Shown: positions 1-64,000 of the stretch, one piece after another
How the letters are laid out: the number at the start of each line of letters is the position of its first letter
Numbering within the stretch: position 1 is the first letter of the stretch
Assembly: GCA_001595915.1 (NCBI GenBank)
Contig: LSSG01000053.1
Coordinates: 3,416-67,415 of the forward strand
DNA length: 64,000 nucleotides
Source of the DNA: Thermoplasmatales archaeon SG8-52-3
GTDB lineage: Archaea > Thermoplasmatota > E2 > DHVEG-1
Direction of reading: 5' to 3'
Position numbers and translations under genes: made by a program
Notes under the pieces: generated by a model
The model's input: only the letters and a program-made list of their open reading frames with translations
What the model was told of the DNA's origin: nothing
Databases searched by the model: none

Positions 1-583
1 TATCATAAGTATTTTTGTTTAAGGCTGAAAATAACTTTTTTTTATCCTCTTTATAAATTTTGATAATATTTTCTTTAAATTTGGTATCGTTTCCATACAT
101 AGCCATTTGAAATTCGTATTTTCTTTTAGGATTATTTACGATTCTTCCATAACTTGGTATGCCATTTGTCCAAGGTTTTTGAAAAAATTGGAAAATATTT
201 GTTTCATTTCTATCTACTATATAATTAGCAGTTTTTACAAAAAGATCACCTCCGAACAAAGGTGCAAAAATATTATACCAAATCCATAAATCAAGAAACG
301 GAGGTAGTATATTACCTATTTTTGCCCACCATTTCTGTTTAGTGTTAATTCCTAAACCAGAAATTTGAGCTTGCTTAACCCACATTTCCATAATTTCATC
401 GTTAATTTTTCCAGTTAACATGCTTCCCCAAATTGGAGGAGTGACAATTACTTTATAATCAGATAAATCTAATTTAGAATGTTTTTTTTGCATTATATTT
501 TGGAGTTTCCATTTTTTAACTAAAGAAAATTCAAGGCCATCTATTCCAAATACAATTATTTTTGGATAATAAGATTTTTTCAT
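1..583 (-). CDS. Alkaline-phosphatase-superfamily (nucleotide pyrophosphatase/phosphodiesterase-like) protein, C-terminus cut by the window edge
   Basis: Reverse-strand ORF starting at ATG 583..581 (MKKSYYPKIIVFGIDGLEFSLV...). The IDGL motif is typical of the AlkP/NPP core. No sulfatase CxPxR motif. Runs off the window. Confidence 0.4.
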   Translation of the reverse strand, partial: MKKSYYPKIIVFGIDGLEFSLVKKWKLQNIMQKKHSKLDLSDYKVIVTPPIWGSMLTGKINDEIMEMWVKQAQISGLGINTKQKWWAKIGNILPPFLDLWIWYNIFAPLFGGDLFVKTANYIVDRNETNIFQFFQKPWTNGIPSYGRIVNNPKRKYEFQMAMYGNDTKFKENIIKIYKEDKKKLFSALNKNTYD

Positions 584-677
584 TTTTTTATTCCTTTTTT
601 AAAAAATAATCATTTAATTTTAACTTAAAAGTTTAATCATTAATTGAAAAAATTTGATTTCTTTTTTGATTAAAATG

Positions 678-1973
678 TTATTTTACAATTCTTTTAAAAT
701 TTATTTTAAACTTAAATTTAGGATATATATCAAATTTAATATCAATTTTTTTTCTAAAATAATGTGAATCAAAACTTGATAATAAACCCAATTTATTTTT
801 TGTTTTTTCAAAATTGATTTTTAAGGAATTATATCCAATAGGTTTTAACAATCTATGAGATTCAATTTTGGAAAATCCTTTAAGAATAATTTTCTTTTTA
901 CAATCATTATAATAACCAGATATTTTACAAGGTACTTCAGATATTAAAAAACCAAGTAGATTTTTTTCAATAGTTGCTTCAGTTATATCTTCAGAACTTT
1001 CAGAAAGATTTTTTATGTTCAAAAAAAGAGTTTCATTTTCTTTTTTTGCAATAATTTGAAGTTCAATTGGATAATAAAAATCATATTTCTTTAAATATTT
1101 CATTTTTTTGTATTTGAATTGTATATTACTAAATTCAGTATAATTTTTTCCATCCTTTGAAAAAATCAAAATTCCAGTCCCAATTCCATCCATAATCCAA
1201 AACATCATATTTCCAAAAAAAATGCTCCATTCATTATCTAAAACAGCCCAAATCCAATCATATCCTGGAGGTCTATTATTGGTGCTAAACGTTATTGAAT
1301 TAGGAATTTTTAAATCCTGATTACGTAACCAATTTAAAATTAGTTTAAGATAAGTAGAAATTGTTTTTTTTAAAGATACTTTAGAAGAAAAAATAGAAAT
1401 ATATGAAAAATTTCCCCAAATATGTTCAAAATATCCTTTCCCTTCTAAGGTAAACTTGTTATTATTTATTTTAATATATCCCAATATTTTATTTTTTGGA
1501 ATAAAACCATATTCAAAATATCCTAAATTCCATGGAAGTGATCCATTTGTTATTTTTTGAGCAACCCAGTAAGGTAATGAATTTGAATGGAATTTTAAAT
1601 TTAAGTTTATATTATTGTCTAAATCAAAAAAATACATTTTGTAATTAGGATAAGATCCAGTAATATACGATTTCTCATATTTAATATTAAAAAATTCTTT
1701 TTCTGTATCTAACTTATTTTTATCTTTCAATGAACTGTATTTATAAATTTTATTATTATCTAAATCAAAAATAGATATTGAATATGATGTCCATAATGTT
1801 TTATCCCTACCAATACCCTGAAAAATTGTTGATTTAAAACAAAAATTTTTATTGTTTTCAATTGTTTTAAAAAATCCTTCTGCACACCACCATTCTTTTG
1901 TACAAGGATAATATTCTTTTTCGAATTTTTTAGCCAAATTAAATTTCTTTTCTTTTAACATTGGCATAACCAC
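678..1973 (-). CDS. Hypothetical protein (431 aa), possibly CrtC/AttH-like lipocalin fold
   Basis: Long ORF with an N-terminal EWW(C) motif reminiscent of the EWWY motif of hydroxyneurosporene-synthase/AttH-like proteins. The assignment is weak. Confidence 0.3.
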   Translation of the reverse strand: MVMPMLKEKKFNLAKKFEKEYYPCTKEWWCAEGFFKTIENNKNFCFKSTIFQGIGRDKTLWTSYSISIFDLDNNKIYKYSSLKDKNKLDTEKEFFNIKYEKSYITGSYPNYKMYFFDLDNNINLNLKFHSNSLPYWVAQKITNGSLPWNLGYFEYGFIPKNKILGYIKINNNKFTLEGKGYFEHIWGNFSYISIFSSKVSLKKTISTYLKLILNWLRNQDLKIPNSITFSTNNRPPGYDWIWAVLDNEWSIFFGNMMFWIMDGIGTGILIFSKDGKNYTEFSNIQFKYKKMKYLKKYDFYYPIELQIIAKKENETLFLNIKNLSESSEDITEATIEKNLLGFLISEVPCKISGYYNDCKKKIILKGFSKIESHRLLKPIGYNSLKINFEKTKNKLGLLSSFDSHYFRKKIDIKFDIYPKFKFKINFKRIVK

Positions 1974-2042
1974 AGATTTTCAATTTGGACAGTTTTTCTA
2001 CTAATTTTAACTTTTAAATATTTTTTATAGATATGATAATCA

Positions 2043-3173
2043 CTAATATTCTGAAACATATTTTGCTATATTTACCCCATTAGTAATCCATGCTTTTTTC
2101 TCACAACAATATTTTAAGATTTTTTCATATAATTTAGTCCATTCTGAATCAAATAACCCTGCATAAGAAACTGGATAAGAAAAAGTCCAATTATGCCAAA
2201 GAATTGTTAAAACACCATTTAATTTTTCAATATTATCTATTAATTTTTTTAATAAAATCCAAGCTTCTTTTACACCAATTTTCATATATGAAAACATGGT
2301 AATATCTGCAACACAAACTGGAATTTCTAAAATATCAATTTTTTTATTTTGATTTAAATCATATGGAAAAAAAGGATGACACATTCCATTTCTGAAACCT
2401 ATCATGTCATAATATCCATAACTTGAATCATAAAAAAATCCTGCTTGATTTAATATTTCCCAAGTTCTTGGAATTTTAAATCTTAATATATGATTTCTAA
2501 CCCCAATAACTCTTTTTTTAGTAATTTTTTCTAACTTTTTTTTCTCTTTTTTTATTTTTTCTAAATCATCAAAACTATAAAATCCAGTATGGAGTCCAAT
2601 TTCACAATTATTGTCTATTATATCTAATATTTCATCCTGAATTTCATCTATGTGATATTTTTTACCAAAAATATCTTGCTGAGTTGCAAGAAAAAAGAAT
2701 GTTGAAATAGCATTGTATTTTTCTTCAAGATTGATAATTTTTTTAAAATTAATGTAAGGTTTTTCTTTTTTTAAATATGAAAAAATAAATTTTTTAGTAC
2801 CAAAATAATCCCTATGAAAGGGATAAGGAATAATTGAACGGAATAATTGTTTACCTGTAATATTTATGTCATCAACGTCATGGGATAAAAAAACTGCAAA
2901 TTTTTTTCCATCTTCATATTCAAAATTAAATCCTTTTTTAATTAAATATTCTGAAACAATTGGAATTAATACATTCTTTTGTTTTGTTAATTTATAAGAT
3001 AAAATATCATTTTTTATTGATTCACTTATCCTATATTCTTCTTTTTTTAAAAAAAGATTCCATATATCTTTGTCTTTTTTTAGTTCATTATGTATATAAT
3101 TCCAGTTTGGCTTTGAATTAGAATGTGAAGCCATCAAATTAGTAATATAACACATAATCAAATATTCTTTCAT
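2043..3173 (-). CDS. Polysaccharide deacetylase (CE4/NodB family)
   Basis: FLSHDVDD and LHTGFY motifs typical of the NodB homology domain. 376 aa. Confidence 0.6.
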   Translation of the reverse strand: MKEYLIMCYITNLMASHSNSKPNWNYIHNELKKDKDIWNLFLKKEEYRISESIKNDILSYKLTKQKNVLIPIVSEYLIKKGFNFEYEDGKKFAVFLSHDVDDINITGKQLFRSIIPYPFHRDYFGTKKFIFSYLKKEKPYINFKKIINLEEKYNAISTFFFLATQQDIFGKKYHIDEIQDEILDIIDNNCEIGLHTGFYSFDDLEKIKKEKKKLEKITKKRVIGVRNHILRFKIPRTWEILNQAGFFYDSSYGYYDMIGFRNGMCHPFFPYDLNQNKKIDILEIPVCVADITMFSYMKIGVKEAWILLKKLIDNIEKLNGVLTILWHNWTFSYPVSYAGLFDSEWTKLYEKILKYCCEKKAWITNGVNIAKYVSEY

Positions 3174-3259
3174 TTTTAATTTTTAAAAATCAAAAAATAT
3201 TGTTTCAATAAATCTTTAATAAAAGTATAAATAACATTATCTAATTTTAAAGACAAAAA

Positions 3260-4486
3260 ATGAAAAAGTATTCTATATTAATAAAAAGTGCTCACTGGAC
3301 ATGTTTACCAAATTTAATTTTTTGTTCAATGTTATATCAATATTTTTTAAAAAATGGTCATAGAATAACAAAAGAACCAACAAAAGCAGATTTTATTATA
3401 ATTAGTACCTGTGGAGTATTGACACAAATCGAAGATAAAACTATTGATCTATACAATAATTATAAAAATTTGAAACGAAAAGATGCTCAAATAATTATGT
3501 TTGGTTGCCTTTTAAAAACTAATAAAGAAAAAATAAAAAATTTAGATTTTTATCATATTGAATTCGAAGAGACTTATAAACTAGATTTATTGTTTTATTC
3601 AAAAATTAAGTTTGAAAAAATAAAACCAATTTGTGATGAAGAAACTAAGACTAAATTGCTTTATAATGAAAAAACCCATGGTTTTGTAAAAAGATATCCA
3701 TTTTTTTTAACTAAAATGTTTTTTCCATTTTCAAAAAAACTTAAGTTAAAATATAAAATAATAATTAAAGATCTTACTCATAAAGATAGAATTTTTGTTT
3801 TAATTAGTAGAGGTTGTATTAGTAATTGTAATTATTGTGTTATTAAAAAAGCCAAAGGACGATTAGTATCTAGAACTATTAAAGACATTTTAAATGACAT
3901 AGAATCAATATATGATCCAAAGAAAACACTTTTTTTAGTAGCCGATGACTGTGGTTGTTATGGATTTGATTTAAAAACAAATTTAATAGACTTAGTATAC
4001 AAAATAAATAAAAAATTTCCAAAAACAAAAATTGACTTAAATTATCTCAATCCAACAATTTTACAAAATGATGCTGATAAATATGTACAGTTATTCAAAG
4101 ATATTTCTTTTAGATATGTTATAGTACCTTTACAAAGTGGATCCAATAAAATAATTAAAAAAATGAATCGTAAATATGATGTTAAAAAAGTTTTAGCTTT
4201 TGCTGATAAAATTAAGAAAATATCTCCAGATACAATTCTATATGCACATTTTATTATAAACTATCCAGAAGAAAACATAATAGATTTTTTAAAAACTTTA
4301 ATTACATTATTTCATTTCGATGTTCCATTACCATTTATTTATACTCCAATGAAAGGAACAAATAGTTTTTCTACAATAAAAATAGTTTCAAAAATAAAAG
4401 GTAGATTAAAATGGTATGTTTTTATGAGCATTTCCAATATAGTTATTTTATTTAAAACAATTAAATATCAAAAATTAGTTGAATGA
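3260..4486 (+). CDS. Radical SAM enzyme with MiaB/MTTase-like N-terminal domain
   Basis: N-terminal TC...ADFIIISTCGV...GCL pattern (MTTase_N-like), then CxxxCxxC (GCISNCNYC). No obvious TRAM domain. Confidence 0.6.
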   Translation: MKKYSILIKSAHWTCLPNLIFCSMLYQYFLKNGHRITKEPTKADFIIISTCGVLTQIEDKTIDLYNNYKNLKRKDAQIIMFGCLLKTNKEKIKNLDFYHIEFEETYKLDLLFYSKIKFEKIKPICDEETKTKLLYNEKTHGFVKRYPFFLTKMFFPFSKKLKLKYKIIIKDLTHKDRIFVLISRGCISNCNYCVIKKAKGRLVSRTIKDILNDIESIYDPKKTLFLVADDCGCYGFDLKTNLIDLVYKINKKFPKTKIDLNYLNPTILQNDADKYVQLFKDISFRYVIVPLQSGSNKIIKKMNRKYDVKKVLAFADKIKKISPDTILYAHFIINYPEENIIDFLKTLITLFHFDVPLPFIYTPMKGTNSFSTIKIVSKIKGRLKWYVFMSISNIVILFKTIKYQKLVE

Positions 4487-4519
4487 CAATTAGTTAAAAA
4501 ATATAAAGTAGGTATTATC

Positions 4520-5110
4520 TTGCCGAATTTCCTAAATGATAGAGATTTAAAATTGAATATTTCAACATTAATAATATACAATAGTAAACCTTATTCTTTT
4601 TTTAAGAAAATTTCACCATGGTATTGGTTCATCCGCCCAATGACAAAATATTTACTAAATAATTATTCCAATAATAAACTAATTGGAGTTGAGATAGGAG
4701 TAGAATATGGTCTTAATGCAAAGACAATGCTAAAATTCCTTTCTATTGAGAAATTATTTTTGATTGATCCTTATAAAGATAAACTTGGAGATGAATGTTT
4801 TAAACAAACAAAAATTTTTTTAAGAAAATATAGTAATAAAATTATATTTATTAGAAAATCCTCTGAATCTGCAGTAAACGATATTCCAAATAATTTAGAT
4901 TTTGTTTATATTGATGGAAGCCATGAATATAAATTTGTAAAAAAGGATATTGAACTTTATTATGATAAAATAAAATCAGGTGGATTAATTGGAGGTCATG
5001 ATTTTTGGGCAGATCATATAGGAGTTTGTAAAGCAGTACTTGAATTTGCAAATGAAAATAAATTAAAAATTAATGGAAATTTAACAGATTGGTGGATTAT
5101 AAAAAAATAA
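4520..5110 (+). CDS. Class I SAM-dependent methyltransferase (TylF/CmcI, Methyltransf_24-like)
   Basis: GVEIGVEYG, DGSHEY and GGLIGGHD motifs as in macrocin-O-methyltransferase-like sugar O-methyltransferases. Confidence 0.55.
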   Translation: MPNFLNDRDLKLNISTLIIYNSKPYSFFKKISPWYWFIRPMTKYLLNNYSNNKLIGVEIGVEYGLNAKTMLKFLSIEKLFLIDPYKDKLGDECFKQTKIFLRKYSNKIIFIRKSSESAVNDIPNNLDFVYIDGSHEYKFVKKDIELYYDKIKSGGLIGGHDFWADHIGVCKAVLEFANENKLKINGNLTDWWIIKK

Positions 5111-5124
5111 TATAATGGCATATT

Positions 5125-6090
5125 ATGTTTGAACAAACATTTAGATTGTTAGATTTAGTAAAATTATATGGTTTTGCTACCATATATAAAAGACCATTAA
5201 GATATACTCATGAAATTACAAGAAGGTGTAATCTTTATTGTCCTAACTGTTATGTTTATAATTTTAACCCAGATTATAAAAATAAAACAAGATTAGAAAT
5301 ATTTGACGAAGTAAAAAAAAATGAGCTAACATTAGAAGACTATAAAAAAATTTTTCAAGAAGAAAAGAAAAAGGGTTGCAGATCAGTTTTTTTAATAGGT
5401 GGCGAACCGACTTTACGAATGGATATCATAAAAATTGCTTATGGATATTTTGGAAGAAATACATCTCTTATTACAAATGGTTTAATTAAAATTCCAACAA
5501 TTTTAAAGATTCCTTTTGCAGTTTCCATTGATGGTGGGAAAATAGTTCATGATGAAATTCGTGGAAATGGTACTTGGAATCGTATTTTTGAAAACTATTC
5601 AGATGATTATAGAGTGATGCTATCATGCTGTTTAAGAAAAAATACTGCAAATCAAATTCAAAAAGTAATTGATGAATGGATTGATACAGATGTTTTTGGA
5701 GTTTCATTTTTTTTCTTAACACCTTCAAAAAAAAATTCTTCTATTACAGTTATTGGAAACGAAAGAAATTATGCAAAAAAAGAATTACATAGGGTTGTTG
5801 ATGAATATCCGAATTTTGTTAGAATGACGCATCAACTAGTTGACCTTTTAGGTGAATTGAATAAAGGTCAATGTCCTGTTTTTAATTATTCATTATGGTA
5901 TGATTATAAAGGTGATTTAATTGATTATTGCCTACTTGGAAAAGATGCTGATTGTAATCTTTGTGGTTGTATTTCACCTCTTTATTTAAAAATGTTTTCA
6001 AGTTGGTGGAAATTATTAAATAAAAAATCCCTAGATATATTTACTCTACCTCGCGATATAAAACAATGTAGAAAGAGAGGACAAAAATAA
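5125..6090 (+). CDS. Radical SAM/SPASM-domain protein
   Basis: CNLYCPNC (CxxxCxxC) near the N-terminus. C-terminal Cys-rich auxiliary-cluster region (CPVFNYSLWYD...CNLCGC). Confidence 0.7.
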   Translation: MFEQTFRLLDLVKLYGFATIYKRPLRYTHEITRRCNLYCPNCYVYNFNPDYKNKTRLEIFDEVKKNELTLEDYKKIFQEEKKKGCRSVFLIGGEPTLRMDIIKIAYGYFGRNTSLITNGLIKIPTILKIPFAVSIDGGKIVHDEIRGNGTWNRIFENYSDDYRVMLSCCLRKNTANQIQKVIDEWIDTDVFGVSFFFLTPSKKNSSITVIGNERNYAKKELHRVVDEYPNFVRMTHQLVDLLGELNKGQCPVFNYSLWYDYKGDLIDYCLLGKDADCNLCGCISPLYLKMFSSWWKLLNKKSLDIFTLPRDIKQCRKRGQK

Positions 6091-6103
6091 TAGGAAATAG
6101 TTT

Positions 6104-7447
6104 ATGAAAATATTATTAATTTGGCCGAGAAAATCATCATTGCTTTTTGATAATTCAAATATGGTAAAAATTTTTTCTATGTTTCTTTCAAGAATGAGTT
6201 TCCGTCGAAAACCAATAGTTTATTCAATTTTATCTGCTCTTACTCCTAATCATCATACTATTGATATTGCTGAAGGAGAAATAAATGATATAAATTTTAA
6301 CAAGGTTTATGACTTAGTTGGAATAACAAGTGTTACATCAAATGCTATTTTGTCTTATGAGATTGCAGATAAATTTAGAAAGCATAAAATACCTGTAGTT
6401 ATTGGAGGCCTTCATCCTTCTGTTTATCCTGAGGAAGCAAAAAAACATGCAGATTCTGTTGTAATAGGCGATGCTGAAGAAATTTGGCCAAAATTATTAA
6501 AAGATTTAGAAAACAATAAATTAAAACCATTCTATTATCAAAATCGTGTTGTTAATCCTAAACTAATTCCTCCATCTAAAAATGTTTATAAAAAAGGAAC
6601 TGGAATAGGCATTCAAGCAACAAGAGGATGTCCACAGAAATGTGAATTTTGCTCTATTCCAAATACTAAATTTGGAAATATTTATACAAAAAGACCAATT
6701 GAAAATGTAATAGAAGATATCAATAAATGTGAAAGAAAAATCTTTATTTTTCAAGATAACTCTTTAACTGTTGATACAAATTATACAAAAAAACTTTTTA
6801 GCAAGCTTATTGGAATAAATAAGAAATTCCTAGCATATGGAAATATTGACATTTTAGGAAAAGATGAAGAACTTTTAAAATTAGCAAATGAAGCTGGTTG
6901 TGTAGGATGGTTGATTGGTTTTGAGTCTGTATCTCAAGCATCAATAGATAGTATTGGAAAAAAAACAAATATTGTTAAAAATTATTTATCTGCTGTAAAA
7001 AAAATACATGATTTTGGTATGATTATTGAGGCTTCATTTGTATTTGGATTTGATCATGATAAAAAAGATATTTTTAATAAAACAGATGAATTTATTAGAT
7101 TGAGTGAAATAGGAATTCCTTTTGGTTTAATACTTACACCATATCCTGGAACAATACTATATAATCGATTGGAAAGAGAAAAAAGGATATTAACAAAAGA
7201 TTGGGATAAATATGATGGACTAAATGCAGTATTTAAACCTAAACATATGAGTTCTGAAACGCTTTTAAATAATACTGAGGCTCTAAATTTAAAATGGCAT
7301 AAAGGTTTGAATAGTATTGAAAGAATTATAAAAAATATGAGTTTTGGGTTTTATCCATTTACTGAAACATTAGTTATAGAAATTTATTGGAAATTAATTT
7401 ATCAAAGAATTGGAAAATTAAGTAATTTATATAGTAAAATACTCTAA
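6104..7447 (+). CDS. B12-binding (class B) radical SAM enzyme
   Basis: N-terminal cobalamin-binding Rossmann-like region (VGITSVTS...VVIGGLHPS), followed by TRGCPQKCEFC. Confidence 0.75.
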   Translation: MKILLIWPRKSSLLFDNSNMVKIFSMFLSRMSFRRKPIVYSILSALTPNHHTIDIAEGEINDINFNKVYDLVGITSVTSNAILSYEIADKFRKHKIPVVIGGLHPSVYPEEAKKHADSVVIGDAEEIWPKLLKDLENNKLKPFYYQNRVVNPKLIPPSKNVYKKGTGIGIQATRGCPQKCEFCSIPNTKFGNIYTKRPIENVIEDINKCERKIFIFQDNSLTVDTNYTKKLFSKLIGINKKFLAYGNIDILGKDEELLKLANEAGCVGWLIGFESVSQASIDSIGKKTNIVKNYLSAVKKIHDFGMIIEASFVFGFDHDKKDIFNKTDEFIRLSEIGIPFGLILTPYPGTILYNRLEREKRILTKDWDKYDGLNAVFKPKHMSSETLLNNTEALNLKWHKGLNSIERIIKNMSFGFYPFTETLVIEIYWKLIYQRIGKLSNLYSKIL

Positions 7448-7449
7448 AG

Positions 7450-8454
7450 ATGTCAAATACTGATAAAAAATCTGAAATAATTCAAAGCTTTAATAATTAC
7501 ATTTTTTCAAAAAAAACATTTGATATTAAAGATACAGTTTTAGTTGCTGGTTCCCCAAGGTCAGGAACAACATGGATTACTGAATTATTAGCATATTTAC
7601 CAAAATATACCTATATTTTTGAACCTTTAAACCCGGTATGGAATCCTGAAATATTTAAAATTGGATTTTCTTCAAGAATGTATATTTCAAAAAATACTAA
7701 ATGGAATGAAGGAAAAAATTATCTTCTAGATGTTTTTACTGGAAAAACATCAAATTTACCAATAAAGGGAAGTATATCGAAAAGCATTATACCTGGTTTT
7801 TCATTAAATAAATTCTTTCATTTTTTATTAGGAAATAAGCTTATTATAAAATCTACAAATATGAATAGAATGCTTTCATGGATTAACAATAATTTTCAAT
7901 TACGCGATATCGTTTTAATTATTAGACATCCATGTGCATGTATTGCTTCTCAGATGAAGTCAGGTCTTTATGGATATCGAACTAATAAATCTCCTTATAT
8001 AGATATTATACCTACAAAAGAAATAATTTTAGATGAAATTCAAAAAATTTCTGAATTAAATGATTCGTTAATTAAAAAGATTAAAAATATCGATAAAAAA
8101 GAAGAGATATTTGCTACTGCATGGTGTCTTGATAATTATTTTTTAATTTCTCAAAAAAATTTTTACCCATGGAAATTAATTTTTTATGAAAAATTAATAA
8201 AAAATTCTGATGAAGAAATTATTAATCTTTTTAAAAAAATTGGGGAGAAAAAAGTACCTAAAAATGTGTTTAAAAATTTAAAAAAGCCAAGTTCAGTAAC
8301 AATGAAAGAAGATAAGAAATATATTAATCATCCAAATAAACAATTATCAAAATGGAAAGATTATCTTTCAGAGAAACAAATAAAGAGAATATTAAATGTA
8401 TTATCTATCTTTGAAATCGATTTATATAATGAAAATCTTGAACCTAATTATTAA
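7450..8454 (+). CDS. Sulfotransferase (PAPS-dependent, Sulfotransfer_3-like)
   Basis: 5'-PSB loop AGSPRSGTTW near the N-terminus. About 330 aa. Starts 3 nt after the upstream gene. Confidence 0.65.
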   Translation: MSNTDKKSEIIQSFNNYIFSKKTFDIKDTVLVAGSPRSGTTWITELLAYLPKYTYIFEPLNPVWNPEIFKIGFSSRMYISKNTKWNEGKNYLLDVFTGKTSNLPIKGSISKSIIPGFSLNKFFHFLLGNKLIIKSTNMNRMLSWINNNFQLRDIVLIIRHPCACIASQMKSGLYGYRTNKSPYIDIIPTKEIILDEIQKISELNDSLIKKIKNIDKKEEIFATAWCLDNYFLISQKNFYPWKLIFYEKLIKNSDEEIINLFKKIGEKKVPKNVFKNLKKPSSVTMKEDKKYINHPNKQLSKWKDYLSEKQIKRILNVLSIFEIDLYNENLEPNY

Positions 8455-8466
8455 ATAAAATATTAA

Positions 8467-9675
8467 CTATTTTTTTCTAATGTCCCCAACTTCAAAACCA
8501 CTATAAAATGTTGTTCTATCATTTTTTAATAGTTCAATTACCATATTCTTATCTTGATGAAATTCTAAAATATCTTTTGGTATGTATCTATCTTTTCTTG
8601 TTATTGAATAAAAAATTCTACTTTTATTTTTTCCGACTCTTATAATTTCTATTAAATTTTTTTTAAAATTTTTATCATCAATCCAATCAAAAATATTTGA
8701 AAGAAAAAATTTTGAAATTGAATTATCTTTAATTTCTTTTAAAGTATCAAATACTGATGCAGTTTTTATTTCTATTTTTTTAATTCTTTCTTTTAAAATC
8801 TTATAATTTTCTTGCTTTAAATAAGGGTAGTAATGGTTTTCATTTAATAAATATCCTAACAAAATTAATGATAAAAAAGAATTGTATTTTATTGGTATTT
8901 TTGTGTATATATCCTCAATTTTTTTTATATGATTTTTTGTAAAATTAACATTTTTAATATATCCTAAATAATCAGATTTTTTACGACCATGATAAAATTC
9001 AATTAAAAATCTAAAACATAATGATATCCTAATAAAATACTTATTATAGCCAAAAAAATGACCTAGTTGCCATGGCATACCATAGATATGTTTAAAAAAA
9101 TAGTCAGTTTGTTCCTTAATTGTTTCGCATAAAAAAAAATTTTTAATTAACTTTTCACCTTTTAAGAATCTTAAAAATAAACCAAAATTTTTAACATTTT
9201 GTTCTCCAACATTTAATAATCCTTTTTTAATTACAAAAGAATTTTTATCCCAAAAATTTCTAGCGTTTTTATTTAAATCTTTTTTTATAGAATTATAAAT
9301 TGATAAATTATTTTTTAAAGATTTTAAACCCATTAGTTTTAAAAAATCTAAATATTCAAGATTTTTTATTGCAGTTATTTTTAATTCTAATAAATAATTT
9401 TGAAAAGGATTAAAATCAACAGATATTATCTTTTTTGGATTATGTAAAAGTAAATTTAGAATGTTACAACCATTAGAAGTAATAGAAAATACTACATCAT
9501 TACTATTTATTTTGAGAGCTTTTTCAATTTGTAAAATATCTTCCCAACAATTGTAAAAATCTATCTTATTCATTATTTTTTGATCTGAAAAACTAAGTTT
9601 AGTGATATTTTTATCTTCCATTCCAATTTTAGAATCAATTTTTAATATAATATTTTTAAGCTTTGAAATATTCAA
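8467..9675 (-). CDS. DUF3419/BtaA-like SAM-dependent 3-amino-3-carboxypropyl-transferase-like protein
   Basis: FYNCWEDILQ...VFSITSNGCNILNLL...ISVDFNPFQ resembles the conserved N-terminal region of the DUF3419 (BtaA) family. About 400 aa. Confidence 0.45.
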   Translation of the reverse strand: MNISKLKNIILKIDSKIGMEDKNITKLSFSDQKIMNKIDFYNCWEDILQIEKALKINSNDVVFSITSNGCNILNLLLHNPKKIISVDFNPFQNYLLELKITAIKNLEYLDFLKLMGLKSLKNNLSIYNSIKKDLNKNARNFWDKNSFVIKKGLLNVGEQNVKNFGLFLRFLKGEKLIKNFFLCETIKEQTDYFFKHIYGMPWQLGHFFGYNKYFIRISLCFRFLIEFYHGRKKSDYLGYIKNVNFTKNHIKKIEDIYTKIPIKYNSFLSLILLGYLLNENHYYPYLKQENYKILKERIKKIEIKTASVFDTLKEIKDNSISKFFLSNIFDWIDDKNFKKNLIEIIRVGKNKSRIFYSITRKDRYIPKDILEFHQDKNMVIELLKNDRTTFYSGFEVGDIRKK

Positions 9676-9688
9676 AAATTGTAAAATA

Positions 9689-10840
9689 ATGAAAATTACC
9701 CTGATTGGTACGTTACCACCTATAAAAGCGCTAAGCCCCTATTGTTACCATTTAGCTGATGCATTATCAAAAAAAGTAGATTTAGATTTTTTTAATTTTA
9801 AAAATAGTCTACCAGAATCTTTATATCATGGAGGAATGACAGAGAAAAAAAATGAAAAAATTCAAACTCCTAACTTAAAAATTAAAACTATTATTAATTG
9901 GTGGAATCCATTTTCATGGATTAAAGTTGGAATTGTAGTAAAAGGGGATATTGTTCACGTACAACATTGGTCTTTGTATTCAGGATTAATTTATTGTTTT
10001 ATTTTACCAATTACTAAATTGCGTGGTAAAAAAAATGTATTAACAATTCATAATATTACTCCACATACAGATGATTTTTTAACAAAATTTTTTGATAAAA
10101 TGATTAATAAAATTATTCTCCCGTATACAAATCATATTATTGTTCATAACAAGAGAAATAGAAATAAATTTTTTGAACTTTATAGTATAGATAAAAAAAT
10201 TGTGACAATAATATCTCATGGCTCTATAATGCCTTATAATAAAATAAAAAATATTTCAAAAACTGATGCTAGAAAAAAATTAAATATATCACCTGAGAAA
10301 AAAGTGATATTATTTTTTGGTTATATATGGGACTATAAGGGTTTAGATATTTTACTTTCATCATCAAAAATCATTAAAGAAAAAATTAAGAATTATTTAC
10401 TCTTAATTGCTGGTCAACCCTTAAAAGACTGGAAAAAATATGATAAAATTATTTTGAAAGATAATTTAAATGAGATAATTCTGAAAAAATTAGAATATAT
10501 TTCTGATTCAGAAATTGAATATTATTTTTCAAGTAGTGATCTTGTTGTATTGCCATATAAGAAACATCCGTTTGATACTCATGGTGGAGTAGGAGCTTTA
10601 GCTTTATCATTTAACAAACCAATTTTAGTAACAGATGTTGGTGGATTACCTGAATATGTAAAAAACAATAAAGTTGTTGTTGAGCCTAATAATGAAAAAG
10701 AATTAGCTGAAAAAATAATATTTGTATTAGAAAATAAAGCTTTGTTAAAAAAACTTTCAAATGATTCAAAACTGTTATCAAAAGAATTGAGCTGGGATAA
10801 AATCGCTGATCAAACAATAGAAATTTACACTAAAACATAA
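9689..10840 (+). CDS. Glycosyltransferase family 4
   Basis: C-terminal GGVGALALSFNKPILVTDVGGLPEYV (GT4 E-x7-E region). Start set at ATG 9689 (MKITLIGTLPP), not the track's upstream start that overlaps the neighbour. Confidence 0.8.
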   Translation: MKITLIGTLPPIKALSPYCYHLADALSKKVDLDFFNFKNSLPESLYHGGMTEKKNEKIQTPNLKIKTIINWWNPFSWIKVGIVVKGDIVHVQHWSLYSGLIYCFILPITKLRGKKNVLTIHNITPHTDDFLTKFFDKMINKIILPYTNHIIVHNKRNRNKFFELYSIDKKIVTIISHGSIMPYNKIKNISKTDARKKLNISPEKKVILFFGYIWDYKGLDILLSSSKIIKEKIKNYLLLIAGQPLKDWKKYDKIILKDNLNEIILKKLEYISDSEIEYYFSSSDLVVLPYKKHPFDTHGGVGALALSFNKPILVTDVGGLPEYVKNNKVVVEPNNEKELAEKIIFVLENKALLKKLSNDSKLLSKELSWDKIADQTIEIYTKT

Positions 10841-10847
10841 CTAAGGA

Positions 10848-11822
10848 TTATTTTCGTCTTTTTGATTCAATTAAATTTTTTAAATAAGTTAAATTTTGTT
10901 TGAAAAAATAATTTGGTAGTCTATTAAAATATGACATTCCAAAATAGCAATCAATAGTGCAATGATTACAAAAATTATATTTTCCAGCCTTTTCAAAAAG
11001 TTGGTACCATTCTTTTGAATTATAGAGAGTATGTAATTTTCCATCGATTTTGATTTTTTTATTATAATTATGAGTACATGGAATAATTAAAGTATCATCT
11101 GGTCCAATATCTATTGTAGATAATCCTGCTTGACATTTAGATTTTGATGGATTATTTCCACCTCTTTTATGAAAATCAAGTTGAGGTAGACTCATTCTTA
11201 TGTATGGATTCCAAAAATTTTTCTTAATTTTTTTTATATTGTCTTTATTTAACGATTTATTGCCAAAATATGAAAAACAAGGGTGAATATAGGTTGTTAT
11301 TTTATTAGAATCAGCAAAATTTACAATTTCTTGTAAATTTTTTATGTTTTTATCTGTTACAGTATATAATAAACATATTTCTTGTTTATTATTTATTGCA
11401 ATATTAATGCCTTCTATAAGTTTATCATATCCATCGATACCTCTAATTTTTTTATATTCTTCTTTAGAGGTTGTATCAAATGAAAAATATGTTCTACTAG
11501 GAAGGTTTTTTATTTCTTTAAATCTATCCTTATAAAAATAACCATTTGTTGAAAGTTTTACAAAAAAGCCTAGTTGTTTTGCAGAGGCAAGAATTTGTGG
11601 TAAATCTTTGTTTAATAATGGTTCACCACCAGTAAAATCAATAAACTTTACTCCTATTTTTTTTAAATCAACTAAATTTTTTTTTACATCTGTAAATTTT
11701 GCATCAAAAATATTCTTGTATGAATTATTTCTCCAAAAATTACAAAATTCACATTTTGAATTACATCTATAAGTGACCCAATAATTGCAAAAAAAAGGTT
11801 TTTTATTTATTAAAAAGGTCAT
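10848..11822 (-). CDS. Radical SAM/SPASM(twitch)-domain protein
   Basis: YRCNSKCEFC motif and FTGGEPLL. C-terminal extra Cys cluster (CQAG...IPC...CNHCTIDC). Confidence 0.7.
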   Translation of the reverse strand: MTFLINKKPFFCNYWVTYRCNSKCEFCNFWRNNSYKNIFDAKFTDVKKNLVDLKKIGVKFIDFTGGEPLLNKDLPQILASAKQLGFFVKLSTNGYFYKDRFKEIKNLPSRTYFSFDTTSKEEYKKIRGIDGYDKLIEGINIAINNKQEICLLYTVTDKNIKNLQEIVNFADSNKITTYIHPCFSYFGNKSLNKDNIKKIKKNFWNPYIRMSLPQLDFHKRGGNNPSKSKCQAGLSTIDIGPDDTLIIPCTHNYNKKIKIDGKLHTLYNSKEWYQLFEKAGKYNFCNHCTIDCYFGMSYFNRLPNYFFKQNLTYLKNLIESKRRK

Positions 11823-11993
11823 TTTTTATCGTATTTTATAAGTTATAAATCTTTTTAAATTTGCTGTTTAAAAAATTGTTATATAACAAATTAGTATCAT
11901 TTCTTTTAAAAAACAACAAAAATCTTTATACATAATTAATTATCATAAATTTAAAAAAAATTCATAACAAAATAAAATTTTGGGAAAAATAAT

Positions 11994-13061
11994 ATGAAGA
12001 TTCCATGGTCAATTCCAAATATTCAAGATAAAGAAATAGAATCAATAAATAGAGTGCTAGATTCTGGATGGCTTTCAATGGGTAAAGAAGTAAAAAAATT
12101 TGAAGAAAAAGTTGCTTCTTATCTAAAAATAAAATATTCAATTTCAGTTAATAATGGTACATCTGCTTTAGATCTTGCTTTAAAGTGTTTAGATCTCAAT
12201 ACAAAAGATGAGATCATAATCCCTGCCTTAACCTATATTGCGACTGGAAATGTTGTTTTATATAACAATTGTATACCTGTATTTGTTGATATTGATAATA
12301 CTTTGAATATAGATACCACCCTAATTGAAGAAAAAATAACAAAAAAAACAAAGGCAATAATTAATATTGATCTAGGTGGAAATCCAACAAATTATAAAAA
12401 TTTATTAAAAATATCTGATGAAAATTCTTTACCTTTAATTGTTGATGGTGCACAATCTTTTGGTTCAGAATATCAAAATAAAAAATGTTGCACACATGGT
12501 CTAATAAATACAACCAGTTTTCATGCAGCAAAAATAATAACTACAGTTGAAGGAGGAATGATTTTTACTAACGATAAAAAAATAAATGATAAAGCAAATA
12601 TTTTAAGAAATCAAGGTGAAACATCAAAATATATACACAGCTATCTTGGTAACAATTATAGAATGACTGATTTAGCAGCTTCAATTGGGAATTCTCAGAT
12701 GGATAGGTTTGAAACTACTCTAGAAGAACGAATAAATAAAGCAAAATATTATAAACAAAATCTAAAAAATGTAGATTATCCTGAAGAATTACAAAACACT
12801 AAAAATTGTCATTTTTTCTTTTTAATTTTAGTTAAAAATAGAAATAAATTAAACAAATGCCTAAATAAAAATGGAATAGAAACACGAATAACTTATCCTT
12901 TACCGATAAATGAACAAACTATATTTAAAAAATATAGTAAACAAGATTATATTTCAGCAAAAAAATTTTCAAAAAAAGTAATATCATTACCTATTCATCA
13001 TAAACTAACAATAGACGAACAAGATTATATTATTAAGAAAATTAACAATTTTGATAGGTGA
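11994..13061 (+). CDS. DegT/DnrJ/EryC1/StrS-family PLP-dependent sugar aminotransferase
   Basis: NGTSALDLAL and SFHAAKIITTVEGG motifs. Confidence 0.85.
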   Translation: MKIPWSIPNIQDKEIESINRVLDSGWLSMGKEVKKFEEKVASYLKIKYSISVNNGTSALDLALKCLDLNTKDEIIIPALTYIATGNVVLYNNCIPVFVDIDNTLNIDTTLIEEKITKKTKAIINIDLGGNPTNYKNLLKISDENSLPLIVDGAQSFGSEYQNKKCCTHGLINTTSFHAAKIITTVEGGMIFTNDKKINDKANILRNQGETSKYIHSYLGNNYRMTDLAASIGNSQMDRFETTLEERINKAKYYKQNLKNVDYPEELQNTKNCHFFFLILVKNRNKLNKCLNKNGIETRITYPLPINEQTIFKKYSKQDYISAKKFSKKVISLPIHHKLTIDEQDYIIKKINNFDR

Positions 13062-13066
13062 TATAA

Positions 13067-13999
13067 ATTAATATATTAGTTACTGGAGGTGCTGGATATA
13101 TTGGTAATATATTAGTACCTGAATTATTAAAAAAGAAATATTATGTTAGAGTATTTGATAATTTAACGTATGGTATCGATGGTATTCTTCCTCATTTTAG
13201 TAATAATAATTTTGATTTTACCAAGGGAGATATAACAAACATTGTTGACATTAAAAAATCACTTGATGATATCGATTTTGTAATACATTTAGCAGCTATT
13301 GTTGGCTATCCAGCATGCAGAGCTAGACCCGATCTTGCACATAAGGTTAATTTTATTGGAACAAAAAATCTATTAAGTTATTGTAAAGTCCCATTTTTTT
13401 ATCCATCTACTGGCAGTAGTTATGGTAAAGTTGAAAAAATATGTACTGAAGAAACTCAATTAAAACCATTAACCGAATATGGTGAAACTAAAACTAATGG
13501 TGAAGAGATTGTAAAACAATATTCAGATTATGTTATATACCGTTTTTCAACAGGTTTTGGATTATCACCAAGACTTAGACTTGATCTTCTTGTTAATAAT
13601 TTCTTAATAAAAGCAATGCGCGAAAGGGAATTAATTGTGTATGAAAAAAATTATTGGAGATCTTTTATTCACGTCAAAGATATTTCTAGAAGTATTATTT
13701 TTGCTATTGAAAACTTTGAAAAAATGAATGGAGAAATATACAATGTAGGATCTGAAAAATTATGTCTAACAAAGGAAGATGTAGCCTTAAAAATTAAAAA
13801 TTATGTTGATTTTCATTTAAAATTTGCTGAATTTGGAAAAGACCCAGATAAAAGAAATTATAAGGTAAGTTTCAAAAAGATAAAATCATTGGGTTTTAAT
13901 ATAAAATTTGATTTAGATTATGGTATTAAAGAAATGATTAAGGCATTTCAATTTATTGAGTTAAAAGATGATTATTTTAATTATAAGGTTTTTAAATGA
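13067..13999 (+). CDS. NAD-dependent epimerase/dehydratase (extended SDR); apparent non-canonical AUU start
   Basis: The open frame encodes (I)NILVTGGAGYIGN...YGETK, with the Rossmann motif and YxxxK. There is no ATG/GTG/TTG until codon ~184. AGGTGA at 13056..13061 sits 5 nt upstream of ATT 13067. Confidence 0.7.
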   Translation: MNILVTGGAGYIGNILVPELLKKKYYVRVFDNLTYGIDGILPHFSNNNFDFTKGDITNIVDIKKSLDDIDFVIHLAAIVGYPACRARPDLAHKVNFIGTKNLLSYCKVPFFYPSTGSSYGKVEKICTEETQLKPLTEYGETKTNGEEIVKQYSDYVIYRFSTGFGLSPRLRLDLLVNNFLIKAMRERELIVYEKNYWRSFIHVKDISRSIIFAIENFEKMNGEIYNVGSEKLCLTKEDVALKIKNYVDFHLKFAEFGKDPDKRNYKVSFKKIKSLGFNIKFDLDYGIKEMIKAFQFIELKDDYFNYKVFK

Positions 14000-14448
14000 A
14001 TAATAATTTGTTAATTTTTAGACCTTTTAATAAGAAAGACATAAATGAAGTTCTTGATCTATTGATAAATCTCAGTATAACTAATAAAGAATTCTTTCAT
14101 CCCTATAAATTTGATAAAAAAACCCTTTTAAAAAATTATAATTCTGATGATTTTTATTTTGTTATGGTAATTAATAATGTTATTATTGGATACTCTTTTT
14201 TAAGATTCTTTGGATATAAAATTCCAAGTTTTGGTTGCTGTATTAAAAATGGATATGAGAATAAAGGTTATGGTGAAAAAATCACAAAGTTAACCATTAA
14301 AAAGGCAAAGGAACTTGGATATAAAAAAGTAATTTTAAAAACATATAAAAAAAATATATTTGCAAAAAAAATCTATGATAAAGTTGGTTTTAAAGTTATT
14401 GGAGAAACAGATGATAAAAGACAGTATAAAATGGAACTGATTTTGTAA
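13996..14448 (+). CDS. GNAT-family N-acetyltransferase
   Basis: GYENKGYGEKI...GFKVIG acetyl-CoA binding region. Its start overlaps the epimerase stop (ATGA). Confidence 0.7.
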   Translation: MNNNLLIFRPFNKKDINEVLDLLINLSITNKEFFHPYKFDKKTLLKNYNSDDFYFVMVINNVIIGYSFLRFFGYKIPSFGCCIKNGYENKGYGEKITKLTIKKAKELGYKKVILKTYKKNIFAKKIYDKVGFKVIGETDDKRQYKMELIL

Positions 14449-14650
14449 TTTAATTAATAAAATCTTAAAATATCTAAATGTGTAGATTTATTCTAAAAAA
14501 AATGTGTTCTCTTTTTAGCAATACCAACTTTATTTTTCAGTCTTATAATATGAATGATTGAACAAATTAAGTTACATGAGTTACTAATTTTTAATAAAAA
14601 AATCTATAAACAATTAAAATATTTTTTAATTAATTACAAGTGAGGATAAA

Positions 14651-14845
14651 ATGAAAATAGAAGTTTCGAATTTAACTTATAATAAATTAAAAACTATAAA
14701 AGAAAATGAGTTTGAAGGATATGATTTTGATATGATGATAAAATATCTATTAACATTTTATAACCAGAATAAAAAAAATCATCAATTATTTAAAAAGATG
14801 GAAAAAGAAGTAGAAAATCTTATGAAATTGGCAAAGGGAACTTAA
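14651..14845 (+). CDS. Hypothetical 64-aa protein
   Basis: ORF preceded by GAGGATAAA-ATG. No Cys. Function unknown. Confidence 0.3.
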   Translation: MKIEVSNLTYNKLKTIKENEFEGYDFDMMIKYLLTFYNQNKKNHQLFKKMEKEVENLMKLAKGT

Positions 14846-14960
14846 ATTTAGAAAAGATATCTTTAAACTTATTTTCAGATTATTTAGGATTTTTTATATA
14901 TCAGTTGCTATTGTAAGATTTAAATATCCTTTATATTATTTATTTTAGGGAGGCTTTCAT

Positions 14961-16763
14961 CTGAAAATAAACATTTATTCTAAAGGATTATCTGTTTTTT
15001 TCATTCTTACAATTATTTCCCCTATAACTGTTAGTTATATTGATAAGGATATGATGATCAATGTAAACTCCAATGATAAAACTGAGGTTAATAATATAAT
15101 AGCCAATGGTTTTTTGAATTATTCTAAAGGTGCAGCAGACTGGCTAATAAATGAATCTATTGAAATAGGAGACGGGTATAAATGGCCTGATTCAGTTGGT
15201 AGTTCTTATTACTATACTGATCTATATTATGGTTCACCAGGTATTGTTACATTATTTTCAGAACTATATAAAATAACAGGTAAGGATGAATATTTTCAAT
15301 ATACGGTTGGAGGGACAGAATGGTTGATTGAAAAAGCTATTTCTGAAGCAGGTGGTTATAAATGGCCTGAGAAGGAAGATTTACCTTTGTATTATACTGG
15401 ATTATATGTAGGAGCTGCTGGAACCGGTGAATCATTTCTCAATCTATATAAAACCCTATCAGACACATTTTATCTAGAATATGCTTCAGGAGCTGCTAAT
15501 TGGTTATTGAGTGTTGCAGTATTTGAAAATCAAAATGAATGTAAATGGCCAAGCTCTCAATATGCTACCGACTATTGTACTGATATTATATATGGAGCAG
15601 CTGGTATCGGCTTATTTTTATTGCAAATGTATGATTTGACAAATAACATAGAATATCTAAATTACTCACGATATGCAGGAAACTGGTTAATTAATCAAGC
15701 AAAACCTTCAGGTAGTGGTTATAAATGGGAGGTATCAAACAATTGTCCATATATTTATACAGGTTTTTCACATGGTGCTGCTGGAATTGGATATTTTCTT
15801 GCTAAATTATTTGAACATACAAATAACTCACAATTTCTCGAATATGCAAAAGGTGCTGCCCAGTGGCTAATTGATATTGCAGTTACCGAATCAGGTGGTT
15901 GTAAATGGTGGTCTAAAGAAGGTGATACTCCAAGTTATGCTACAGGATGGTGTCATGGTCCTGCTGGAACATGTTTGTTATTTATGAAACTCTATCAAAT
16001 TACCTCTGAAAATATTTATCTAACTTATGCAGAAATGGGTAGCACATGGCTTATTAGTCTTGCCATTCCAAGCGAAGGAGGATACAAATGGCCACATTAT
16101 CAAGGATCCCCAAATTATGATACAACCATTTGTCATGGAGCAGCTGGAATTGGTGATTTTTTTCTAAGGATGTCTGATCTTACAAATGAAGGTTTTTATT
16201 ATGACTATGCTAAAGGTGCAGCAGAATGGTTAAAGAGTGTTGCCGATACTTCTGCTGGAGATTATCGTTGGGCAACTTTTGGTTCATATTATACAGGTTT
16301 TTCTACAGGTACATCTGGGATAGGGCTCTTTTTCTTAAGAATCTATAATCCACCAGACAAACCTAATCTAGTTTGTTCTGGTAACCTAAATTGGGTAAAT
16401 GTGAAACCCAATTCAAAAATTATAGGTTATTTTCAAGTCGAAAATATTGGTGACCCTAATTCATTATTGTCTTGGGAGATAATTGAACGGCCAGAATGGG
16501 GTAATTGGTCATTTACTCCAGATAGTGGAATTGATTTAATGGCTAATGAAAAAATAAATATTACTGTAGAGTTAATTGCTCCAAACGAAAAAGAAAAGGC
16601 GTATACAGGTAAAGTAATCCTAGTTAATAGTGAAGATTTAAATGATACTTGCAGCATTGATGTGTCACTTAGTACACCAAAAAATAGAGGTGTATATCAA
16701 CTTTATTTCATACGATTGCTTGAACGTTTTATAATGCTTGAAAGACTGCTGAATCTTATATAA
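14961..16763 (+). CDS. LanC-like (lanthionine-synthetase-C-like) seven-repeat alpha-toroid protein with predicted N-terminal signal/anchor and C-terminal beta-sandwich module
   Basis: Seven ~58-aa repeats (YxxAxGAAxWL...GGYKWP...YTGxxHGAAGIG). The LanC Zn/catalytic motifs are in canonical order: GFSHGAAG, GWCHGPAG, TICHGAAG. A first ATG lies at 15051. An in-frame hydrophobic leader (KINIYSKGLSVFFILTIISPI) begins at CTG 14961, 7 nt after GGGAGG. Confidence 0.7.
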   Translation: MKINIYSKGLSVFFILTIISPITVSYIDKDMMINVNSNDKTEVNNIIANGFLNYSKGAADWLINESIEIGDGYKWPDSVGSSYYYTDLYYGSPGIVTLFSELYKITGKDEYFQYTVGGTEWLIEKAISEAGGYKWPEKEDLPLYYTGLYVGAAGTGESFLNLYKTLSDTFYLEYASGAANWLLSVAVFENQNECKWPSSQYATDYCTDIIYGAAGIGLFLLQMYDLTNNIEYLNYSRYAGNWLINQAKPSGSGYKWEVSNNCPYIYTGFSHGAAGIGYFLAKLFEHTNNSQFLEYAKGAAQWLIDIAVTESGGCKWWSKEGDTPSYATGWCHGPAGTCLLFMKLYQITSENIYLTYAEMGSTWLISLAIPSEGGYKWPHYQGSPNYDTTICHGAAGIGDFFLRMSDLTNEGFYYDYAKGAAEWLKSVADTSAGDYRWATFGSYYTGFSTGTSGIGLFFLRIYNPPDKPNLVCSGNLNWVNVKPNSKIIGYFQVENIGDPNSLLSWEIIERPEWGNWSFTPDSGIDLMANEKINITVELIAPNEKEKAYTGKVILVNSEDLNDTCSIDVSLSTPKNRGVYQLYFIRLLERFIMLERLLNLI

Positions 16764-16870
16764 TAAGAATTTTAAGTTAAAAAACCTGTCAAAAAATTCT
16801 ATAAAAATTAATGGTAAAAAGATGTTTGTAGTTTATAATTCTAGCAGTTTTTCTAAGATTTGAAAAAAAT

Positions 16871-17875
16871 TTATAAAAATATTTTTCTTGGTTTTACAAT
16901 AGTGCACTCAGCACATACTGGTATTTTATCAAACCTTTTAGAGTGAATTAATTTTCTTATATTTTGATATTTTTCACTTCTCCAGATTTCTTTTATTGAA
17001 GAATCTTTTACATTTCCAAGAATTATTCTTTTAGAATAATCATTACAGCATAATATTACATCACCATTTGCTAAAATATTAAAAATTGAGAAAAGATGAT
17101 GACATCTATGAACTAAATCTTTTCCAAAATTATATAATAGATTTTGGACAAAATTTGGATAATAATTATTCATTGCTAACTCATTAAAATTTGCTAAATC
17201 TCCACTTCTACTATTAATTCTTGTGAAATCAATTGGAATGCCTCTATTTTTCCAATAATTTTCAAAATCATAAATTTCTTTTAAATTTTTATTTTGAATT
17301 ACATAACCAACAGATATCCTTCCAGAATAATTAGAGTTTAATACACATTCAATATTTTCTAAAAGTTTCTTAAAATTTAGTTGTTTTCTAATTTCTTCAA
17401 AAGTTTCTCTTGTATATGCATCAATACTAAAATGAATCTCATCAACTTTTGAATTTTCAAGTTCTTTGATTTTGTTCTTGTTAAAAAGAGTTCCATTTGT
17501 GACAAGTGCTGTTGATAAATTATTATTTGTTAATTTTTTTGCAAGTTCTAATTTTTTAAAAATATCTTTATCAAGAAGAGGTTCATTTTGAAGATATAAC
17601 CATAACCAAATAAAATTACTATTTTCATCAGCAATTTCCTTTAAAATCTTGTTGTATAACTTATCAGACATTTTTTTTGTTTTTGAGTATTTCTGATAGC
17701 TCCTAGGACACATAATACATTTTCCATTACATGCATCAATTGTTTGAATTTGAAAAACTGATGGAAATTGATACACTTTCTTTGTAATATTATATTGAAA
17801 AATCCTACCTAATAATATAAAGAGATGCATATATTTTTTCAAGTATATATTAAATTTATAGTCTAATTGACTCAT
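16871..17875 (-). CDS. Radical SAM/SPASM-domain protein
   Basis: CNGKCIMC motif. C-terminal SPASM-like CCNDYS...GNVKDSSIKEIW...CAEC. Confidence 0.7.
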   Translation of the reverse strand: MSQLDYKFNIYLKKYMHLFILLGRIFQYNITKKVYQFPSVFQIQTIDACNGKCIMCPRSYQKYSKTKKMSDKLYNKILKEIADENSNFIWLWLYLQNEPLLDKDIFKKLELAKKLTNNNLSTALVTNGTLFNKNKIKELENSKVDEIHFSIDAYTRETFEEIRKQLNFKKLLENIECVLNSNYSGRISVGYVIQNKNLKEIYDFENYWKNRGIPIDFTRINSRSGDLANFNELAMNNYYPNFVQNLLYNFGKDLVHRCHHLFSIFNILANGDVILCCNDYSKRIILGNVKDSSIKEIWRSEKYQNIRKLIHSKRFDKIPVCAECTIVKPRKIFL

Positions 17876-17986
17876 AATTTCCGTAATAAAATAATTAGTT
17901 TGTTATAGACTCAATAAATTATTTATTTATTAATTAATTCATTTATTGAAGTAATATGCAATAGTTCTAAAGATAAAAGCAGATTA

Positions 17987-18059
17987 TGGGCCCGCCGAGA
18001 TTTGAACTCGGGTTACTACCACCCCAAGGTAGAAGGATGCCAAGCTACCCCACGGGCCC
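17987..18059 (-). tRNA. tRNA-Pro (anticodon GGG)
   Basis: Cloverleaf folded by hand: 7-bp acceptor GGGCCCG/CGGGCCC, T-loop TTCAAAT, anticodon loop TTGGGGT. GC-rich in an AT-rich background. No encoded CCA. Confidence 0.85.
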
Positions 18060-18187
18060 AGATTTTTATAAGCATAATTATCCTTCTAAAAAAACTTTCT
18101 TAAATTATAGTGTATTAATTGATTGCTAATTTATAATACTTTATTTGGAAAGACTTAATATTATACTCATAATAAAGATTATGCAAT

Positions 18188-18445
18188 ATGGATTTATCAT
18201 TAGAAATTTTAGGCTTAATTGCAGGAGCAATTACATCAATTGGTTATTTACCTCAGTTATATCGGGGATATAAAACAAAAAAACTTATGGATGTCTCATA
18301 TTATATGCCTGGTGTATTAGCTATTGGGATGTCATTATGGTTGATATATGGAATTTTTTTAAAAGCAGTTGCAGTAATAATTGCAAATGCGTTTGGAATA
18401 ACTTGTAGTATAATTTTAATTATTATGAAAAAAAATTATTCTTAA
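18188..18445 (+). CDS. PQ-loop/semiSWEET-like small membrane transporter
   Basis: 85 aa with three predicted TM helices and a PQ motif (GYLPQLYRGYKTK) in TM1. Confidence 0.45.
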   Translation: MDLSLEILGLIAGAITSIGYLPQLYRGYKTKKLMDVSYYMPGVLAIGMSLWLIYGIFLKAVAVIIANAFGITCSIILIIMKKNYS

Positions 18446-18449
18446 ATAT

Positions 18450-19013
18450 TTATTGTTCTAAAGTAGCATGTCTACTTCGCATTACTTCTTCAGTTTCTTT
18501 TTTACTATCCAGTAAATATGCAATAAGTCCATCAAGCAAGATCCAAACACTTGCTTCAAAAAGTGTTCCAAGTGGTGCATATCTTTTTCTTTCCTCTTCA
18601 TCACAACCCGAAGAAATATAAAAAGTGATATCTGCAAACTTTGCAATCTCTGAATTCTTTTTAGCAGTAATTGAAATAACATAAGCTTCTAAATTATGAG
18701 CTATTTCTGCAGTCATAACAGCCGGAATAGTTTCACCAGAACCTGAAATAATTACAGCAAGATCACCTTTTTGAACAGGTGCAGTAATAGTTTCTCCAAT
18801 GACAAAGGTTTGAAATCCAAGATGAACAAGTCTTATAGCAAAAGCTTTAGCAACAAGACCAGATCGTCCAGCTCCATAAACAAAAATACGTTTTGAATTA
18901 AAAAACAAGTCTTTTACCTTATCGATATTTTCTTGTGATACCTTATCTAAAATATCTTTTATCTTTCGCTGAATATATCTTATCGATTTAGTAAATATTT
19001 GATTTTCAATCAT
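18450..19013 (-). CDS. SIS-domain sugar-phosphate isomerase-like protein
   Basis: VYGAGRSGLVAKAF and VIISGSGET motifs of the SIS fold. About 187 aa, the size of PHI/GmhA-like enzymes. Confidence 0.7.
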   Translation of the reverse strand: MIENQIFTKSIRYIQRKIKDILDKVSQENIDKVKDLFFNSKRIFVYGAGRSGLVAKAFAIRLVHLGFQTFVIGETITAPVQKGDLAVIISGSGETIPAVMTAEIAHNLEAYVISITAKKNSEIAKFADITFYISSGCDEEERKRYAPLGTLFEASVWILLDGLIAYLLDSKKETEEVMRSRHATLEQ

Positions 19014-19882
19014 AAAATCTCCGAAAGATCTCTATAATCTGCCTCCTCTTTACCTGTTCTTTTCATAATTGCTTTCTCCACTTGAAGTCTTATATAAACT
19101 GCATCGTGCTCTAAAAGAGGAGATTCAGAAATAAAAGTGACATCATAGTTATTATCCAAAATTACATCAATAAGAGGCATTAATGGCATGTCTCCTTTCT
19201 TTATTGGAATATGATAATACTCATTTCCATCTTCATATAAAACGCCAGTAACATGCAAAAGATAATGTTTTAGTCTTAGATTTTTAACTAATTGAAAAAC
19301 CTCCTCAAAATTTTCTCTTTTTTTAAGACCGCCATTTGTTCTTGCATGAATGTGACCAAGACCAATAACAGGAATTACTCCTTTTACATTATTTGAAATT
19401 TCAATTATTTCTTCAAGACTCCCAAAAACTTTCTTCTTACCCATTGTTTCAATACCAAGTTTTACTTTGATTTTTTCTTTTTTGAATTGGTTTTGAATTT
19501 TCTTTAAATTTTTAATTATTTTTTTCATTGTTTTCTTTTCACTATCTTCACCATAATACCCAGGATGCGTAACAACAGTTTTTGCACCCATTTTTTGAGC
19601 AAGTCTAGCTGAAGAAAGAACCTTTTCAATACTTAGATTCAATTCTTCACCTGAGCCTCCCAAATTAATATAATAAGGTGCATGAACATGTAATTCTATG
19701 TCATTTTCTTTAGAATACTCTGCCATAAACTCAGCTTCTTCATCTTCCATTATATAGAGACCTCTAACAAATTGAACCTCCATTGCATTTAAGTCTAGAA
19801 TCTGTTTTGTATAAACCAATCCATCCTTATTTGTACGACCTTTACACGATAAAGGGATACCAGCTTGACCAATTCTAATCAT
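19010..19882 (-). CDS. Endonuclease IV (Nfo)/AP-endonuclease-2 family TIM-barrel protein
   Basis: MIRIGQAGIP start, HAPYYINLGG, THPGYY, GIETMG and ISESP parallel Nfo metal-binding segments. Some ligand positions are substituted. Confidence 0.55.
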   Translation of the reverse strand: MIRIGQAGIPLSCKGRTNKDGLVYTKQILDLNAMEVQFVRGLYIMEDEEAEFMAEYSKENDIELHVHAPYYINLGGSGEELNLSIEKVLSSARLAQKMGAKTVVTHPGYYGEDSEKKTMKKIIKNLKKIQNQFKKEKIKVKLGIETMGKKKVFGSLEEIIEISNNVKGVIPVIGLGHIHARTNGGLKKRENFEEVFQLVKNLRLKHYLLHVTGVLYEDGNEYYHIPIKKGDMPLMPLIDVILDNNYDVTFISESPLLEHDAVYIRLQVEKAIMKRTGKEEADYRDLSEIL

Positions 19883-19956
19883 AAATATTTAACCTCCTCC
19901 GACCTAACTAATGCATATATTTTATATATATCTATTTTTTATGAATGAATAAAATA

Positions 19957-20226
19957 CTAGATTATTTCTTCCAATCGACTCATAATATTCCAAATAAGAG
20001 TTCTTCCATGAAGTGGAATATTAGGATCATTTGCTAGTTCATCTAATCTAGATGTAGCAGAAGCGACTCTAACATCCAAAGGATCTGATTCATTTAATAA
20101 ATTATTTTTAATTTCTTCTGCTCCTCTCCTTATATTTCTTGGAATTGAATTATCTTCATGAAGCATATTTAATCCATCGCAAACCTGTGCAATTTTATCT
20201 GAGGACATAGTTATCACCATTTGCAA
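19957..20226 (-). CDS. UPF0147-family small archaeal protein
   Basis: 89 aa. The IPRNIRRGAEE...NDPNIPLHGRTLIWN pattern matches UPF0147. Confidence 0.55.
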   Translation of the reverse strand: MQMVITMSSDKIAQVCDGLNMLHEDNSIPRNIRRGAEEIKNNLLNESDPLDVRVASATSRLDELANDPNIPLHGRTLIWNIMSRLEEII

Positions 20227-20272
20227 TATCTAAACGTGTATACAGGATTAAAATAAAAATATTTGGTATGAA

Positions 20273-22546
20273 TTAATCTTTAAGATAATTTGAATTTAAA
20301 AGTTTTATTATATCTGAAGCAATATTATCTCCAACACCTTTTACTTCTTTCAACTCTTCCTTAGTGGCATTTGTGATATCCTTTATACTACCAAAATGGG
20401 TAAGCAATCTTTTAGCAATTATTGCCGAAACATTTGGTAGACCTTCAATTATAAATTGTTGTCTTTCTTTTAGGGACATTTGGGATTTTTCTCCTCTAAC
20501 AGCAACAACCTTTTTATCTTCTCTTTGTTCTCTTTTTGCTATAACATTTAATAAATCTGCTGTTTCAAGAGCATTTTTAGTAGAAAGTATAGATACTCCA
20601 TAATCAACAGAAATCGATGCTAAACTTCCAAATATTGCATTATGGTTTATATTTCGCTGTGTAAAAAGATTTTCACCTTCTAATATCATAATTGGTCTGG
20701 AATATGCATCTCTTAAATGAGCTATTTGTTTGAAAAGTTTTCCATCAATAAGAGACTCTAAAAAATCCTCTACTTTTTTACGCTCAACTCCAATTCTTGA
20801 GGATAAAATATAATCTCCAACATCTAGCTGTTGTGATTCTATAGATGTTCCCTTAATTGTAAGATTTCTAACAACATTTGATCGATATTCTCTATGGTCA
20901 ACAATGATCTTAACTTTATTTTCCATATTTTCATAATCTATTAAAGTTCTCTGATCATGTTGAGGTTCTGTATCTTTTTTAAAAAAAGTTTCAGGAGTTT
21001 CTAATTTTTTATGTAGTTTAGAGCGAATCAATTCTAGTTCAGAAACCATGCGTTTTTCTTTCCTTTTTGATGCCCAATAATAAGCTTCATCAGGAGTGCC
21101 TTTTGTAATTAAAATAATAACTTTACCTGCCATTTTTCTAGCAGTTCGTCCTCTTCTTTGAATTGCTCTAATTTCTGAAGGAATTGGTTCATAAAAAACA
21201 ACAAGGTCAGTAGATGGAATGTCAAGACCTTCTTCAGCAACAGATGTTGCAATTAAAACATTATATTCTTCTTCCTTAAATTTCTTGATAATTATAGCTT
21301 GTTCTTTTTGAGTTAGACCCTTATCTCCATCTTTTATAGTTTGACCAATAAATCTAGCAGGTTTTGCTACTTTTAACTCATTTAAGATACTACAAATATG
21401 TTTTGATGTGTCACGATAATGTGTAAAAACAATTATTTTAGATTCGGGTTTAATTTTTAGTTGATGTTGGATAATATCAGCGATTTTTTGTACTTTCGGA
21501 TGTTCAATTTTTAAGGATTTTACATAAGCAATGGCTTCCATTACATTATTATCTGACATAATAGCTCTCGAAGCCTTGCTACTTGTTTTTGATATAGCTT
21601 CTTTCCCCATTCTTTCAAAATAATTGCTAAAAGATTTAACTCCTTGAGTTTGTAACAATTCAAGACCATAATGAATTTTCATTGCTTCACTTTGAGTTGA
21701 AGCTGCTTTAAATAAAATTTTGGGGGGTTTTATTCTTGATTTAATCTCCATTTGTATTCTTTTCTGAGCATCTAAAAGTTTAGTTTTATTTACAAGAGAA
21801 ACTGAAGAGCTATCTATAAAATCTAAATTCTTAAGAAAATTTAATCTCTCAGATAATGCTTTTCTAAGAAGTTGTATTGTATGTGCAAACTCACCAGGTA
21901 AAGGTATTTCTTTCCAAATAATCTTTATATCATGGACGTATGGTTTAACATCAGAATCATATTTTGTTCTAATCTCAATGTTTGTGATATTTAAATTTTT
22001 AGTTACTTCAAATATTTTATTTATATCATTACCAGGAGACGCAGTCATTGCTAAAATTAAACCATTATCCCTTTGTTTTTTATACATTTCTGAAACAAAA
22101 ACATACGAATATTCACCAACAGCATGATGACATTCATCAAAAATTATAAATGAAACATTTTTTAGATCAATTCTTTTTGATAAAAGATCATTTTCAATTA
22201 CCTGTGGAGTAGATACAATAATCTTGCTATCATCCCACATTTTTTTACGTTTTTCTGGTTGTATCTCACCTGTAAAAATAATAATTGATTCCTCATTTAT
22301 ATCAAGATATTGTTTTAAAAATTGTGAATGCTGAATCACTAAAGGTTTTGTAGGAGCTAAAAAAAGAATCTTGTTATTTTCTTTTTTCAACTCTTTTGCA
22401 ATTATTATTAAAGCAACAATAGTTTTACCTAAACCAGTTGGTAAAACTACAAGAGTATTACTTTTTTCTGCGGATTTAGCAATATTAACCTGATATTCTC
22501 TACTTTCAATTGAATCAGGTTTAATATATTCATTTTGTATATACAC
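20273..22546 (-). CDS. hef: Hef helicase/nuclease (SF2 helicase + ERCC4/XPF nuclease + HhH2)
   Basis: Walker A LPTGLGKT, DECHHA box, ERCC4 nuclease motif GVERKK, C-terminal HhH. Confidence 0.85.
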   Translation of the reverse strand: MYIQNEYIKPDSIESREYQVNIAKSAEKSNTLVVLPTGLGKTIVALIIIAKELKKENNKILFLAPTKPLVIQHSQFLKQYLDINEESIIIFTGEIQPEKRKKMWDDSKIIVSTPQVIENDLLSKRIDLKNVSFIIFDECHHAVGEYSYVFVSEMYKKQRDNGLILAMTASPGNDINKIFEVTKNLNITNIEIRTKYDSDVKPYVHDIKIIWKEIPLPGEFAHTIQLLRKALSERLNFLKNLDFIDSSSVSLVNKTKLLDAQKRIQMEIKSRIKPPKILFKAASTQSEAMKIHYGLELLQTQGVKSFSNYFERMGKEAISKTSSKASRAIMSDNNVMEAIAYVKSLKIEHPKVQKIADIIQHQLKIKPESKIIVFTHYRDTSKHICSILNELKVAKPARFIGQTIKDGDKGLTQKEQAIIIKKFKEEEYNVLIATSVAEEGLDIPSTDLVVFYEPIPSEIRAIQRRGRTARKMAGKVIILITKGTPDEAYYWASKRKEKRMVSELELIRSKLHKKLETPETFFKKDTEPQHDQRTLIDYENMENKVKIIVDHREYRSNVVRNLTIKGTSIESQQLDVGDYILSSRIGVERKKVEDFLESLIDGKLFKQIAHLRDAYSRPIMILEGENLFTQRNINHNAIFGSLASISVDYGVSILSTKNALETADLLNVIAKREQREDKKVVAVRGEKSQMSLKERQQFIIEGLPNVSAIIAKRLLTHFGSIKDITNATKEELKEVKGVGDNIASDIIKLLNSNYLKD

Positions 22547-22651
22547 AAGATAGATATAATAAAAGGGGTTTTTTATTGTATTTAAAAGATAGTTGAAACT
22601 ATTTTTTTAAAAATTCAAAATAGTTATATTACTGAAAGTTAATTATGAATT

Positions 22652-22867
22652 GTGTTAACTGGACTTGAAATGTATGGGATTACATTACCATTATGGGTAT
22701 TTTTTTTAATTGGAATAATTGCATTAGTTATTGTTTGGAAACTTATAAAATTTGCAATAAAAATACTTTTAATAATAGTTGTTTTCTTTATTATACTGAT
22801 AGGAATAGACTATTTTGATATTATTGGTTTAATTCAAAATTTGTTTTCAGGGATAATATCATTCTAA
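22652..22867 (+). CDS. Small hydrophobic membrane protein (71 aa)
   Basis: Two predicted TM helices. No homology recognised. Confidence 0.3.
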   Translation: MLTGLEMYGITLPLWVFFLIGIIALVIVWKLIKFAIKILLIIVVFFIILIGIDYFDIIGLIQNLFSGIISF

Positions 22868-23100
22868 TAAAATTACCATATAAATTTTTTAAATATTTAA
22901 AATCTATTAAACTAAATAAAATTATTATAATCTAAGTATCTCTTGTATTAAATGAAATATAGAAGATTTCCTTATCCACTAACTCCAGCTTTCCAAAACG
23001 ATTTTTATTTGTATATTTCTCTTGCTGTTCAAGCATAATTAACCTCTCCCCGAAGCCAGAAATAAAAATCTATTATATAAAACCTTTCGTTTCTTTTATT

Positions 23101-23958
23101 TTAAAAAAAACTTCTGGTATAAACAACCTTGTCTGAAGGTATTGTAAAGTAAATGGTTGTACCAGTTCCTTTTCCATGACTATCTGCCCATATCTTTCCA
23201 CCATGTTTCTCTATAATTGTTTTACAAATTGTTAGACCAAGACCTGTAGAATCAAGTTTGTGTCTTGAATCATCTGTTTTATAAAACTCATTAAAAATAC
23301 GGTCTATTTGATCTCTAGTAAGACCTGTTCCTGTATCAGTAATTGAAACCTGAATAAATTGATCTCCATTTTTAATTACAGGTCTTGTTGCAAAGGTTAT
23401 TTTTCCACCATTTTCTAACATGCTATTTATTGCATTTGATGCAATATGATCAAATATTTGCATTAGCCTATTTTTCTCTGTTTTAACAAAAACTTCAGGA
23501 TTTATATTGTTTTCAATTTCAATATTACAGCTTTTAAAAATATCATTATATTTGGTATTCATCTCATTAACTATTTCAAGAAGATTTTCCTTTTTCAATA
23601 GCAAATCAATAGAGCCAATCTCTGCTAATTCTCTTGCATTATTTACGACTCTTTTAATATATTCTGCATTTCTAAGGCATGTATCTACCATTTCTTTTAT
23701 TGATGAATCATCAATTTCATTTTTTATAATTGGTAAAAGGGTTAAAATTGGTGTTAAAGGGGTTCCAAGATCATGACTGAGATTATCAATAAATCTTATC
23801 TTATCTTTTAATAATTTATTTACTTCAACTGTTCTTTCAATTACTTTTTTTTCGAATGTACCTTTCAACTCAATTAATTCTTGTTCAGTTTTTTTTAATT
23901 TTTCATTAACATTTTCTGTTATTTCGTTAAGGTTTTGATTACTATTCATTTTTCCCAC
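23101..23958 (-). CDS. Histidine kinase (HisKA + HATPase_c), no sensor or TM domain
   Basis: H-box LSHDLGTPLTPI. N, G1 and G2 boxes present (TDTGTGL, GLGLTICK). N-terminal coiled coil only. Confidence 0.8.
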   Translation of the reverse strand: MGKMNSNQNLNEITENVNEKLKKTEQELIELKGTFEKKVIERTVEVNKLLKDKIRFIDNLSHDLGTPLTPILTLLPIIKNEIDDSSIKEMVDTCLRNAEYIKRVVNNARELAEIGSIDLLLKKENLLEIVNEMNTKYNDIFKSCNIEIENNINPEVFVKTEKNRLMQIFDHIASNAINSMLENGGKITFATRPVIKNGDQFIQVSITDTGTGLTRDQIDRIFNEFYKTDDSRHKLDSTGLGLTICKTIIEKHGGKIWADSHGKGTGTTIYFTIPSDKVVYTRSFF

Positions 23959-24169
23959 CCCTCAACCTATTTTTCATGATTTAAATTAAATAACCATTAT
24001 TAATACTTTTTTTGTATTTTTAGGTTTATTAACATTAAAATGCTTTTATTTATCCAAAATTTAAATATAGGTAATATTCTATTTAGAATTAATAATGGTA
24101 CGCCGTTCGGTGCCTAATCATCAGAGTAATAGACTTATGATGAACAGACGGGGGAGGTGAAATATAAAA

Positions 24170-24454
24170 ATGAAAAAGAAAATCTTATTTGGTTGTATTA
24201 TAGTTGCATGTGTTCTTATGTTATTACCATCCACATCTGCTGCCGAATCAAACTCAATTAAAGATAGAATCTTATTAAAAGAAACCATCCAAAAACAAAT
24301 TGATCAAAATCCAATTTATAAGGTTAGCTCACATGAGCCAGCATGTATTCTTAGATTATTACTAATAATTCGTAATTTATTATTACTAGGAATAGTAGGT
24401 ATAATTGGAATAATATTTACTCTACTAAATCTTATAAACAATAGTTCTGCTTAA
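24170..24454 (+). CDS. Small secreted/membrane protein (94 aa)
   Basis: Signal peptide and C-terminal TM. Strong SD GGGGGAGGTG 8 nt upstream. Confidence 0.35.
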   Translation: MKKKILFGCIIVACVLMLLPSTSAAESNSIKDRILLKETIQKQIDQNPIYKVSSHEPACILRLLLIIRNLLLLGIVGIIGIIFTLLNLINNSSA

Positions 24455-24461
24455 ACATAGT

Positions 24462-24483
24462 ACTCAATTTTTAAAAATTGAGT
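24462..24483. repeat. Perfect 22-nt palindrome ACTCAATTTTT/AAAAATTGAGT
   Basis: Seen directly, immediately after the stop of the 24170..24454 ORF. Confidence 0.6.
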
Positions 24484-24586
24484 TAATTTTTCTTTAATTA
24501 GTATTAAATTTATAAATAATAATTATTTACAATTTTATTTTATTAGGAAATTTAATATAATAATGTAGTTTATATACTATTTGTAA

Positions 24587-26584
24587 ATGACTAATCGAGA
24601 GGATTTCAAATCTTTTATTCCATCTGAAAAAATTATTCCTGAGCTAACTTTTAAGGCTATAATTATTGGAATTTTTCTAGCAATAATACTCGGCGCTGCA
24701 AATGCATACCTTGGATTATATGCAGGAATGACGGTTTCAGCAATTATCCCCGGTGCAGTAATGGCCCTGGCACTTTTAAGACCTTTTAAAGGAACAATTC
24801 TTGAAGTAAATTTAGCTACAATGGGAGCCTCTGCTGGTGAATGTATTGCTGCAGGAATAATTTTTACAATACCAGCATTAATATTACTTGGTGTTTGGAC
24901 AGAAATCAACTATTTAGAAACCACCTTAATTGCTTTGTTAGGTGGTTTATTAGGCGTTTTATGGATGGTTCCTTTAAGAAGGGCTCTTGTTGTTAAAACA
25001 GATCTTCCATTTCCAGAGGGAGTGGCAGTAGCAGCTGTTTTGACAACTACAGTTGGTGGTGAAACAACTGATGAAAAAAAAGCAAGTGGTGTTACTGGAA
25101 TTTGGTTAGGTGTTGGTGCTTTAGTAGCTGGTCTTTTTAAATTTTGTGAATTATCATTAAATATTTTTAGGGGTACAATTGAACATATTTCAAGTATTGG
25201 GAAGTATAAAATTGGTGGAAATATAAATCAAGGTTGGTTATATGGTGGAGTTACTATATCCCCTGCTCTTCTTGGTGTTGGATGGATAATAGGAACAAGA
25301 ATTGCATCATACGTTCTTGTAGGAGGGCTATTAGGTTGGGTAATTATTGCACCAATTGTTGCCTTAGCAAATGGGCTTCCATTACCTGCTCCTGAGTTTG
25401 CAGAATTAGGTGTTGAACTAGGTGGATTTTATACAATATGGGCAAACCAAGTAAGATTCATTGGAGTCGGTACAATGCTAATAGGAGGTTTGTGGGCTAT
25501 TTGGGCAATAAGAATGAATTTAGCAGGTAGCATTAAAGAAGCAATTATTGGTATTAAAGGAGGACAAGTTAAAAGCAAAAAAAGAACAGATAAAGATGCA
25601 AGTTTCAAATTAATTTTTATTTTTATTGTTCTTATGACAATACCTGTTTTTCTATTATATCTATGGTTATCAGATATGTTTGGAATCTCCTTGATAATGG
25701 CAATAATAACAATATTTTTTGCATTTATTGCAAGTGCCCTTGCAGGTTATCTTACTGGACTGGTTGGTTCTTCAAACATGCCAATATCTGGAGTTACAGT
25801 TGCAGTTTTATTAATTGTTAGTTTAATTATGCTTGGTTTTGGTGTAACTGGGGCGGGAGGTATGGCAATTGTTATATTTATTTCAGCAGTTATTGCGGTT
25901 GGAGGATCTATTTCTGGAGACCTTCTACAATCTATGGCTTGTGGGCAAATGCTAGGTGCGACACCTAGAAATTTACAAATTTCAATGACATTTGGTGTAC
26001 TAGCAATTTCTGGAGTGGTTGGTATTGTTATCGGATTATTACATAAAGCATTCAGAATAGGTAGTACTAAACTAGTAGCACCTCAAGCAGGCTTAATGGC
26101 TGGAGTTGTTAAAGGTGTACTTGGTGGAGAGATGCTTTGGCCTTTTGTTTTAGCTGGAATGATACTTGCTTGTGTTTTGATTCTAATTGATCTTCCTGTT
26201 TTACCTGTTGCAATAGGAATTTATTTACCATTCACATTATCAATTCCAATATTTACTGGCGGAGTGATTAGATATTTAACCGACAGACAATTTAAAAAGA
26301 AATTTGGTACAGCACAGGAAGAAGAAGTAAGTGATTGGGAACTAGCTATTAAAAATACAGATATAAAACCAAAAGAAAAAGCAATTAGAACAGGTCTACT
26401 TTTTACAGCGGGTCTTGTTGCTGGAGAAGCTCTGACTGGTGTAATTATAGCAATACTTGTTGTAATGGGAATAAATCTTGCCTTTTATGAAAGTGCTCCT
26501 TGGTTACCAGGTTTAGTTGTTTGGATATATATAGCAATATTATTGGCTTATATACCTATTAGAGAAATTATTAATAAAAATTAA
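24587..26584 (+). CDS. OPT-family oligopeptide transporter
   Basis: GAANAYLGLYAGMTVSAIIPGAV N-terminal signature. About 16 TM segments, 665 aa. Confidence 0.7.
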   Translation: MTNREDFKSFIPSEKIIPELTFKAIIIGIFLAIILGAANAYLGLYAGMTVSAIIPGAVMALALLRPFKGTILEVNLATMGASAGECIAAGIIFTIPALILLGVWTEINYLETTLIALLGGLLGVLWMVPLRRALVVKTDLPFPEGVAVAAVLTTTVGGETTDEKKASGVTGIWLGVGALVAGLFKFCELSLNIFRGTIEHISSIGKYKIGGNINQGWLYGGVTISPALLGVGWIIGTRIASYVLVGGLLGWVIIAPIVALANGLPLPAPEFAELGVELGGFYTIWANQVRFIGVGTMLIGGLWAIWAIRMNLAGSIKEAIIGIKGGQVKSKKRTDKDASFKLIFIFIVLMTIPVFLLYLWLSDMFGISLIMAIITIFFAFIASALAGYLTGLVGSSNMPISGVTVAVLLIVSLIMLGFGVTGAGGMAIVIFISAVIAVGGSISGDLLQSMACGQMLGATPRNLQISMTFGVLAISGVVGIVIGLLHKAFRIGSTKLVAPQAGLMAGVVKGVLGGEMLWPFVLAGMILACVLILIDLPVLPVAIGIYLPFTLSIPIFTGGVIRYLTDRQFKKKFGTAQEEEVSDWELAIKNTDIKPKEKAIRTGLLFTAGLVAGEALTGVIIAILVVMGINLAFYESAPWLPGLVVWIYIAILLAYIPIREIINKN

Positions 26585-26602
26585 AAATAAAAAGAAATAA
26601 GA

Positions 26603-26935
26603 TTACTCTAGAACTTCCCAATCTGAAAAAAATCCAATAACTATTTTATTAAATAGAACTGCCACAATAGGAGTATGAAATCTAATAATTTCTTCATTAT
26701 TGAGTTTATAAATATTCTTTTCATCTTTTATAAAAACAAAATTTATAACCTGAAAATCACTGTATCCTCCACCAAAATATATTTGTTAAATTCCCCAAAA
26801 AACAAATAATCTATTTCCACTGCTTTCTTCAATACTTTTTTCGTCTTCAATTTGAAATGTATTCATTGCTGATGAAATTGTTGTTAAAAACAATATACAT
26901 ATCAAAAGTCCCATTATTTTTCTTTTCATTTTCAT
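26603..26935 (-). pseudogene. Small secreted protein ORF interrupted by an in-frame TAA (codon 50 of 110)
   Basis: MKMKRKIMGLLICILFLTTISSA... reads through in the same frame after TAA at 26788..26786, ending at 26605..26603. Confidence 0.3.
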
Positions 26936-27184
26936 CATAATGAAATCAATTGAAAAAATTATATAGCAAATTATGTTTCATAAGTTTGAACAATATTAAA
27001 ATTTTAGACTATTTTATATTTATTATGTACAAATCTGTATAATTAAATTTTCCATTAAAAGATAAAATGGAGAAACCATTATTTTAATATTCTAAAAATA
27101 AATTTAAATAAACATAATCTCTTTATATGTAATAAGTGATAAAACATTTTGTGAGGATAGGGATTTATCAAGAGTGATTAAAAA

Positions 27185-27742
27185 ATGGATGATGCTGATT
27201 TAAACAAAATTACTAATACTTCAATTACAAAAACCCATGAAGAAATACTCGAACTTCTAGATGAAATAAAAGAATTTGAAAAAAAATATGGAGAAATTGA
27301 AGAAACGACAATTGAATGTAATATTCCTGAAAATGAATATGTTTTATTTGAAGAAATTGAACCTGACTTAGTTATTTTTAAAGAAATAGAAGAAAAAAAA
27401 CCTGAAATTTCAAAACCAAGTAAAAAATTTAAATTTAATTTTATTAAAAAAAGAAAAAAATTTGTTACAAAAAAAATAGAAGAACCATTAAAACCAACAA
27501 CTTTCAGATTAAGAATAAATAAAGAAGGAGTTCTTGAAAACATTGATATTAAAAAACCCCAATCAAGGAAAAAATTAAAACTAAATTTTAGATTGAGAAA
27601 AAAAGAAGGAAAGGAATCTAAACCTTCAGATGGGGAATCAAAATTATCAAAAATAATAAATGTAATTAGTAAAATTAAAAGAATAATTCCTAAAAGAGAA
27701 AAAGAAGAATCTGAAGAACCTGAAACAAATAAAGAAACTTAG
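27185..27742 (+). CDS. Lys/Glu-rich low-complexity hypothetical protein
   Basis: 185 aa, highly charged, no recognisable domain. Confidence 0.4.
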   Translation: MDDADLNKITNTSITKTHEEILELLDEIKEFEKKYGEIEETTIECNIPENEYVLFEEIEPDLVIFKEIEEKKPEISKPSKKFKFNFIKKRKKFVTKKIEEPLKPTTFRLRINKEGVLENIDIKKPQSRKKLKLNFRLRKKEGKESKPSDGESKLSKIINVISKIKRIIPKREKEESEEPETNKET

Positions 27743-27818
27743 TTATGTTTTTTTTATTTTTATTTATAGTAGAAAACCATTAAATAAAGCATTCATAATT
27801 TCCCAAAGGAAAAATATC

Positions 27819-30641
27819 ATGCAATCTTACAACTATGATTATATAAAAATTGAACAAAAATGGCAGAAACAATGGTTCTCAGAAAAAATCTATGAATCAA
27901 AGAAAGAGAATAAAAAAAAGTTTTTCATACATTTTGCTTATCCTGGTGTTTCAGGATATCTTCATGTAGGTCATATGAGGGGATTTACTTATTGCGACAT
28001 TATTGCTAGATATAAACGTATGTCTGGTTTTGATGTATTATTTCCAGCAGGTTTTCACGCATCTGGAATTCCTTCAATTGGTTTTGCAAAAAAAGTAGAA
28101 AGAAAAGATCCAACTACATTAAAAGATCTTAAAAACTATGGAATATCTGATGAACTGATTAAGAAGCTTACTGATCCTTCTCAAGTTGTTAAATATTTTG
28201 GAAATGTTTATGTTGAGGATTATTGGAAAAAATTTGGTTTTTTTATTGATTACTCAAGAATTATGAGCACCATATCAGACGGTTATAAAAAATTTATACA
28301 ATGGCAGTTTTATCAACTTAAAGAAAAAAACCTACTTGTTCAAAAACCTCATTTTGCACCTTTTTGTCCAAATTGTGGACCTGTTGCAGTAGATAAATCA
28401 GAAACAGATATCCTAAAAGGCGGATCAGCTGAGATTTTAGAATTCACAACTATTAAGTTTAAAATGAATGATGGAACAATTCTTCCAGCTGCTACTCTAA
28501 GACCTGAAACTATTTTTGGTGTCACAAATATGTGGATAAATCCGAATGTAAATCATGTTAAAGCAGAAATTGATGGTGAAATATGGATTCTTTCAAAAGA
28601 AGCACTTGAAAAACTCTCTCATCAATTAAAGGATGTAAAACCGCTTAATGAAAAAGTATCTGGAAAGGAATTAATTGGAAAAACTTGTATCGTTCCAATA
28701 ACAGACCGAGAGATACCAATACTATCAGGACCATTTGCTGACCCAAATGTAGCAACAGGAATTGTTATGTCAGTTCCTGCTCATGCACCATATGATTGGA
28801 TTGCCCTTGTAGAATCAAAAGCAGATATCGAACCAATTACAATTATTGATGTTAAAGGATTTGGTACAAATCCAGCAAAAGAAGTTTGTGACAAATTTGA
28901 TATAAAAAGTCAAACTGAAACAGAGAAGCTAGACCTTGCAACAGAAGAAGTATACAAAAAAGAGTTTCATACAGGATATCTTAATGAGAAATGCGGAATT
29001 TACGCAGGAATTAAGATATCAGATATAAAAGATGCTGTAAAAAATGAACTAATTGATAACAATCAAGCAGTTGTAATGAGAGAATTTTCAGAAGAAGTTA
29101 TTTGTAGGTGTGGGGGAAAAGTTCTAATAAAACAAATTCCAGACCAATGGTTTATAAAATACAGTGATGAAAAGCTAACGAATGACTCAAAAATTCATGC
29201 TGATAATATGAATATTTTTCCACAAGAATATAAAGATGAAATTCCTGGAATTCTTGATTGGTTTGACGACAGAGCATGCATTAGAAAAGGATCATGGCTT
29301 GGAACAGATTTTCCATTTAAGAAGGGTTGGATAATTGAACCTATTTCAGATTCTACACTATATCCAGCATATTACATAATATCAAAATATGTAAATGAAA
29401 ATAAAATTAAAGCAGAGGATATGACAAATGAATTTTTTAATTATGTTTTCTTAAATAAAGGAAATAGTAAAAATCCTGTTTGGCAAGAAATTAAGGATGA
29501 TTTTGATTATTGGTATCCAGTAGATATAAATCTTGGAGGAAAAGAACACAAAACAGTTCATTTTCCAGTTTTTTTAATGAATCATGTAGCAATAATGCCT
29601 GAAGAAAAAAGACCTTGTGGTATTTTTGTGCATTGGTGGGTTACACAAAAAGGAAAGGAAAAAATCAGTAAATCAAAAGGAGGAGTTGAACATATAAATG
29701 AAGCTGCAACAACCTATGGTGTTGATGCTATGCGACTTTATTATGCTCATGTCGGTTCACCTTTTGTTGATATTGAATGGGACTCAGAGGCAGTTATTAA
29801 ATATAAAAATAGACTCGCAGGACTCTATAAGTTAATAGAACAAATAAATGAAATCAAAGAATGTAAAGATCAAAATTTAGACAATTGGTTAAAAAGTTCA
29901 CTTCAAAGAACCATAAAAAAGACAAAAGATGCATTTAAAAATTATGATTTAAGAGTTGCAACTAATGAAATCTTCTTTGAATGTCAAAAAAACATTCAAT
30001 GGTATATAAAAAGAGGTGGAGGAAATAAAAAACTTCTTGATAATTTTGTAGAAAATTGGATAACACTTATGACACCAATTACACCACATTTATCTGAAGA
30101 AATATGGCATAAAAAAAATAAAATTTTTATTTCAAATATTTCTTATCCAGAATATAACGATAAAGAAATTTTTGAAAAAGAAGAAGTTGGAGAATACCTT
30201 CTTTTAAAAGTAATAGAAGATATTTCAGAAATTCTAAAAGTTACAAAAATAACACCTAAAAAAATAATAATATACACTTCACCATCCTGGAAACAAAATA
30301 TTTTTAGAAAAGCAATTGAGCTATCTAGTAAAAACAAACTAAATGTTGGAATTATTATGAAACAAGTTATGAGTGATAAAAAAATGAAATTACTTGGTAA
30401 AGAAATTTCCCAATTTGTAAATAAACTTCCAGGAGAAATTATAAAGTTGAATGAAAATGATAAAAGAAGATATATAATAGATATTAGTGAATATGACTAT
30501 TTAAAAAATTCAAAGGATTATATTAAAAATATATTTAATTCGGATATAGAAATTATTAATAGCGATGACAAAGATGTGTATGATCCTGCTAATAAAATTC
30601 GGTTTGCAATTCCTCTAAGACCAGCAATATTTATTGAGTAA
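27819..30641 (+). CDS. leuS: Leucyl-tRNA synthetase (archaeal type)
   Basis: HVGHMRG (HIGH) and KISKSKG (KMSKS) motifs. 940 aa. Confidence 0.95.
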   Translation: MQSYNYDYIKIEQKWQKQWFSEKIYESKKENKKKFFIHFAYPGVSGYLHVGHMRGFTYCDIIARYKRMSGFDVLFPAGFHASGIPSIGFAKKVERKDPTTLKDLKNYGISDELIKKLTDPSQVVKYFGNVYVEDYWKKFGFFIDYSRIMSTISDGYKKFIQWQFYQLKEKNLLVQKPHFAPFCPNCGPVAVDKSETDILKGGSAEILEFTTIKFKMNDGTILPAATLRPETIFGVTNMWINPNVNHVKAEIDGEIWILSKEALEKLSHQLKDVKPLNEKVSGKELIGKTCIVPITDREIPILSGPFADPNVATGIVMSVPAHAPYDWIALVESKADIEPITIIDVKGFGTNPAKEVCDKFDIKSQTETEKLDLATEEVYKKEFHTGYLNEKCGIYAGIKISDIKDAVKNELIDNNQAVVMREFSEEVICRCGGKVLIKQIPDQWFIKYSDEKLTNDSKIHADNMNIFPQEYKDEIPGILDWFDDRACIRKGSWLGTDFPFKKGWIIEPISDSTLYPAYYIISKYVNENKIKAEDMTNEFFNYVFLNKGNSKNPVWQEIKDDFDYWYPVDINLGGKEHKTVHFPVFLMNHVAIMPEEKRPCGIFVHWWVTQKGKEKISKSKGGVEHINEAATTYGVDAMRLYYAHVGSPFVDIEWDSEAVIKYKNRLAGLYKLIEQINEIKECKDQNLDNWLKSSLQRTIKKTKDAFKNYDLRVATNEIFFECQKNIQWYIKRGGGNKKLLDNFVENWITLMTPITPHLSEEIWHKKNKIFISNISYPEYNDKEIFEKEEVGEYLLLKVIEDISEILKVTKITPKKIIIYTSPSWKQNIFRKAIELSSKNKLNVGIIMKQVMSDKKMKLLGKEISQFVNKLPGEIIKLNENDKRRYIIDISEYDYLKNSKDYIKNIFNSDIEIINSDDKDVYDPANKIRFAIPLRPAIFIE

Positions 30642-30653
30642 AAATTTTAAGAT

Positions 30654-30878
30654 TTATTTTGAAGATTTCTTTTTTAAATCCTTTTTTGAAAAACGTATCA
30701 TAAAGATACTACCGATTAAAATGAAAACAAATCCTGCTCCAATTACATAATAAAGTATGTTACTACTACTAATAGCCGGTCTTTGATTGACATATTCTAT
30801 ATAACTAAATGTAAGAAAACCAAGTATAATAAAAATAAGACCTAATATGTATGCTGATAATTCCTTTAATACTGACAT
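30654..30878 (-). CDS. Small membrane protein (74 aa)
   Basis: Two TM helices with a KKDLKKKSSK tail. Confidence 0.3.
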   Translation of the reverse strand: MSVLKELSAYILGLIFIILGFLTFSYIEYVNQRPAISSSNILYYVIGAGFVFILIGSIFMIRFSKKDLKKKSSK

Positions 30879-30978
30879 GTGAAAGCTATAATTAAAGAAT
30901 ATATATTAAAGGTTATTGGAAATAAATTATTGATTTTGACTTTCTAAATAAAAATTTAAATAATTATTATTATGTTAC

Positions 30979-31710
30979 TTATAATATTGGATAATTCTGA
31001 ACGTTTTCAGCTCCAACAAATGCAGCTAGTGCATAACCCCCAAAACCAAATGATGCAGGTTCACCAGGTATTGCAAATGAGATACCAATCCCTATAAAAC
31101 CTAGTGCAATTCCATTTTGTTGACCAGAAGCAATAAAACCCCATCCTGTTAATAAATTTGCAGCCATAGATTGAGCATTAATAAGTGAAGTCCATATTGT
31201 AACAAAACGAGGTCTAGGTGCCATTATTGGCATAAATAAAAGCCCTCTACCACCACCAGCTATACTACATATAAAGACAGAGCCAGTATCGGAAAATGGT
31301 CCTGGAATTATATTATTTTTAATACTTGTCCCAGGTATATTAACATAAGAAAGCCATTTTGGATTCAAAAGTAAATATACATATTCTTTTGAAATTACTT
31401 TAGGTATTAAACCATTAACATCTAAAATTTCAATGAAATTTTTTTTCAGTAATTGAGTCTCATCACTTTTGAAATCATTTACAATTTTGCTTTTTAATTC
31501 CTCAAATAAATTATAAATATTTTTAGCTGTATCAGTCGGTAAAATAACTTCACATTTGTTTGTTTTCGTTTTATTAAAAGTGTAAAAAGTTAGATTGGCA
31601 TTGGCTATATCTTTGTTATAATCCCCAAGAATAATAGGGGTAAAAGCAACTCCAACAAATAAAACCAACAATACAATTATAAAAGTTTTTAATAATATCT
31701 TGTTTTTCAT
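30979..31710 (-). CDS. Hypothetical exported/membrane protein with Gly-rich C-terminal hydrophobic region
   Basis: N-terminal signal anchor. C-terminal GxxxG-rich hydrophobic segment. Confidence 0.4.
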   Translation of the reverse strand: MKNKILLKTFIIVLLVLFVGVAFTPIILGDYNKDIANANLTFYTFNKTKTNKCEVILPTDTAKNIYNLFEELKSKIVNDFKSDETQLLKKNFIEILDVNGLIPKVISKEYVYLLLNPKWLSYVNIPGTSIKNNIIPGPFSDTGSVFICSIAGGGRGLLFMPIMAPRPRFVTIWTSLINAQSMAANLLTGWGFIASGQQNGIALGFIGIGISFAIPGEPASFGFGGYALAAFVGAENVQNYPIL

Positions 31711-31812
31711 GATATTTTCCTCCCTCTAAACATTATTTGTCAAAATTTATATCAATTAACTAGATTAATAATTTTTGCTTTAAAATAATTCAAAAAACAT
31801 CTAAATAAAAAT

Positions 31813-33267
31813 CTAAATATGAATAATTCTTTTCGGTTTACCCTTTATTTCAGGAGGTAATTGACCAATATTGAATTGTGAAGTTGTGGTTTCGCAATAG
31901 AAATATTTTATACCATCATCTTCAACATACACTCCATGTTCACCCTCTAAATGAATTCCAACAGCAAGATGTCCAGAATTTTTATCTTCAAGTTTATAAA
32001 ACAATAATACTACGTCATAGCCTAATGCATCCATAATTGATGCATATAAAATTGCGGAATCTTCACAATCTCCATTTTTGTCAACCAAGGTCTCTACTGG
32101 AAACTTCCAATATTCAATACAACCCTGACTTTCATTATCAAGAGTATATTGAACATTTACTTGAACAAATCTTAGAATAAAATTTGCTGTTGTAATAATA
32201 TTGAATTTCTTATTATCTGCAAGATTCTTTAATTCAGTTGCAAAATCGATAATTACCTTTTCATTCGAAGTAACATATGCAGCCATTGCTTCATTTGGAA
32301 ATGGTTGATCTTGAGGAGATCTATCAATGTTTGCATTTGCATAGTTTTCATAAGTATCAGATGGAATACTCATTGAAAGTTTCCAATGGTTATTGCTAAA
32401 AAACCATTTATATATTCGATTTATGTTTTCATCACTTGATTTTGTTTCTTCTGATAAAATTATATCATACCATAATTTTCCTTTTGAACCTTCAATAAAT
32501 CCAGTTCCATCCATTATATTTTCTTTGTTATCAATTTGAATAATAAGAGTTGTCTTACTGTTTTCTTTGTTTATATCAATTATATCGTTACTTCCAAAAA
32601 TATCATAATCATACATTACAATTTCAATAATCGTATATGGTTTTTTTGTATCATCAGGAATATCATAGAAAATAGTTTCATGTTGTATTTCCTTTACTTT
32701 TTTGAGCATTACATTCCAACGTTTTCCATTATTATCAATTTTTTTAAAGCTCTCTCCATCAATAATAATATCAAAGTATACTTGAGCCCATTTTAAGATA
32801 TCAACTCTTGATGTTACCATGAATTTTTCTAAAATTATTTCAAAGGATAAATCTACATATGGGTTTATATCTGAATTATCTCCATAACCATCTTCATCTG
32901 TATCACTCCACTCATATGGGTTTTCTGGAAAAGTATCGCTATTATCCCCAACTCTATCTCCATCTGAATCCTTCCACTCATCCGGATCATTTGGAAAATC
33001 ATCTAACTCCAGAGGCGGAGAAGATGTACTATCTTTTTTGGTTTTTTCAGGATTCCATCGATCAGGATATCCATCATCATCTGAATCAACACTAGCAGCA
33101 GGATCATTTGGAAAATCATCTATTTCATCATGTACTCCGTCCTTATCTGAATCTGGTTTATTAGATATATCAGAACTAACAGAATTATTATCAAGAAAAG
33201 TACATCCAGTAAGTGTTGTGAGAATAATTATTGAAATAAATATTAAAGAAATTATTTTTGCTTTCAT
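31813..33267 (-). CDS. Lipoprotein with thrombospondin-type-3-like Ca-binding Asp repeats and C-terminal transglutaminase-like Cys-protease-like core
   Basis: Lipobox LTGC. Repeated DxDxDGxxDxxD (DSDKDGVHDEIDD, DSDDDGYPD, DSDGDRVGDNSD, DTDEDGYGDNSD). NGDCEDSAILYASIMDALGYD...H...D. Confidence 0.55.
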   Translation of the reverse strand: MKAKIISLIFISIIILTTLTGCTFLDNNSVSSDISNKPDSDKDGVHDEIDDFPNDPAASVDSDDDGYPDRWNPEKTKKDSTSSPPLELDDFPNDPDEWKDSDGDRVGDNSDTFPENPYEWSDTDEDGYGDNSDINPYVDLSFEIILEKFMVTSRVDILKWAQVYFDIIIDGESFKKIDNNGKRWNVMLKKVKEIQHETIFYDIPDDTKKPYTIIEIVMYDYDIFGSNDIIDINKENSKTTLIIQIDNKENIMDGTGFIEGSKGKLWYDIILSEETKSSDENINRIYKWFFSNNHWKLSMSIPSDTYENYANANIDRSPQDQPFPNEAMAAYVTSNEKVIIDFATELKNLADNKKFNIITTANFILRFVQVNVQYTLDNESQGCIEYWKFPVETLVDKNGDCEDSAILYASIMDALGYDVVLLFYKLEDKNSGHLAVGIHLEGEHGVYVEDDGIKYFYCETTTSQFNIGQLPPEIKGKPKRIIHI

Positions 33268-33436
33268 TTTTAATTATAATAGTAGTATATTTTTACATAT
33301 AAAAAGATTCTGATACAAACCACAAATTTCTATTTTTTATAACTCTTAAGAGAAATAAACTTTTTTATTTTTAATAATACAAATATTCTTGAAAACTGAT
33401 AAACATAAAAACTAATTAATTATGTATAAAATTTAG

Positions 33437-34132
33437 ATGACAAACTTATATTCTAAAATATCAGAAGATACATGGGATGCTATAGCAAAGAGTTTTGATT
33501 CAACAAGACGAAAAACTTGGAATGAATGTATTGAATTCATTACTTCATTACCAAAAAAAAGTTTAGTTTTAGATGTGGGTAGTGGTAATGGAAGACATCT
33601 GTTACCATGTGCAAAACATTGTAAGAAAGTAATAGGATTGGATATTTCAATTGAACTTTTAGAAATTGTGAAGAAAAAGGTTTTTGATAATAAATTAAAA
33701 AATGTAGAACTTGTTCATTCAGATGCTGTAAATATACCTCTTAAAGCAAATTGTATTAATGCAATACTATATATTGCGACATTACATAATATTTCAGTAA
33801 GATATCGTCGTATCAATTCTCTTAAAGAAATATATAGAATTTTAAAACCTGGTGGAAAGGCAATTGTAAGTGTTTGGTCAAGATGGCAGGATAAATACCG
33901 TCAACATTTTTTAATAAGAATGATTGCTCAATTTGGTCGTAATGAATTTGGAGATATTGATATTTGTTGGAGACAACATGGATTGAATATATCCAGGTTT
34001 TATCATCTTTATAGTAAAATAGAATTTGAAAAGGATATTAAAAAAGCAGGTTTTAAAATAATTAGTATTAAGGGTAAAAAAATTCATTCAAGAAAATATC
34101 CCGATAATTATTTTGCAATCATACAAAAATAA
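33437..34132 (+). CDS. Class I SAM-dependent methyltransferase (Methyltransf_11/Trm9-like)
   Basis: Motif I VLDVGSGNGRH. Post-I acidic residue (GLDIS). LKPGGKAIV. Confidence 0.7.
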   Translation: MTNLYSKISEDTWDAIAKSFDSTRRKTWNECIEFITSLPKKSLVLDVGSGNGRHLLPCAKHCKKVIGLDISIELLEIVKKKVFDNKLKNVELVHSDAVNIPLKANCINAILYIATLHNISVRYRRINSLKEIYRILKPGGKAIVSVWSRWQDKYRQHFLIRMIAQFGRNEFGDIDICWRQHGLNISRFYHLYSKIEFEKDIKKAGFKIISIKGKKIHSRKYPDNYFAIIQK

Positions 34133-34150
34133 AAAAGAAGATATGGTTAT

Positions 34151-35287
34151 TCATTTGCCAATAAAATAACCAATAATATGATTTAGTTTTGGAAATTTCT
34201 CTATAAGTCTTTGAATCAATGAATTGTATGTTATTTTTGATCTTGGTGTTTTAAGATAAACATCAATTTCACAGAAGTTTGATGTATCATCTGAATTAAT
34301 GATTTTTATTTTTCCAATAAATTCCTCAGTTTTATTTGTAGGTGCCGTAACATTTACAGTAATCGTTACACATTCTCCTTCTTGTAAACCTTGACCGCTA
34401 TCTGGTTCAATTTCAAAAACTGCTCCTGGCCAATTTGGAGCTGATTCAAACTGCCAATTTAATATTGTGCCATTGTCTCCACAGTTACATATTTCAAATG
34501 TATCTGAAACTGTAGTTCCAGGTGGTACATCTTCCCAAGAAAGACTACCATCGCAACAGATAGCTGAATCACCTTCAGAAACCATAAAATCATCTACCAT
34601 TAAAAACCAAGAGTCATATGACACACAGTGAATTCCAATATATATGCTCTGGTCATCATAGGAGTCTAGATTATATGAATATTTTGTCCATTCTGTTGGT
34701 GGTTCAATATATGGTGCAGATGATATTATTGTAAAGCTTGTAGGATCTGTATCTGTTGTAGATACTCCAACTTCAATTCTTTCAATGTTATATTGATCTG
34801 AATAAGATTTCGCCCAAAAAGAAACAGTACCAAAATTATTTGGTTCTAATTGAGGAGTAATCAACCAATCATCATTTTGTAACGTATTTTGAACAGCCCA
34901 ACAAACTGTATATTTATCACCTGTATGAGCTAATAATTCAGGATCTTCTTGTGGTGGATCACATGCCAACGGATTGAAAATTAGAAATGCATATGCTTCA
35001 TTTTCATGTGTAAAATTAAATGCTGAATGACCCCATGTAAGTTCTCCATCTACATCAATATTAGTCCATGGTTGAAAATCTATTGAAAAATCTTCATATG
35101 CTTCGAAGCTATCCTCAAATAAAGCATTAGTTTGCAATATTTTTGGTTTATTAATGTTTGAGATAATATTTTTTGTTATTGATGAAATTTCAATTGCTTC
35201 TTTATTATCAGCAATAACAGCAGATGTTGAAAAAACCAATATAAAAGATATCAACAATACTGTATTTGCTTTTATAAAATTTTTCAT
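34151..35287 (-). CDS. Secreted protein: choice-of-anchor-J-like domain + C-terminal module shared with the LanC-like protein
   Basis: Signal peptide. WTNIDVDGE...DDWLITPQLEP...VSFWAK...ERIEVGVST resembles choice-of-anchor J. The last ~120 aa align with the tail of 14961..16763. Confidence 0.45.
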   Translation of the reverse strand: MKNFIKANTVLLISFILVFSTSAVIADNKEAIEISSITKNIISNINKPKILQTNALFEDSFEAYEDFSIDFQPWTNIDVDGELTWGHSAFNFTHENEAYAFLIFNPLACDPPQEDPELLAHTGDKYTVCWAVQNTLQNDDWLITPQLEPNNFGTVSFWAKSYSDQYNIERIEVGVSTTDTDPTSFTIISSAPYIEPPTEWTKYSYNLDSYDDQSIYIGIHCVSYDSWFLMVDDFMVSEGDSAICCDGSLSWEDVPPGTTVSDTFEICNCGDNGTILNWQFESAPNWPGAVFEIEPDSGQGLQEGECVTITVNVTAPTNKTEEFIGKIKIINSDDTSNFCEIDVYLKTPRSKITYNSLIQRLIEKFPKLNHIIGYFIGK

Positions 35288-35413
35288 TTTTATCTTATAC
35301 CTCCATAAAACTATAATTTTTTAAAAATTATAATAAAATAATTTAATTTAAATATTTCCTTAACAATAGTTAATGATAATAGAAGTAAACTATTTGTTAT
35401 TAGATCTATTTTA

Positions 35414-36832
35414 TTAAATAATTTTTTCTTTTCTATGAGTTATATAACTAATAATAATAAGAACAATTATTGATATCAATATCCCCCAAATGGCTGACAA
35501 GAATCCAAATGTTGGAAATATTTTAAATTGAAATAAGAATATCGAGATTTCACCACAAATAATACTTGCAATACATCCATATTTTGTTGCCTTTTTCCAA
35601 TACAGAGCAGCAATTGTTGTAGGACATAAAACTGCAAGACCTGAAAACGTTGTGGAAACAAGTGTTCCCATTATCCCTACCTTTGTATCATATCCACCAA
35701 TTACAAAAAATATTGCAAAAAGGGAAAGAATTATTATAATTGCCTTTCCAAATAATATTTCAGAAATACGTCTTTTTTTTATTGGTAAATCCCTTGATAT
35801 CATTGTGGAAAGTGAGAGCAGTTGAGAATCAGCTGTGCTCATTAAAGCTGCAAGTGCACCTACCATTACAAATGCAAAAATAAAAGAAGGAGCATATGTT
35901 GCAACCATTATAGGAAGAACCATATCTTCAGAACCAATTGCAATTTCAACACTTGTTCCATGAGCCCATATACCAATTAGAACAGGAAACAAGAATAAAA
36001 ATGATACAACAATTGGATAAAAAATCATAGATATCTTTAAAGATTTTTCATTTTTTGCTGTATAAAATCTTGAAAATATCTGAGGAAACATTGGATCTGC
36101 AAAAAGCCATAGAAGCATAAATGAAAACCAAATCTGAGGGAGAAAATAATCACCTCCTCCAGGTCTTGCGAATAATTCTGGTTTTGCTTCAAATGCTGCA
36201 ATATTTGCAGCTTCAAATCCACCAAGAGATATTGCAACAAAAACAACAGCCAAAGTCATTGCAATAATCATTATAAAACCTTGTAAGACATCGGTCCAAC
36301 CTGAACCTCTCATCCCACCAAACAAAACATATAACATTATTATAATCATTGTAATTATTGCACCAACTTGCCAACTAATTTCTGTCATATATTCTATGAG
36401 CATTCCAGCACCAATTGCTTGAGTTGCCAGATATGGAATCGTAAATATCACCATGATAAACATAAAAAGTAATCTCAGACTGGTGCTTTTGAATCTATCA
36501 CCAATAAGTTCAGGAGGAGTAATAAAACCTTTTTCTTTTCCAAGTTTCCAAACCTTTCTTCCAATTATATAAAACATAATTGCCATAAACGCTGTTCCAA
36601 AACCCATTATCCCATATTGGCCAAATCCACTAGTATATGCCTTTCCTGCAAAACCTAAAAAAGTAAATGCAGAAAAATTGGTTGCTGCTAGAGTAAAAAA
36701 TAAAACTATTGGACCAAATGTTCTATTCCCAAGAAAATAGTCTTCTGGAGTTTTTTTTGTTCTTTTTTGTGCATAGAAACCAAGTATTATGAGAATTATA
36801 AAATAGATAGTTACTAAGAATATGAATATCAT
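35414..36832 (-). CDS. Sodium:solute symporter family (SSF) transporter
   Basis: About 13 TM segments, 472 aa, typical SSS topology. Start overlaps the upstream small gene (ATGA). Confidence 0.7.
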   Translation of the reverse strand: MIFIFLVTIYFIILIILGFYAQKRTKKTPEDYFLGNRTFGPIVLFFTLAATNFSAFTFLGFAGKAYTSGFGQYGIMGFGTAFMAIMFYIIGRKVWKLGKEKGFITPPELIGDRFKSTSLRLLFMFIMVIFTIPYLATQAIGAGMLIEYMTEISWQVGAIITMIIIMLYVLFGGMRGSGWTDVLQGFIMIIAMTLAVVFVAISLGGFEAANIAAFEAKPELFARPGGGDYFLPQIWFSFMLLWLFADPMFPQIFSRFYTAKNEKSLKISMIFYPIVVSFLFLFPVLIGIWAHGTSVEIAIGSEDMVLPIMVATYAPSFIFAFVMVGALAALMSTADSQLLSLSTMISRDLPIKKRRISEILFGKAIIIILSLFAIFFVIGGYDTKVGIMGTLVSTTFSGLAVLCPTTIAALYWKKATKYGCIASIICGEISIFLFQFKIFPTFGFLSAIWGILISIIVLIIISYITHRKEKII

Positions 36833-37074
36833 TTTTCAATCCTCCAAAAGAACTTTGAAAATATATAAAAAGATGCAGATGTAAGGAGTGTAAGAAATAA
36901 TAGATAATAAATCCATAAAGGAAGACCGATAATCATTGGTTTTGATGTATTCCAGCCCCAAAAATCAATTGAAAATATAAAAAGTAAAACAAACAATAAA
37001 TACCAAAAAGCATTTTTCTTTTTTGGAAACCAGAACGGTAGATTTTTCAATTTTTTTCCTCCCAGATTATCCAC
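36829..37074 (-). CDS. DUF4212-like small membrane subunit associated with sodium:solute symporter
   Basis: 81 aa, 2 TM, immediately upstream of and overlapping the SSS gene. Apparent GTG start (or TTG 30 nt downstream with GGGAGG). Confidence 0.4.
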   Translation of the reverse strand: MDNLGGKKLKNLPFWFPKKKNAFWYLLFVLLFIFSIDFWGWNTSKPMIIGLPLWIYYLLFLTLLTSASFYIFSKFFWRIEK

Positions 37075-37101
37075 CTTTTCCTGGTTTTAAGGGCTGGAAT
37101 A

Positions 37102-37131
37102 GGTTAAACAATGCCCTTTTTTCGTTTAACC
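37102..37131. repeat. Inverted repeat GGTTAAAC-N14-GTTTAACC
   Basis: Seen directly between the ABC operon end and the symporter operon start. Confidence 0.5.
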
Positions 37132-37173
37132 AGCATAATGGGATAAATAAGAAATAATTAAGTTTTACTAATT

Positions 37174-37992
37174 TTAGACAGTTATATCTTTATGTTCAAA
37201 ATATATCAATGAGATAACCATGCAAACAGTTGTAACACATATTAAAATAAGAGCTGAGCCTATATTGAAATCACCAAATTTTAAAGTGTCATAGGGAACG
37301 AAGTAATGTGTGATAGAAACAACTCCAATTGATTCATAATCGGGAACTGTTTTTGACATTGTTTCAATAACATACATACCCATAAGTAGAGCAATAAAAG
37401 TTATACTTGCCTTCATTTTCTCATTTATAATAACAGATATCAATATTGCTATTCCAAGAATTGCAAGAAAGTATGGAACTGAAGCAACATGAGTTAAAAA
37501 CAAATTACCAAAATCTAATTCTTCACCAATTACAATAGTAATACCAATTACAGCAAGCATAGTTCCAAAGTTTATTATCAAAGTCATTGGAATTAAACCT
37601 ATAAACTTTTCAAAAACTATCTGTTTTCGCGATACGGGATTAGACATCAAAAGATCTATTGTTTTTCCTTCAATTTCTTTAGAAACAATTGATGCTGCAA
37701 TAAAACCGATTACTATCCCAAGTATAATCATCCAAAAGATCTGATAAAGTTCTAAATTCAAAAATCCAACATATGTTGCCATATCAAAAGTTGCTGGTCC
37801 AAAGAAATTTGAAAATGAATCAAAAAGACCTGTTTCTCCCATTTCCTCCAAGGGTTCTTTAAATGCTGGAAACATTCCAGCGTACATAACTGAAATAAGC
37901 ATGAATAAAAGAGTGAGAGTGATTGTTGTTTTTTTGTAGTCAAGTATAGTTTGAATTGCTATTCTAAATCGAAATATATCTTGCATTTTCAA
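37174..37992 (-). CDS. ABC-2-type transporter permease
   Basis: 6 TM. Overlaps and is co-oriented with the ATPase gene. Confidence 0.6.
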   Translation of the reverse strand: MKMQDIFRFRIAIQTILDYKKTTITLTLLFMLISVMYAGMFPAFKEPLEEMGETGLFDSFSNFFGPATFDMATYVGFLNLELYQIFWMIILGIVIGFIAASIVSKEIEGKTIDLLMSNPVSRKQIVFEKFIGLIPMTLIINFGTMLAVIGITIVIGEELDFGNLFLTHVASVPYFLAILGIAILISVIINEKMKASITFIALLMGMYVIETMSKTVPDYESIGVVSITHYFVPYDTLKFGDFNIGSALILICVTTVCMVISLIYFEHKDITV

Positions 37993-38852
37993 TCCTCATA
38001 GTAATGTATAAAGATATCTTCTAAACTGAAATCACTGATTACTAAATCTTGAATTGTATATTTCGAAAATTTCTTTATCCAAGAATCAATATCATTTATT
38101 GCAATAAATTCTATCCAACCATCCTTTACTTTCATATCTTTAGGTCCTGCAAATGTTTCTGGTTTTTCCTTTATTTTTAATCTGATTTTCTTTCCTCTTT
38201 TGCTTTTTAGTGTCTCAACATCTTCAAGAGCAATTAAATTACCATCTCTTATTATTCCAACTCTATCACATACTCTATCAACTTCACCTAATATATGAGA
38301 TGATAGAAACATTGTTTTACCACGTTTTTTTTGTTTTATTAAAAAGTCATAAAATTTTTGTTGTAAAAGAGGATCTAAACCAGAAGTCGGTTCATCCATT
38401 ATCACCATTTCTGGATCATCCATAAATGCCTGAATAATTCCTATTTTTTGTTTCATCCCTTTTGAGTAACCCTTTAATTTTCTATCTAAAGGTACATCAA
38501 ATATTACCAATAATTCATTAAGTAATGTCATTTCTCTATTTCTTAAAGCAGCAAAATAATTCAAAAACTCTTTTCCAGTCATATGGCTATAAATATTCAA
38601 ATCTCCTGGAATATAAGCAACCTCTCTTTTAATTTCAACAATGTCATCTTCAATATTTCTACCAAAAATTGTTGCTGATCCTCTAGTAGGGGTTAAATAA
38701 CCTAAAAGTGTTCGAATCGTTGTTGTTTTACCAGCACCATTAGGACCTAAAAATCCAAATATTTCACCTTTTTTAACAGATAAAGTGAGGTCTTCAACAC
38801 CCTTAATTTTACCATAGTATTTTGTTAAGTTATTTGTTTCAATAACATTCAA
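37989..38852 (-). CDS. ABC transporter ATP-binding protein
   Basis: Walker A GPNGAGKTT, signature YSKGMKQK, Walker B MDEP. Confidence 0.85.
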   Translation of the reverse strand: MNVIETNNLTKYYGKIKGVEDLTLSVKKGEIFGFLGPNGAGKTTTIRTLLGYLTPTRGSATIFGRNIEDDIVEIKREVAYIPGDLNIYSHMTGKEFLNYFAALRNREMTLLNELLVIFDVPLDRKLKGYSKGMKQKIGIIQAFMDDPEMVIMDEPTSGLDPLLQQKFYDFLIKQKKRGKTMFLSSHILGEVDRVCDRVGIIRDGNLIALEDVETLKSKRGKKIRLKIKEKPETFAGPKDMKVKDGWIEFIAINDIDSWIKKFSKYTIQDLVISDFSLEDIFIHYYED

Positions 38853-38905
38853 AGTGCATCCACAAAATTTACAATATAATAACTATATATAAATATATTT
38901 AAAAA

Positions 38906-39277
38906 TCACATTGCAATCATATCTTTTACATTAGATATAAGTTGATCAATGTCAAAGGGTTTTATTATATAATCAAATATTAATGATTGAAGTCCCTTCA
39001 TTTTTTCATTATCTGGTGAACCATTTGCTGTTATTATAGATATAACTACATTCTTGTTTAAACCTCTTTTTAATATCTCTTCAATTGTATCCCAACCGTC
39101 CATAAATGGCATCATTATATCCATTAGAATAATTCCTTTAAAACCTCTTTCGAGTTCCTTAATACAGTCCATTCCACTATCAACAGTAAAAACCTCAAAA
39201 CCCTCTATTTCAAATATTTTTCTAATAGCAATTAGTATATCTGGGTCATCGTCTACTACCATTATCCTTTTATCCAT
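38906..39277 (-). CDS. Stand-alone response-regulator receiver (CheY-like)
   Basis: MVVDDDPD...ILMDIMMP with conserved Asp and Lys positions. 123 aa. Confidence 0.75.
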   Translation of the reverse strand: MDKRIMVVDDDPDILIAIRKIFEIEGFEVFTVDSGMDCIKELERGFKGIILMDIMMPFMDGWDTIEEILKRGLNKNVVISIITANGSPDNEKMKGLQSLIFDYIIKPFDIDQLISNVKDMIAM

Positions 39278-39381
39278 CTATTTATCACCCTATTAATTTT
39301 TTATTACTATCATGTTATACTTTTTTTAATCTATTATAAGAACTTATCGTGTTAAAATGTCAAAATGAAAATTGTTTGTAT

Positions 39382-40131
39382 CTAGAATAATATTTTATAA
39401 AGAATATTACAAAGATTACCTATTTGTTCTGGTGTTAAATCTTCAACTCTTTTATCCAAATAAGGTATATTATTTCTATTTAATTTATAAAGCTCTTTTA
39501 AAATATTTTTTATCTTTTTTCGTCTATGATTAAAAAGATTTTTTGTAATATGAAAAAAGAAATCTTCATTATACTGAATAAAAGGTGGAACTTTTCTTCT
39601 AATCATTTTTACAGTACATGAATCGACCTTTGGCTGTGGTTTAAAACAGGTTTTAGGAATTATTTCAAGAATCTCACATTTTGCTTTATAATATACATTT
39701 ACAGATAAACGAGAATATTCTTTTGTTCCATAATTTGCTACCATTCTATATGCAAATTCCTTTTGATAAATTAGAATTGCCAGATCAAAGTTATATTCAA
39801 GGAATTTAAAAGTAATAGGAGAAGATATTTGAAAAGGAAGGTTTGAAACAATTTTATTGAATTTAGGTAAAGTTTCAAAATCTAATTTTAAAACATCATT
39901 ATGAATTAATTTTACATTATCTGATAATTTACCAGTTAGGTTTCTTACAATTTTTTCATCAATTTCAATTGTAATTACTTCTTTTGCTTTATCAGCAAGA
40001 AGTTTTGTTAAAATACCTTTTCCAGGCCCAACTTCTAAAACGACATCATCTTTAGTAATATTTGCATAACCTACTTCTCTTTCCGCAACATTTCTATCAA
40101 TTAAAAAATTCTGACCTAGACTTTTTTTCAT
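39382..40131 (-). CDS. rsmA: 16S rRNA (adenine1518/1519-N6)-dimethyltransferase KsgA/Dim1
   Basis: GQNFLID and VLEVGPGKGILT motifs. Confidence 0.9.
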   Translation of the reverse strand: MKKSLGQNFLIDRNVAEREVGYANITKDDVVLEVGPGKGILTKLLADKAKEVITIEIDEKIVRNLTGKLSDNVKLIHNDVLKLDFETLPKFNKIVSNLPFQISSPITFKFLEYNFDLAILIYQKEFAYRMVANYGTKEYSRLSVNVYYKAKCEILEIIPKTCFKPQPKVDSCTVKMIRRKVPPFIQYNEDFFFHITKNLFNHRRKKIKNILKELYKLNRNNIPYLDKRVEDLTPEQIGNLCNILYKILF

Positions 40132-40138
40132 ATTTTAA

Positions 40139-40708
40139 TCAATGAAAACCATGAGTAATTGGCGGACGTGTAAATAATCTGTATTTTTGATTTGGGTCAG
40201 TTAATTCAAGTTCAATTCTTTTTGCTATAAGCTTATCAGGTGCTCTTAAAAAATCAATTCGCTCACACATTTCTTCAAAGCTTGTAAAAGGTTTTTTCTT
40301 TCTTTCATCAAGAATATCATGCATCATTTTTTTACCAAGACCCGGTAAAAGCTCAAGGACATGAAATCTTGTTGATATTGCTGGGGATTCATTAAAAAAC
40401 TTAAGGAAACGCTCTTTTTGATTATGGACTATGTCAATAATAATGTAAGGCATTTCTCCATGAGCCGTAGATGTCATATCCTCATAATTTACTCTACCTT
40501 TAATCTTAGTAATCTTTTTTCTACTTTCAGGATTTTTACCAACATATATTCTTTCACCAATAGTAAATGATGCATCTTTCTTTGGGACTAACTCAAGTAA
40601 TGTAAACTGATTTTCACCAATACCATAAACCAGAGGTTGTCTTTTATGTGGGGGTAAGTCACCTCTACCTTTTGGCAGGTAATCAAGTATATATACATAA
40701 TCTTCCAA
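40139..40708 (-). CDS. DUF655 archaeal conserved protein
   Basis: YVYILDYLPKGR start and HhH-like C-terminus. In the canonical position between rpoF and ksgA. Confidence 0.7.
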   Translation of the reverse strand: MEDYVYILDYLPKGRGDLPPHKRQPLVYGIGENQFTLLELVPKKDASFTIGERIYVGKNPESRKKITKIKGRVNYEDMTSTAHGEMPYIIIDIVHNQKERFLKFFNESPAISTRFHVLELLPGLGKKMMHDILDERKKKPFTSFEEMCERIDFLRAPDKLIAKRIELELTDPNQKYRLFTRPPITHGFH

Positions 40709-40725
40709 GAATCCTACCCCCTATA

Positions 40726-41067
40726 TCACTCGGTATAATATTTTTTAACAAGTTCAAGTATCTTTTTAATCTCACCCTCACCGAATGTGATTCTCTCTTT
40801 TGCAAAAATCGTTTTTAAATCTTCTTCAGTTTGTGGAAGCAAATCAGCTAATTTATAAACATGTATTTCTTCTAAAAATTCAAATTTTGATAATTCTTTT
40901 ATTAAATCCTCAATTTTTTTTATAGGCAATTTGGCAAATTTTTGAGCATGTTCGAGTGCTATTTTTTGTTCATATAACAATTCATCTCTTTCTTTCTCAA
41001 TCTTCTTTAAAATACTTTTAACCTCAGAAATTGATACGGGCTTAACTACACTATCATCAGGTGTCAT
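40726..41067 (-). CDS. rpoF: DNA-directed RNA polymerase subunit F (Rpo4)
   Basis: 113-aa acidic/helical protein in the conserved L21e-RpoF-DUF655-KsgA synteny. Confidence 0.5.
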   Translation of the reverse strand: MTPDDSVVKPVSISEVKSILKKIEKERDELLYEQKIALEHAQKFAKLPIKKIEDLIKELSKFEFLEEIHVYKLADLLPQTEEDLKTIFAKERITFGEGEIKKILELVKKYYTE

Positions 41068-41360
41068 TATTGCACTCTCCTAAGATGTTCCGATCTAATT
41101 ATTAACACCTTATGTTTTTTACCATCATTAATTCCAACCAAATATGAATCTCCTTGCTTACCCTCTATTTTTCCTGTATACCCCTGAAAACGAATATGAG
41201 GCATTCCTTTATGAATGGATGAATCAATTACTATGTTTACTGCTTCTCCTTCTTCAAAGTGTTGTAAAGCTCTTGTAATAGAGTGTATTCCTCTTTCTCT
41301 TGGTTTTTTTCTTAGTATTTTTCTACTTTTACTTCTTATTCCCTTTGAACGTTTTACCAA
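41067..41360 (-). CDS. rpl21e: 50S ribosomal protein L21e
   Basis: 97 aa with MVKRSKGIRSKSRKILRKK start typical of L21e. Confidence 0.85.
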   Translation of the reverse strand: MVKRSKGIRSKSRKILRKKPRERGIHSITRALQHFEEGEAVNIVIDSSIHKGMPHIRFQGYTGKIEGKQGDSYLVGINDGKKHKVLIIRSEHLRRVQ

Positions 41361-41363
41361 TTC

Positions 41364-42593
41364 TTATTCCCCCTTAATACTAATTACGTCGAGCTCAATT
41401 ACTTGACAGGGAATGCCAATTATATCACTGAGATTAGGCTGAGTTTTACCTTCATCACCTGATATAAGCTCCTTTATATAGGTTCCTGATTCTGCTTCTA
41501 TTATTAATGTTGCTATATCACCATCTATCGATTCAATTTTACAATCATATATATGCTTCTCTCTAACCATTTTAGCTCGTCTGTGAGCAACTCTAGATGG
41601 CGTAAATTGGCCTATCTTTTTACCACATAATGATAAAGCTGCCTTTTTAAGTTTTTCGTTATTTAAAATTTTTGAACTTTTTAAGACAACACGATAGATT
41701 TTTCTAAAATTAGACTGTTTTAATCTATTTATCTCATCCTTATTTGAGTATCGAAGATTACTGATTTCAACAATATCTTTATTTTTTTTATTGATTTCTT
41801 TTTCTAGTTGTTTTAAATCAAAAGTTCTTTTTTTCGGATTTTTAATTTCCAAGACAAAGGGTCGACCTGTTCCAAGCATCCTAGCGTCAACATCTTCTCT
41901 TCCACATCCATGTAGAGCTTCATCTTCACCATCTGTAACATCTAATAATTTCTTAGCAATTAATTCCTCAACACTTGTTTTGTACAATTTTCCAGAGTAA
42001 TTACATTTTTTACAACCCTTTCCTAAGCATATTTTACAGAACCATCTTGTTTGAGGGATATTACGTCTAAATTTTTTATATTTACCATAAAGATATAAAG
42101 AACTAATCTGTAAATAGATTATATCAAAGGAAGTATCTAAAATTATCATCAAATTGGGTTTTTCAAAATTTACCTCTTTATTTAATTTTATTTCTAAAAT
42201 TTTTCCAATTTCTCTATTTAATTCATTCTTAATAGATTCTGAAAATTCTGAACCTGAATAATCAATTATTTCCTGTTCTTTATCTAATATCTCTTCATCA
42301 ACTTTTGATCCTACTAAAAAAGTTTCAAATTCAAAAATTATTAACGAGTCATAAATTAATTTTGAAAAATGATTTACTTCATCTATTAAACCATCACATA
42401 ACCAACAATTTTTAGATTTAATTTTTGTTTTAATTTTCAGATTTTCCCTTAATATTTTTCCTCTTTTATTATTGGTTAAACCATGATTAATTTTAGCAAA
42501 AAATCTACCAAAACAATTATCACATAAACAATAATTTGAAACAATTTTATCAGCAATTTTAAGGATTTCTTTATCTTTTAAATTATAATTCAT
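41364..42593 (-). CDS. pus10: tRNA pseudouridine synthase Pus10
   Basis: N-terminal Zn-ribbon/THUMP-like region (CDNCFGR, CKICLGKGCKKC). Catalytic GREDVDARMLGTGRPF. Confidence 0.8.
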   Translation of the reverse strand: MNYNLKDKEILKIADKIVSNYCLCDNCFGRFFAKINHGLTNNKRGKILRENLKIKTKIKSKNCWLCDGLIDEVNHFSKLIYDSLIIFEFETFLVGSKVDEEILDKEQEIIDYSGSEFSESIKNELNREIGKILEIKLNKEVNFEKPNLMIILDTSFDIIYLQISSLYLYGKYKKFRRNIPQTRWFCKICLGKGCKKCNYSGKLYKTSVEELIAKKLLDVTDGEDEALHGCGREDVDARMLGTGRPFVLEIKNPKKRTFDLKQLEKEINKKNKDIVEISNLRYSNKDEINRLKQSNFRKIYRVVLKSSKILNNEKLKKAALSLCGKKIGQFTPSRVAHRRAKMVREKHIYDCKIESIDGDIATLIIEAESGTYIKELISGDEGKTQPNLSDIIGIPCQVIELDVISIKGE

Positions 42594-42906
42594 TCTCTAT
42601 CTTATAAAAAATGGTATTTTAAATATTTTTATCTAAAAAAATACTTATTTTTCTATCCATAGTTTGTAAGTAAAATAAATCATTACTATAAAAATAATTA
42701 AAGAAACATACCAAATTGATCGATCAACAGCAGTAACGTAAGCTAAAGATAAAATAAATATCACTACTAAAAAAATTGTTATAAGATCTCTATATTTCAT
42801 TTTTAAACCTACATATTGTATTTTGCTCGGAAATATAAAATATTTGATTTTGATAATGTTTTTAATAAACTATTATATTCAGTTTAAAACTTAAGGAGGC
42901 AAAAAG

Positions 42907-44202
42907 ATGGTGAAAGTAATTCCATTTAAAGGTGTAACATACAATTATGAAACAATAAAGAATCTAGATAATTTAATGTCTCCACCTTATGACATTATAT
43001 CAGAAAAAATGCAAACAGAATTATACAATAAACATCCCAAAAATTTTGTAAGACTTATTCTAGGAAAGCAAAATTCTGATGACAACGAAGAAAATAATAG
43101 ATATACAAGAGCAAAAGAATTACTGAATCAATGGTTTAAAGAATCAATATTAATTGAATCAAATAAACCATCAATATTCCCTTATAAAATTGAATATAAT
43201 ATTGATTCTAAGAAAAAAATAATGAATGGTTTTTTCATTCTTTTGAAACTAGACCCTGAATATAAAGAAGTAAGAGCGCATGAAAAAACTTTATCAAAAC
43301 CAAAAGAAGATAGACTGAATCTTATGAGGGCCTGTCATTCTAATCTAGAACCTATTCAATTATTATACATAGATGATGAAGATAAAATTAGAAAGTTAAT
43401 TGATGAATCATTATATGAACCTTTTATTAATGTTAAAGGTTATGATAATTTTAATCACAAACTCTGGAAGATAGATAATATTGAATTAATATCAAAAATT
43501 CAAAATGAACTAAAAGACAAAATATTGTTTATTGCTGATGGTCATCACAGATATCAAACAGCTATTAATTATTCAAATGAATTAAAGGATAAAAATAATG
43601 AAAATGCACCTTATAATTATCGCATGGTAATACTAGCAAATATGTTTGATTATGGTTTATCAATTCTTCCAACACATAGACTGATTAAAAAATCTGACAT
43701 TGATATTAAACTATTTTTAAATAATATAAAAGAATATTTTATCATAGAAGAAAAAAAAGTAAAAATTTTTGGTAATAATTTTAAAAAGATTAGTGAAAAA
43801 ATTATAAAAGATTTACAAACAAAAAAAGATCACAAATTTGCATTATACATAAAAGGCAGTTATTATATTTTAACATTAAAAGATGAAAGCTTTATGGATG
43901 ATTTTGCAAAAGATAAATCTAAAGTCTGGAGAACTCTTGATGTTTCAATATTACATAAAATAATTCTTGAACACTTTATGAATATAAATCAAAATAATAT
44001 TGAGGATTATATAAAATATACACGAATAGATGAAGAAGCGGTCAGATTTGTTGAGGAAGGATTATATGATTTTTCATTTTTAATGAACGCAACAAAAATT
44101 AATGAATTAAAAGCTGTTGCTGAAGCAGGTGAGCATATGCCTCAGAAGTCTACTTATTTTTTACCAAAGATGCTTTCAGGTCTGGTTTTTTACAAAATGT
44201 AA
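42907..44202 (+). CDS. DUF1015-family protein
   Basis: N-terminal SPPYDII and IADGHHRYQTA motifs. Confidence 0.7.
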   Translation: MVKVIPFKGVTYNYETIKNLDNLMSPPYDIISEKMQTELYNKHPKNFVRLILGKQNSDDNEENNRYTRAKELLNQWFKESILIESNKPSIFPYKIEYNIDSKKKIMNGFFILLKLDPEYKEVRAHEKTLSKPKEDRLNLMRACHSNLEPIQLLYIDDEDKIRKLIDESLYEPFINVKGYDNFNHKLWKIDNIELISKIQNELKDKILFIADGHHRYQTAINYSNELKDKNNENAPYNYRMVILANMFDYGLSILPTHRLIKKSDIDIKLFLNNIKEYFIIEEKKVKIFGNNFKKISEKIIKDLQTKKDHKFALYIKGSYYILTLKDESFMDDFAKDKSKVWRTLDVSILHKIILEHFMNINQNNIEDYIKYTRIDEEAVRFVEEGLYDFSFLMNATKINELKAVAEAGEHMPQKSTYFLPKMLSGLVFYKM

Positions 44203-44565
44203 TTTTTCATTTTGACATTATTATTCGAAAGTTATATAAACTATAAAATACAAATATTATCATGATGTAGTTTATCTATATCTTGTTATGATTTATTATT
44301 ATAGAAAAGGGGAGATATAATGTCAAAATATAAAAAATCAGAATTAATTTTTAAAAATAATAAGGTGGTGAATAAGTAAATGTCTTCATTAGTCGTGGTA
44401 TTAATTGGCTTTGTAGCTGGATTATTAACCATGACTGTTGTAAGCTTATATAAATGGGTTTTAAATATTTGGAATAATGGTTTATAAAAGGTAAATTTAA
44501 TTTTTCATTAAAATAAAAAAATTAAAAAAAATAAAAGAGAGAAGAGAGATTTTTATCTCATTTAT

Positions 44566-44991
44566 TTATTTTGGCATTTTTGGGACATATTTTTCAATTT
44601 CTTCAGTTTTTCCTGCGTCCCAAATTGCTCTAATTGCTAATAGGGCTGCTGCTGGTGCTGCAAAGATTGCTATATAGCCTGTTAGGCTCTGGAAGAAATA
44701 AGCAAAATCTTGGTTTTGCACAAATCCCCAGGTTTCCCAATAGTTAGATGTTGCACCAATAACAACTAGTATCAATGCTCCTATCAAGAAAGTCGGTATT
44801 CTTTCATGGGTGATCTGTCCAACTGCAAAGAATGATAATACACCGACAATAAATCCAAGTACTCCTAGTATCATTGCAATATAGGCTTCAGTATCAGTAT
44901 ACCATCTTGCTCCAACGATAATTCCGGCTATTAAAGCGATAAGAACACCAAATAGAAACAACCAGCTACCTATTTTTCTGAATATTTCCAT
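44566..44991 (-). CDS. 141-aa integral membrane protein (paralog of 58393..58818)
   Basis: Start set at MEIFRKIGSW. Four TM helices. Shares KIGSW-FL-GVLIA, PTFL and AIW with the second copy. Confidence 0.5.
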   Translation of the reverse strand: MEIFRKIGSWLFLFGVLIALIAGIIVGARWYTDTEAYIAMILGVLGFIVGVLSFFAVGQITHERIPTFLIGALILVVIGATSNYWETWGFVQNQDFAYFFQSLTGYIAIFAAPAAALLAIRAIWDAGKTEEIEKYVPKMPK

Positions 44992-45304
44992 TTTTCCATC
45001 CCTTCTCCTATATTTTGTAATACTGCTAAGATATTGATTCATATATAAGATTTTAGTGTAAATGAATATGTACATAGATATGCAAGTGTATAGTGGAACT
45101 ATATATAGTCTGATATATCTAAAAAATGCTATTTTATCAAAATGGATTCTTTACATATTGATAAAATTATATGATATTTTTAAATAGTACTATTGACAAA
45201 TATTAACACGATTAAATGCTACGCAAAGATGAGGAAATGTAGATGGATATGATAAAAAATTTTAATCATAAAATTCTCATAAATTAGATTGAAGTAACTA
45301 CCTT

Positions 45305-45359
45305 AGAGGGGGCTATGATTACTTTTTGATTCACCTCTTCTTGTATATCAGCCCCCTCT
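45305..45359. repeat. GC-rich perfect inverted repeat AGAGGGGGCT-N35-AGCCCCCTCT followed by TTTT
   Basis: Seen directly, in the 5' region of the receiver gene and the divergent intergenic space. Confidence 0.6.
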
Positions 45360-45424
45360 TTTACCCCCTTAAAACTTTTAGGAAAGATTTAAGTCTAAAT
45401 CATCTATATAATCTGGGGTGTAAT

Positions 45425-45739
45425 ATGAAAACTATTATGGTTGTTGATGATGAAACAAGTGTTCTTGATGAAGTAAAATCTTGTTTAGAAAAGGAAGATT
45501 ATAAAGTTGTTGCTGTAGACAACAACCGAAAAGCATTTGAACTAATTGAGAAAGACAATGAAGATTATTATAGTCTAATATTAATTGATACCTCCCTTCC
45601 AGAAAGTAAGGTCCCTGCTTTTTTCTCAATGAAACCAAGTATTAAAAAAAATATTGATACTAGTAATCAAGAAAACTTTTTACAAAAACCTTTTACAAAA
45701 CAACAACTTATTGATTTTATCAAAAAAAAGATTGAATAA
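45425..45739 (+). CDS. Stand-alone response-regulator receiver domain
   Basis: MKTIMVVDDETS...LILID...QKPF. Start at ATG 45425, not the upstream extension in the track. Confidence 0.65.
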   Translation: MKTIMVVDDETSVLDEVKSCLEKEDYKVVAVDNNRKAFELIEKDNEDYYSLILIDTSLPESKVPAFFSMKPSIKKNIDTSNQENFLQKPFTKQQLIDFIKKKIE

Positions 45740-45743
45740 TAAC

Positions 45744-46307
45744 TCAAATAAATTTTTCAATAATTTTAAAATCTTCAAATAAAATTTCTTTTAATTTATT
45801 ATTATAAATTACTGCTGCAGGATGATAAATTGGAATAATTTTTAAATTGTTTTTTGAATAAATCTTCCCATGAATTCTATTGATTTTTTGAAATGGAAAT
45901 TTGAATTTATTAAAAATATATGAAATTGAAATTCTACCTAAGGGAATTATAAGATTTGGTTTGATTATATCTATTTGTTTATCTATATATTCACTACAGC
46001 TTTTAATCTCCTTTTTTAAAGGATTTCTATTTTTTGGAGGTCTACATTTTAGAATATTAGAAATGTAAATATCATTTCTATCTAGACCAATAGATACTAA
46101 ACAGTCATCAAATATTTTACCAGCTCTACCAACGAAAGGTTTGCCATAGATATCTTCATTTTTTCCTGGTGCTTCACCAATAAACATAATTTTTGAATTT
46201 AAGGATCCTTCTCCAAAAACATAATTATTTTTTGTTTTATGTAAACTACATCTATCACATTTTAAAACAAAATATTTTAAATTATCCAAGTATTCAATTT
46301 TTGACAT
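45744..46307 (-). CDS. udg: Uracil-DNA glycosylase, family 4
   Basis: Cys-rich N-terminus (CDRCSLH) and GEAPGKNEDIYGKPFVGRAGK motif. Confidence 0.8.
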   Translation of the reverse strand: MSKIEYLDNLKYFVLKCDRCSLHKTKNNYVFGEGSLNSKIMFIGEAPGKNEDIYGKPFVGRAGKIFDDCLVSIGLDRNDIYISNILKCRPPKNRNPLKKEIKSCSEYIDKQIDIIKPNLIIPLGRISISYIFNKFKFPFQKINRIHGKIYSKNNLKIIPIYHPAAVIYNNKLKEILFEDFKIIEKFI

Positions 46308-46351
46308 TTAACTTTTGAAATTATGTTCATGTTTATATGGATTAAGATTAT

Positions 46352-46804
46352 TTGCAAATAAAAATTAAAGAGAAGAGTAATATGCAAAGTAAAGAGGAAA
46401 ATGATTTTATTTTTATTAGACTTTTTGAAGATGAAGAAATTTTAGAAAAGATAAAAAGTGCATGCAAAAATCATAATGTAAGAACAGCTATTGTACTATC
46501 TGGAATAGGACAACTAAAACAAACTAAACTTGGTTATTTTATAAAAAAGGAAAATTATAGTCCAGAATCTTTTGATAAACCACTTGAACTATTATCATTA
46601 TCAGGAAATATTAGCAAACAAAAAAATGATTATTTTTTACATATCCATACAGTTTTAGGTGATGAAAAAAAGAAAGCATTTGGAGGTCATTTAATAGAAG
46701 GGAAAATCAGTATAACTGCTGAAATTGTTTTATTGAAAATACCGATAAATTTAAAAAGAAGGCTTGATGAAAAAACAGGTTTAAGAGCGTTATATTTAGA
46801 GTAA
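46352..46804 (+). CDS. PPC/DUF296-domain protein
   Basis: LSGIGQL...HIHTVLGD...FGGHLIEGKISITAEIVL pattern of the PCC domain. Confidence 0.5.
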   Translation: MQIKIKEKSNMQSKEENDFIFIRLFEDEEILEKIKSACKNHNVRTAIVLSGIGQLKQTKLGYFIKKENYSPESFDKPLELLSLSGNISKQKNDYFLHIHTVLGDEKKKAFGGHLIEGKISITAEIVLLKIPINLKRRLDEKTGLRALYLE

Positions 46805-46844
46805 AACTATTTTAAGAAATAATTTATTACCAAGTTTAGAACAG

Positions 46845-47105
46845 GTGGGAATGGATATGGAAAAATTAACAAAAATCAGTGAGAAAATTAAAATCCTAAA
46901 AGATGCACGAAACATATTACATGAAGAATATTCTAAAACTGAATTTCATAAAAAAAAGGAAGCACATCCGCATGAAACAATACCACCAGCTCCAGAAGAT
47001 GAAGGAATCTACAAACTATTGACAGCAATTCAACAACTTGATGTTCATATAAAAAAACTCCAGGATATTCAATTTAAAATATTAAAAGAAAAAGAAAACG
47101 AATAA
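46845..47105 (+). CDS. Hypothetical 86-aa protein
   Basis: ORF only. Confidence 0.3.
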   Translation: MGMDMEKLTKISEKIKILKDARNILHEEYSKTEFHKKKEAHPHETIPPAPEDEGIYKLLTAIQQLDVHIKKLQDIQFKILKEKENE

Positions 47106-47110
47106 CCATT

Positions 47111-48622
47111 CTATAAAATATTTCTTCTTATTCCAAATAATGATTTTATAAGAACAATTATCGGTATTATCTCAAGCCTTCCTATCCACATATTAAAAAT
47201 AAGCATTGTTTTTCCAATAGGTGACATATTGATATCAGTAATTCCTGCTGTTAAACCAACGTTACCTTGAGCTGAACATACTTCAAAAATTGAATTACTC
47301 AGAGAAATATTTTCTCCGGTTTGAATTATAACGATTACACCAGCAAAAAGTAATATAACCCACATAAATGAAATGATTGCTGCTTCATTTATCAAATCCA
47401 TTGCATCATCCTTTGATAAAGATTTTTGACCAAATTTATGAACAAAAACTCTTCTTGGAGTTGATATTGCTCTTTTAATTCTCCAACCAACTCCATTATA
47501 AAGTAAAATTGCTCGGAAAAGTTTAATTCCACCAGCAGTTGATCCAGCAGCTCCTCCAATAATCATTGCAACCGCAAGAATTAGTTTTCCTGATTCACTC
47601 CAATTTGTAAGGCTTTCAACTGAAGCAAAGCCTGTACAGGTTATTGCTGAAGTAAATTGAAATCCAGAATATTTCAAAGATAGTAAAATATCATCTCCAT
47701 AAAGATGTAAATTTACAAATGTTAAACCTATCACACCTAAAATTATTAATATAAATAGTGCTCTAAATTGAATATCTGAAAAAAACTTTTTTATTCTACC
47801 CTTTAATAAATCATAATGAGCAGCAAATGCAATTGCACCAAATATCATAAGAACTACTATGGCAATTTGACTTATTGTTCCAAAACTTGAGATACTATCA
47901 TCAGTTACTGAAAATCCACCAGTTGCAATCGCTGTCATTGCATGGTTTAGAGATTGCCAGGGATCCATTCCATCAGATAGAATAAAACCAATAACAGTCA
48001 ATACAATTATACCAATTATTGTAAAAAGCAGAAATATCCACCATATTGTTCTAACTGTAGAAATAATTGAAGGATGCATTTTTTGGTCGCGAGCTTCCCC
48101 TCTATATAAAACAAATGAACCAGTCCCAGGCCTAGCAAGAATCGATAAAGTAAGTACTATTACTCCAACGCCACCAACCCATTGAATCAGAGAACGCCAA
48201 AATTGTAGTGTAGCAGGAAGAAGATTTTCTTGAGCAACCATTGTAAGACCCGTTCCAGTCCAACCAGACATTGACTCAAAAAATGCTGATAAAGGTGCCA
48301 TAGTTGCTAGTGTAGCTTTATTATATGGTATTAACCAAAAGGGAATACTTCCAACAGCGGAAATAAAAATCCATCCTAGAGCAGCAGTGACCATTGCACT
48401 TTTAAAATTTGGAGGATCAGCATTTCTAAATATGTAAAACAGAGGTAATCCGATTCCAAAATATATTCCGCATGTAAGAAGAATAGGTCCTATTGCATCA
48501 AATGAACTATTAGAACCAAATTCACCAAAATAAATTGGAACAATCAAACAAAAGAGAGAAACAAATCCTACTATTATGAATATGCCTCCAAGTGATCTCA
48601 GGATACTTTTAATATCACTCAT
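47111..48622 (-). CDS. trkH: TrkH/KtrB-family K+ transporter
   Basis: Four M1-P-M2 repeats with Gly filter motifs (SGWTGTGLT, TGGFSVTD, CTGFASVE, GNVGLTAG). Confidence 0.65.
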   Translation of the reverse strand: MSDIKSILRSLGGIFIIVGFVSLFCLIVPIYFGEFGSNSSFDAIGPILLTCGIYFGIGLPLFYIFRNADPPNFKSAMVTAALGWIFISAVGSIPFWLIPYNKATLATMAPLSAFFESMSGWTGTGLTMVAQENLLPATLQFWRSLIQWVGGVGVIVLTLSILARPGTGSFVLYRGEARDQKMHPSIISTVRTIWWIFLLFTIIGIIVLTVIGFILSDGMDPWQSLNHAMTAIATGGFSVTDDSISSFGTISQIAIVVLMIFGAIAFAAHYDLLKGRIKKFFSDIQFRALFILIILGVIGLTFVNLHLYGDDILLSLKYSGFQFTSAITCTGFASVESLTNWSESGKLILAVAMIIGGAAGSTAGGIKLFRAILLYNGVGWRIKRAISTPRRVFVHKFGQKSLSKDDAMDLINEAAIISFMWVILLFAGVIVIIQTGENISLSNSIFEVCSAQGNVGLTAGITDINMSPIGKTMLIFNMWIGRLEIIPIIVLIKSLFGIRRNIL

Positions 48623-48690
48623 TCTAAATGTCTCTCCTTACCATAATCTTTTGAATTTTTACAAACATTAAATATCAACTACTTATATTT

Positions 48691-49578
48691 TTATTGATTC
48701 TTAATTTCATTTATACGCTTATTAAGATCCTTTTTTAGCTCTATTGAAATATCTCGTTTTGTAAATGCATCAGCTTTTGCAGCTATTGCGATTTTTGATG
48801 CTAAAATTCTAGCAATTTTGCCTCTTTTTTCTCTAAATGCTTTATTAATTAAGGAATGCTGGAATATAACACCATGTTTTGGTGGTTTTCCACCCTCTTT
48901 TTTATATCTAAAAAGAGCTTTTTCAGCACCTAAAATCTGAATTGTAGAACCAGGTAATGTTGCTAATTTTATTAATCCTGATGAATGTGAAATCAAACGT
49001 GCTCCAATAAGAGGACCAATTATACTAGTAATATTTGGAGAAATTCTTAACATGTCCTTTTCAATTTGTTTTTCCAATGATTTTATTTCATTATTAATTG
49101 TCGTATAAGCGTTAATTAAAGGTTGTATTTTTTCTTTTGGAGTTGGAATCATAGACCAACTTTCTATACGTTCATATAATAGATTTGATGTTTGAATAAA
49201 ATCATCTAATGTATTTACCATTTGAATTATTTGAAGATCTTTGGATTCTAATTTTTTATCAACATTTTTTTTAGTTGCTAGATTTGTTGCTCTATAAAGA
49301 AGTTCTTTTGAAAAACCATAATCTTCATGTGAAATACTAATTTTTTTAAAAATAGTATCAAATGGTTTATATTCTCCAATTTTTTTTAATCTTTTTTCAT
49401 TTACAATAATTTCTTTCTTATTTTTTACTATATCTTTTTCTTCTTTAAGTATCTCATTTTGTTTGATTTTAATTATTTTGTTTGAAATTGTTTTTGTATC
49501 TTTTGAAAACAAAATTTTATCAATTATTTTTTCTCCATCGTATAAAAACACGCCAAACCATTTGGTAAATAGATACAT
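48691..49578 (-). CDS. nop5: C/D-box snoRNP protein Nop5 (Nop56/58) homolog, short form
   Basis: NOP5 N-terminal segment (MYLFTKWFGVFLYDGEK), coiled coil, Nop domain (GGKPPKHGVIFQHSLINKAFREKRGKIAR). Confidence 0.6.
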   Translation of the reverse strand: MYLFTKWFGVFLYDGEKIIDKILFSKDTKTISNKIIKIKQNEILKEEKDIVKNKKEIIVNEKRLKKIGEYKPFDTIFKKISISHEDYGFSKELLYRATNLATKKNVDKKLESKDLQIIQMVNTLDDFIQTSNLLYERIESWSMIPTPKEKIQPLINAYTTINNEIKSLEKQIEKDMLRISPNITSIIGPLIGARLISHSSGLIKLATLPGSTIQILGAEKALFRYKKEGGKPPKHGVIFQHSLINKAFREKRGKIARILASKIAIAAKADAFTKRDISIELKKDLNKRINEIKNQ

Positions 49579-49667
49579 TTAAAAATACAGTATTAAGTAA
49601 TTTTTAATGTAGTTTGCGTAAAAATAATTTAAAATATTAGTTTATACTTTAAGGGTGAGGTGTTAAT

Positions 49668-50576
49668 CTGGAAAAACTGGAAGTTAATATAGCATCTCTT
49701 AAATTAGATAACCCATTGATTCTTGCTTCAGGTTTAATGGATGAAGATGCAGGAAGCATGGAACGTATTTTTAATAATGGTGCTGGCGCAATTGTAACAA
49801 AATCTATTGGATTAAAACCGCGTGATGGTTATCCAAATCCAACCATAATTGAATTAGAACATGGAATTTTAAATGCTGTTGGTTTACCAAATCCAGGAAT
49901 AGAAAATTTTAAGGATGAAATTCTTACCCTTAAAAAATCAAATATACCTATTATTGGTAGCATCTTTGGTTCAGATTCTAAAGAATTTGTAACACTTGCT
50001 AAAAAAATGCAAAATTATGGTGTTAACGCATTAGAACTAAACATGAGTTGCCCTCATGCAAAAGGATATGGATTAGAAATTGGTTGTGACCCTGATCTAG
50101 TAAAAGAAATTACTTCGCAAGTAAAAAAATCAACAAAAATACCTATTTTTGTTAAGATTTCACCAAACTTATCAAACATTATTGATATTGCTAAATCAGC
50201 AAAAGAGGGAAATGCAGATGGAATAGTAGCAATTAATACCGTAAAAGCAATGAAGATAAATCTTGAATTAAAAATACCAGTTCTTTCAAATAAAATTGGT
50301 GGATATTCTGGAAATGCTATAAAACCGATTGGTATTCGTTGTGTTTATGAAATAAAAGAAAACATTGATATTCAAATAATCGGGGTTGGTGGGATAACAA
50401 CAGGTAATGATGTAATAGAGTATTTTATGGCAGGTGCATCTGCTGTTCAAATAGGTTCAGGAATATACTATAGAGGAGTTGATGTTTTCAAAAAAATTAA
50501 AAATGAAATTATTTCCTGGATGAAATCCCATAATATAGATAATATTTCAGAGTTAATTGGAGTTGCACATAAATGA
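49668..50576 (+). CDS. pyrD: Dihydroorotate dehydrogenase catalytic subunit (class 1B); apparent CUG start
   Basis: The conserved N-terminus (EKLEVNIASLKLDNPLILASG) lies upstream of the first TTG/ATG. GGTGAGGTG sits 5 nt before CTG 49668. Also SCPH and GGI motifs. Confidence 0.8.
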   Translation: MEKLEVNIASLKLDNPLILASGLMDEDAGSMERIFNNGAGAIVTKSIGLKPRDGYPNPTIIELEHGILNAVGLPNPGIENFKDEILTLKKSNIPIIGSIFGSDSKEFVTLAKKMQNYGVNALELNMSCPHAKGYGLEIGCDPDLVKEITSQVKKSTKIPIFVKISPNLSNIIDIAKSAKEGNADGIVAINTVKAMKINLELKIPVLSNKIGGYSGNAIKPIGIRCVYEIKENIDIQIIGVGGITTGNDVIEYFMAGASAVQIGSGIYYRGVDVFKKIKNEIISWMKSHNIDNISELIGVAHK

Positions 50577-51352
50577 ACAATCCAAAAGTTATCGAAATTC
50601 TTGAAACAATAACAGAAACAACTGATGTAAAAACAATTAAATTTGATTTTGAAGGAGACATCATTCCTGGCCAATTTTTTATGATTTGGATTCCAAATAT
50701 TGATGAAATTCCTATGAGTGTGTCTTATATTGATAAAAAAGTAAAAGGAATAACTTTCAAGATAGTTGGAAATGCAACTAAAGAATTATTTAATCTGAAA
50801 GTCGGTGATAAGATAGGAATTAGAGGCCCTTATGGAAATGGTTTTAGTATTATTGGAAATAATATTTTATGTGTAGCTGGAGGAACTGGGATTGCAATGA
50901 TTGCTCCTTCAGTTGAATCAGCAAAAAAAAGAAATATTAATACTACTGTTCTACTTGGAGTAAAAAATAAAAACGAATTATTTTTTGAAAATAGAATTAA
51001 GAAAACTGGTGCAAATCTATTTGTAAGTACAGATGATGGCTCTTATGGATATAAGGGTTTTGTAACTAGTTTAGCAAAAGATATAATTTTAAATAATAAA
51101 TTTGATCAAATTTTAACTTGTGGTCCTGAGTTGATGATGAAAAAGTTATTAGAGATATCTAATAACATTTCCTTTCAAGCATCTCTTGAAAGATACATGA
51201 AGTGTGGATTTGGATTATGTGGACAATGCTGTATTGGTAAAGGACTTCGAGTCTGTAAAGAAGGTCCTGTTTTTGATGAAACAACTTTGAAGAAAACTGA
51301 AGATTTTGGTGTCTATAAAAGAGATGCTTCAGGAACAAAAATTAAATTTTAA
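50573..51352 (+). CDS. pyrK: Dihydroorotate dehydrogenase electron-transfer subunit (FAD/2Fe-2S)
   Basis: C-terminal CGFGLCGQCC cluster. Overlaps the pyrD stop. Confidence 0.85.
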   Translation: MNNPKVIEILETITETTDVKTIKFDFEGDIIPGQFFMIWIPNIDEIPMSVSYIDKKVKGITFKIVGNATKELFNLKVGDKIGIRGPYGNGFSIIGNNILCVAGGTGIAMIAPSVESAKKRNINTTVLLGVKNKNELFFENRIKKTGANLFVSTDDGSYGYKGFVTSLAKDIILNNKFDQILTCGPELMMKKLLEISNNISFQASLERYMKCGFGLCGQCCIGKGLRVCKEGPVFDETTLKKTEDFGVYKRDASGTKIKF

Positions 51353-51369
51353 TAATGGGGGGATTAAAT

Positions 51370-51789
51370 ATGAGCTCTTATAATGAGGAAATAAATATTA
51401 AGACAAAAGGAGAAGTTGACATTATAGATATTACAAACCAAGTTCAATCTATTGTTAATAAATCTAAGATTAATACTGGGATTGCTTGCATATTTGTACC
51501 TGGATCAACTGGTGCAATTACAACCATTGAATATGAACCTGGTCTTAAGAAGGATTTACCAAGAGCTCTCCAAAAAATTGCACCAAAGGGAGAACATTAC
51601 AATCATCATGAAACATGGCATGATGACAATGGTCATTCTCACGTAAGAGCTAGTTTGATGGGACCTAGTTTAACAATTCCTCTAATTAATGGAAGAGTAA
51701 TTCATGGAACCTGGCAACAGATAGTTTTTATTGAACTGGATACAAGTCCTAGAAATAGAAATTTAATAGTTCAGATTGTAGGAGAATAA
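51370..51789 (+). CDS. YjbQ/UPF0047-family protein
   Basis: HSHVRASLMGPSLTIPLINGRVIHGTWQQI matches the YjbQ core. GGGGGG SD before ATG 51370. Confidence 0.65.
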   Translation: MSSYNEEINIKTKGEVDIIDITNQVQSIVNKSKINTGIACIFVPGSTGAITTIEYEPGLKKDLPRALQKIAPKGEHYNHHETWHDDNGHSHVRASLMGPSLTIPLINGRVIHGTWQQIVFIELDTSPRNRNLIVQIVGE

Positions 51790-51792
51790 TTT

Positions 51793-52302
51793 TTACCATT
51801 TATTTTTGTGAATTCTTGCACTATTGTATCTATTTACCTTATCTTGTTTAACTGCAGGATATCCTAATGAAATTAGTGAAAGAGGGATTACATTTTCTGG
51901 AATTTTCAATAATTTTCTTATTCCTAATACTCTATCTTCTCTAGGAAATAAACCTAACCAGCAACTTCCAAGTCCTTTTGCTCTTGCTGCAATAAGAATA
52001 TTTTCAGTAGCTGCAGAGCAATCTTGAACCCAAAAACCTTTATTTGTTTCTATTTCTAAATCTCCACAAACTATAATTGCTATTTGAGCACCAGGTAGCA
52101 TTTTTGAATAAGGGTGAAAATCTGTAATTTTATTTATTATTTTACTATCATCTAAAATTATAAAATGCCATGGTTGTTGATTACCTGCAGATGGAGCACT
52201 AAATCCTACGTTTATTAAATCATTTATAATTTCATCTGAAATTTTTTTATTTTTATAAGTTCTTACACTTCTTCTTGTTAATATTGCTTCTATTGCATCC
52301 AT
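51793..52302 (-). CDS. Nitroreductase-family protein
   Basis: SAGNQQPWHFII and LGSCWLG motifs. Confidence 0.75.
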   Translation of the reverse strand: MDAIEAILTRRSVRTYKNKKISDEIINDLINVGFSAPSAGNQQPWHFIILDDSKIINKITDFHPYSKMLPGAQIAIIVCGDLEIETNKGFWVQDCSAATENILIAARAKGLGSCWLGLFPREDRVLGIRKLLKIPENVIPLSLISLGYPAVKQDKVNRYNSARIHKNKW

Positions 52303-52457
52303 AGATACACCTTATAAATTTATGTATTAAAAATAGTTTTAATATAATTAATTTTCGAATTTGAAATAAATAGTTATTGTTATAAAAAAATTTTTTACAA
52401 AATATTAATATATTATTAAAATAACTTCTATATATACCTTTGATTAAAAGGTGTACT

Positions 52458-55400
52458 ATGCGAAAAAATAAGATATGGTTAGTTTATATTTCATTAATAC
52501 TGTTAATATTACCAGTGTTAACCATATCTTCATTATCTCAAGACGTTACTATACCAGAATGGAATAAGGCATGGTCATTTAAAGAAGAGATTATTCTACC
52601 AATATCAACATTCAGATCTCAAGCTATTTATCAACCAATAGATATGCGTATAGATTTTGTCAATCCATGCTGGGGAAAAAATGAAGATGAACACTCTATA
52701 AGAGTGTGCTCATGGGATGGAAGTACATGGCATGAATTAGAATCACAAATTTATGACATTGAATTCAAAGATCAAAATTATATATCTAATTGTAGAATCG
52801 TTTTTCTTGTTCCAAGTTTTGCAAATGGAAAAGAACTATATTTTGTATTCTATGATGATAGTGAAAAAGCATCAACAAAGTATGTAGATCATGTAAGTAT
52901 TGAAGACTCATATTATTTCTATGCTCCTATCTCAGGTGTTTCTATTGAAAGTGAATTCTACAAAATTTCTGAAGACGGATTTTGCATCTATGGAATTGGA
53001 CAAAAAGGAAAAATTATTTATCGTGGATTATCCCAAGGAATAATAAAAATGAAGCCAAATTCTATAGATTTTGATACAGCAAATTTTGACAATTTGGCTT
53101 CTTTCATTTTATCATATCAACATGGAAAGGATGATGAAGATGAGGTCTCATCTGACCAAGTTCTAGTATCAAAAGAAATCACTGTTGATGGAAATTTAAT
53201 GGTTGAGTTTAGAATTGTCAGTGAATCTAATAGTCAACATCTAAGAACAAATAATTTATACAAATATTATTACTGTCCTACAGATGAAAAAAGAATTTCT
53301 GTTCATGTTAGACATCAGGTTCTTAAAGAATCAGAAGTAACAGGAATTGAAAATGTTGATGGAAGATATGGAGTATTAGCTTCTGTTCAATCAAAAAGTG
53401 GAAGAATAAAAAGAATGCGTTTTGGAGAAATTTTACCATATATACATCTCTTTAGCGAAAATAACATTGTAAAAGAATACAGATTAAATATTGATCCAGA
53501 AAATTTGGAAAGAGAATGGGTAATTCCTTATACTGATGATTGCGACCTGGGAGAAGATGCTTGGATTTCTTATGATGAAGGTGAAACAGGAAAAGCTTTT
53601 GGAATAATATTTTCGTCAAATAAGAATATTGTTAAATCAGGTACTAATGAAAGAGATGGAATTCAAGTTACCTCTGCTGAAAGAGAATATTTAAAAATTC
53701 TTGGAACAGAAATTGATTATACTTCAATAAGTTTCGGAAGAAATTCATATGAAAAAGGTAGTAAACATGATTTAACAATTGCAGGAGATTTAGTAGTTGA
53801 ATATGATGCAGAATTTTATACATCAGAAACAGGTGGATTTAAAGAAGTAATTTCAGAATCAGAATATTTTCCAGATCTAATAAAATATCGTCATGAAGGT
53901 GAGGATGATTTTGAGAACGGTGAAAAAGATATACACACTTTAACAGTTTATCCACATTTATTAGGTAGAATAATAAACATTCCCTTTTTAAGAAGTATAT
54001 TTGATAGATTTACCTTATCAGCAGAATTATATCAAAAAGATCAATTATATTCAAAAGGCGAATATTTTAAACCAATTATTGGAAAACCATTATTCAAATT
54101 TATTAAAATTGCACCTGGAGATTATATTATAAAAATATTCAGAAGGATTGGCAATTATGAGAGAATTATTGGATTAAAACCTATAACTATTAATCATGAT
54201 GAATTTACTCGTATTTTTTGTACATGGCAAAATAAAATTAAAATCACTACAAGAAACCAAGAAAAAGCAAGAGTTGAAAATATTGAATTAACTTTATTAC
54301 AAAATAATTCAATTGTATTTGTTAATAAAACAAATCAAAATGAAGATATTTTTCTAAAAATACCATATAATCTCTTTGAAATGTATGTTTTAAAAGCATA
54401 TTATAAAGGTTTTAAGATATTTGATAAGGAAATTTCGAATAGAGAAAAAAATATTGATATAATCTTAGATTTATATGATTTAAAAATAGAAGTCAAAGAT
54501 AAGTTAGGATTTTCACCAGGAGTTAATCTAAGACCAATATTAACTAGTTCTGAAATGGAAATTCTAAATGAAATAACTCCAAAAGAAGCTAGTAATGGCA
54601 TATTTATATTCAATAATCTACCTTCTGCAAAATATAAATTTCAAATAACTTACGGGCGATTTACTGACGAATTATTTATTGACGTTCCAGAGGACGGAGA
54701 CATAAATAATTTAAAATTTTCAGCTTTATTTGAGCTTAAAACTAAATTGTTAAATTCTAGAGGAAATATAATCAAAGATGAGAATTACAAAATAAATATT
54801 TTAAGAGATGGAGAAACTATATATGATAATATCTCCCCAGATAATCCATTGATAATGCCGCCTGGAAAATATACAATTCAAGCACATAATGATGATGAGT
54901 TAGTCGGAATAAAAGTAGTTGAATTAAGTAGTGATAAAGATATTAACATTGTTACAAAAATTAAACCCTTTCTTCCAATTTTGGTTACTGGTATTGTTTT
55001 ACTATTTATTTGTGAGATAGTTGTTTTACTTTTATTTAAAAAATTTTCGTTAAATACATTTTTAAAATTATTAGCTCTCGCACTGGTATTTCTTTCAATA
55101 TTTCAACCTTGGTGGACTTTGAATGGATATAATGATTCTACTTTTGCAGAGAAAAATACTGAAATGTTTATTGTTTCTGGAACAATGATAGAAAAAATCA
55201 AATATCAAGATGAAACATATCTTGAACTTGCAACCTTACCAGAAATGTTTACAGATTTTCTTGGTATTCTTCTAATAATAATATATTCAGGAATAATCTT
55301 ACTTAGCTTAAGTTTTATTCCAAATATTCTATTAAGAAGAAGATATTTTTTAGTATTAATATCAGCAAGTATTTTATTTTTACTTTTAGTTTCAATTGCA

Positions 55401-55631
55401 TTTTCTTATGGAATGTCTAAAATTACAGAGCTTACTTTGGGAAGTTTAAATGGTGAAGCTCCTCTTGATGTAATACTTCCAAATGGCGAAACAACATGTA
55501 TGCTTTCTAATTGGGGATTAGGGACAGGGTTTTATCTTTGTGTTCTTTCCTCAATTATTCTTCTAATTGCAGGAGTAATTGATTATATGAGAAGAAAAAA
55601 GTGGCCAAAGAAAATTTTGAGGATAATATAA
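52458..55631 (+). CDS. Large (about 1058 aa) exported protein with C-terminal polytopic membrane region
   Basis: Signal/anchor at the N-terminus, a long beta-rich ectodomain, and about 6 TM helices in the last 250 aa. No family recognised. Confidence 0.5.
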   Translation: MRKNKIWLVYISLILLILPVLTISSLSQDVTIPEWNKAWSFKEEIILPISTFRSQAIYQPIDMRIDFVNPCWGKNEDEHSIRVCSWDGSTWHELESQIYDIEFKDQNYISNCRIVFLVPSFANGKELYFVFYDDSEKASTKYVDHVSIEDSYYFYAPISGVSIESEFYKISEDGFCIYGIGQKGKIIYRGLSQGIIKMKPNSIDFDTANFDNLASFILSYQHGKDDEDEVSSDQVLVSKEITVDGNLMVEFRIVSESNSQHLRTNNLYKYYYCPTDEKRISVHVRHQVLKESEVTGIENVDGRYGVLASVQSKSGRIKRMRFGEILPYIHLFSENNIVKEYRLNIDPENLEREWVIPYTDDCDLGEDAWISYDEGETGKAFGIIFSSNKNIVKSGTNERDGIQVTSAEREYLKILGTEIDYTSISFGRNSYEKGSKHDLTIAGDLVVEYDAEFYTSETGGFKEVISESEYFPDLIKYRHEGEDDFENGEKDIHTLTVYPHLLGRIINIPFLRSIFDRFTLSAELYQKDQLYSKGEYFKPIIGKPLFKFIKIAPGDYIIKIFRRIGNYERIIGLKPITINHDEFTRIFCTWQNKIKITTRNQEKARVENIELTLLQNNSIVFVNKTNQNEDIFLKIPYNLFEMYVLKAYYKGFKIFDKEISNREKNIDIILDLYDLKIEVKDKLGFSPGVNLRPILTSSEMEILNEITPKEASNGIFIFNNLPSAKYKFQITYGRFTDELFIDVPEDGDINNLKFSALFELKTKLLNSRGNIIKDENYKINILRDGETIYDNISPDNPLIMPPGKYTIQAHNDDELVGIKVVELSSDKDINIVTKIKPFLPILVTGIVLLFICEIVVLLLFKKFSLNTFLKLLALALVFLSIFQPWWTLNGYNDSTFAEKNTEMFIVSGTMIEKIKYQDETYLELATLPEMFTDFLGILLIIIYSGIILLSLSFIPNILLRRRYFLVLISASILFLLLVSIAFSYGMSKITELTLGSLNGEAPLDVILPNGETTCMLSNWGLGTGFYLCVLSSIILLIAGVIDYMRRKKWPKKILRII

Positions 55632-55642
55632 ATTTAAAAAAG

Positions 55643-56143
55643 TTATCTTGATAAAGACCTTATTCTTTCTTCGCCATTTTTACTTTTAATAAAGTTAAAA
55701 ACTTCTTTTGGAACTAGTTCTTCCCACATTTCGTTTTTCATTATTTTATTTCTGATAATCTTTCCTGAATATCTTTCTTTATTATACAACAGTGTCTTTT
55801 TTACAATAAATCCTTTTTCTGAGAATAATTTTCCTGTAAAATCATTATTTGATAAAACAATATCAAAATCAGAAAAAATTGTAAGAACATGATCAACCCA
55901 TTTAGGTGGATTATGGATATCTGGAATAAATATAATTTTGTAATTTTTTATTTTTCTTTCTTTTAAGGTTTTATCAATCATAAATTTTCTTTCAATGTCA
56001 GAGAATGGATTTTCAATTGTATTGCTATATTGTGATGATCCAATTCCAATTATGATTATTTTATAATGTTTGGATGCTTCCTCTATAACTTTTAAATGTC
56101 CATTATGAAAAGGTTGGAAACGCCCAATAAATAAAGCATTCAT
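55643..56143 (-). CDS. nadM: Nicotinamide-nucleotide adenylyltransferase (archaeal NadM type)
   Basis: FIGRFQPFHNGH nucleotidyltransferase motif. 166 aa. Confidence 0.85.
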   Translation of the reverse strand: MNALFIGRFQPFHNGHLKVIEEASKHYKIIIIGIGSSQYSNTIENPFSDIERKFMIDKTLKERKIKNYKIIFIPDIHNPPKWVDHVLTIFSDFDIVLSNNDFTGKLFSEKGFIVKKTLLYNKERYSGKIIRNKIMKNEMWEELVPKEVFNFIKSKNGEERIRSLSR

Positions 56144-56213
56144 AATAATTCATAAAAAGAATACAAAGAATCATATAAAATGTTAATTAAATTCATGGTT
56201 TTAATTATAAAAA

Positions 56214-58262
56214 TTAATTTTGTTCTTTTTTTGTTTCAGTAGGGTAAGCTGATATCTTTTTTTCTGATTCAAGTTCTACTTTACCTGTTATATTCAAAGG
56301 TTTCATATCCCTTAGTTTACCAAGTAATTGCTCTTTTCCTGGACCAACAAGAGTATTTTCAATAACTTCAGTCAAAGTTTCAACAGGTATCACTTTTATT
56401 TTGTCTTTTAAGTTATCCTCTATTAAAACATCATTTAAATTTGCTTTTGGAACAAGCACCCGCTTAATCCCAGCTTTTGCTGCAGCTTCTACTTTTGCAG
56501 TTGCACCACCAATTGGAAGAACAGTTCCCCTTATACTTAGTGAACCTGTCATAGCAGTATCCTGTCTTACAGGTACATTTTCCATTGCAGAAATAACTGC
56601 AGTAATTACCGATATACTTGCTGAGTCACCTTCAAGACCTTCGTAAGTACCAATAAACTGAATATGAATATCTACTTCAGTAATATCCCTACCCATATAT
56701 TTCTTAATTATAGCAGAAATGTTTAATACAGATTCCTTTGCAATTTCACCAAGTTTACCTGTTGCAATAACCTTACCTTCAGATTGAGATCCAGCTGGTG
56801 TGACCTCAGCAACAATAGGTAAAACCAGACCAGAAAATTCACTCATAGAAGGATCTGCCGAATGAACTGCAAGTCCATTTACAACTCCGACCTCTTCTCC
56901 AGTTATTTTAAAGGATCTGTAATCCTTTCTCTGCTCTATTGCTCTATCCACAACCTGTTGTTCAAGTGACTTTGAAATTATTTTTGCTTTCATTACATGA
57001 TCGGTTGTAACAATCTTATCTCCTGCTTCATATGCAACATCACCAGCAGCACGAATAAGTCCACCAAGCTCTCTTAATCTGAGTGAAAGTTTACCTTTTC
57101 TTCCTGCACGTCTTTGAGCTTCATGAATTATTTCAGCAACAGCTTCACGATTAAAATGAGGTATTTTTTCATCTTTTTTAATTTCTTGAGCAACAAAACG
57201 GATAAGCTTAGTTCTATTTTCATCATTGTCATCCATGTTGCTATTTAGATAGACCTCATATCCATACCCTCTTATTCTAGAACGTAAAGCGGGATGCATA
57301 CCTTTTAATGCATCAAGATTTCCTGCCGAAACTAAAATAAAATCACATGGAACTGGTTCTGTTTTAACCATTGCTCCAAAGCTTCTTTCAGATTGCCCTG
57401 TTACTTGGAATTTTTTTTCTTGTATAGCTGTAAGTAAATGTTGTTGAGAAGGAAGATTTAATGTATTTATCTCATCAATATACAAAACACCCTTATGAGC
57501 TCTGTGTATTGCTCCTGCCTCAACCAACTGATGAGGCGGAGTTTCTAAACCTGCAGATTGGAAAGGATCATGTCTAACATCCCCTAATAAAGCTCCAGAA
57601 TGAGCAGCTGTTGCATCAACAAATGGTGGTAAATCATTTTTCTCATGAGCTACCAATATTTTAGGAACTTGCTGTAATTCTCTTCGTTGGAGTAGTGCAC
57701 CTCTTGAAAAAATTAAAAATATCATAAAAGCGACAATAATACCTATAAGAGCCCATTGAATCTGAACTTGATTAGGATCAAAACCATCTGCTGTCATAGC
57801 TGGAGCAATTGCTGCAAAAATCGAGAGAGCAATAATCATAAAAACAATAGTAATAATCATACTACTTTGTTGTTCCTTTTTTTTCTTAGCCTCCTCTCGT
57901 TGTGCTTTTACAATCTCATTTGCCTTACCACCAGGAACTACTCTAATGTGAGGAGTGTTTGAATCATCAGCATTTGGATATGCAATAATATCTTCAAGTT
58001 CTCCCTTAGGTAGAAAGGCTGTCATTGCTCTAGCAACCATAGACTTTCCAGTACCAGGATCTCCGATTAACATTACATGTCGTTTTTGTTCTGCAGCTTT
58101 TCTAACAATTTCAACAGATTTATCCTGTCCAATAACTTGATCTAATAAAAGATCAGGAACCTCAATATCTTTTGTTGTTTCAAAGTTTTGATTTTTAAAC
58201 CATTCTTCAATCGAGGGCATTTCTTTCCGTTTTTTATTATCTAATTCATCCACGTTGAACAC
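56214..58262 (-). CDS. lonB: Archaeal membrane-bound Lon protease LonB
   Basis: AAA+ Walker A GDPGTGKS. Two TM helices inserted in the AAA module. S16 protease Ser-Lys region (GDSASIS). Confidence 0.9.
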
Positions 58263-58392
58263 TATCTTAATTTTTTTACTGTTATATAATAAAACAATAT
58301 TTCAATGTTTCTTTAAATAAAAAAACTAGAAAATTTTATAAATATTTATTTAATTCAAAAAGACAAAATAAATTTTGGTGGAGGAGAAGGAT

Positions 58393-58818
58393 ATGGCAAA
58401 AGATATTTATACCAAAATTGGAAGCTGGGCATTCCTGATTGGCGTTCTTATTGCAATATTGGTTGGTCTTTATACTGCATTTACAATAGAATCTGAAGGT
58501 TCAGTAATAAACTCATTTATTTTTACTGAAACAGGTGGTTGGGTAATATGGGTTCTTGTAATAATTGGTGCAATTGTTGGAATTTTATCTTTTATTGGAA
58601 AAGGTACTATTACATCAAAAGAAGGTCCTACTTTTTTAATGGCTGGAATTGCTCTACTTGTCATGGCCGGTACATTCTGGGGCTGGACTGATGCTATAAC
58701 AGGACCCTGGATAGGAGCTTTATTTGCAGGTATTTCAATATGCTTAGCAATATTTGTTGCTCCAATTATTGGACTATTATCAATAAAAGCTATTTGGGAG
58801 ATGGGAAGAGAAGTTTAA
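58393..58818 (+). CDS. 141-aa integral membrane protein (paralog of 44566..44991)
   Basis: Start at ATG 58393 after GGAGGAGAAGG. Same length and conserved blocks as the other copy. Confidence 0.5.
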   Translation: MAKDIYTKIGSWAFLIGVLIAILVGLYTAFTIESEGSVINSFIFTETGGWVIWVLVIIGAIVGILSFIGKGTITSKEGPTFLMAGIALLVMAGTFWGWTDAITGPWIGALFAGISICLAIFVAPIIGLLSIKAIWEMGREV

Positions 58819-58837
58819 AAATTCCTTTTTTCCTTTT

Positions 58838-58996
58838 TTAATAAATAAGATAATATAGCAAAATTGAAAAAATTCCAATTATTAAAAAAACAATCCAGAG
58901 TATATAAGCAAATTTGATTCTAACCAACCATTTAGCCTTTTTATCTGGCGTATCAAAAAATCTTCCAATTATTGGATCTTCTTCAATTCTAGTCAT
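58838..58996 (-). CDS. 52-aa small membrane protein directly downstream of atpD
   Basis: MTRIEEDPIIGRFFDTPDKKAKW + one TM. Its start is 2 nt after the atpD stop. Below the size cutoff of the ORF track. Confidence 0.25.
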   Translation of the reverse strand: MTRIEEDPIIGRFFDTPDKKAKWLVRIKFAYILWIVFLIIGIFSILLYYLIY

Positions 58997-58997
58997 T

Positions 58998-59639
58998 TTA
59001 TTTTTTTGATTCAAGTATAGCTTTGATTCTTTTTCTTCTTAAAAAATCCTCACGTTCTCGTTCCTCAAGCTGCATTTCTATATACTTACGTGTAGCAATA
59101 AGTTTTGGTATCAAATTGTTCTCAAGAACATTTACTCTTCTTTTTGTTTTCTCTATTTCCACAGCAAGAGATTTTACTCCAGCTTCAAGATCTGCTAATT
59201 CAATTAATTTCTTAAGAATATGAGAGAAATTTACTTGAGCATCATCAAGTTTTGAACATGTTTCAAAAAATCCATAGGATGGTTTTATTTCATTTTTTAA
59301 ATTTTCTGCATTAATATTTGGAATTTTTACACCCATGATATTATCTGTTTCAAATAGAATATCGCCAATATTTTCAGTTAAATAAGATGACTCTTCAACC
59401 TTTCTTTCACCTAAAATCATCTGAGCTTGAATTAATGATAGATATGCATCTTTGAATTGCCCATCTATATCTTTTGATAATTGATTTTTTTTATCGATTA
59501 TATCAAAGAATCTTTCTACAAGAGCATCTCTTTTTTCTTCCAATAGTTTATGGCCTTTTTTTGCAAGTATCAATTTCTTGCGAATATCAAGTAAATCCAT
59601 TCTTGTTGGGCTTACACCCTCAAGTATTTGTTCTGCCAT
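58998..59639 (-). CDS. atpD: A1A0/V-type ATP synthase subunit D
   Basis: 213 aa coiled-coil protein. Operon position after atpB. Confidence 0.85.
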   Translation of the reverse strand: MAEQILEGVSPTRMDLLDIRKKLILAKKGHKLLEEKRDALVERFFDIIDKKNQLSKDIDGQFKDAYLSLIQAQMILGERKVEESSYLTENIGDILFETDNIMGVKIPNINAENLKNEIKPSYGFFETCSKLDDAQVNFSHILKKLIELADLEAGVKSLAVEIEKTKRRVNVLENNLIPKLIATRKYIEMQLEEREREDFLRRKRIKAILESKK

Positions 59640-59641
59640 AA

Positions 59642-61045
59642 TTATTCTTTTTTATCTTTCTTTGGAAAATATTTCTCAATATATTTTTCATCGATTTTCT
59701 TAAGTTCAGATTTTGGAAGTTCTGAAAGAAGTTTCCAACCAATTGTCAGAGTATCAATAATACTTCTATTTTCATGAGTATCCTGAGTAACAAATTTTTT
59801 TTCAAATTCATCTGCAAATTTTAAGAATTTTCTATCTCTATCAGATAATGCATCTTCACCAACAATTGCTACAAGATCTCTTAAGTCACAACCTTCAGCA
59901 TAAGCTGCATAAAGTTGGTTTGATACCCCTGCATGATCCTCCCTAGTCCTATCTTTTCCAATTCCTCTATCCATAAGTCTAGATAAGCATGGAAGAACCG
60001 CAACAGGAGGATAAATATCCTTTTTATGAAGTCCTCTATTAAGAACAATTTGACCTTCAGTAATATAACCAGTTAAATCTGGGATTGGATGAGTGATATC
60101 ATCATCTGGCATAGTAAGCATTGGGATTTGTGTAATTGAACCTTTTTTTCCTTTAATTCTACCTGCTCGTTCATAAATTGTTGCAAGATCTGTATACATA
60201 TATCCAGGGTAACCTCTACGACCAGGAACTTCTTCTCTAGCTGCTGCAATTTCTCTTAGAGCTTCAGCATAATTCGTAAGATCTGTAAGAATAATTAAAA
60301 CCTGCATATTAAGATCAAATGCAAGATATTCAGCACAAGTAAGAGCCATTCTAGGAAGAATTATTCTTTCAATAGTTGGATCATCAGCAAGATTCAAAAA
60401 CATAACAGTTCTTTCAAGAGCACCTGTATTTTCAAAATCTTTTATGAATAAATTAGCTTCTTCAGCAGTAATACCCATTGCACAAAAAACAACAGCAAAG
60501 GTTTCTTCCCTTCCAAGAACCCTTGCTTGTCTAGCAATTTGAGCAGCCATTTCATTATGAGGAAGACCAGCTCCTGAAAAAATTGGTAATTTTTGACCAC
60601 GAACTAGTGTATTTAGTCCATCTATAGTTGAAATTCCTGTCTGAATAAACTCTCTTGGATACTCTCTAGCATAAGGATTAATTGGATTTCCATTGATATC
60701 TCTTCTATCATCAGGAATTATTGGTGGTGCATCATCAATAGGATTACCTGTTCCATCAAAAACACGACCTAAAATGTCTTTTGCAACACCAAGTTTCATA
60801 GTCTCTCCAATAAAACGAGCAGATGTGTTTTTAGTGTCAAGACCTTTAGTTCCTTCAAAAACTTGAACTATTGCTTTATCCATAAATGCTTCAAGTACTT
60901 GACCGGTTCGTTCTTCACCTGATGCTGTCCTAATCTTTACAACCTCATTATATGCAACATCTTTGATTCCTTCAACAACCATAAGAGGACCAGCAACTTC
61001 TGATACTGATGAATATTCGATATCCTTATTGCTCATTTTAGTCAC
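59642..61045 (-). CDS. atpB: A1A0/V-type ATP synthase subunit B
   Basis: 467 aa, non-catalytic nucleotide-binding subunit. Overlaps atpA by 8 nt. Confidence 0.9.
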
Positions 61046-62831
61046 CCCGCTTAATAAGAGCTTCTAACTCTTTATCCATTTCTTTTTCAATTTCCACAAA
61101 TCTCTTTCCAAATTCCCTATTTGGAACAGTTTTCATTCTAGCAAGATTTTCACAGGATTTCATAGCTAATATATCATCCATATGAACGTTTTTTTCAACT
61201 GCATGTTGTATCTTATCAGAAAAATCAAGAGCGAGTCTTAACATCTCATATTGTTTTTTACCAGGACAATAAGTATCAATTTCATGAAATGCACTCTGCT
61301 GAAGGAAGTCTTCTCTAATCATCCTAGCACTTTCAAGTAAAGCTCTTTCTCTTGGAGGTAGAGCATCAGGACCAACTAGTTTTACAATTTCTTCAAGTTC
61401 TGATTCTTTTTGAAGTAAAGCCATTGCTTTATTTCTAAGTTTAAGCCAATCTTTTCCTATCTCCTTACCCCACCAGTCCTTTATTTCATCAAGATATAAT
61501 GAATAAGATTTTAACCAATTTATAGATGGAAAATGTCTTCTATCAGCAAGATCAGCATCAAGAGCCCAAAAAACCTTAACAATGCGAAGTGTATTTTGGG
61601 CAACAGGTTCTGAAAAATCTCCACCAGGAGGAGACACCGCACCCATTACAGAAACAGATCCTTCCCTATCTTTAGAGCCTAGAAGTCTAACTCTACCTGC
61701 TCTTTCATAAAATTCCGCAAGTCTAGATGCAAGATAAGCAGGATACCCTTCCTCACCAGGCATCTCTTCAAGACGACCAGAAATTTCTCTCATCGCTTCA
61801 GCTAGTCTAGATGTACTGTCAGCCATTAATGCAACATCATAACCCATATCTCTATAATATTCTGCAATAGTAATTCCAGTATATACACTAGCATCTCTTG
61901 CAGCAACTGGCATATTTGAAGTATTTGCAATCAGAACAGTACGATTCATTAAAGGTTCACCAGATTTGGGGTCTTCAAGTTCTGGAAACTCCCTAAGTAC
62001 ATCAGTCATTTCATTTCCACGTTCACCACATCCAACATAAATAACAACTTGGGCATCACTCCATTTTGCCAATTGATGGAGCATTACTGTTTTTCCAGTT
62101 CCAAATCCACCAGGAATTGCAGCAGTACCTCCTTTTGCTACAGGAAAAAATGTATCAATAATTCGTTGACCAGTAATTAAAGGAAGAGTTGGGTCAAATT
62201 TTTTTGCAATTGGTCTTGGTTTTCTGACAGGCCATTTTTGCATCATTTGTAATTTTATATCACCCTTATCAGTTGAAACAAGAGCAATATCATCCTCAAC
62301 TGTGTAGTCACCTTCTTTATAAATTTTTAAAATCTTTCCACTAACATCAGGTGGTACTATTATTTTATGTAAAATAATTGAAGTTTCCTGGACTTCCCCA
62401 ATAACATCACAACCATTTACCATATCTCCTGCTTTTAAAAGAGGTTTGAAATGCCATTTCTTATTTCTATCAAGAGCAGGTACTTCAACACCACGCTCAA
62501 TGAAATCACCAGTTTTTTCATAAATACCAGGAAGTGGTCTTTGAATTCCATCATAAATGTTAGTAAGAAGTCCTGGACCTAATTCCACAGATAGAGGCAT
62601 ACCTGTAGAAATTACCTTTTCACCAGGTTTTAAACCAACAGTGTCTTCATAAACCTGAATAATAGCATTATCCTTATCTAGACGAATAATTTCACCAATC
62701 AAATTTGCCTCTCCAACCCTAACAACATCATACATCTTTGCCCCACGCATACCATCTGCTTCAATAACAGGTCCAGAGATTCTGACTATTTTCCCTTTTT
62801 GTAACTCTTTTGTCATGTATTTTGCCTCCAA
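61038..62831 (-). CDS. atpA: A1A0/V-type ATP synthase catalytic subunit A
   Basis: P-loop GGFGTGKTV. 597 aa. Confidence 0.9.
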
Positions 62832-62837
62832 ATATAT

Positions 62838-63152
62838 CTATCCTTTTTCTACCTCAACTCCAACTGCTTTTTTAATTAAATGTGAAATATAATCCACATG
62901 ATCCTTTATTCTTCCTTTTTTATCAGGAATTTCAACAATTATTGGTGTATCATGACTTAATCTGTAATCCTTAAGATATTTCCCAAGAGATTCGACAATT
63001 TTCTCTGTTATAAATAATATTCCAATATCGTCTCTTTCACAGATTTTATTCCATATCTCTTTATCATTTCCATCTGGAACAAAAACGTCGTGAACACCAG
63101 TAAGTCTAAAACCAACTGCAGTATCTTTGTCACCTAAAACTGCTATTTTCAA
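62838..63152 (-). CDS. atpF: A1A0/V-type ATP synthase subunit F
   Basis: MKIAVLGDKDTAVGFRLTGV start typical of subunit F. Confidence 0.8.
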   Translation of the reverse strand: MKIAVLGDKDTAVGFRLTGVHDVFVPDGNDKEIWNKICERDDIGILFITEKIVESLGKYLKDYRLSHDTPIIVEIPDKKGRIKDHVDYISHLIKKAVGVEVEKG

Positions 63153-64000
63153 GAGCCTACCTCCATTACTAAATAGCTTTTATATGTTTCAGATGAAAGA
63201 CCTTCAGATATTGCCTTTGAAACAATCTTTAAATTCTCAATTTCAAATTCCTTTGAAACAATATATCTTATTGTTGGACCTATTGTTACATAATTTTTTG
63301 TTGATATATTTTCAACAAGTTTTAAAAGATTAGAATCAAGAGCATTTTCAAGAATCTGGACTGATTTTGAAGTATTATATTCTTCAATTACATTTTTTAA
63401 GGAATCAAAATAAGAAGTACCTTCAAGACTCGAAATTACATGAGGAACAGAATCTTGTTCTGCAATTACCGAAAATTTCCATGAAGCAATTTCTTGTCCT
63501 TCACCAATAAATAATTTTTTACATGCGTCCAAATCATATCCAAGTTGCTTTGCTCTTAGAATATTCTTAATCGTAATTGTGTCAATTAATGTTCCAACAA
63601 ACTTTTGTTTAGCATTTTCACATTTGTATGGTACTTTTGTATTTTTGAATTTTTTGATTATATATTTTTCAATCTCTGTATCAATTTTTAAAAATTCATA
63701 ATTTTCTTCAATTATAGTATCTATTAAATCTTTTTCAAAACCATAATCTTTCAAAGTTTCAGGTAAATTTTGCTTTTCTGATTCGATAATTTTTTGTAAA
63801 AGATTCTTTGATTTCGGTAGAATAACAGAATCAATTGTTCTATCATCTATTTTTTTTTCTTCAAGCTTAGTTTTTATTGTATTTTTTATGAGATAGATAT
63901 CATACTTCTCAAGGAAATTATTGAAAAAATCTTTCATCTTTTTTGAACTTTCTTTTTGCATCATCTTAATTGTTTGAATTAAATTATCATCTAATGACTG
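63149..64000 (-). CDS. atpC: A1A0/V-type ATP synthase subunit C, N-terminus beyond the window
   Basis: The frame stays open upstream of Met 63964 to the window edge. Position upstream of atpF matches archaeal operon order. Confidence 0.65.
   Translation of the reverse strand, partial: QSLDDNLIQTIKMMQKESSKKMKDFFNNFLEKYDIYLIKNTIKTKLEEKKIDDRTIDSVILPKSKNLLQKIIESEKQNLPETLKDYGFEKDLIDTIIEENYEFLKIDTEIEKYIIKKFKNTKVPYKCENAKQKFVGTLIDTITIKNILRAKQLGYDLDACKKLFIGEGQEIASWKFSVIAEQDSVPHVISSLEGTSYFDSLKNVIEEYNTSKSVQILENALDSNLLKLVENISTKNYVTIGPTIRYIVSKEFEIENLKIVSKAISEGLSSETYKSYLVMEVGS

Follow-up and report, generated by a model that had tools for sequence, protein, structure and literature searches.

A probable exported, stand-alone LanC-like protein with a putative CTG start in a sediment archaeon

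We describe an archaeal protein that is probably an exported, stand-alone zinc enzyme of the LanC/LanCL type, initiated at a CUG codon, held at the cell surface and acting by thia-Michael or retro-Michael chemistry on extracellular peptides. The gene lies on the forward strand of a 64,000-nucleotide stretch of DNA, referred to here as the window, and its product is identical to AYK22_00095 of Thermoplasmatales archaeon SG8-52-3, which NCBI carries as a hypothetical protein of 569 aa starting at the second methionine. The host lineage is a sediment archaeon of the Thermoprofundales/MBG-D. To our knowledge, the LanC and LanCL enzymes characterised so far all work in the cytoplasm, either using glutathione or modifying the precursor of a lanthipeptide, and our search of the literature on exported, secreted or archaeal LanC-like proteins found nothing relevant. 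We infer the zinc binding, chemistry, substrate and surface tethering of the window protein from the features laid out below; residue numbers are those of the 600-residue precursor that would result from initiation at the CTG.

The LanC-like toroid and its predicted active site

The toroid and the residues of its predicted active site are as follows:

15102..16358, + strand: LanC-like alpha/alpha toroid of seven 60-61-aa repeats, with 14 helices and a G-x-[K/R]-W beta-hairpin per repeat
15582..15584, + strand: Asp208 (TDIIYGAAG), a nearly invariant residue that may correspond to NisC Asp141
15771..15773, + strand: His271 (GFSHGAAG), predicted active-site acid, aligning to LanCL1 His219
15951..15956, + strand: Cys331-His332 (GWCHGPAG), predicted zinc ligand and enolate-stabilising residue, aligning to LanCL1 Cys276 and His277
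16131..16136, + strand: Cys391-His392 (TICHGAAG), predicted zinc ligands, aligning to the LanCL2 ICHG motif

The LanC-like identity proposed in the original prediction is borne out by a profile search, by alignment with LanCL1/2 and by structure prediction, all of which agree. The Pfam model PF05147 (LANC_like) matches over profile positions 5-342 of 350 at E=4.6e-41, scoring 141 bits where the cutoff is 23.2. The AlphaFold2 model (overall pLDDT 90.4) contains 14 helices and 7 hairpins, with pLDDT 96-99 in the toroid region, and its best Foldseek matches are all of the LanC type, namely MadC (the top match, E=1.2e-13), LanCL2, GCR2, CuvL, LanCL1 and NisC. Seven tandem repeats had been predicted and seven were recovered, with anchors at residues 72, 132, 193, 253, 313, 374 and 434; their length had been put at about 58 aa, whereas the measured spacing is 60-61 aa. 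The dN/dS of the LanC domain is 0.15-0.21, which points to purifying selection.

The motifs GFSHGAAG, GWCHGPAG and TICHGAAG occur in the order originally given and align, respectively, to His219, Cys276 and the ICHG motif of LanCL1/LanCL2. Likewise, the proposed Cys2His site with a catalytic His finds support in the profile, the LanCL1/2 alignment and the predicted structure, in which helices start at residues 334 and 394, right after Cys331-His332 and Cys391-His392. None of the catalytic residues varies among 17 close homologues. His271 is invariant in the close family and a His in 67 of the 92 wider homologues, and Cys331, His332, Cys391 and His392 are similarly invariant in the close family. 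Asp208, which may be equivalent to NisC Asp141 judging by the motif pattern D-x3-G-x2-G, is at least 90% invariant in the close family, and an Asp occupies that column in 59 of the 92 wider homologues. Judged by alignment, the LanCL1-type catalytic set (H271, C331-H332 and C391-H392) is complete.

Equivalences with NisC were drawn through LanCL1, for which the roles of the catalytic residues have been described: LanCL1 His219 corresponds to NisC His212 and LanCL1 His277 to NisC Tyr285, while LanCL1 Cys322-His323 is a zinc-ligand pair that is the counterpart of the LanCL2 ICHG motif (PMC9934072). The resemblance to NisC that had been suggested thus holds for the catalytic His and the Cys-Cys-His triad; the residue after the first Cys is not the NisC-like Tyr285 but His332, as in LanCL and ProcM. 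We posit that Cys331, Cys391 and His392 would ligate zinc, with His271 serving as proton donor and His332 stabilising the enolate. The zinc-activated thiol would then add to an electrophile of the dehydroalanine or dehydrobutyrine type, or the reverse, retro-Michael, reaction would take place; the enzyme would likely act on peptides or proteins outside the cell, and not on a lanthipeptide precursor in the cytoplasm.

Proposed promoter, start codon and signal peptide

The region upstream of the toroid contains the following elements:

14911..14926, + strand: candidate archaeal promoter, with a TATA box TTTAAATA (14919-14926) that fits the archaeal TATA consensus and a BRE-like TTGTAAGA before it
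14948..14953, + strand: Shine-Dalgarno GGGAGG, a conserved G-rich motif 7 nt before the CTG
14961..14963, + strand: putative CTG start codon, conserved in orthologues
14961..15035, + strand: predicted signal peptide, residues 1-25, with n-region (M)KINIYSK, h-region GLSVFFILTIISPI and c-region TVS, and predicted cleavage between TVS and Y
15036..15101, + strand: variable, poorly conserved linker, residues 26-47, containing the annotated ATGs 15051 and 15054

The frame is open upstream of the ATG at 15051, as had been reported, and runs from 14949 to the stop at 16761-16763, with a TAG directly upstream at 14946-14948. The ATG at 15051 is the first of the LanC-like ORF and offers the only canonical start in frame. 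Gene callers differ on the start of this gene, placing it at a TTG 5' of the Shine-Dalgarno motif, at an internal Met or at 15051/15054; such disagreement is expected if the true start is non-canonical.

The proposal that translation begins at CTG 14961, exactly 7 nt after GGGAGG, agrees with the coordinates of both elements and gains weight from comparison of orthologous loci. All 8 sequences compared, which represent 7 lineages, have a CTG at the start position, and 6-7 nt before it stands a G-rich, SD-like motif, which reads GGGAGG in L001, L002, L018 and L020, GAGGT in L006 and GGGGGT in L019. In three lineages, those of the window, L006 and L020, an in-frame stop lies just upstream of the CTG and neither ATG, GTG nor TTG occurs between that stop and the hydrophobic segment, which excludes a canonical start there. 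SD motifs at similar spacing precede other genes of the window. GGGAGG by itself is not enriched in the window (9 observed against 6.3 expected), and so the argument from the Shine-Dalgarno motif is one of conservation and not of rarity; of the Leu codons in the window, CTG is the one used least (2.5%). It is the conserved arrangement of G-rich SD and CTG over 7 lineages that lends the start site its significance, and we infer from it that the protein is translated from CTG 14961. A literature search turned up no relevant work on archaeal CTG starts. A pseudogene that has lost its ATG start is ruled out by the strong purifying selection together with the conserved CTG context.

Further upstream, the block ATTGTAA(C/G)ATTTA(A/T)ATAT is near-invariant across 7 orthologous loci, between which the coding-region dS is 0.45-1.0, and is likely to be the promoter. 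A scan for bacterial sigma-70 promoters and terminators around the gene gave matches no commoner than in shuffled sequence, these models being bacterial and irrelevant to an archaeal promoter; an Rfam scan of the window yielded zero families at threshold. We propose that the conserved TATA promoter would give rise to a short-leader mRNA, on which the strong Shine-Dalgarno motif would direct initiation at CUG 14961, 7 nt downstream. A second gene in the window also lacks a canonical start: a complete epimerase (13067..13999) has an ATT 5 nt after AGGTGA, and its start is possible only at an AUU or AUA.

The segment read from the CTG encodes LKINIYSKGLSVFFILTIISPITVSY, which had been likened to a signal peptide, and ATG-led signal peptides of paralogues in sister clades align to the same position. 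Inspection of hydropathy and charge, together with the -3/-1 rule and the comparison with homologues, led us to predict a signal peptide. Nowhere else in the protein does a stretch of 15 aa reach the hydrophobicity of residues 10-24 (Kyte-Doolittle 2.33); the features of a Sec-type signal are seen in K2 and K8 of the n-region, an h-region at residues 9-22 and small residues at -3/-1. The orthologues display T-x-[G/A/S] at -3/-1, matching the T-V-S before Y of the window protein, where cleavage is accordingly predicted. The leader frame is open and hydrophobic in all 7 lineages. Its dN/dS is 0.45-0.77 in all comparisons with the window and exceeds 1 for one pair (L001 vs L002); with only 25 codons the constraint is weak, and these values lend the signal peptide weak support. 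The linker that follows retains no Met or start codon among orthologues and is replaced in paralogues by an insert of about 35 aa, IIIVDDEGDGDYTSI..DTIEVYSG; AF2 pLDDT is below 50 for residues 1-42. Residues 1-25 would thus act as a Sec-type signal peptide whose positive n-region places the remainder of the protein outside the cell, and, if uncleaved, would serve as an N-in signal anchor.

These observations bear directly on the alternative of a stand-alone LanC-like protein that stays in the cytoplasm and starts at ATG 15051/15054, with the upstream frame forming an untranslated and fortuitously hydrophobic leader. Such a start would agree with the 569-aa NCBI form and with the only canonical start in frame, as well as with the general knowledge that characterised LanC and LanCL proteins are cytoplasmic and that CUG is a weak initiator wherever measured. 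Against this, at the positions equivalent to 15051/15054 the orthologues have ACG-GTG, GAT-GTA or TTG-TTG, and 15051 itself is not preceded by a Shine-Dalgarno motif, whereas both promoter and Shine-Dalgarno are placed for the CTG. Nor would this alternative account for a hydrophobic open frame in 7 lineages that aligns with the ATG-led signal peptides of paralogues, or for a C-terminal module and family domain fusions that are extracellular. We hence give a cytoplasmic location little credence.

C-terminal module, wider family and genomic neighbourhood

Two elements follow the toroid:

16359..16673, + strand: C-terminal beta-sandwich (Ig-like), residues 467-571, with AF2 strands at 470-571 and pLDDT about 90-97
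16674..16763, + strand: C-terminal tail with TP[KR]N[RK], an amphipathic helix (..RLLERF..LERLL) and the stop, kept in orthologues

That the last ~130 residues form a separate module, as first suggested, is confirmed by the model, in which the beta-sandwich (470-571) is succeeded by the helical tail. No Pfam or NCBIfam model matches the beta-sandwich domain; the C-terminus of a signal-peptide protein encoded elsewhere in the window (34151..35287, - strand) shares 35% identity with it (E=7e-28). Other signal-peptide proteins encoded at related loci carry the TP[KR]N[RK] tail as well (e.g. ..ERFPNAFPILRQLL), and it is a candidate sorting or anchoring signal. A membrane-spanning C-terminal anchor or archaeosortase-type signal was ruled out, the tail being amphipathic with a KD of at most 1.13. 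The beta-sandwich and TPxNR amphipathic tail would then constitute a portable module common to other secreted proteins, which probably holds the enzyme at the surface.

Signal-like N-termini are present in 86 of 120 homologues, and inspection of the listed sequences revealed that some are twin-arginine (RRDVL/RRDLL) or lipobox-like. Several architectures add further domains, with homologues fused to T9SS sorting, dockerin, PKD and Ig domains. These family-wide export signals and the shared C-terminal module argue for export of the window protein. Its membership in a large, uncharacterised family of LanC-like proteins with export signals, spanning archaea and bacteria, is supported by the sequence comparisons; identity to members from Bacteroidota reaches 65%. 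The third motif of the wider family occurs in both CHG and CCG forms, with Cys-Cys, implying a three-Cys site, in 34/92; both forms are known in LanM enzymes, CCG being of the ProcM type. The Cys/His catalytic set is absent in 36/92 of the wider family, and the family is consequently not uniformly catalytic.

Absence of the catalytic set in those members is among the points in favour of a different reading, in which the exported toroid acts on glycans, like the GH76, GH88, GH127 or AGE-type proteins, or is a non-catalytic binder, its Cys and His residues being structural or serving other chemistry. The window protein has a partial Pfam match to GH88 (28.2 bits vs 26.6, profile positions 38-153 of 352), and its matches to GH127 and GH76 fall below the cutoffs; a close homologue (P0021) reaches 30.5 bits against GH127 (cutoff 24.9), with no single stretch significant. 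GH127 enzymes use a Cys-rich zinc site. The family profile also matches GH76 mannanases (E 1e-16 to 1e-10) and AGE-type epimerases, both of which Foldseek lists too; JGI labels several homologues 'rhamnogalacturonyl hydrolase YesR'; fusions to dockerin and T9SS domains are a common feature of carbohydrate-active enzymes; and the window gene adjoins glycan-biosynthesis genes. Nevertheless, the LanC profile scores 141 bits (E 4.6e-41) as opposed to 28 bits for a glycoside hydrolase, and the top sequence and structure matches are all of the LanC type. Moreover, the five LanCL1 catalytic residues are found in the repeats where they would be expected and do not vary within the close family, and the seven repeats are those of LanC, the toroids of glycoside hydrolases and AGE proteins generally having six. 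We read the GH88, GH127 and GH76 matches as a similarity common to toroid repeats, and regard action on glycans or mere binding as unlikely.

The genomic neighbourhood does not resemble a lanthipeptide cluster. No Pfam match to LanB (PF04738/PF14028), a LanM dehydratase or a kinase was recovered in the 7 genes upstream and 8 downstream, and LanB was likewise not found at the homologue loci, which were taken from ENA, JGI and GTDB. Across 12 homologue loci the neighbours differ and no conserved gene partner emerged; genes for M14 peptidase, C1 peptidase, PKD proteins, a CotH kinase and a radical SAM protein occur near homologues in one or two lineages each.

Two of these neighbours invite the proposal that the protein serves as cyclase in a RiPP pathway not yet recognised. 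Its substrate would be modified as it is exported or afterwards, and the dehydratase or precursor would either be of a novel kind or have its gene at another locus; the radical SAM/SPASM protein (16871..17875) might, for example, take part. The gene for the latter, a member of a class common in RiPP maturation, is convergent with the LanC-like gene and lies 107 nt downstream; and in a Bacteroidales locus the gene of the LanC-like homologue overlaps that of a secreted CotH kinase, recalling the kinase-plus-cyclase logic of classes III/IV. Yet the radical SAM gene is unlinked to the LanC-like gene at every other locus examined, the CotH linkage was seen only once, and neither LanB, LanM nor a kinase was found near the window gene, whose small neighbouring ORF (14651..14845, 64 aa) has no Cys. 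A RiPP cyclase of this kind hence strikes us as very unlikely.

Relationship to known LanC-type enzymes and implications

LanCL1 and LanCL2 (PDB 3E6U, 8CZK, 6WQ1) are among the closest characterised proteins: like the window protein they are stand-alone toroids without a dehydratase partner, and they share its catalytic set, including the His of WCHG after the first zinc-binding Cys (His332 = His277). They are also its best single-sequence PDB matches and are among its top Foldseek matches. The LanCL reaction is an intermolecular addition of thiol to Dha/Dhb in proteins (PMC9934072), and by analogy, thiol addition of the LanCL type is what one would most plausibly expect of an enzyme that stands alone. 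Unlike the cytosolic, glutathione-using LanCL proteins, the window protein adds a signal peptide, beta-sandwich and tail; the identity between them is only ~16-20%, and each repeat of the window protein has a G-x-K-W beta-hairpin. The predicted extracellular location argues against a eukaryotic-type, glutathione-dependent LanCL.

The class I cyclases NisC and MadC (PDB 2G0D/2G02, 8BYK) share the fold, the Cys-Cys-His site and the catalytic His (NisC His212) with the window protein, and differ in having Tyr285 (in NisC) in place of His332, in being cytoplasmic and in being encoded beside LanB and LanA, whereas the window locus is without LanB in the genes scanned. By sequence, NisC (profile E=7e-9) is a weaker match than LanL and LanCL. 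The best profile matches are to the NCBIfam models of class IV LanL (E=2.7e-44) and class II LanM (7.4e-44), both over the cyclase region, with 8CAR (CuvL, a class IV LanL) at E=1.9e-26. The NCBIfam synthetase models align only through their C-terminal cyclase parts, with 101.6-151.7 bits where the cutoffs are 304-650; LanL and LanM, at 151.7 bits vs 650 and 149.8 vs 304, are far under their full-length cutoffs; Pfam detects no kinase or DUF4135 domain in the window protein, which is also without a lyase or dehydratase domain. The window protein thus lies outside both class I, with its LanB/LanA cluster, and the class II/III/IV synthetases.

A place for such proteins may be sought in the survey of Walker et al. 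2020, in which 3052 of 12,705 RefSeq PF05147 proteins were unclassified, being without LanB, LanM or kinase context, and were left out of the analysis (PMC7268733). The text of that survey does not mention signal peptides or secretion, and its archaeal cases occur only in class II clusters (PMC7268733). The window protein would belong in this unclassified LanC-like bin.

We tentatively raise the broader possibility, which we consider rather unlikely at present, that these proteins represent a widespread, unrecognised extracellular LanC class of Thermoprofundales, Asgard and bacteria that makes or breaks thioether links, with one archaeal clade having a fixed CUG start. A conserved branch that is exported and keeps its catalytic site intact would put zinc-dependent thioether chemistry outside the cell. 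Such a branch would span archaea and bacteria, with Sec-like and apparently Tat and lipoprotein signals, T9SS sorting and dockerin, and would offer a testable entry into the unclassified LanC-like proteins left aside by genome mining. If true, its roles might include the cross-linking of cell-surface proteins, or the opening of sulfur-cross-linked or lanthionine-containing detrital peptides, which would become digestible by secreted peptidases in sulfidic sediment. MBG-D/Thermoprofundales are known for extracellular protein degradation in sediments, which lends ecological relevance to the latter role. Moreover, the Shine-Dalgarno-plus-CUG gene and the AUU/AUA epimerase would exemplify non-canonical initiation in an archaeon not yet cultured. 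By stripping the signal peptides from genes with non-canonical starts, gene callers would bias predictions of the secretome.

A probable LanC-type catalytic domain

When initiated at ATG, the LanC-like ORF codes for 570 aa (15051..16763, + strand) and exactly matches the hypothetical protein AYK22_00095 of Thermoplasmatales archaeon SG8-52-3, the annotation of which begins at the second Met. White Oak River sediment, sampled in the sulfate-reducing zone, yielded this Marine Benthic Group D/Thermoprofundales assembly (PMC6461988). A profile search recovered the Pfam LANC_like model (E=4.6e-41, 141 bits against a cutoff of 23.2), which spans residues 90-470 when translation starts at 14949 (604 aa); NCBIfam matches were confined to the cyclase parts of LanL, LanM and LanKC, with scores far under their full-length cutoffs. 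As predicted, GFSHGAAG, GWCHGPAG and TICHGAAG occur in that order, and there are seven repeats (G-x-[K/R]-W anchors at residues 72, 132, 193, 253, 313, 374 and 434 of the CTG-initiated form), each of 60-61 aa rather than the ~58 originally estimated.

A phmmer search of PDB sequences found LanCL2 and LanCL1, aligning LanCL1 His219 with His271, LanCL1 Cys276-His277 with Cys331-His332, and the ICHG motif of LanCL2 (Cys322-His323 in LanCL1) with Cys391-His392. In LanCL1, Cys276, Cys322 and His323 are the zinc ligands, His219 (NisC His212) protonates the enolate and His277 (NisC Tyr285) stabilizes it (PMC9934072). Hence, the LanCL1-type catalytic set is complete, and His332, in place of NisC Tyr285, makes the site LanCL/ProcM-like rather than NisC-like. 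These residues are invariant across 17 close homologues (64-76% identity), and purifying selection acts on the LanC domain (dN/dS 0.15-0.21 at dS 0.6-0.9). The full set is kept in 56 of the 92 aligned members of the wider family and lost in 36; 34 of the 56 show D-H-C-H-C-C (the three-Cys type) and 14 show D-H-C-H-C-H, as does the window protein.

The AlphaFold2 model (92-sequence alignment, mean pLDDT 90.4) comprises 14 helices arranged as seven hairpins with a short beta-hairpin in each, preceded by disordered residues 1-42; the C-terminal part is indeed separate, forming a beta-sandwich (470-571) followed by a lower-confidence helical tail. The top Foldseek matches in the PDB were MadC, LanCL2, GCR2, CuvL, LanCL1, ThurKC, LicM2 and NisC. 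Profile matches to GH76 (E~1e-16), a partial match to GH88 marginally over the cutoff and a Pfam GH127 match in the close homologue P0021 speak for a glycan-active or non-catalytic toroid; this is much less well supported than LanC-type chemistry, and Foldseek placed the six-repeat glycoside-hydrolase and epimerase toroids below the LanC-type structures. Fold and catalytic site belong to a known superfamily, within which the protein is an 'unclassified' LanC-like protein by the criteria of Walker et al., who set aside 3052 of 12,705 RefSeq proteins in that bin (PMC7268733).

A probable CTG start and export signal

The original prediction also held that the frame stays open upstream of the ATG and encodes a signal-peptide-like segment initiated at CTG. 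The frame is open back to 14949, directly 3' of TAG 14946-14948, and GGGAGG (14948-14953) precedes CTG 14961-14963 by exactly 7 nt. The resulting 600-residue translation begins with LKINIYSKGLSVFFILTIISPITVSY, has a charged n-region (K2, K8) and a 14-residue h-region, and its most hydrophobic 15-residue window is residues 10-24 (Kyte-Doolittle 2.33). Two features bear on initiation:

14919-14926, + strand: putative TATA box TTTAAATA with a BRE-like element, nearly invariant across orthologues
13067..13999 (region 13056-13999), + strand: complete ORF for an NAD-dependent epimerase/dehydratase (Pfam E=3e-39)

The TATA box lies ~21-25 nt 5' of the Shine-Dalgarno sequence (SD), implying a short leader. 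We compared the DNA of seven orthologous lineages (the window and homologous loci L001 with L005, L002, L006, L018, L019 and L020). All have CTG at the position of 14961, 6-7 nt 3' of GGGAGG (window, L001, L002, L018, L020), GAGGT (L006) or GGGGGT (L019). The window, L006 and L020 carry an in-frame stop directly before or within the SD, and no ATG, GTG or TTG from that stop to the hydrophobic segment; the sole upstream TTG of L001, L002, L018 and L019 sits 5' of the SD, and its equivalent in L020 is followed at once by TAA. No Leu codon is rarer than CTG among the window's genes (42 of 1685, 2.5%), yet it is kept at dS 0.45-1.0, which argues for selection on the codon itself. Gene callers treat the orthologues inconsistently, some extending to the TTG and others cutting at a Met inside the signal peptide (MTVGY...); the call for the window gene begins at 15051/15054. 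A cytoplasmic protein made from these ATGs is contradicted by the comparative evidence for the CTG start and export signals, and by the lack of an SD there and of any start codon conserved at that site among the orthologues.

All orthologues have T-x-[G/A/S] at -3/-1, and at the corresponding place in the alignment the sister clades, with SD and ATG starts, possess textbook signal peptides (e.g. MKKVIVIGIVVLLIVV.., MQKCLIRKALAAGIIVLFIF.., MDINPSLFYKILVIGIIYLF..). Among the 120 best homologues, 86 have a signal-like N-terminus (a 12-mer with Kyte-Doolittle of at least 2.0 beginning within the first 31 residues), as do 40 of the 56 wider-family members with the full catalytic set; many of the rest of the 120 are truncated gene calls. 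By inspection, some N-termini are twin-arginine (SRRDVLRAG.., SRRDLLRSG..) or lipobox-like, and homologues carry T9SS sorting, dockerin, PKD and Ig-like domains. With the positive charges placed before the h-region, the catalytic domain would face the outside both with and without signal cleavage. The observation behind the original prediction is confirmed and its interpretation supported.

The ATG-initiated paralogues P0003, P0005, P0010, P0011, P0012 and P0019 have an extra ~35-aa segment (IIIVDDEGDGDYTSIKEAVNHANPSDTIEVYSG) between signal peptide and LanC domain (columns 45-100 of the homologue alignment A1), which we take to resemble the cap motif at the N-terminus of beta-helix proteins of the NosD/pectate-lyase type; of this segment, the window protein keeps a mere vestige (..NDKTEVNNIIANG).

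The epimerase ORF has no ATG, GTG or TTG within its first 183 codons, and standard ORF calling yields only a 127-aa fragment (13616..13999). Its Pfam match begins at residue 3, with the Rossmann motif at residues 3-13, leaving as possible starts only ATT 13067 or ATA 13073, 5 and 11 nt after an AGGTGA that shares bases with the stop codon of the DegT aminotransferase gene before it. Two genes within 2 kb thus appear to be initiated at near-cognate codons under the direction of an SD. Other SD-led genes are present in the window.

A shared, apparently portable C-terminal module

Over its last ~130 residues, the LanC-like protein shares 35% identity (E=7e-28) with the C-terminal end of a second window protein, and the tail motif recurs beside homologues in related Thermoplasmatales:

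34151-35287, - strand: 378-aa protein with SD, ATG start and canonical signal peptide MKNFIKANTVLLISFILVFSTSAVIA
L006 9925-11091: signal-peptide protein ending ..TPRTR...LPNAFPILRQLIELI
L012 7672-9051: signal-peptide protein ending ..MPRNK...ERFPNAFQLIRQLLGF
L003 7672-9441: signal-peptide protein ending ..IPRTR...LERFIILERLLDLIK

The 378-aa protein ends in a beta-sandwich and a TPRSK amphipathic tail, behind an unrelated passenger domain that lacks Pfam matches. The same arrangement of TP[RK]x[RK] and amphipathic tail (..ERFPNAFPILRQLL..) closes several signal-peptide proteins adjoining homologues, suggesting that secreted proteins across the family bear a common C-terminal signal. No Pfam or NCBIfam model matches this module, and its tail is too weakly hydrophobic for a membrane span. 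From these sequences, the module would seem to be a portable signal for surface anchoring or sorting in Thermoprofundales.

Genomic context and proposed function

We scanned seven genes upstream and eight downstream against Pfam. The upstream genes code for a sulfotransferase, DUF3419, glycosyltransferase, radical SAM, DegT aminotransferase, epimerase and GNAT acetyltransferase proteins; the downstream ones include convergent radical SAM/SPASM, PQ-loop, SIS-domain, TIM-barrel, Hef-like helicase, histidine kinase and OPT peptide transporter genes. None codes for a LanB, a LanM dehydratase or a protein kinase, and the one small neighbouring ORF (14651..14845, 64 aa) is devoid of Cys. The relevant features are:

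16871-17875, - strand: radical SAM/SPASM gene, convergent to and 107 nt downstream of the LanC-like gene
17986-18060, - strand: tRNA-Pro(GGG), after the radical SAM/SPASM gene
24587-26584, + strand: oligopeptide transporter of the OPT family (Pfam E=1.1e-73), at a distance of ~8 kb from the LanC-like gene
L013 5947-12134 (Bacteroidales MAG JAIOYV010000028.1): LanC-like T9SS gene overlapping the start of a gene for a 1524-aa T9SS-secreted protein

The radical SAM linkage is not conserved at any other locus examined, and the setting of the window gene differs from that of its orthologues, which is partly syntenic (a PurP-like gene, a secreted C1 peptidase with a lectin-like domain, OTCase and an MFS transporter). 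Distant members adjoin M14 carboxypeptidases, PKD or laminin-G proteins, or a secreted CotH kinase. At L013, the 1524-aa protein combines CotH kinase, lamin-tail and beta-helix domains, and this pairing of secreted kinase and secreted LanC-like enzyme, seen once only, is reminiscent of the way class III/IV lanthipeptide synthetases combine a kinase with a cyclase. The protein could be the cyclase of a so far unrecognised RiPP pathway, but no gene partner is conserved across the loci examined.

The G+C content of the LanC-like gene (window 14900-16700) is 31-37%, whereas the genes directly around it have 19-28% and the window has 27.6%, and Bacteroidota homologues with T9SS domains reach 65% identity. 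Both are compatible with inter-domain transfer; the G+C contrast could also reflect the Gly/Ala/Trp-rich composition of the protein.

The literature searched, with incomplete coverage and hence as absence of evidence only, contained no description of exported LanC-like proteins. What seems new is the consistent export context predicted over a large archaeal and bacterial LanC-like clade, the combination of a stand-alone enzyme with a putative surface module that is portable and C-terminal, and the apparently fixed CTG start in one Thermoprofundales clade. From the catalytic residues, we infer that the enzyme most likely acts on extracellular peptides or proteins, where a Zn-activated thiolate would add to an electrophile of the dehydroamino-acid type, or the reaction would run in reverse. 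The C-terminal module would tether the enzyme to the cell surface. The OPT transporter, for its part, is in keeping with the proposal that MBG-D archaea live by scavenging peptides.

Follow-up and report, generated by a model that had tools for sequence, protein, structure and literature searches.

Among the closest described counterparts of the protein ending reported here is the T9SS CTD of Bacteroidota (Por_Secre_tail, PF18962/TIGR04183). Like our ending, it is a C-terminal cassette that contains a beta-sandwich and occurs on Sec-exported proteins, and it is restricted to a lineage in which dozens of copies per genome cap very diverse passengers (proteases, PKD domains and adhesins). The tripartite signals LPXTG/sortase, PEP-CTERM/exosortase, PGF-CTERM/archaeosortase A, GlyGly-CTERM/rhombosortase and CGP-CTERM/archaeomyxosortase also resemble it, as short conserved C-terminal tags on signal-peptide-bearing surface proteins that are multi-copy, lineage-specific and found on ‘choice-of-anchor’ passengers. 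In the Vibrio protease VesB, the C-terminal domain is an Ig-like domain of the same fold class as the one described below, and it directly precedes a GlyGly-CTERM tag. The Sec-exported Escherichia coli enzymes PBP5 and PBP6 have no transmembrane (TM) segment and are tethered to the outer side of the cytoplasmic membrane through a short amphipathic helix at the C terminus; anchor helices of this type are single and poorly conserved in sequence.

We analysed a DNA stretch of 64 kb (the window) from an uncultured archaeon of sediment that belongs to Thermoprofundales/MBG-D; two predicted proteins of the window share an ending that departs from each of these systems. Archaea have neither an outer membrane nor a T9SS, and the T9SS CTD models (PF18962/TIGR04183) gave no hit in either window protein or in 55 modules; moreover, the archaeal positional signal is a helical tail of ~30 aa that follows the sandwich, and the sandwich itself is replaceable. 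The tail carries a short motif of the tripartite kind, (T/M)P(K/R)xK ... ERFPNAFPILR at the C terminus. However, a tripartite signal is defined as a motif followed by a hydrophobic segment that is long enough for a TM helix (bioRxiv 10.1101/2023.06.07.544157), whereas the tail has no TM segment (best 19-residue Kyte–Doolittle (KD) window, median 0.78; at least 1.6 in only 3% of 134 tails) and no terminal Arg/Lys cluster, and usually ends in ...LLGL. Three modules and two isolated tails matched no NCBIfam model at E ≤ 10, including the HMMs for PGF-, PEF-, CGP-, VPXXXP- and other CTERM tags, in a search in which the HMMER speed filters may hide very weak hits. Judged by these sequence features, the ending is not a classical tripartite sorting signal. 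Its hydrophobic-moment profile is compatible with PBP5/PBP6-type anchors, but the tail follows a helix-turn-helix plan whose ERFPNAFPILR core is nearly invariant and recurs in more than 1,000 protein families. The tails also gave no Pfam hit to dockerin (PF00404) and contain no Asp/Asn-rich loops.

The ending, for which neither Pfam nor NCBIfam holds a model, most likely represents an undescribed signal by which exported proteins are kept at the cell surface. More specifically, we propose, with a probability of roughly 0.6, that it is a Thermoplasmatota-specific C-terminal surface-retention (sorting) cassette composed of two separable elements.

A shared ending of two elements

Both proteins are present as an earlier note on this DNA described them: ProtA, a 378-aa open reading frame (ORF) on the reverse strand (34151..35287), and ProtB, a 570-aa ORF on the forward strand (15051..16763). 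The note reported that their C termini align, and they do so with 35% identity and 57% positives over 130 aa with one 2-aa gap (BLASTP, E = 3e-25). The Smith–Waterman score of the two tails, 240, also lies far beyond the shuffled controls that the note had called for (29.0 ± 5.0, maximum 53, in 2,000 shuffles; z = 42). No third copy of the module was found in the window by tblastn or by a tail-only HMM run on all ORFs. Ahead of the shared ending, the choice-of-anchor character ascribed to ProtA is borne out by NCBIfam NF038128 (choice_anch_J; 71.6 bits, cut-off 30; E = 8.2e-20), which matches residues 131–236 (34580..34897, reverse strand) over profile positions 54–162 of 162, with no counterpart in the ProtA alignment for the N-terminal third of the model. 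From its NCBIfam naming, we take this family to be defined by pairing with alternative C-terminal anchors. ProtA begins with a signal peptide (MKNFIKANTVLLISFILVFSTSAVIA; 35210..35287, reverse strand) that can be read off the sequence and has a hydrophobic 12-mer with a mean KD of 2.68. ProtB is LanC-like, as had been noted: Pfam LANC_like (PF05147) matches residues 56–436 with 141.3 bits (gathering cut-off, 23.2; E = 3.7e-41).

The ending had been described as a single module of ~110 aa. The shared ending is real, but it consists of two separable elements, an Ig-like domain and a tail of ~30 aa. The first is a beta-sandwich of ~105 aa with a PapD/ASH/CARDB-like fold, which is repeatable and bears conserved cysteines in its first and last strands, with the signature CxGxLxW ... 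PxSG..L ... APxxK ... CxIDVxLxTP. In ProtA, it spans residues 243–346 (34250..34561, reverse strand; from BLASTP to ProtB, AF2 and Foldseek), belongs to a cysteine-rich subtype (CCDG...CNCG...C...C) and is modelled by AF2 as nine strands with a pLDDT of ~98. In ProtB, it spans residues 440–541 (16368..16673, forward strand; from BLASTP and AF2), with strands at residues 470–571 of the AF2 model of the full-length protein (pLDDT 83–93). Foldseek matched the domain to PapD, ASH, HYDIN and VesB Ig domains at E values of 4e-6 and weaker, with TM-scores (normalized by query length) of 0.39–0.62 among the 50 matches listed. In Pfam, CARDB, NPCBM_assoc and HYDIN_VesB Ig matched the Ig part below threshold and no model reached its cut-off; for CARDB and HYDIN_VesB_CFA65-like Ig, the best E values of individual members were 1e-4 to 7e-4, and the ProtA ending scored 15.8 to 18.1 bits against a cut-off of 25.5. 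The Ig part therefore shares its fold and weak HMM matches with the CARDB, HYDIN–VesB and PapD-like (ASH and MSP) Ig domains, but lies below the curated Pfam cut-offs and has its own signature, conserved cysteines and a large separate family. Internal and tandem copies, of which some proteins (P0005, for example) have up to four ahead of the tail, span profile positions 1 to ~105 only, and the last ~30 positions are confined to the terminal copy. The earlier note held that a match to a common Ig-like domain with no positional bias would count against its reading; the Ig part alone indeed shows no strict bias, but the last ~30 aa are strongly C-terminal.

This second element occurs only at the C terminus and consists of (T/M)P(K/R)xK, a helix, an ‘ERFPNAFP’ turn and another helix. 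Its consensus, (T/M)-P-(K/R)-x-(K/Q), a short linker and [LF][LF]x[WR][LF][LF]-E-R-F-P-N-A-F-P-I-L-R-x-L-L-G-L, reads as an amphipathic helix followed by a Pro-rich turn and a second amphipathic helix. The T-P at the junction is invariant or nearly so, and reads MP or IP after a PKD domain. A conserved motif of 12–16 residues with two prolines (FPNAFP) hardly varies between paralogues or between genomes, and paralogues inside one metagenome-assembled genome (MAG) have it in common; the final residue is L in 40% of tails, in keeping with the consensus ending R-x-L-L-G-L. Aromatic and basic residues abound in the tail (median net charge, +2; median of four charged residues in the last 25 aa), which has a hydrophobic moment of 0.40–0.66 and a low mean hydrophobicity that is not TM-like. 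In ProtA, the tail comprises residues 347–378 (34154..34249, reverse strand; TPRSK + ITYNSLIQRLIEKF-PK-LNHIIGYFIGK; E = 2.5e-14 with the tail-only HMM) and is modelled as two short helices with pLDDT values of 59–67. In ProtB, it comprises residues 542–570 (16674..16760, forward strand; TPKNR + GVYQLYFIRLLERF-IM-LERLLNLI; E = 1.5e-12), with helices at model residues 577–589 and 591–599 (pLDDT ~58). The AF2 models agree with the beta-sandwich and terminal amphipathic helix that had been proposed, with two short helices predicted after the sandwich, and in both models these helices pack on neither the Ig nor the LanC domain. The two window tails, EKFPKLNHII in ProtA and ERFIMLERLL in ProtB, depart from the ERFPNAFPILR consensus.

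Passengers, position and lineage

Word-indexed protein searches returned only 4 and 19 hits, hardly any of them named. Exhaustive HMMER searches with a six-sequence profile of the module identified 1,514 clusters (50% identity) at E ≤ 1e-3, including 624 at E ≤ 1e-30. Positional bias is extreme: among 156 sequences (ProtA, ProtB, the first four hits and the best 150 hits), the median distance from the end of the module to the C terminus is 2 aa, and in 146 it is no more than 15 aa. The passengers of 103 proteins represent 51 Pfam families, all typical of surface or secreted proteins, including PKD, FG-GAP, NosD/beta-helix, papain-type proteases (Peptidase_C1 and C10), PQQ and Kelch propellers, Cleaved_Adhesin and Laminin_G_3. 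The search that the earlier note suggested, for the same tail on other exported proteins, was thus answered by more than 1,500 clusters with many different exported passenger domains. A signal-peptide-like N terminus is present in 84 of 106 apparently complete proteins (~79%; proteins that begin with M and in which 150 aa or more precede the module), and ~20% have no obvious signal peptide. A few members have cytoplasmic-type N termini that are receiver-like (P0042), nitroreductase-like (P0112) or helicase-like (P0044), and these may be chimeric gene calls. On profile evidence, the ending caps more than 1,000 otherwise unrelated secreted-protein families in Thermoplasmatota.

The tail was hit 81 times across 79 genome loci, and 78 of these hits are C-terminal, 62 after an Ig domain and 16 after another domain, mostly PKD. 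One protein (P0190) combines a signal peptide, a LanC-like domain, two PKD domains and the tail with no Ig domain. The best 80 genome loci are all in Thermoplasmatota MAGs, with several loci per genome, in line with the lineage specificity that had been suggested; because the scan was built from eight close sequences and the pattern FPNAFPIL, it is biased to the FPNAFPIL tail subtype, and both the uniformity within genomes and the lineage restriction are partly an artefact.

Orthologues of the LanC-like passenger carry other anchors in place of the tail. Homologues of this passenger share 46–65% identity in bacteria and 33–39% in two Helarchaeota, and 19 of the 20 top homologues in Thermoplasmatota have the tail. 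The Bacteroidales orthologues P0191, P0192 and P0194 have a T9SS CTD at the tail position; PF18962 is present in the bacterial orthologues P0191 and P0227, and the NCBI name of P0192 is ‘T9SS type A sorting domain-containing protein’. One Gemmatimonadota homologue has a dockerin at the same position, and five others have a TM helix with a Lys/Arg cluster, three of which are named as Asgard archaea (two Helarchaeota and one Thorarchaeota). By this comparison, the Thermoplasmatota ending occupies the site of known surface anchors in bacteria and Asgard archaea. The surface placement suggested for the LanC-like enzyme is supported by orthologues in which a T9SS CTD, a dockerin or a TM anchor takes the place of the tail, although the ProtB ORF as annotated (ATG at 15051) has no signal peptide. 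We predict that ProtA and the LanC-like ProtB are both located at the cell surface.

Proposed retention of exported proteins

If the ending is a surface-retention cassette, a passenger (a protease, adhesin-like repeats, a choice-of-anchor J domain or a LanC-like domain) would be exported through Sec by its N-terminal signal peptide, a step that can be read from the sequences, and the tail would then retain it on the cell. The Ig-like beta-sandwich, which occurs as tandem copies in some proteins and gives way to a PKD domain in others, would serve as a rigid stalk or spacer. In hydrophobicity, the tail falls short of a TM anchor. It may dock onto a conserved partner, either a receptor or a sorting enzyme, or may form a helical hairpin in the outer membrane interface; protein recognition is favoured over generic lipid binding because the 12–16-residue motif is conserved across unrelated passengers. 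The surface-anchoring or sorting role proposed in the earlier note agrees with the C-terminal bias and the many exported passengers, from which we infer it. The archaeosortase- or exosortase-like gene that the note suggested looking for was not found among the window proteins scanned, and the tail has neither the TM segment nor the basic cluster that such enzymes need.

The retention cassette could also work covalently, which we consider possible but doubtful. The tail would then be a cleavable sorting signal, cut near (T/M)P(K/R)xK by an undiscovered sortase, archaeosortase or PorU-like enzyme that transfers the protein to an acceptor, which might with similar doubt be a lipid, a glycan or an S-layer component. 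The strong conservation of the motif across unrelated passengers, the persistence of the junction even after PKD domains and the position shared with the T9SS CTD in orthologues are consistent with cleavage, and other sorting systems are likewise lineage-restricted and multi-copy. However, all known membrane-embedded sorting enzymes have their substrates presented by a TM segment and an Arg cluster (bioRxiv 10.1101/2023.06.07.544157), neither of which the tail has, and no candidate enzyme was found among the window proteins scanned or as a recurrent neighbour of the 79 loci. No archaeosortase, exosortase, rhomboid or CPBP protease was identified among the scanned window proteins, which included most of the multi-TM ones. 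Two multi-TM proteins (44566..45075 and 47111..48622) matched in Pfam only a TrkH transporter and, weakly, OPT/DUF7139; two others (52440..55631 and 58375..58818) had no Pfam match, and neighbour annotation places three more in the SSF, OPT and ABC-2 families. Clustering of ORFs at the 79 loci returned as recurrent neighbours only antisense shadows and unrelated surface-protein families.

It is unlikely, in our judgement, that the tail is a generic in-plane membrane anchor, a PBP5/PBP6-like hairpin that would insert, unaided by a protein partner, into the outer face of the cytoplasmic (tetraether) membrane. Such an anchor would account for the amphipathic helices of low mean hydrophobicity (moment 0.4–0.66), their aromatic and basic residues and positive charge, the flexible, unpacked tail in both AF2 models and the Sec signal peptides. 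Lipid-binding helices, however, usually keep their physicochemical character rather than their sequence, and the near invariance of the 12–16-residue motif that contains FPNAFP points instead to a specific binding site.

A cohesin–dockerin-like assembly, in which the tail docks on the PapD/ASH/MSP-like Ig domain of another protein to form a surface enzyme mesh, seems improbable. PapD/ASH/MSP-like folds bind short peptide motifs elsewhere, and the fold resembles the OCRL ASH domain (from a study of F&H-motif recognition) and the Scs2 MSP domain. Tandem Ig copies ahead of the tail (as in P0005), the existence of tail-only proteins and the true dockerin at the same position in one orthologue also fit such docking. 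Conversely, AF2 leaves the tail undocked on its own Ig domain in cis, and we found no anchored ‘scaffoldin’ that lacks the tail and bears many Ig copies of the family type. P0043 and P0054, which have 6–8 module hits, were rejected as scaffoldins, as their hits are weak, generic matches to Ig domains and the proteins themselves are GC-rich and bacterial-looking. The least probable reading, an ordinary CARDB/PapD-like Ig adhesion or spacer domain whose terminal helices form a cap or oligomerization element with no role in sorting, draws on the sub-threshold CARDB, NPCBM_assoc and HYDIN/VesB matches, the PapD/ASH/MSP folds found by Foldseek and the internal and tandem Ig copies, but the positional and domain-swap data already refute it in large part (the tail is at the extreme C terminus in 78 of 81 hits, follows PKD or another domain in 16 cases, stands in for known anchors in orthologues and is unpacked in the AF2 models).

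Beyond the retention cassette itself, we tentatively suggest that the ERFP tail might be the address tag of an undiscovered sorting or attachment system of Thermoprofundales and related Thermoplasmatota, in which a non-tripartite, non-TM signal would be read by a dedicated receptor or transpeptidase. The literature that we searched held nothing on the motif string, on archaeosortase with Thermoplasmatota or on LanC-like proteins with T9SS. MBG-D/Thermoprofundales are among the most widespread archaea of marine sediment and are thought to live on detrital protein by means of extracellular peptidases (PMC6461988). If it exists, such a system would be the functional equivalent of T9SS CTD/PorU or PGF-CTERM/archaeosortase and would govern the surface display of extracellular proteases and exoenzymes that degrade detrital protein in sediment, bearing on how an uncultured single-membrane archaeon keeps its exoenzymes on the cell. 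The tail could serve as a sequence tag with which to list the surface proteome of MBG-D/Thermoprofundales straight from metagenomes, and as a concrete target with which phylogenetic profiling could trace the sorting machinery or partner. It would also widen the range of prokaryotic C-terminal sorting signals past the design of motif, TM helix and Arg cluster.

The LanC-like protein and its probable start codon

Cytoplasmic lanthipeptide cyclases and LanCL glutathione transferases are the proteins for which the LanC family is known. In ProtB, the passenger is an (alpha/alpha) toroid (15216..16358, forward strand), supported by PF05147, by alignment with LANCL2 and by AF2, which models seven alpha/alpha repeats with pLDDT values above 90. 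The ProtB motifs SHGAAG, WCHGPAG and ICHGAAG align with AHGMAG, WCHGAPG and ICHGTAG of human LANCL2 (6wq1), and the His and Cys/Cys-His motifs of the putative zinc site are almost invariant in 23 homologues. The NCBIfam models for LanM, LanKC and LanL (lanthipeptide synthetase classes II–IV) match ProtB only in their cyclase-like C-terminal part and score 148–152 bits, below their cut-offs of 304–650. A whole subfamily of LanC-like proteins is predicted to be extracytoplasmic in several phyla, which is unexpected for the LanC family.

Export of ProtB probably depends on a conserved, non-canonical CTG start codon upstream of the annotated ATG. The reading frame is open across 14961..15050 (forward strand) and continuous with the ATG at 15051; the probable true 5′ end would be the CTG, followed by a signal peptide, (M)KINIYSKGLSVFFILTIISPITVSYIDKD. 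The CTG is invariant in all five homologous loci, and every translation is signal-peptide-like; other homologues of ProtB have signal peptides that are initiated by ATG. A DNA alignment of the five loci also conserves, on the forward strand, a TATA-like box (TTTAAATAT; 14919–14927) and a Shine–Dalgarno-like GGGAGG (14948–14953) 7 nt 5′ of the CTG. The case for the CTG rests on the preserved frame, the signal-peptide character and this invariant spacing (SD-N7-CTG); variability across the upstream region was 15, 10 and 11 at codon positions 1, 2 and 3, a distribution that is not decisive for coding.

We also considered whether the LanC-like gene and an adjacent radical SAM/SPASM gene form a RiPP cluster. 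This reading was rejected because the neighbour is not conserved beside homologues, the upstream 64-aa ORF has no Cys/Ser/Thr-rich core and the LanC-like enzyme is itself predicted to be exported.

A shared ending built of two elements

The earlier note described two proteins of this window as sharing a single C-terminal module of about 110 aa. Both open reading frames are present, a choice-of-anchor J protein (34151..35287, minus strand, 378 aa) and a LanC-like protein (15051..16763, plus strand, 570 aa), and both family assignments hold: NCBIfam choice_anch_J matches the former at 71.6 bits (cut-off 30) and Pfam LANC_like the latter at 141 bits. The two C termini align over 130 aa with 35% identity and one 2-aa gap (BLASTP E = 3e-25), with a Smith–Waterman score of 240 against 29 ± 5 (maximum 53, z = 42) for 2000 shuffles. 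No third copy was found in the window (G+C 27.6%, archaeal) by tblastn or by a tail-only HMM run on all ORFs. The proteins are KYK32011.1/AYK22_00180 and AYK22_00095, the latter identical except for one additional N-terminal Met in the window ORF. KYK32011.1 and AYK22_00095 are annotated as 'hypothetical protein' of Thermoplasmatales archaeon SG8-52-3, a MAG counted among Thermoprofundales (MBG-D) genomes (PMC6461988).

An exhaustive search of 1.84 billion representative proteins with a six-tail profile matched 1,514 clusters at E ≤ 1e-3, of which 624 reached E ≤ 1e-30. Re-mapped on 156 sequences (both window proteins, the first four matches and the best 150), the profile placed the end of the last module at a median distance of 2 aa from the C terminus, and within 15 aa of it in 146, as the predicted positional bias requires. 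At least two copies occur in 31 of these proteins; internal copies span profile positions 1 to about 105 only, and the last ~30 positions are confined to the terminal copy. A tail-only HMM run on the ORFs of 79 Thermoplasmatota genome loci placed 78 of 81 matches at the C terminus, preceded by an Ig-like domain in 62 cases and by another domain, mostly PKD, in 16 (for example, ...AKAKD..G.ES.W..L.VTMPKNK...LLERFPNAFPILRxLLGL). In one LanC-like homologue, P0190, the signal peptide and LanC-like domain are followed by two PKD domains and then the tail, without the Ig domain. The shared ending therefore stands, but as two elements rather than one, because the tail is separable from the Ig-like domain. 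Being exclusively terminal and found also without that domain, the ~30-aa tail is the unit that carries the positional signal; the Ig-like domain is a frequent stalk, replaceable and repeatable. The tails of the two window proteins are divergent variants of the consensus.

The proposed beta-sandwich with a terminal amphipathic helix is supported by AF2, which with a 55-sequence alignment predicts nine strands (pLDDT ~98) and then two short helices (pLDDT 59–67); the helices are amphipathic, with hydrophobic moments of 0.40–0.66. In the full-length LanC-like model, a seven-repeat alpha/alpha toroid (pLDDT >90) precedes the Ig domain (83–93), and the tail helices (~58) pack against neither; each of the seven repeats carries a 'GGYKWP' beta-hairpin. 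Foldseek neighbours of the sandwich are PapD-like, ASH and MSP Ig domains, including HYDIN, OCRL, Cep192 and the C-terminal Ig of Vibrio VesB and VesC. The Ig part thus has a known fold class yet belongs to no curated family: Pfam gives CARDB, NPCBM_assoc and HYDIN_VesB, all sub-threshold, and no NCBIfam model matches module or tail up to E ≤ 10. The best 19-residue Kyte–Doolittle window of the tails has a median of 0.78 (1.6 is reached by 3%), the last 25 aa contain a median of 4 charged residues, the median net charge is +2 and the chain usually ends ...R-x-L-L-G-L without a basic cluster. The tail is amphipathic, not TM-like.

Passengers, export and lineage

The domains ahead of the module belong to 51 Pfam families (103 full-length representatives), all of surface or secreted type, including PKD, FG-GAP, NosD/beta-helix, DUF7901, Peptidase_C1 and C10, PQQ and Kelch propellers, Cleaved_Adhesin and Laminin_G_3. 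A simple test of hydrophobicity assigns a signal-peptide-like N terminus to 84 of 106 Met-initial proteins with at least 150 aa ahead of the module; many of the other 22 resemble fragments. The signal peptide of the choice-of-anchor J protein is clear. A minority of members lack an obvious signal peptide or have a cytoplasmic-type N terminus (receiver-like in P0042, helicase-like in P0044, nitroreductase-like in P0112). In addition, the P0185 contig has a 566-aa Nitroreductase+PKD gene (1488..3188) close to a LanC-like homologue. The proteins of cytoplasmic type are either chimeric calls or true exported versions of such enzymes.

The best 80 genome loci all come from MAGs of Thermoplasmatota, several of them to a genome, and the motif is common to different passengers inside one MAG, a result biased by the scan pattern FPNAFPIL towards one tail subtype, and so towards uniformity inside a genome and a single lineage. 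In the window, a 484-aa exported protein (31813..33267, minus strand) has a lipobox-like N terminus (LTGC), a DUF553 transglutaminase-like domain and Asp-rich Ca-binding-like repeats (DxDxDG...). It lacks the ERFP tail, which implies at least one other anchoring mode in the same genome.

Anchor exchange and a probable CTG start in LanC-like proteins

Among the top 20 homologues retrieved with the full LanC-like protein as query, 19 carry the tail (65–100% identity; one is named Thermoplasmatales). In Bacteroidales, homologues (57–65% identity) combine a signal peptide with a T9SS C-terminal domain, whereas the end of a Gemmatimonadota homologue is formed by an Ig domain and a dockerin. Five more homologues, three of them named as Asgard (two Helarchaeota, one Thorarchaeota), terminate in a TM helix with a Lys/Arg cluster behind it. 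The LanC-like passenger thus takes the surface anchor of its own lineage, and in Thermoplasmatota that slot is filled by Ig/PKD plus the ERFP tail. This exchange is the strongest evidence for a surface-retention role of the tail and for a LanC-like subfamily acting outside the cytoplasm, and it supports the earlier suggestion of a LanC-like enzyme on the cell surface. The subfamily (window 15216..16358, plus strand; P0191–P0194, P0197, P0201, P0204, P0214 and P0222) spans several phyla, with intact zinc-site motifs and an own anchor in each. At 57–65% identity, the Thermoplasmatota and Bacteroidales members suggest gene transfer between domains of life. With weak Pfam matches to GH88 and GH127, the chemistry may be glycosidase-like instead of thiol-ene.

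The annotated LanC-like start (MMINVNS...) has no signal peptide. The 90 nt upstream are open and in frame, and their translation, (L)KINIYSKGLSVFFILTIISPITVSYIDKD, is a canonical signal peptide. Five homologous loci from different samples, aligned upstream (including window 14919..15050, plus strand, L086 2890..3000 and L087–L089), share a TATA-like TTTAAATAT, a Shine–Dalgarno-like G(G/T)GAGG and, exactly 7 nt past it, a CTG invariant in all five, after which the in-frame translation is signal-peptide-like; the layout is TTTAAATAT, about 20 nt, GGGAGG, 7 nt, CTG. An upstream TTG sometimes chosen by gene callers is disrupted in L086, by a TGA, and in the window, by a 4-nt gap followed by TAG. 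This family probably uses a conserved non-canonical CTG start in an archaeon, and we infer that the window protein is exported through the signal peptide so initiated. Other LanC-like homologues have ordinary, ATG-initiated signal peptides. Internal-ATG or upstream-TTG starts chosen by gene callers lose or distort the LanC-like signal peptide.

A radical SAM/SPASM gene (16871..17875, minus strand; Pfam 1e-18 and 7e-18) is convergent to the LanC-like gene and probably unrelated, as it is not kept beside LanC-like homologues in other contigs. Upstream, a 64-aa ORF (14651..14845, plus strand), for which the JGI contig has a gene call, matches nothing in Pfam and, lacking a Cys/Ser/Thr-rich core, is unlike a lanthipeptide precursor.

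A candidate surface-retention signal

Read from sequence, the family combines Sec-type signal peptides with a non-TM, amphipathic tail that is C-terminal only, independent of the preceding domain, lineage-restricted and positionally equivalent to known anchors. We put at about 60% the probability that the tail signals surface retention or sorting in one form or another. Proteins would be exported by a Sec-type route and then held on the cell by the tail, which may be recognized by a conserved receptor or processing enzyme. Within this reading, non-covalent docking to a protein is the likeliest mode, and covalent processing of the tail is a distinctly less probable one. A pure lipid anchor, in which the tail would lie in the membrane plane as a PBP5-type hairpin, is slightly more doubtful still. 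The near-invariant ERFPNAFPILR core favours protein recognition over non-specific lipid binding.

The ending would work like a C-terminal sorting domain. However, the tail differs from tripartite sorting signals (as defined in bioRxiv 10.1101/2023.06.07.544157) in having no TM segment, Arg cluster or HMM match, and the module has no HMM match to the T9SS C-terminal domain. Full-text literature searches returned nothing on the tail motif or on such a Thermoplasmatota system.

For a 1063-aa protein elsewhere in the window (52440..55631, plus strand), Pfam gives no match at E ≤ 0.01; besides its signal peptide it has an extensive extracytoplasmic part and, at the C terminus, five TM segments. Across the window, Rfam gave nothing at or above a gathering score, and the sole tRNA is tRNA-Pro (GGG) at 17986..18060 (minus strand). 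Tail-bearing genes often form tandem pairs with near-identical tails and different passengers (L080, 97..1014 and 1071..2822; L081, 566..2251 and 2418..4094; also L083 and L036), which suggests that the cassette is duplicated or shuffled locally.
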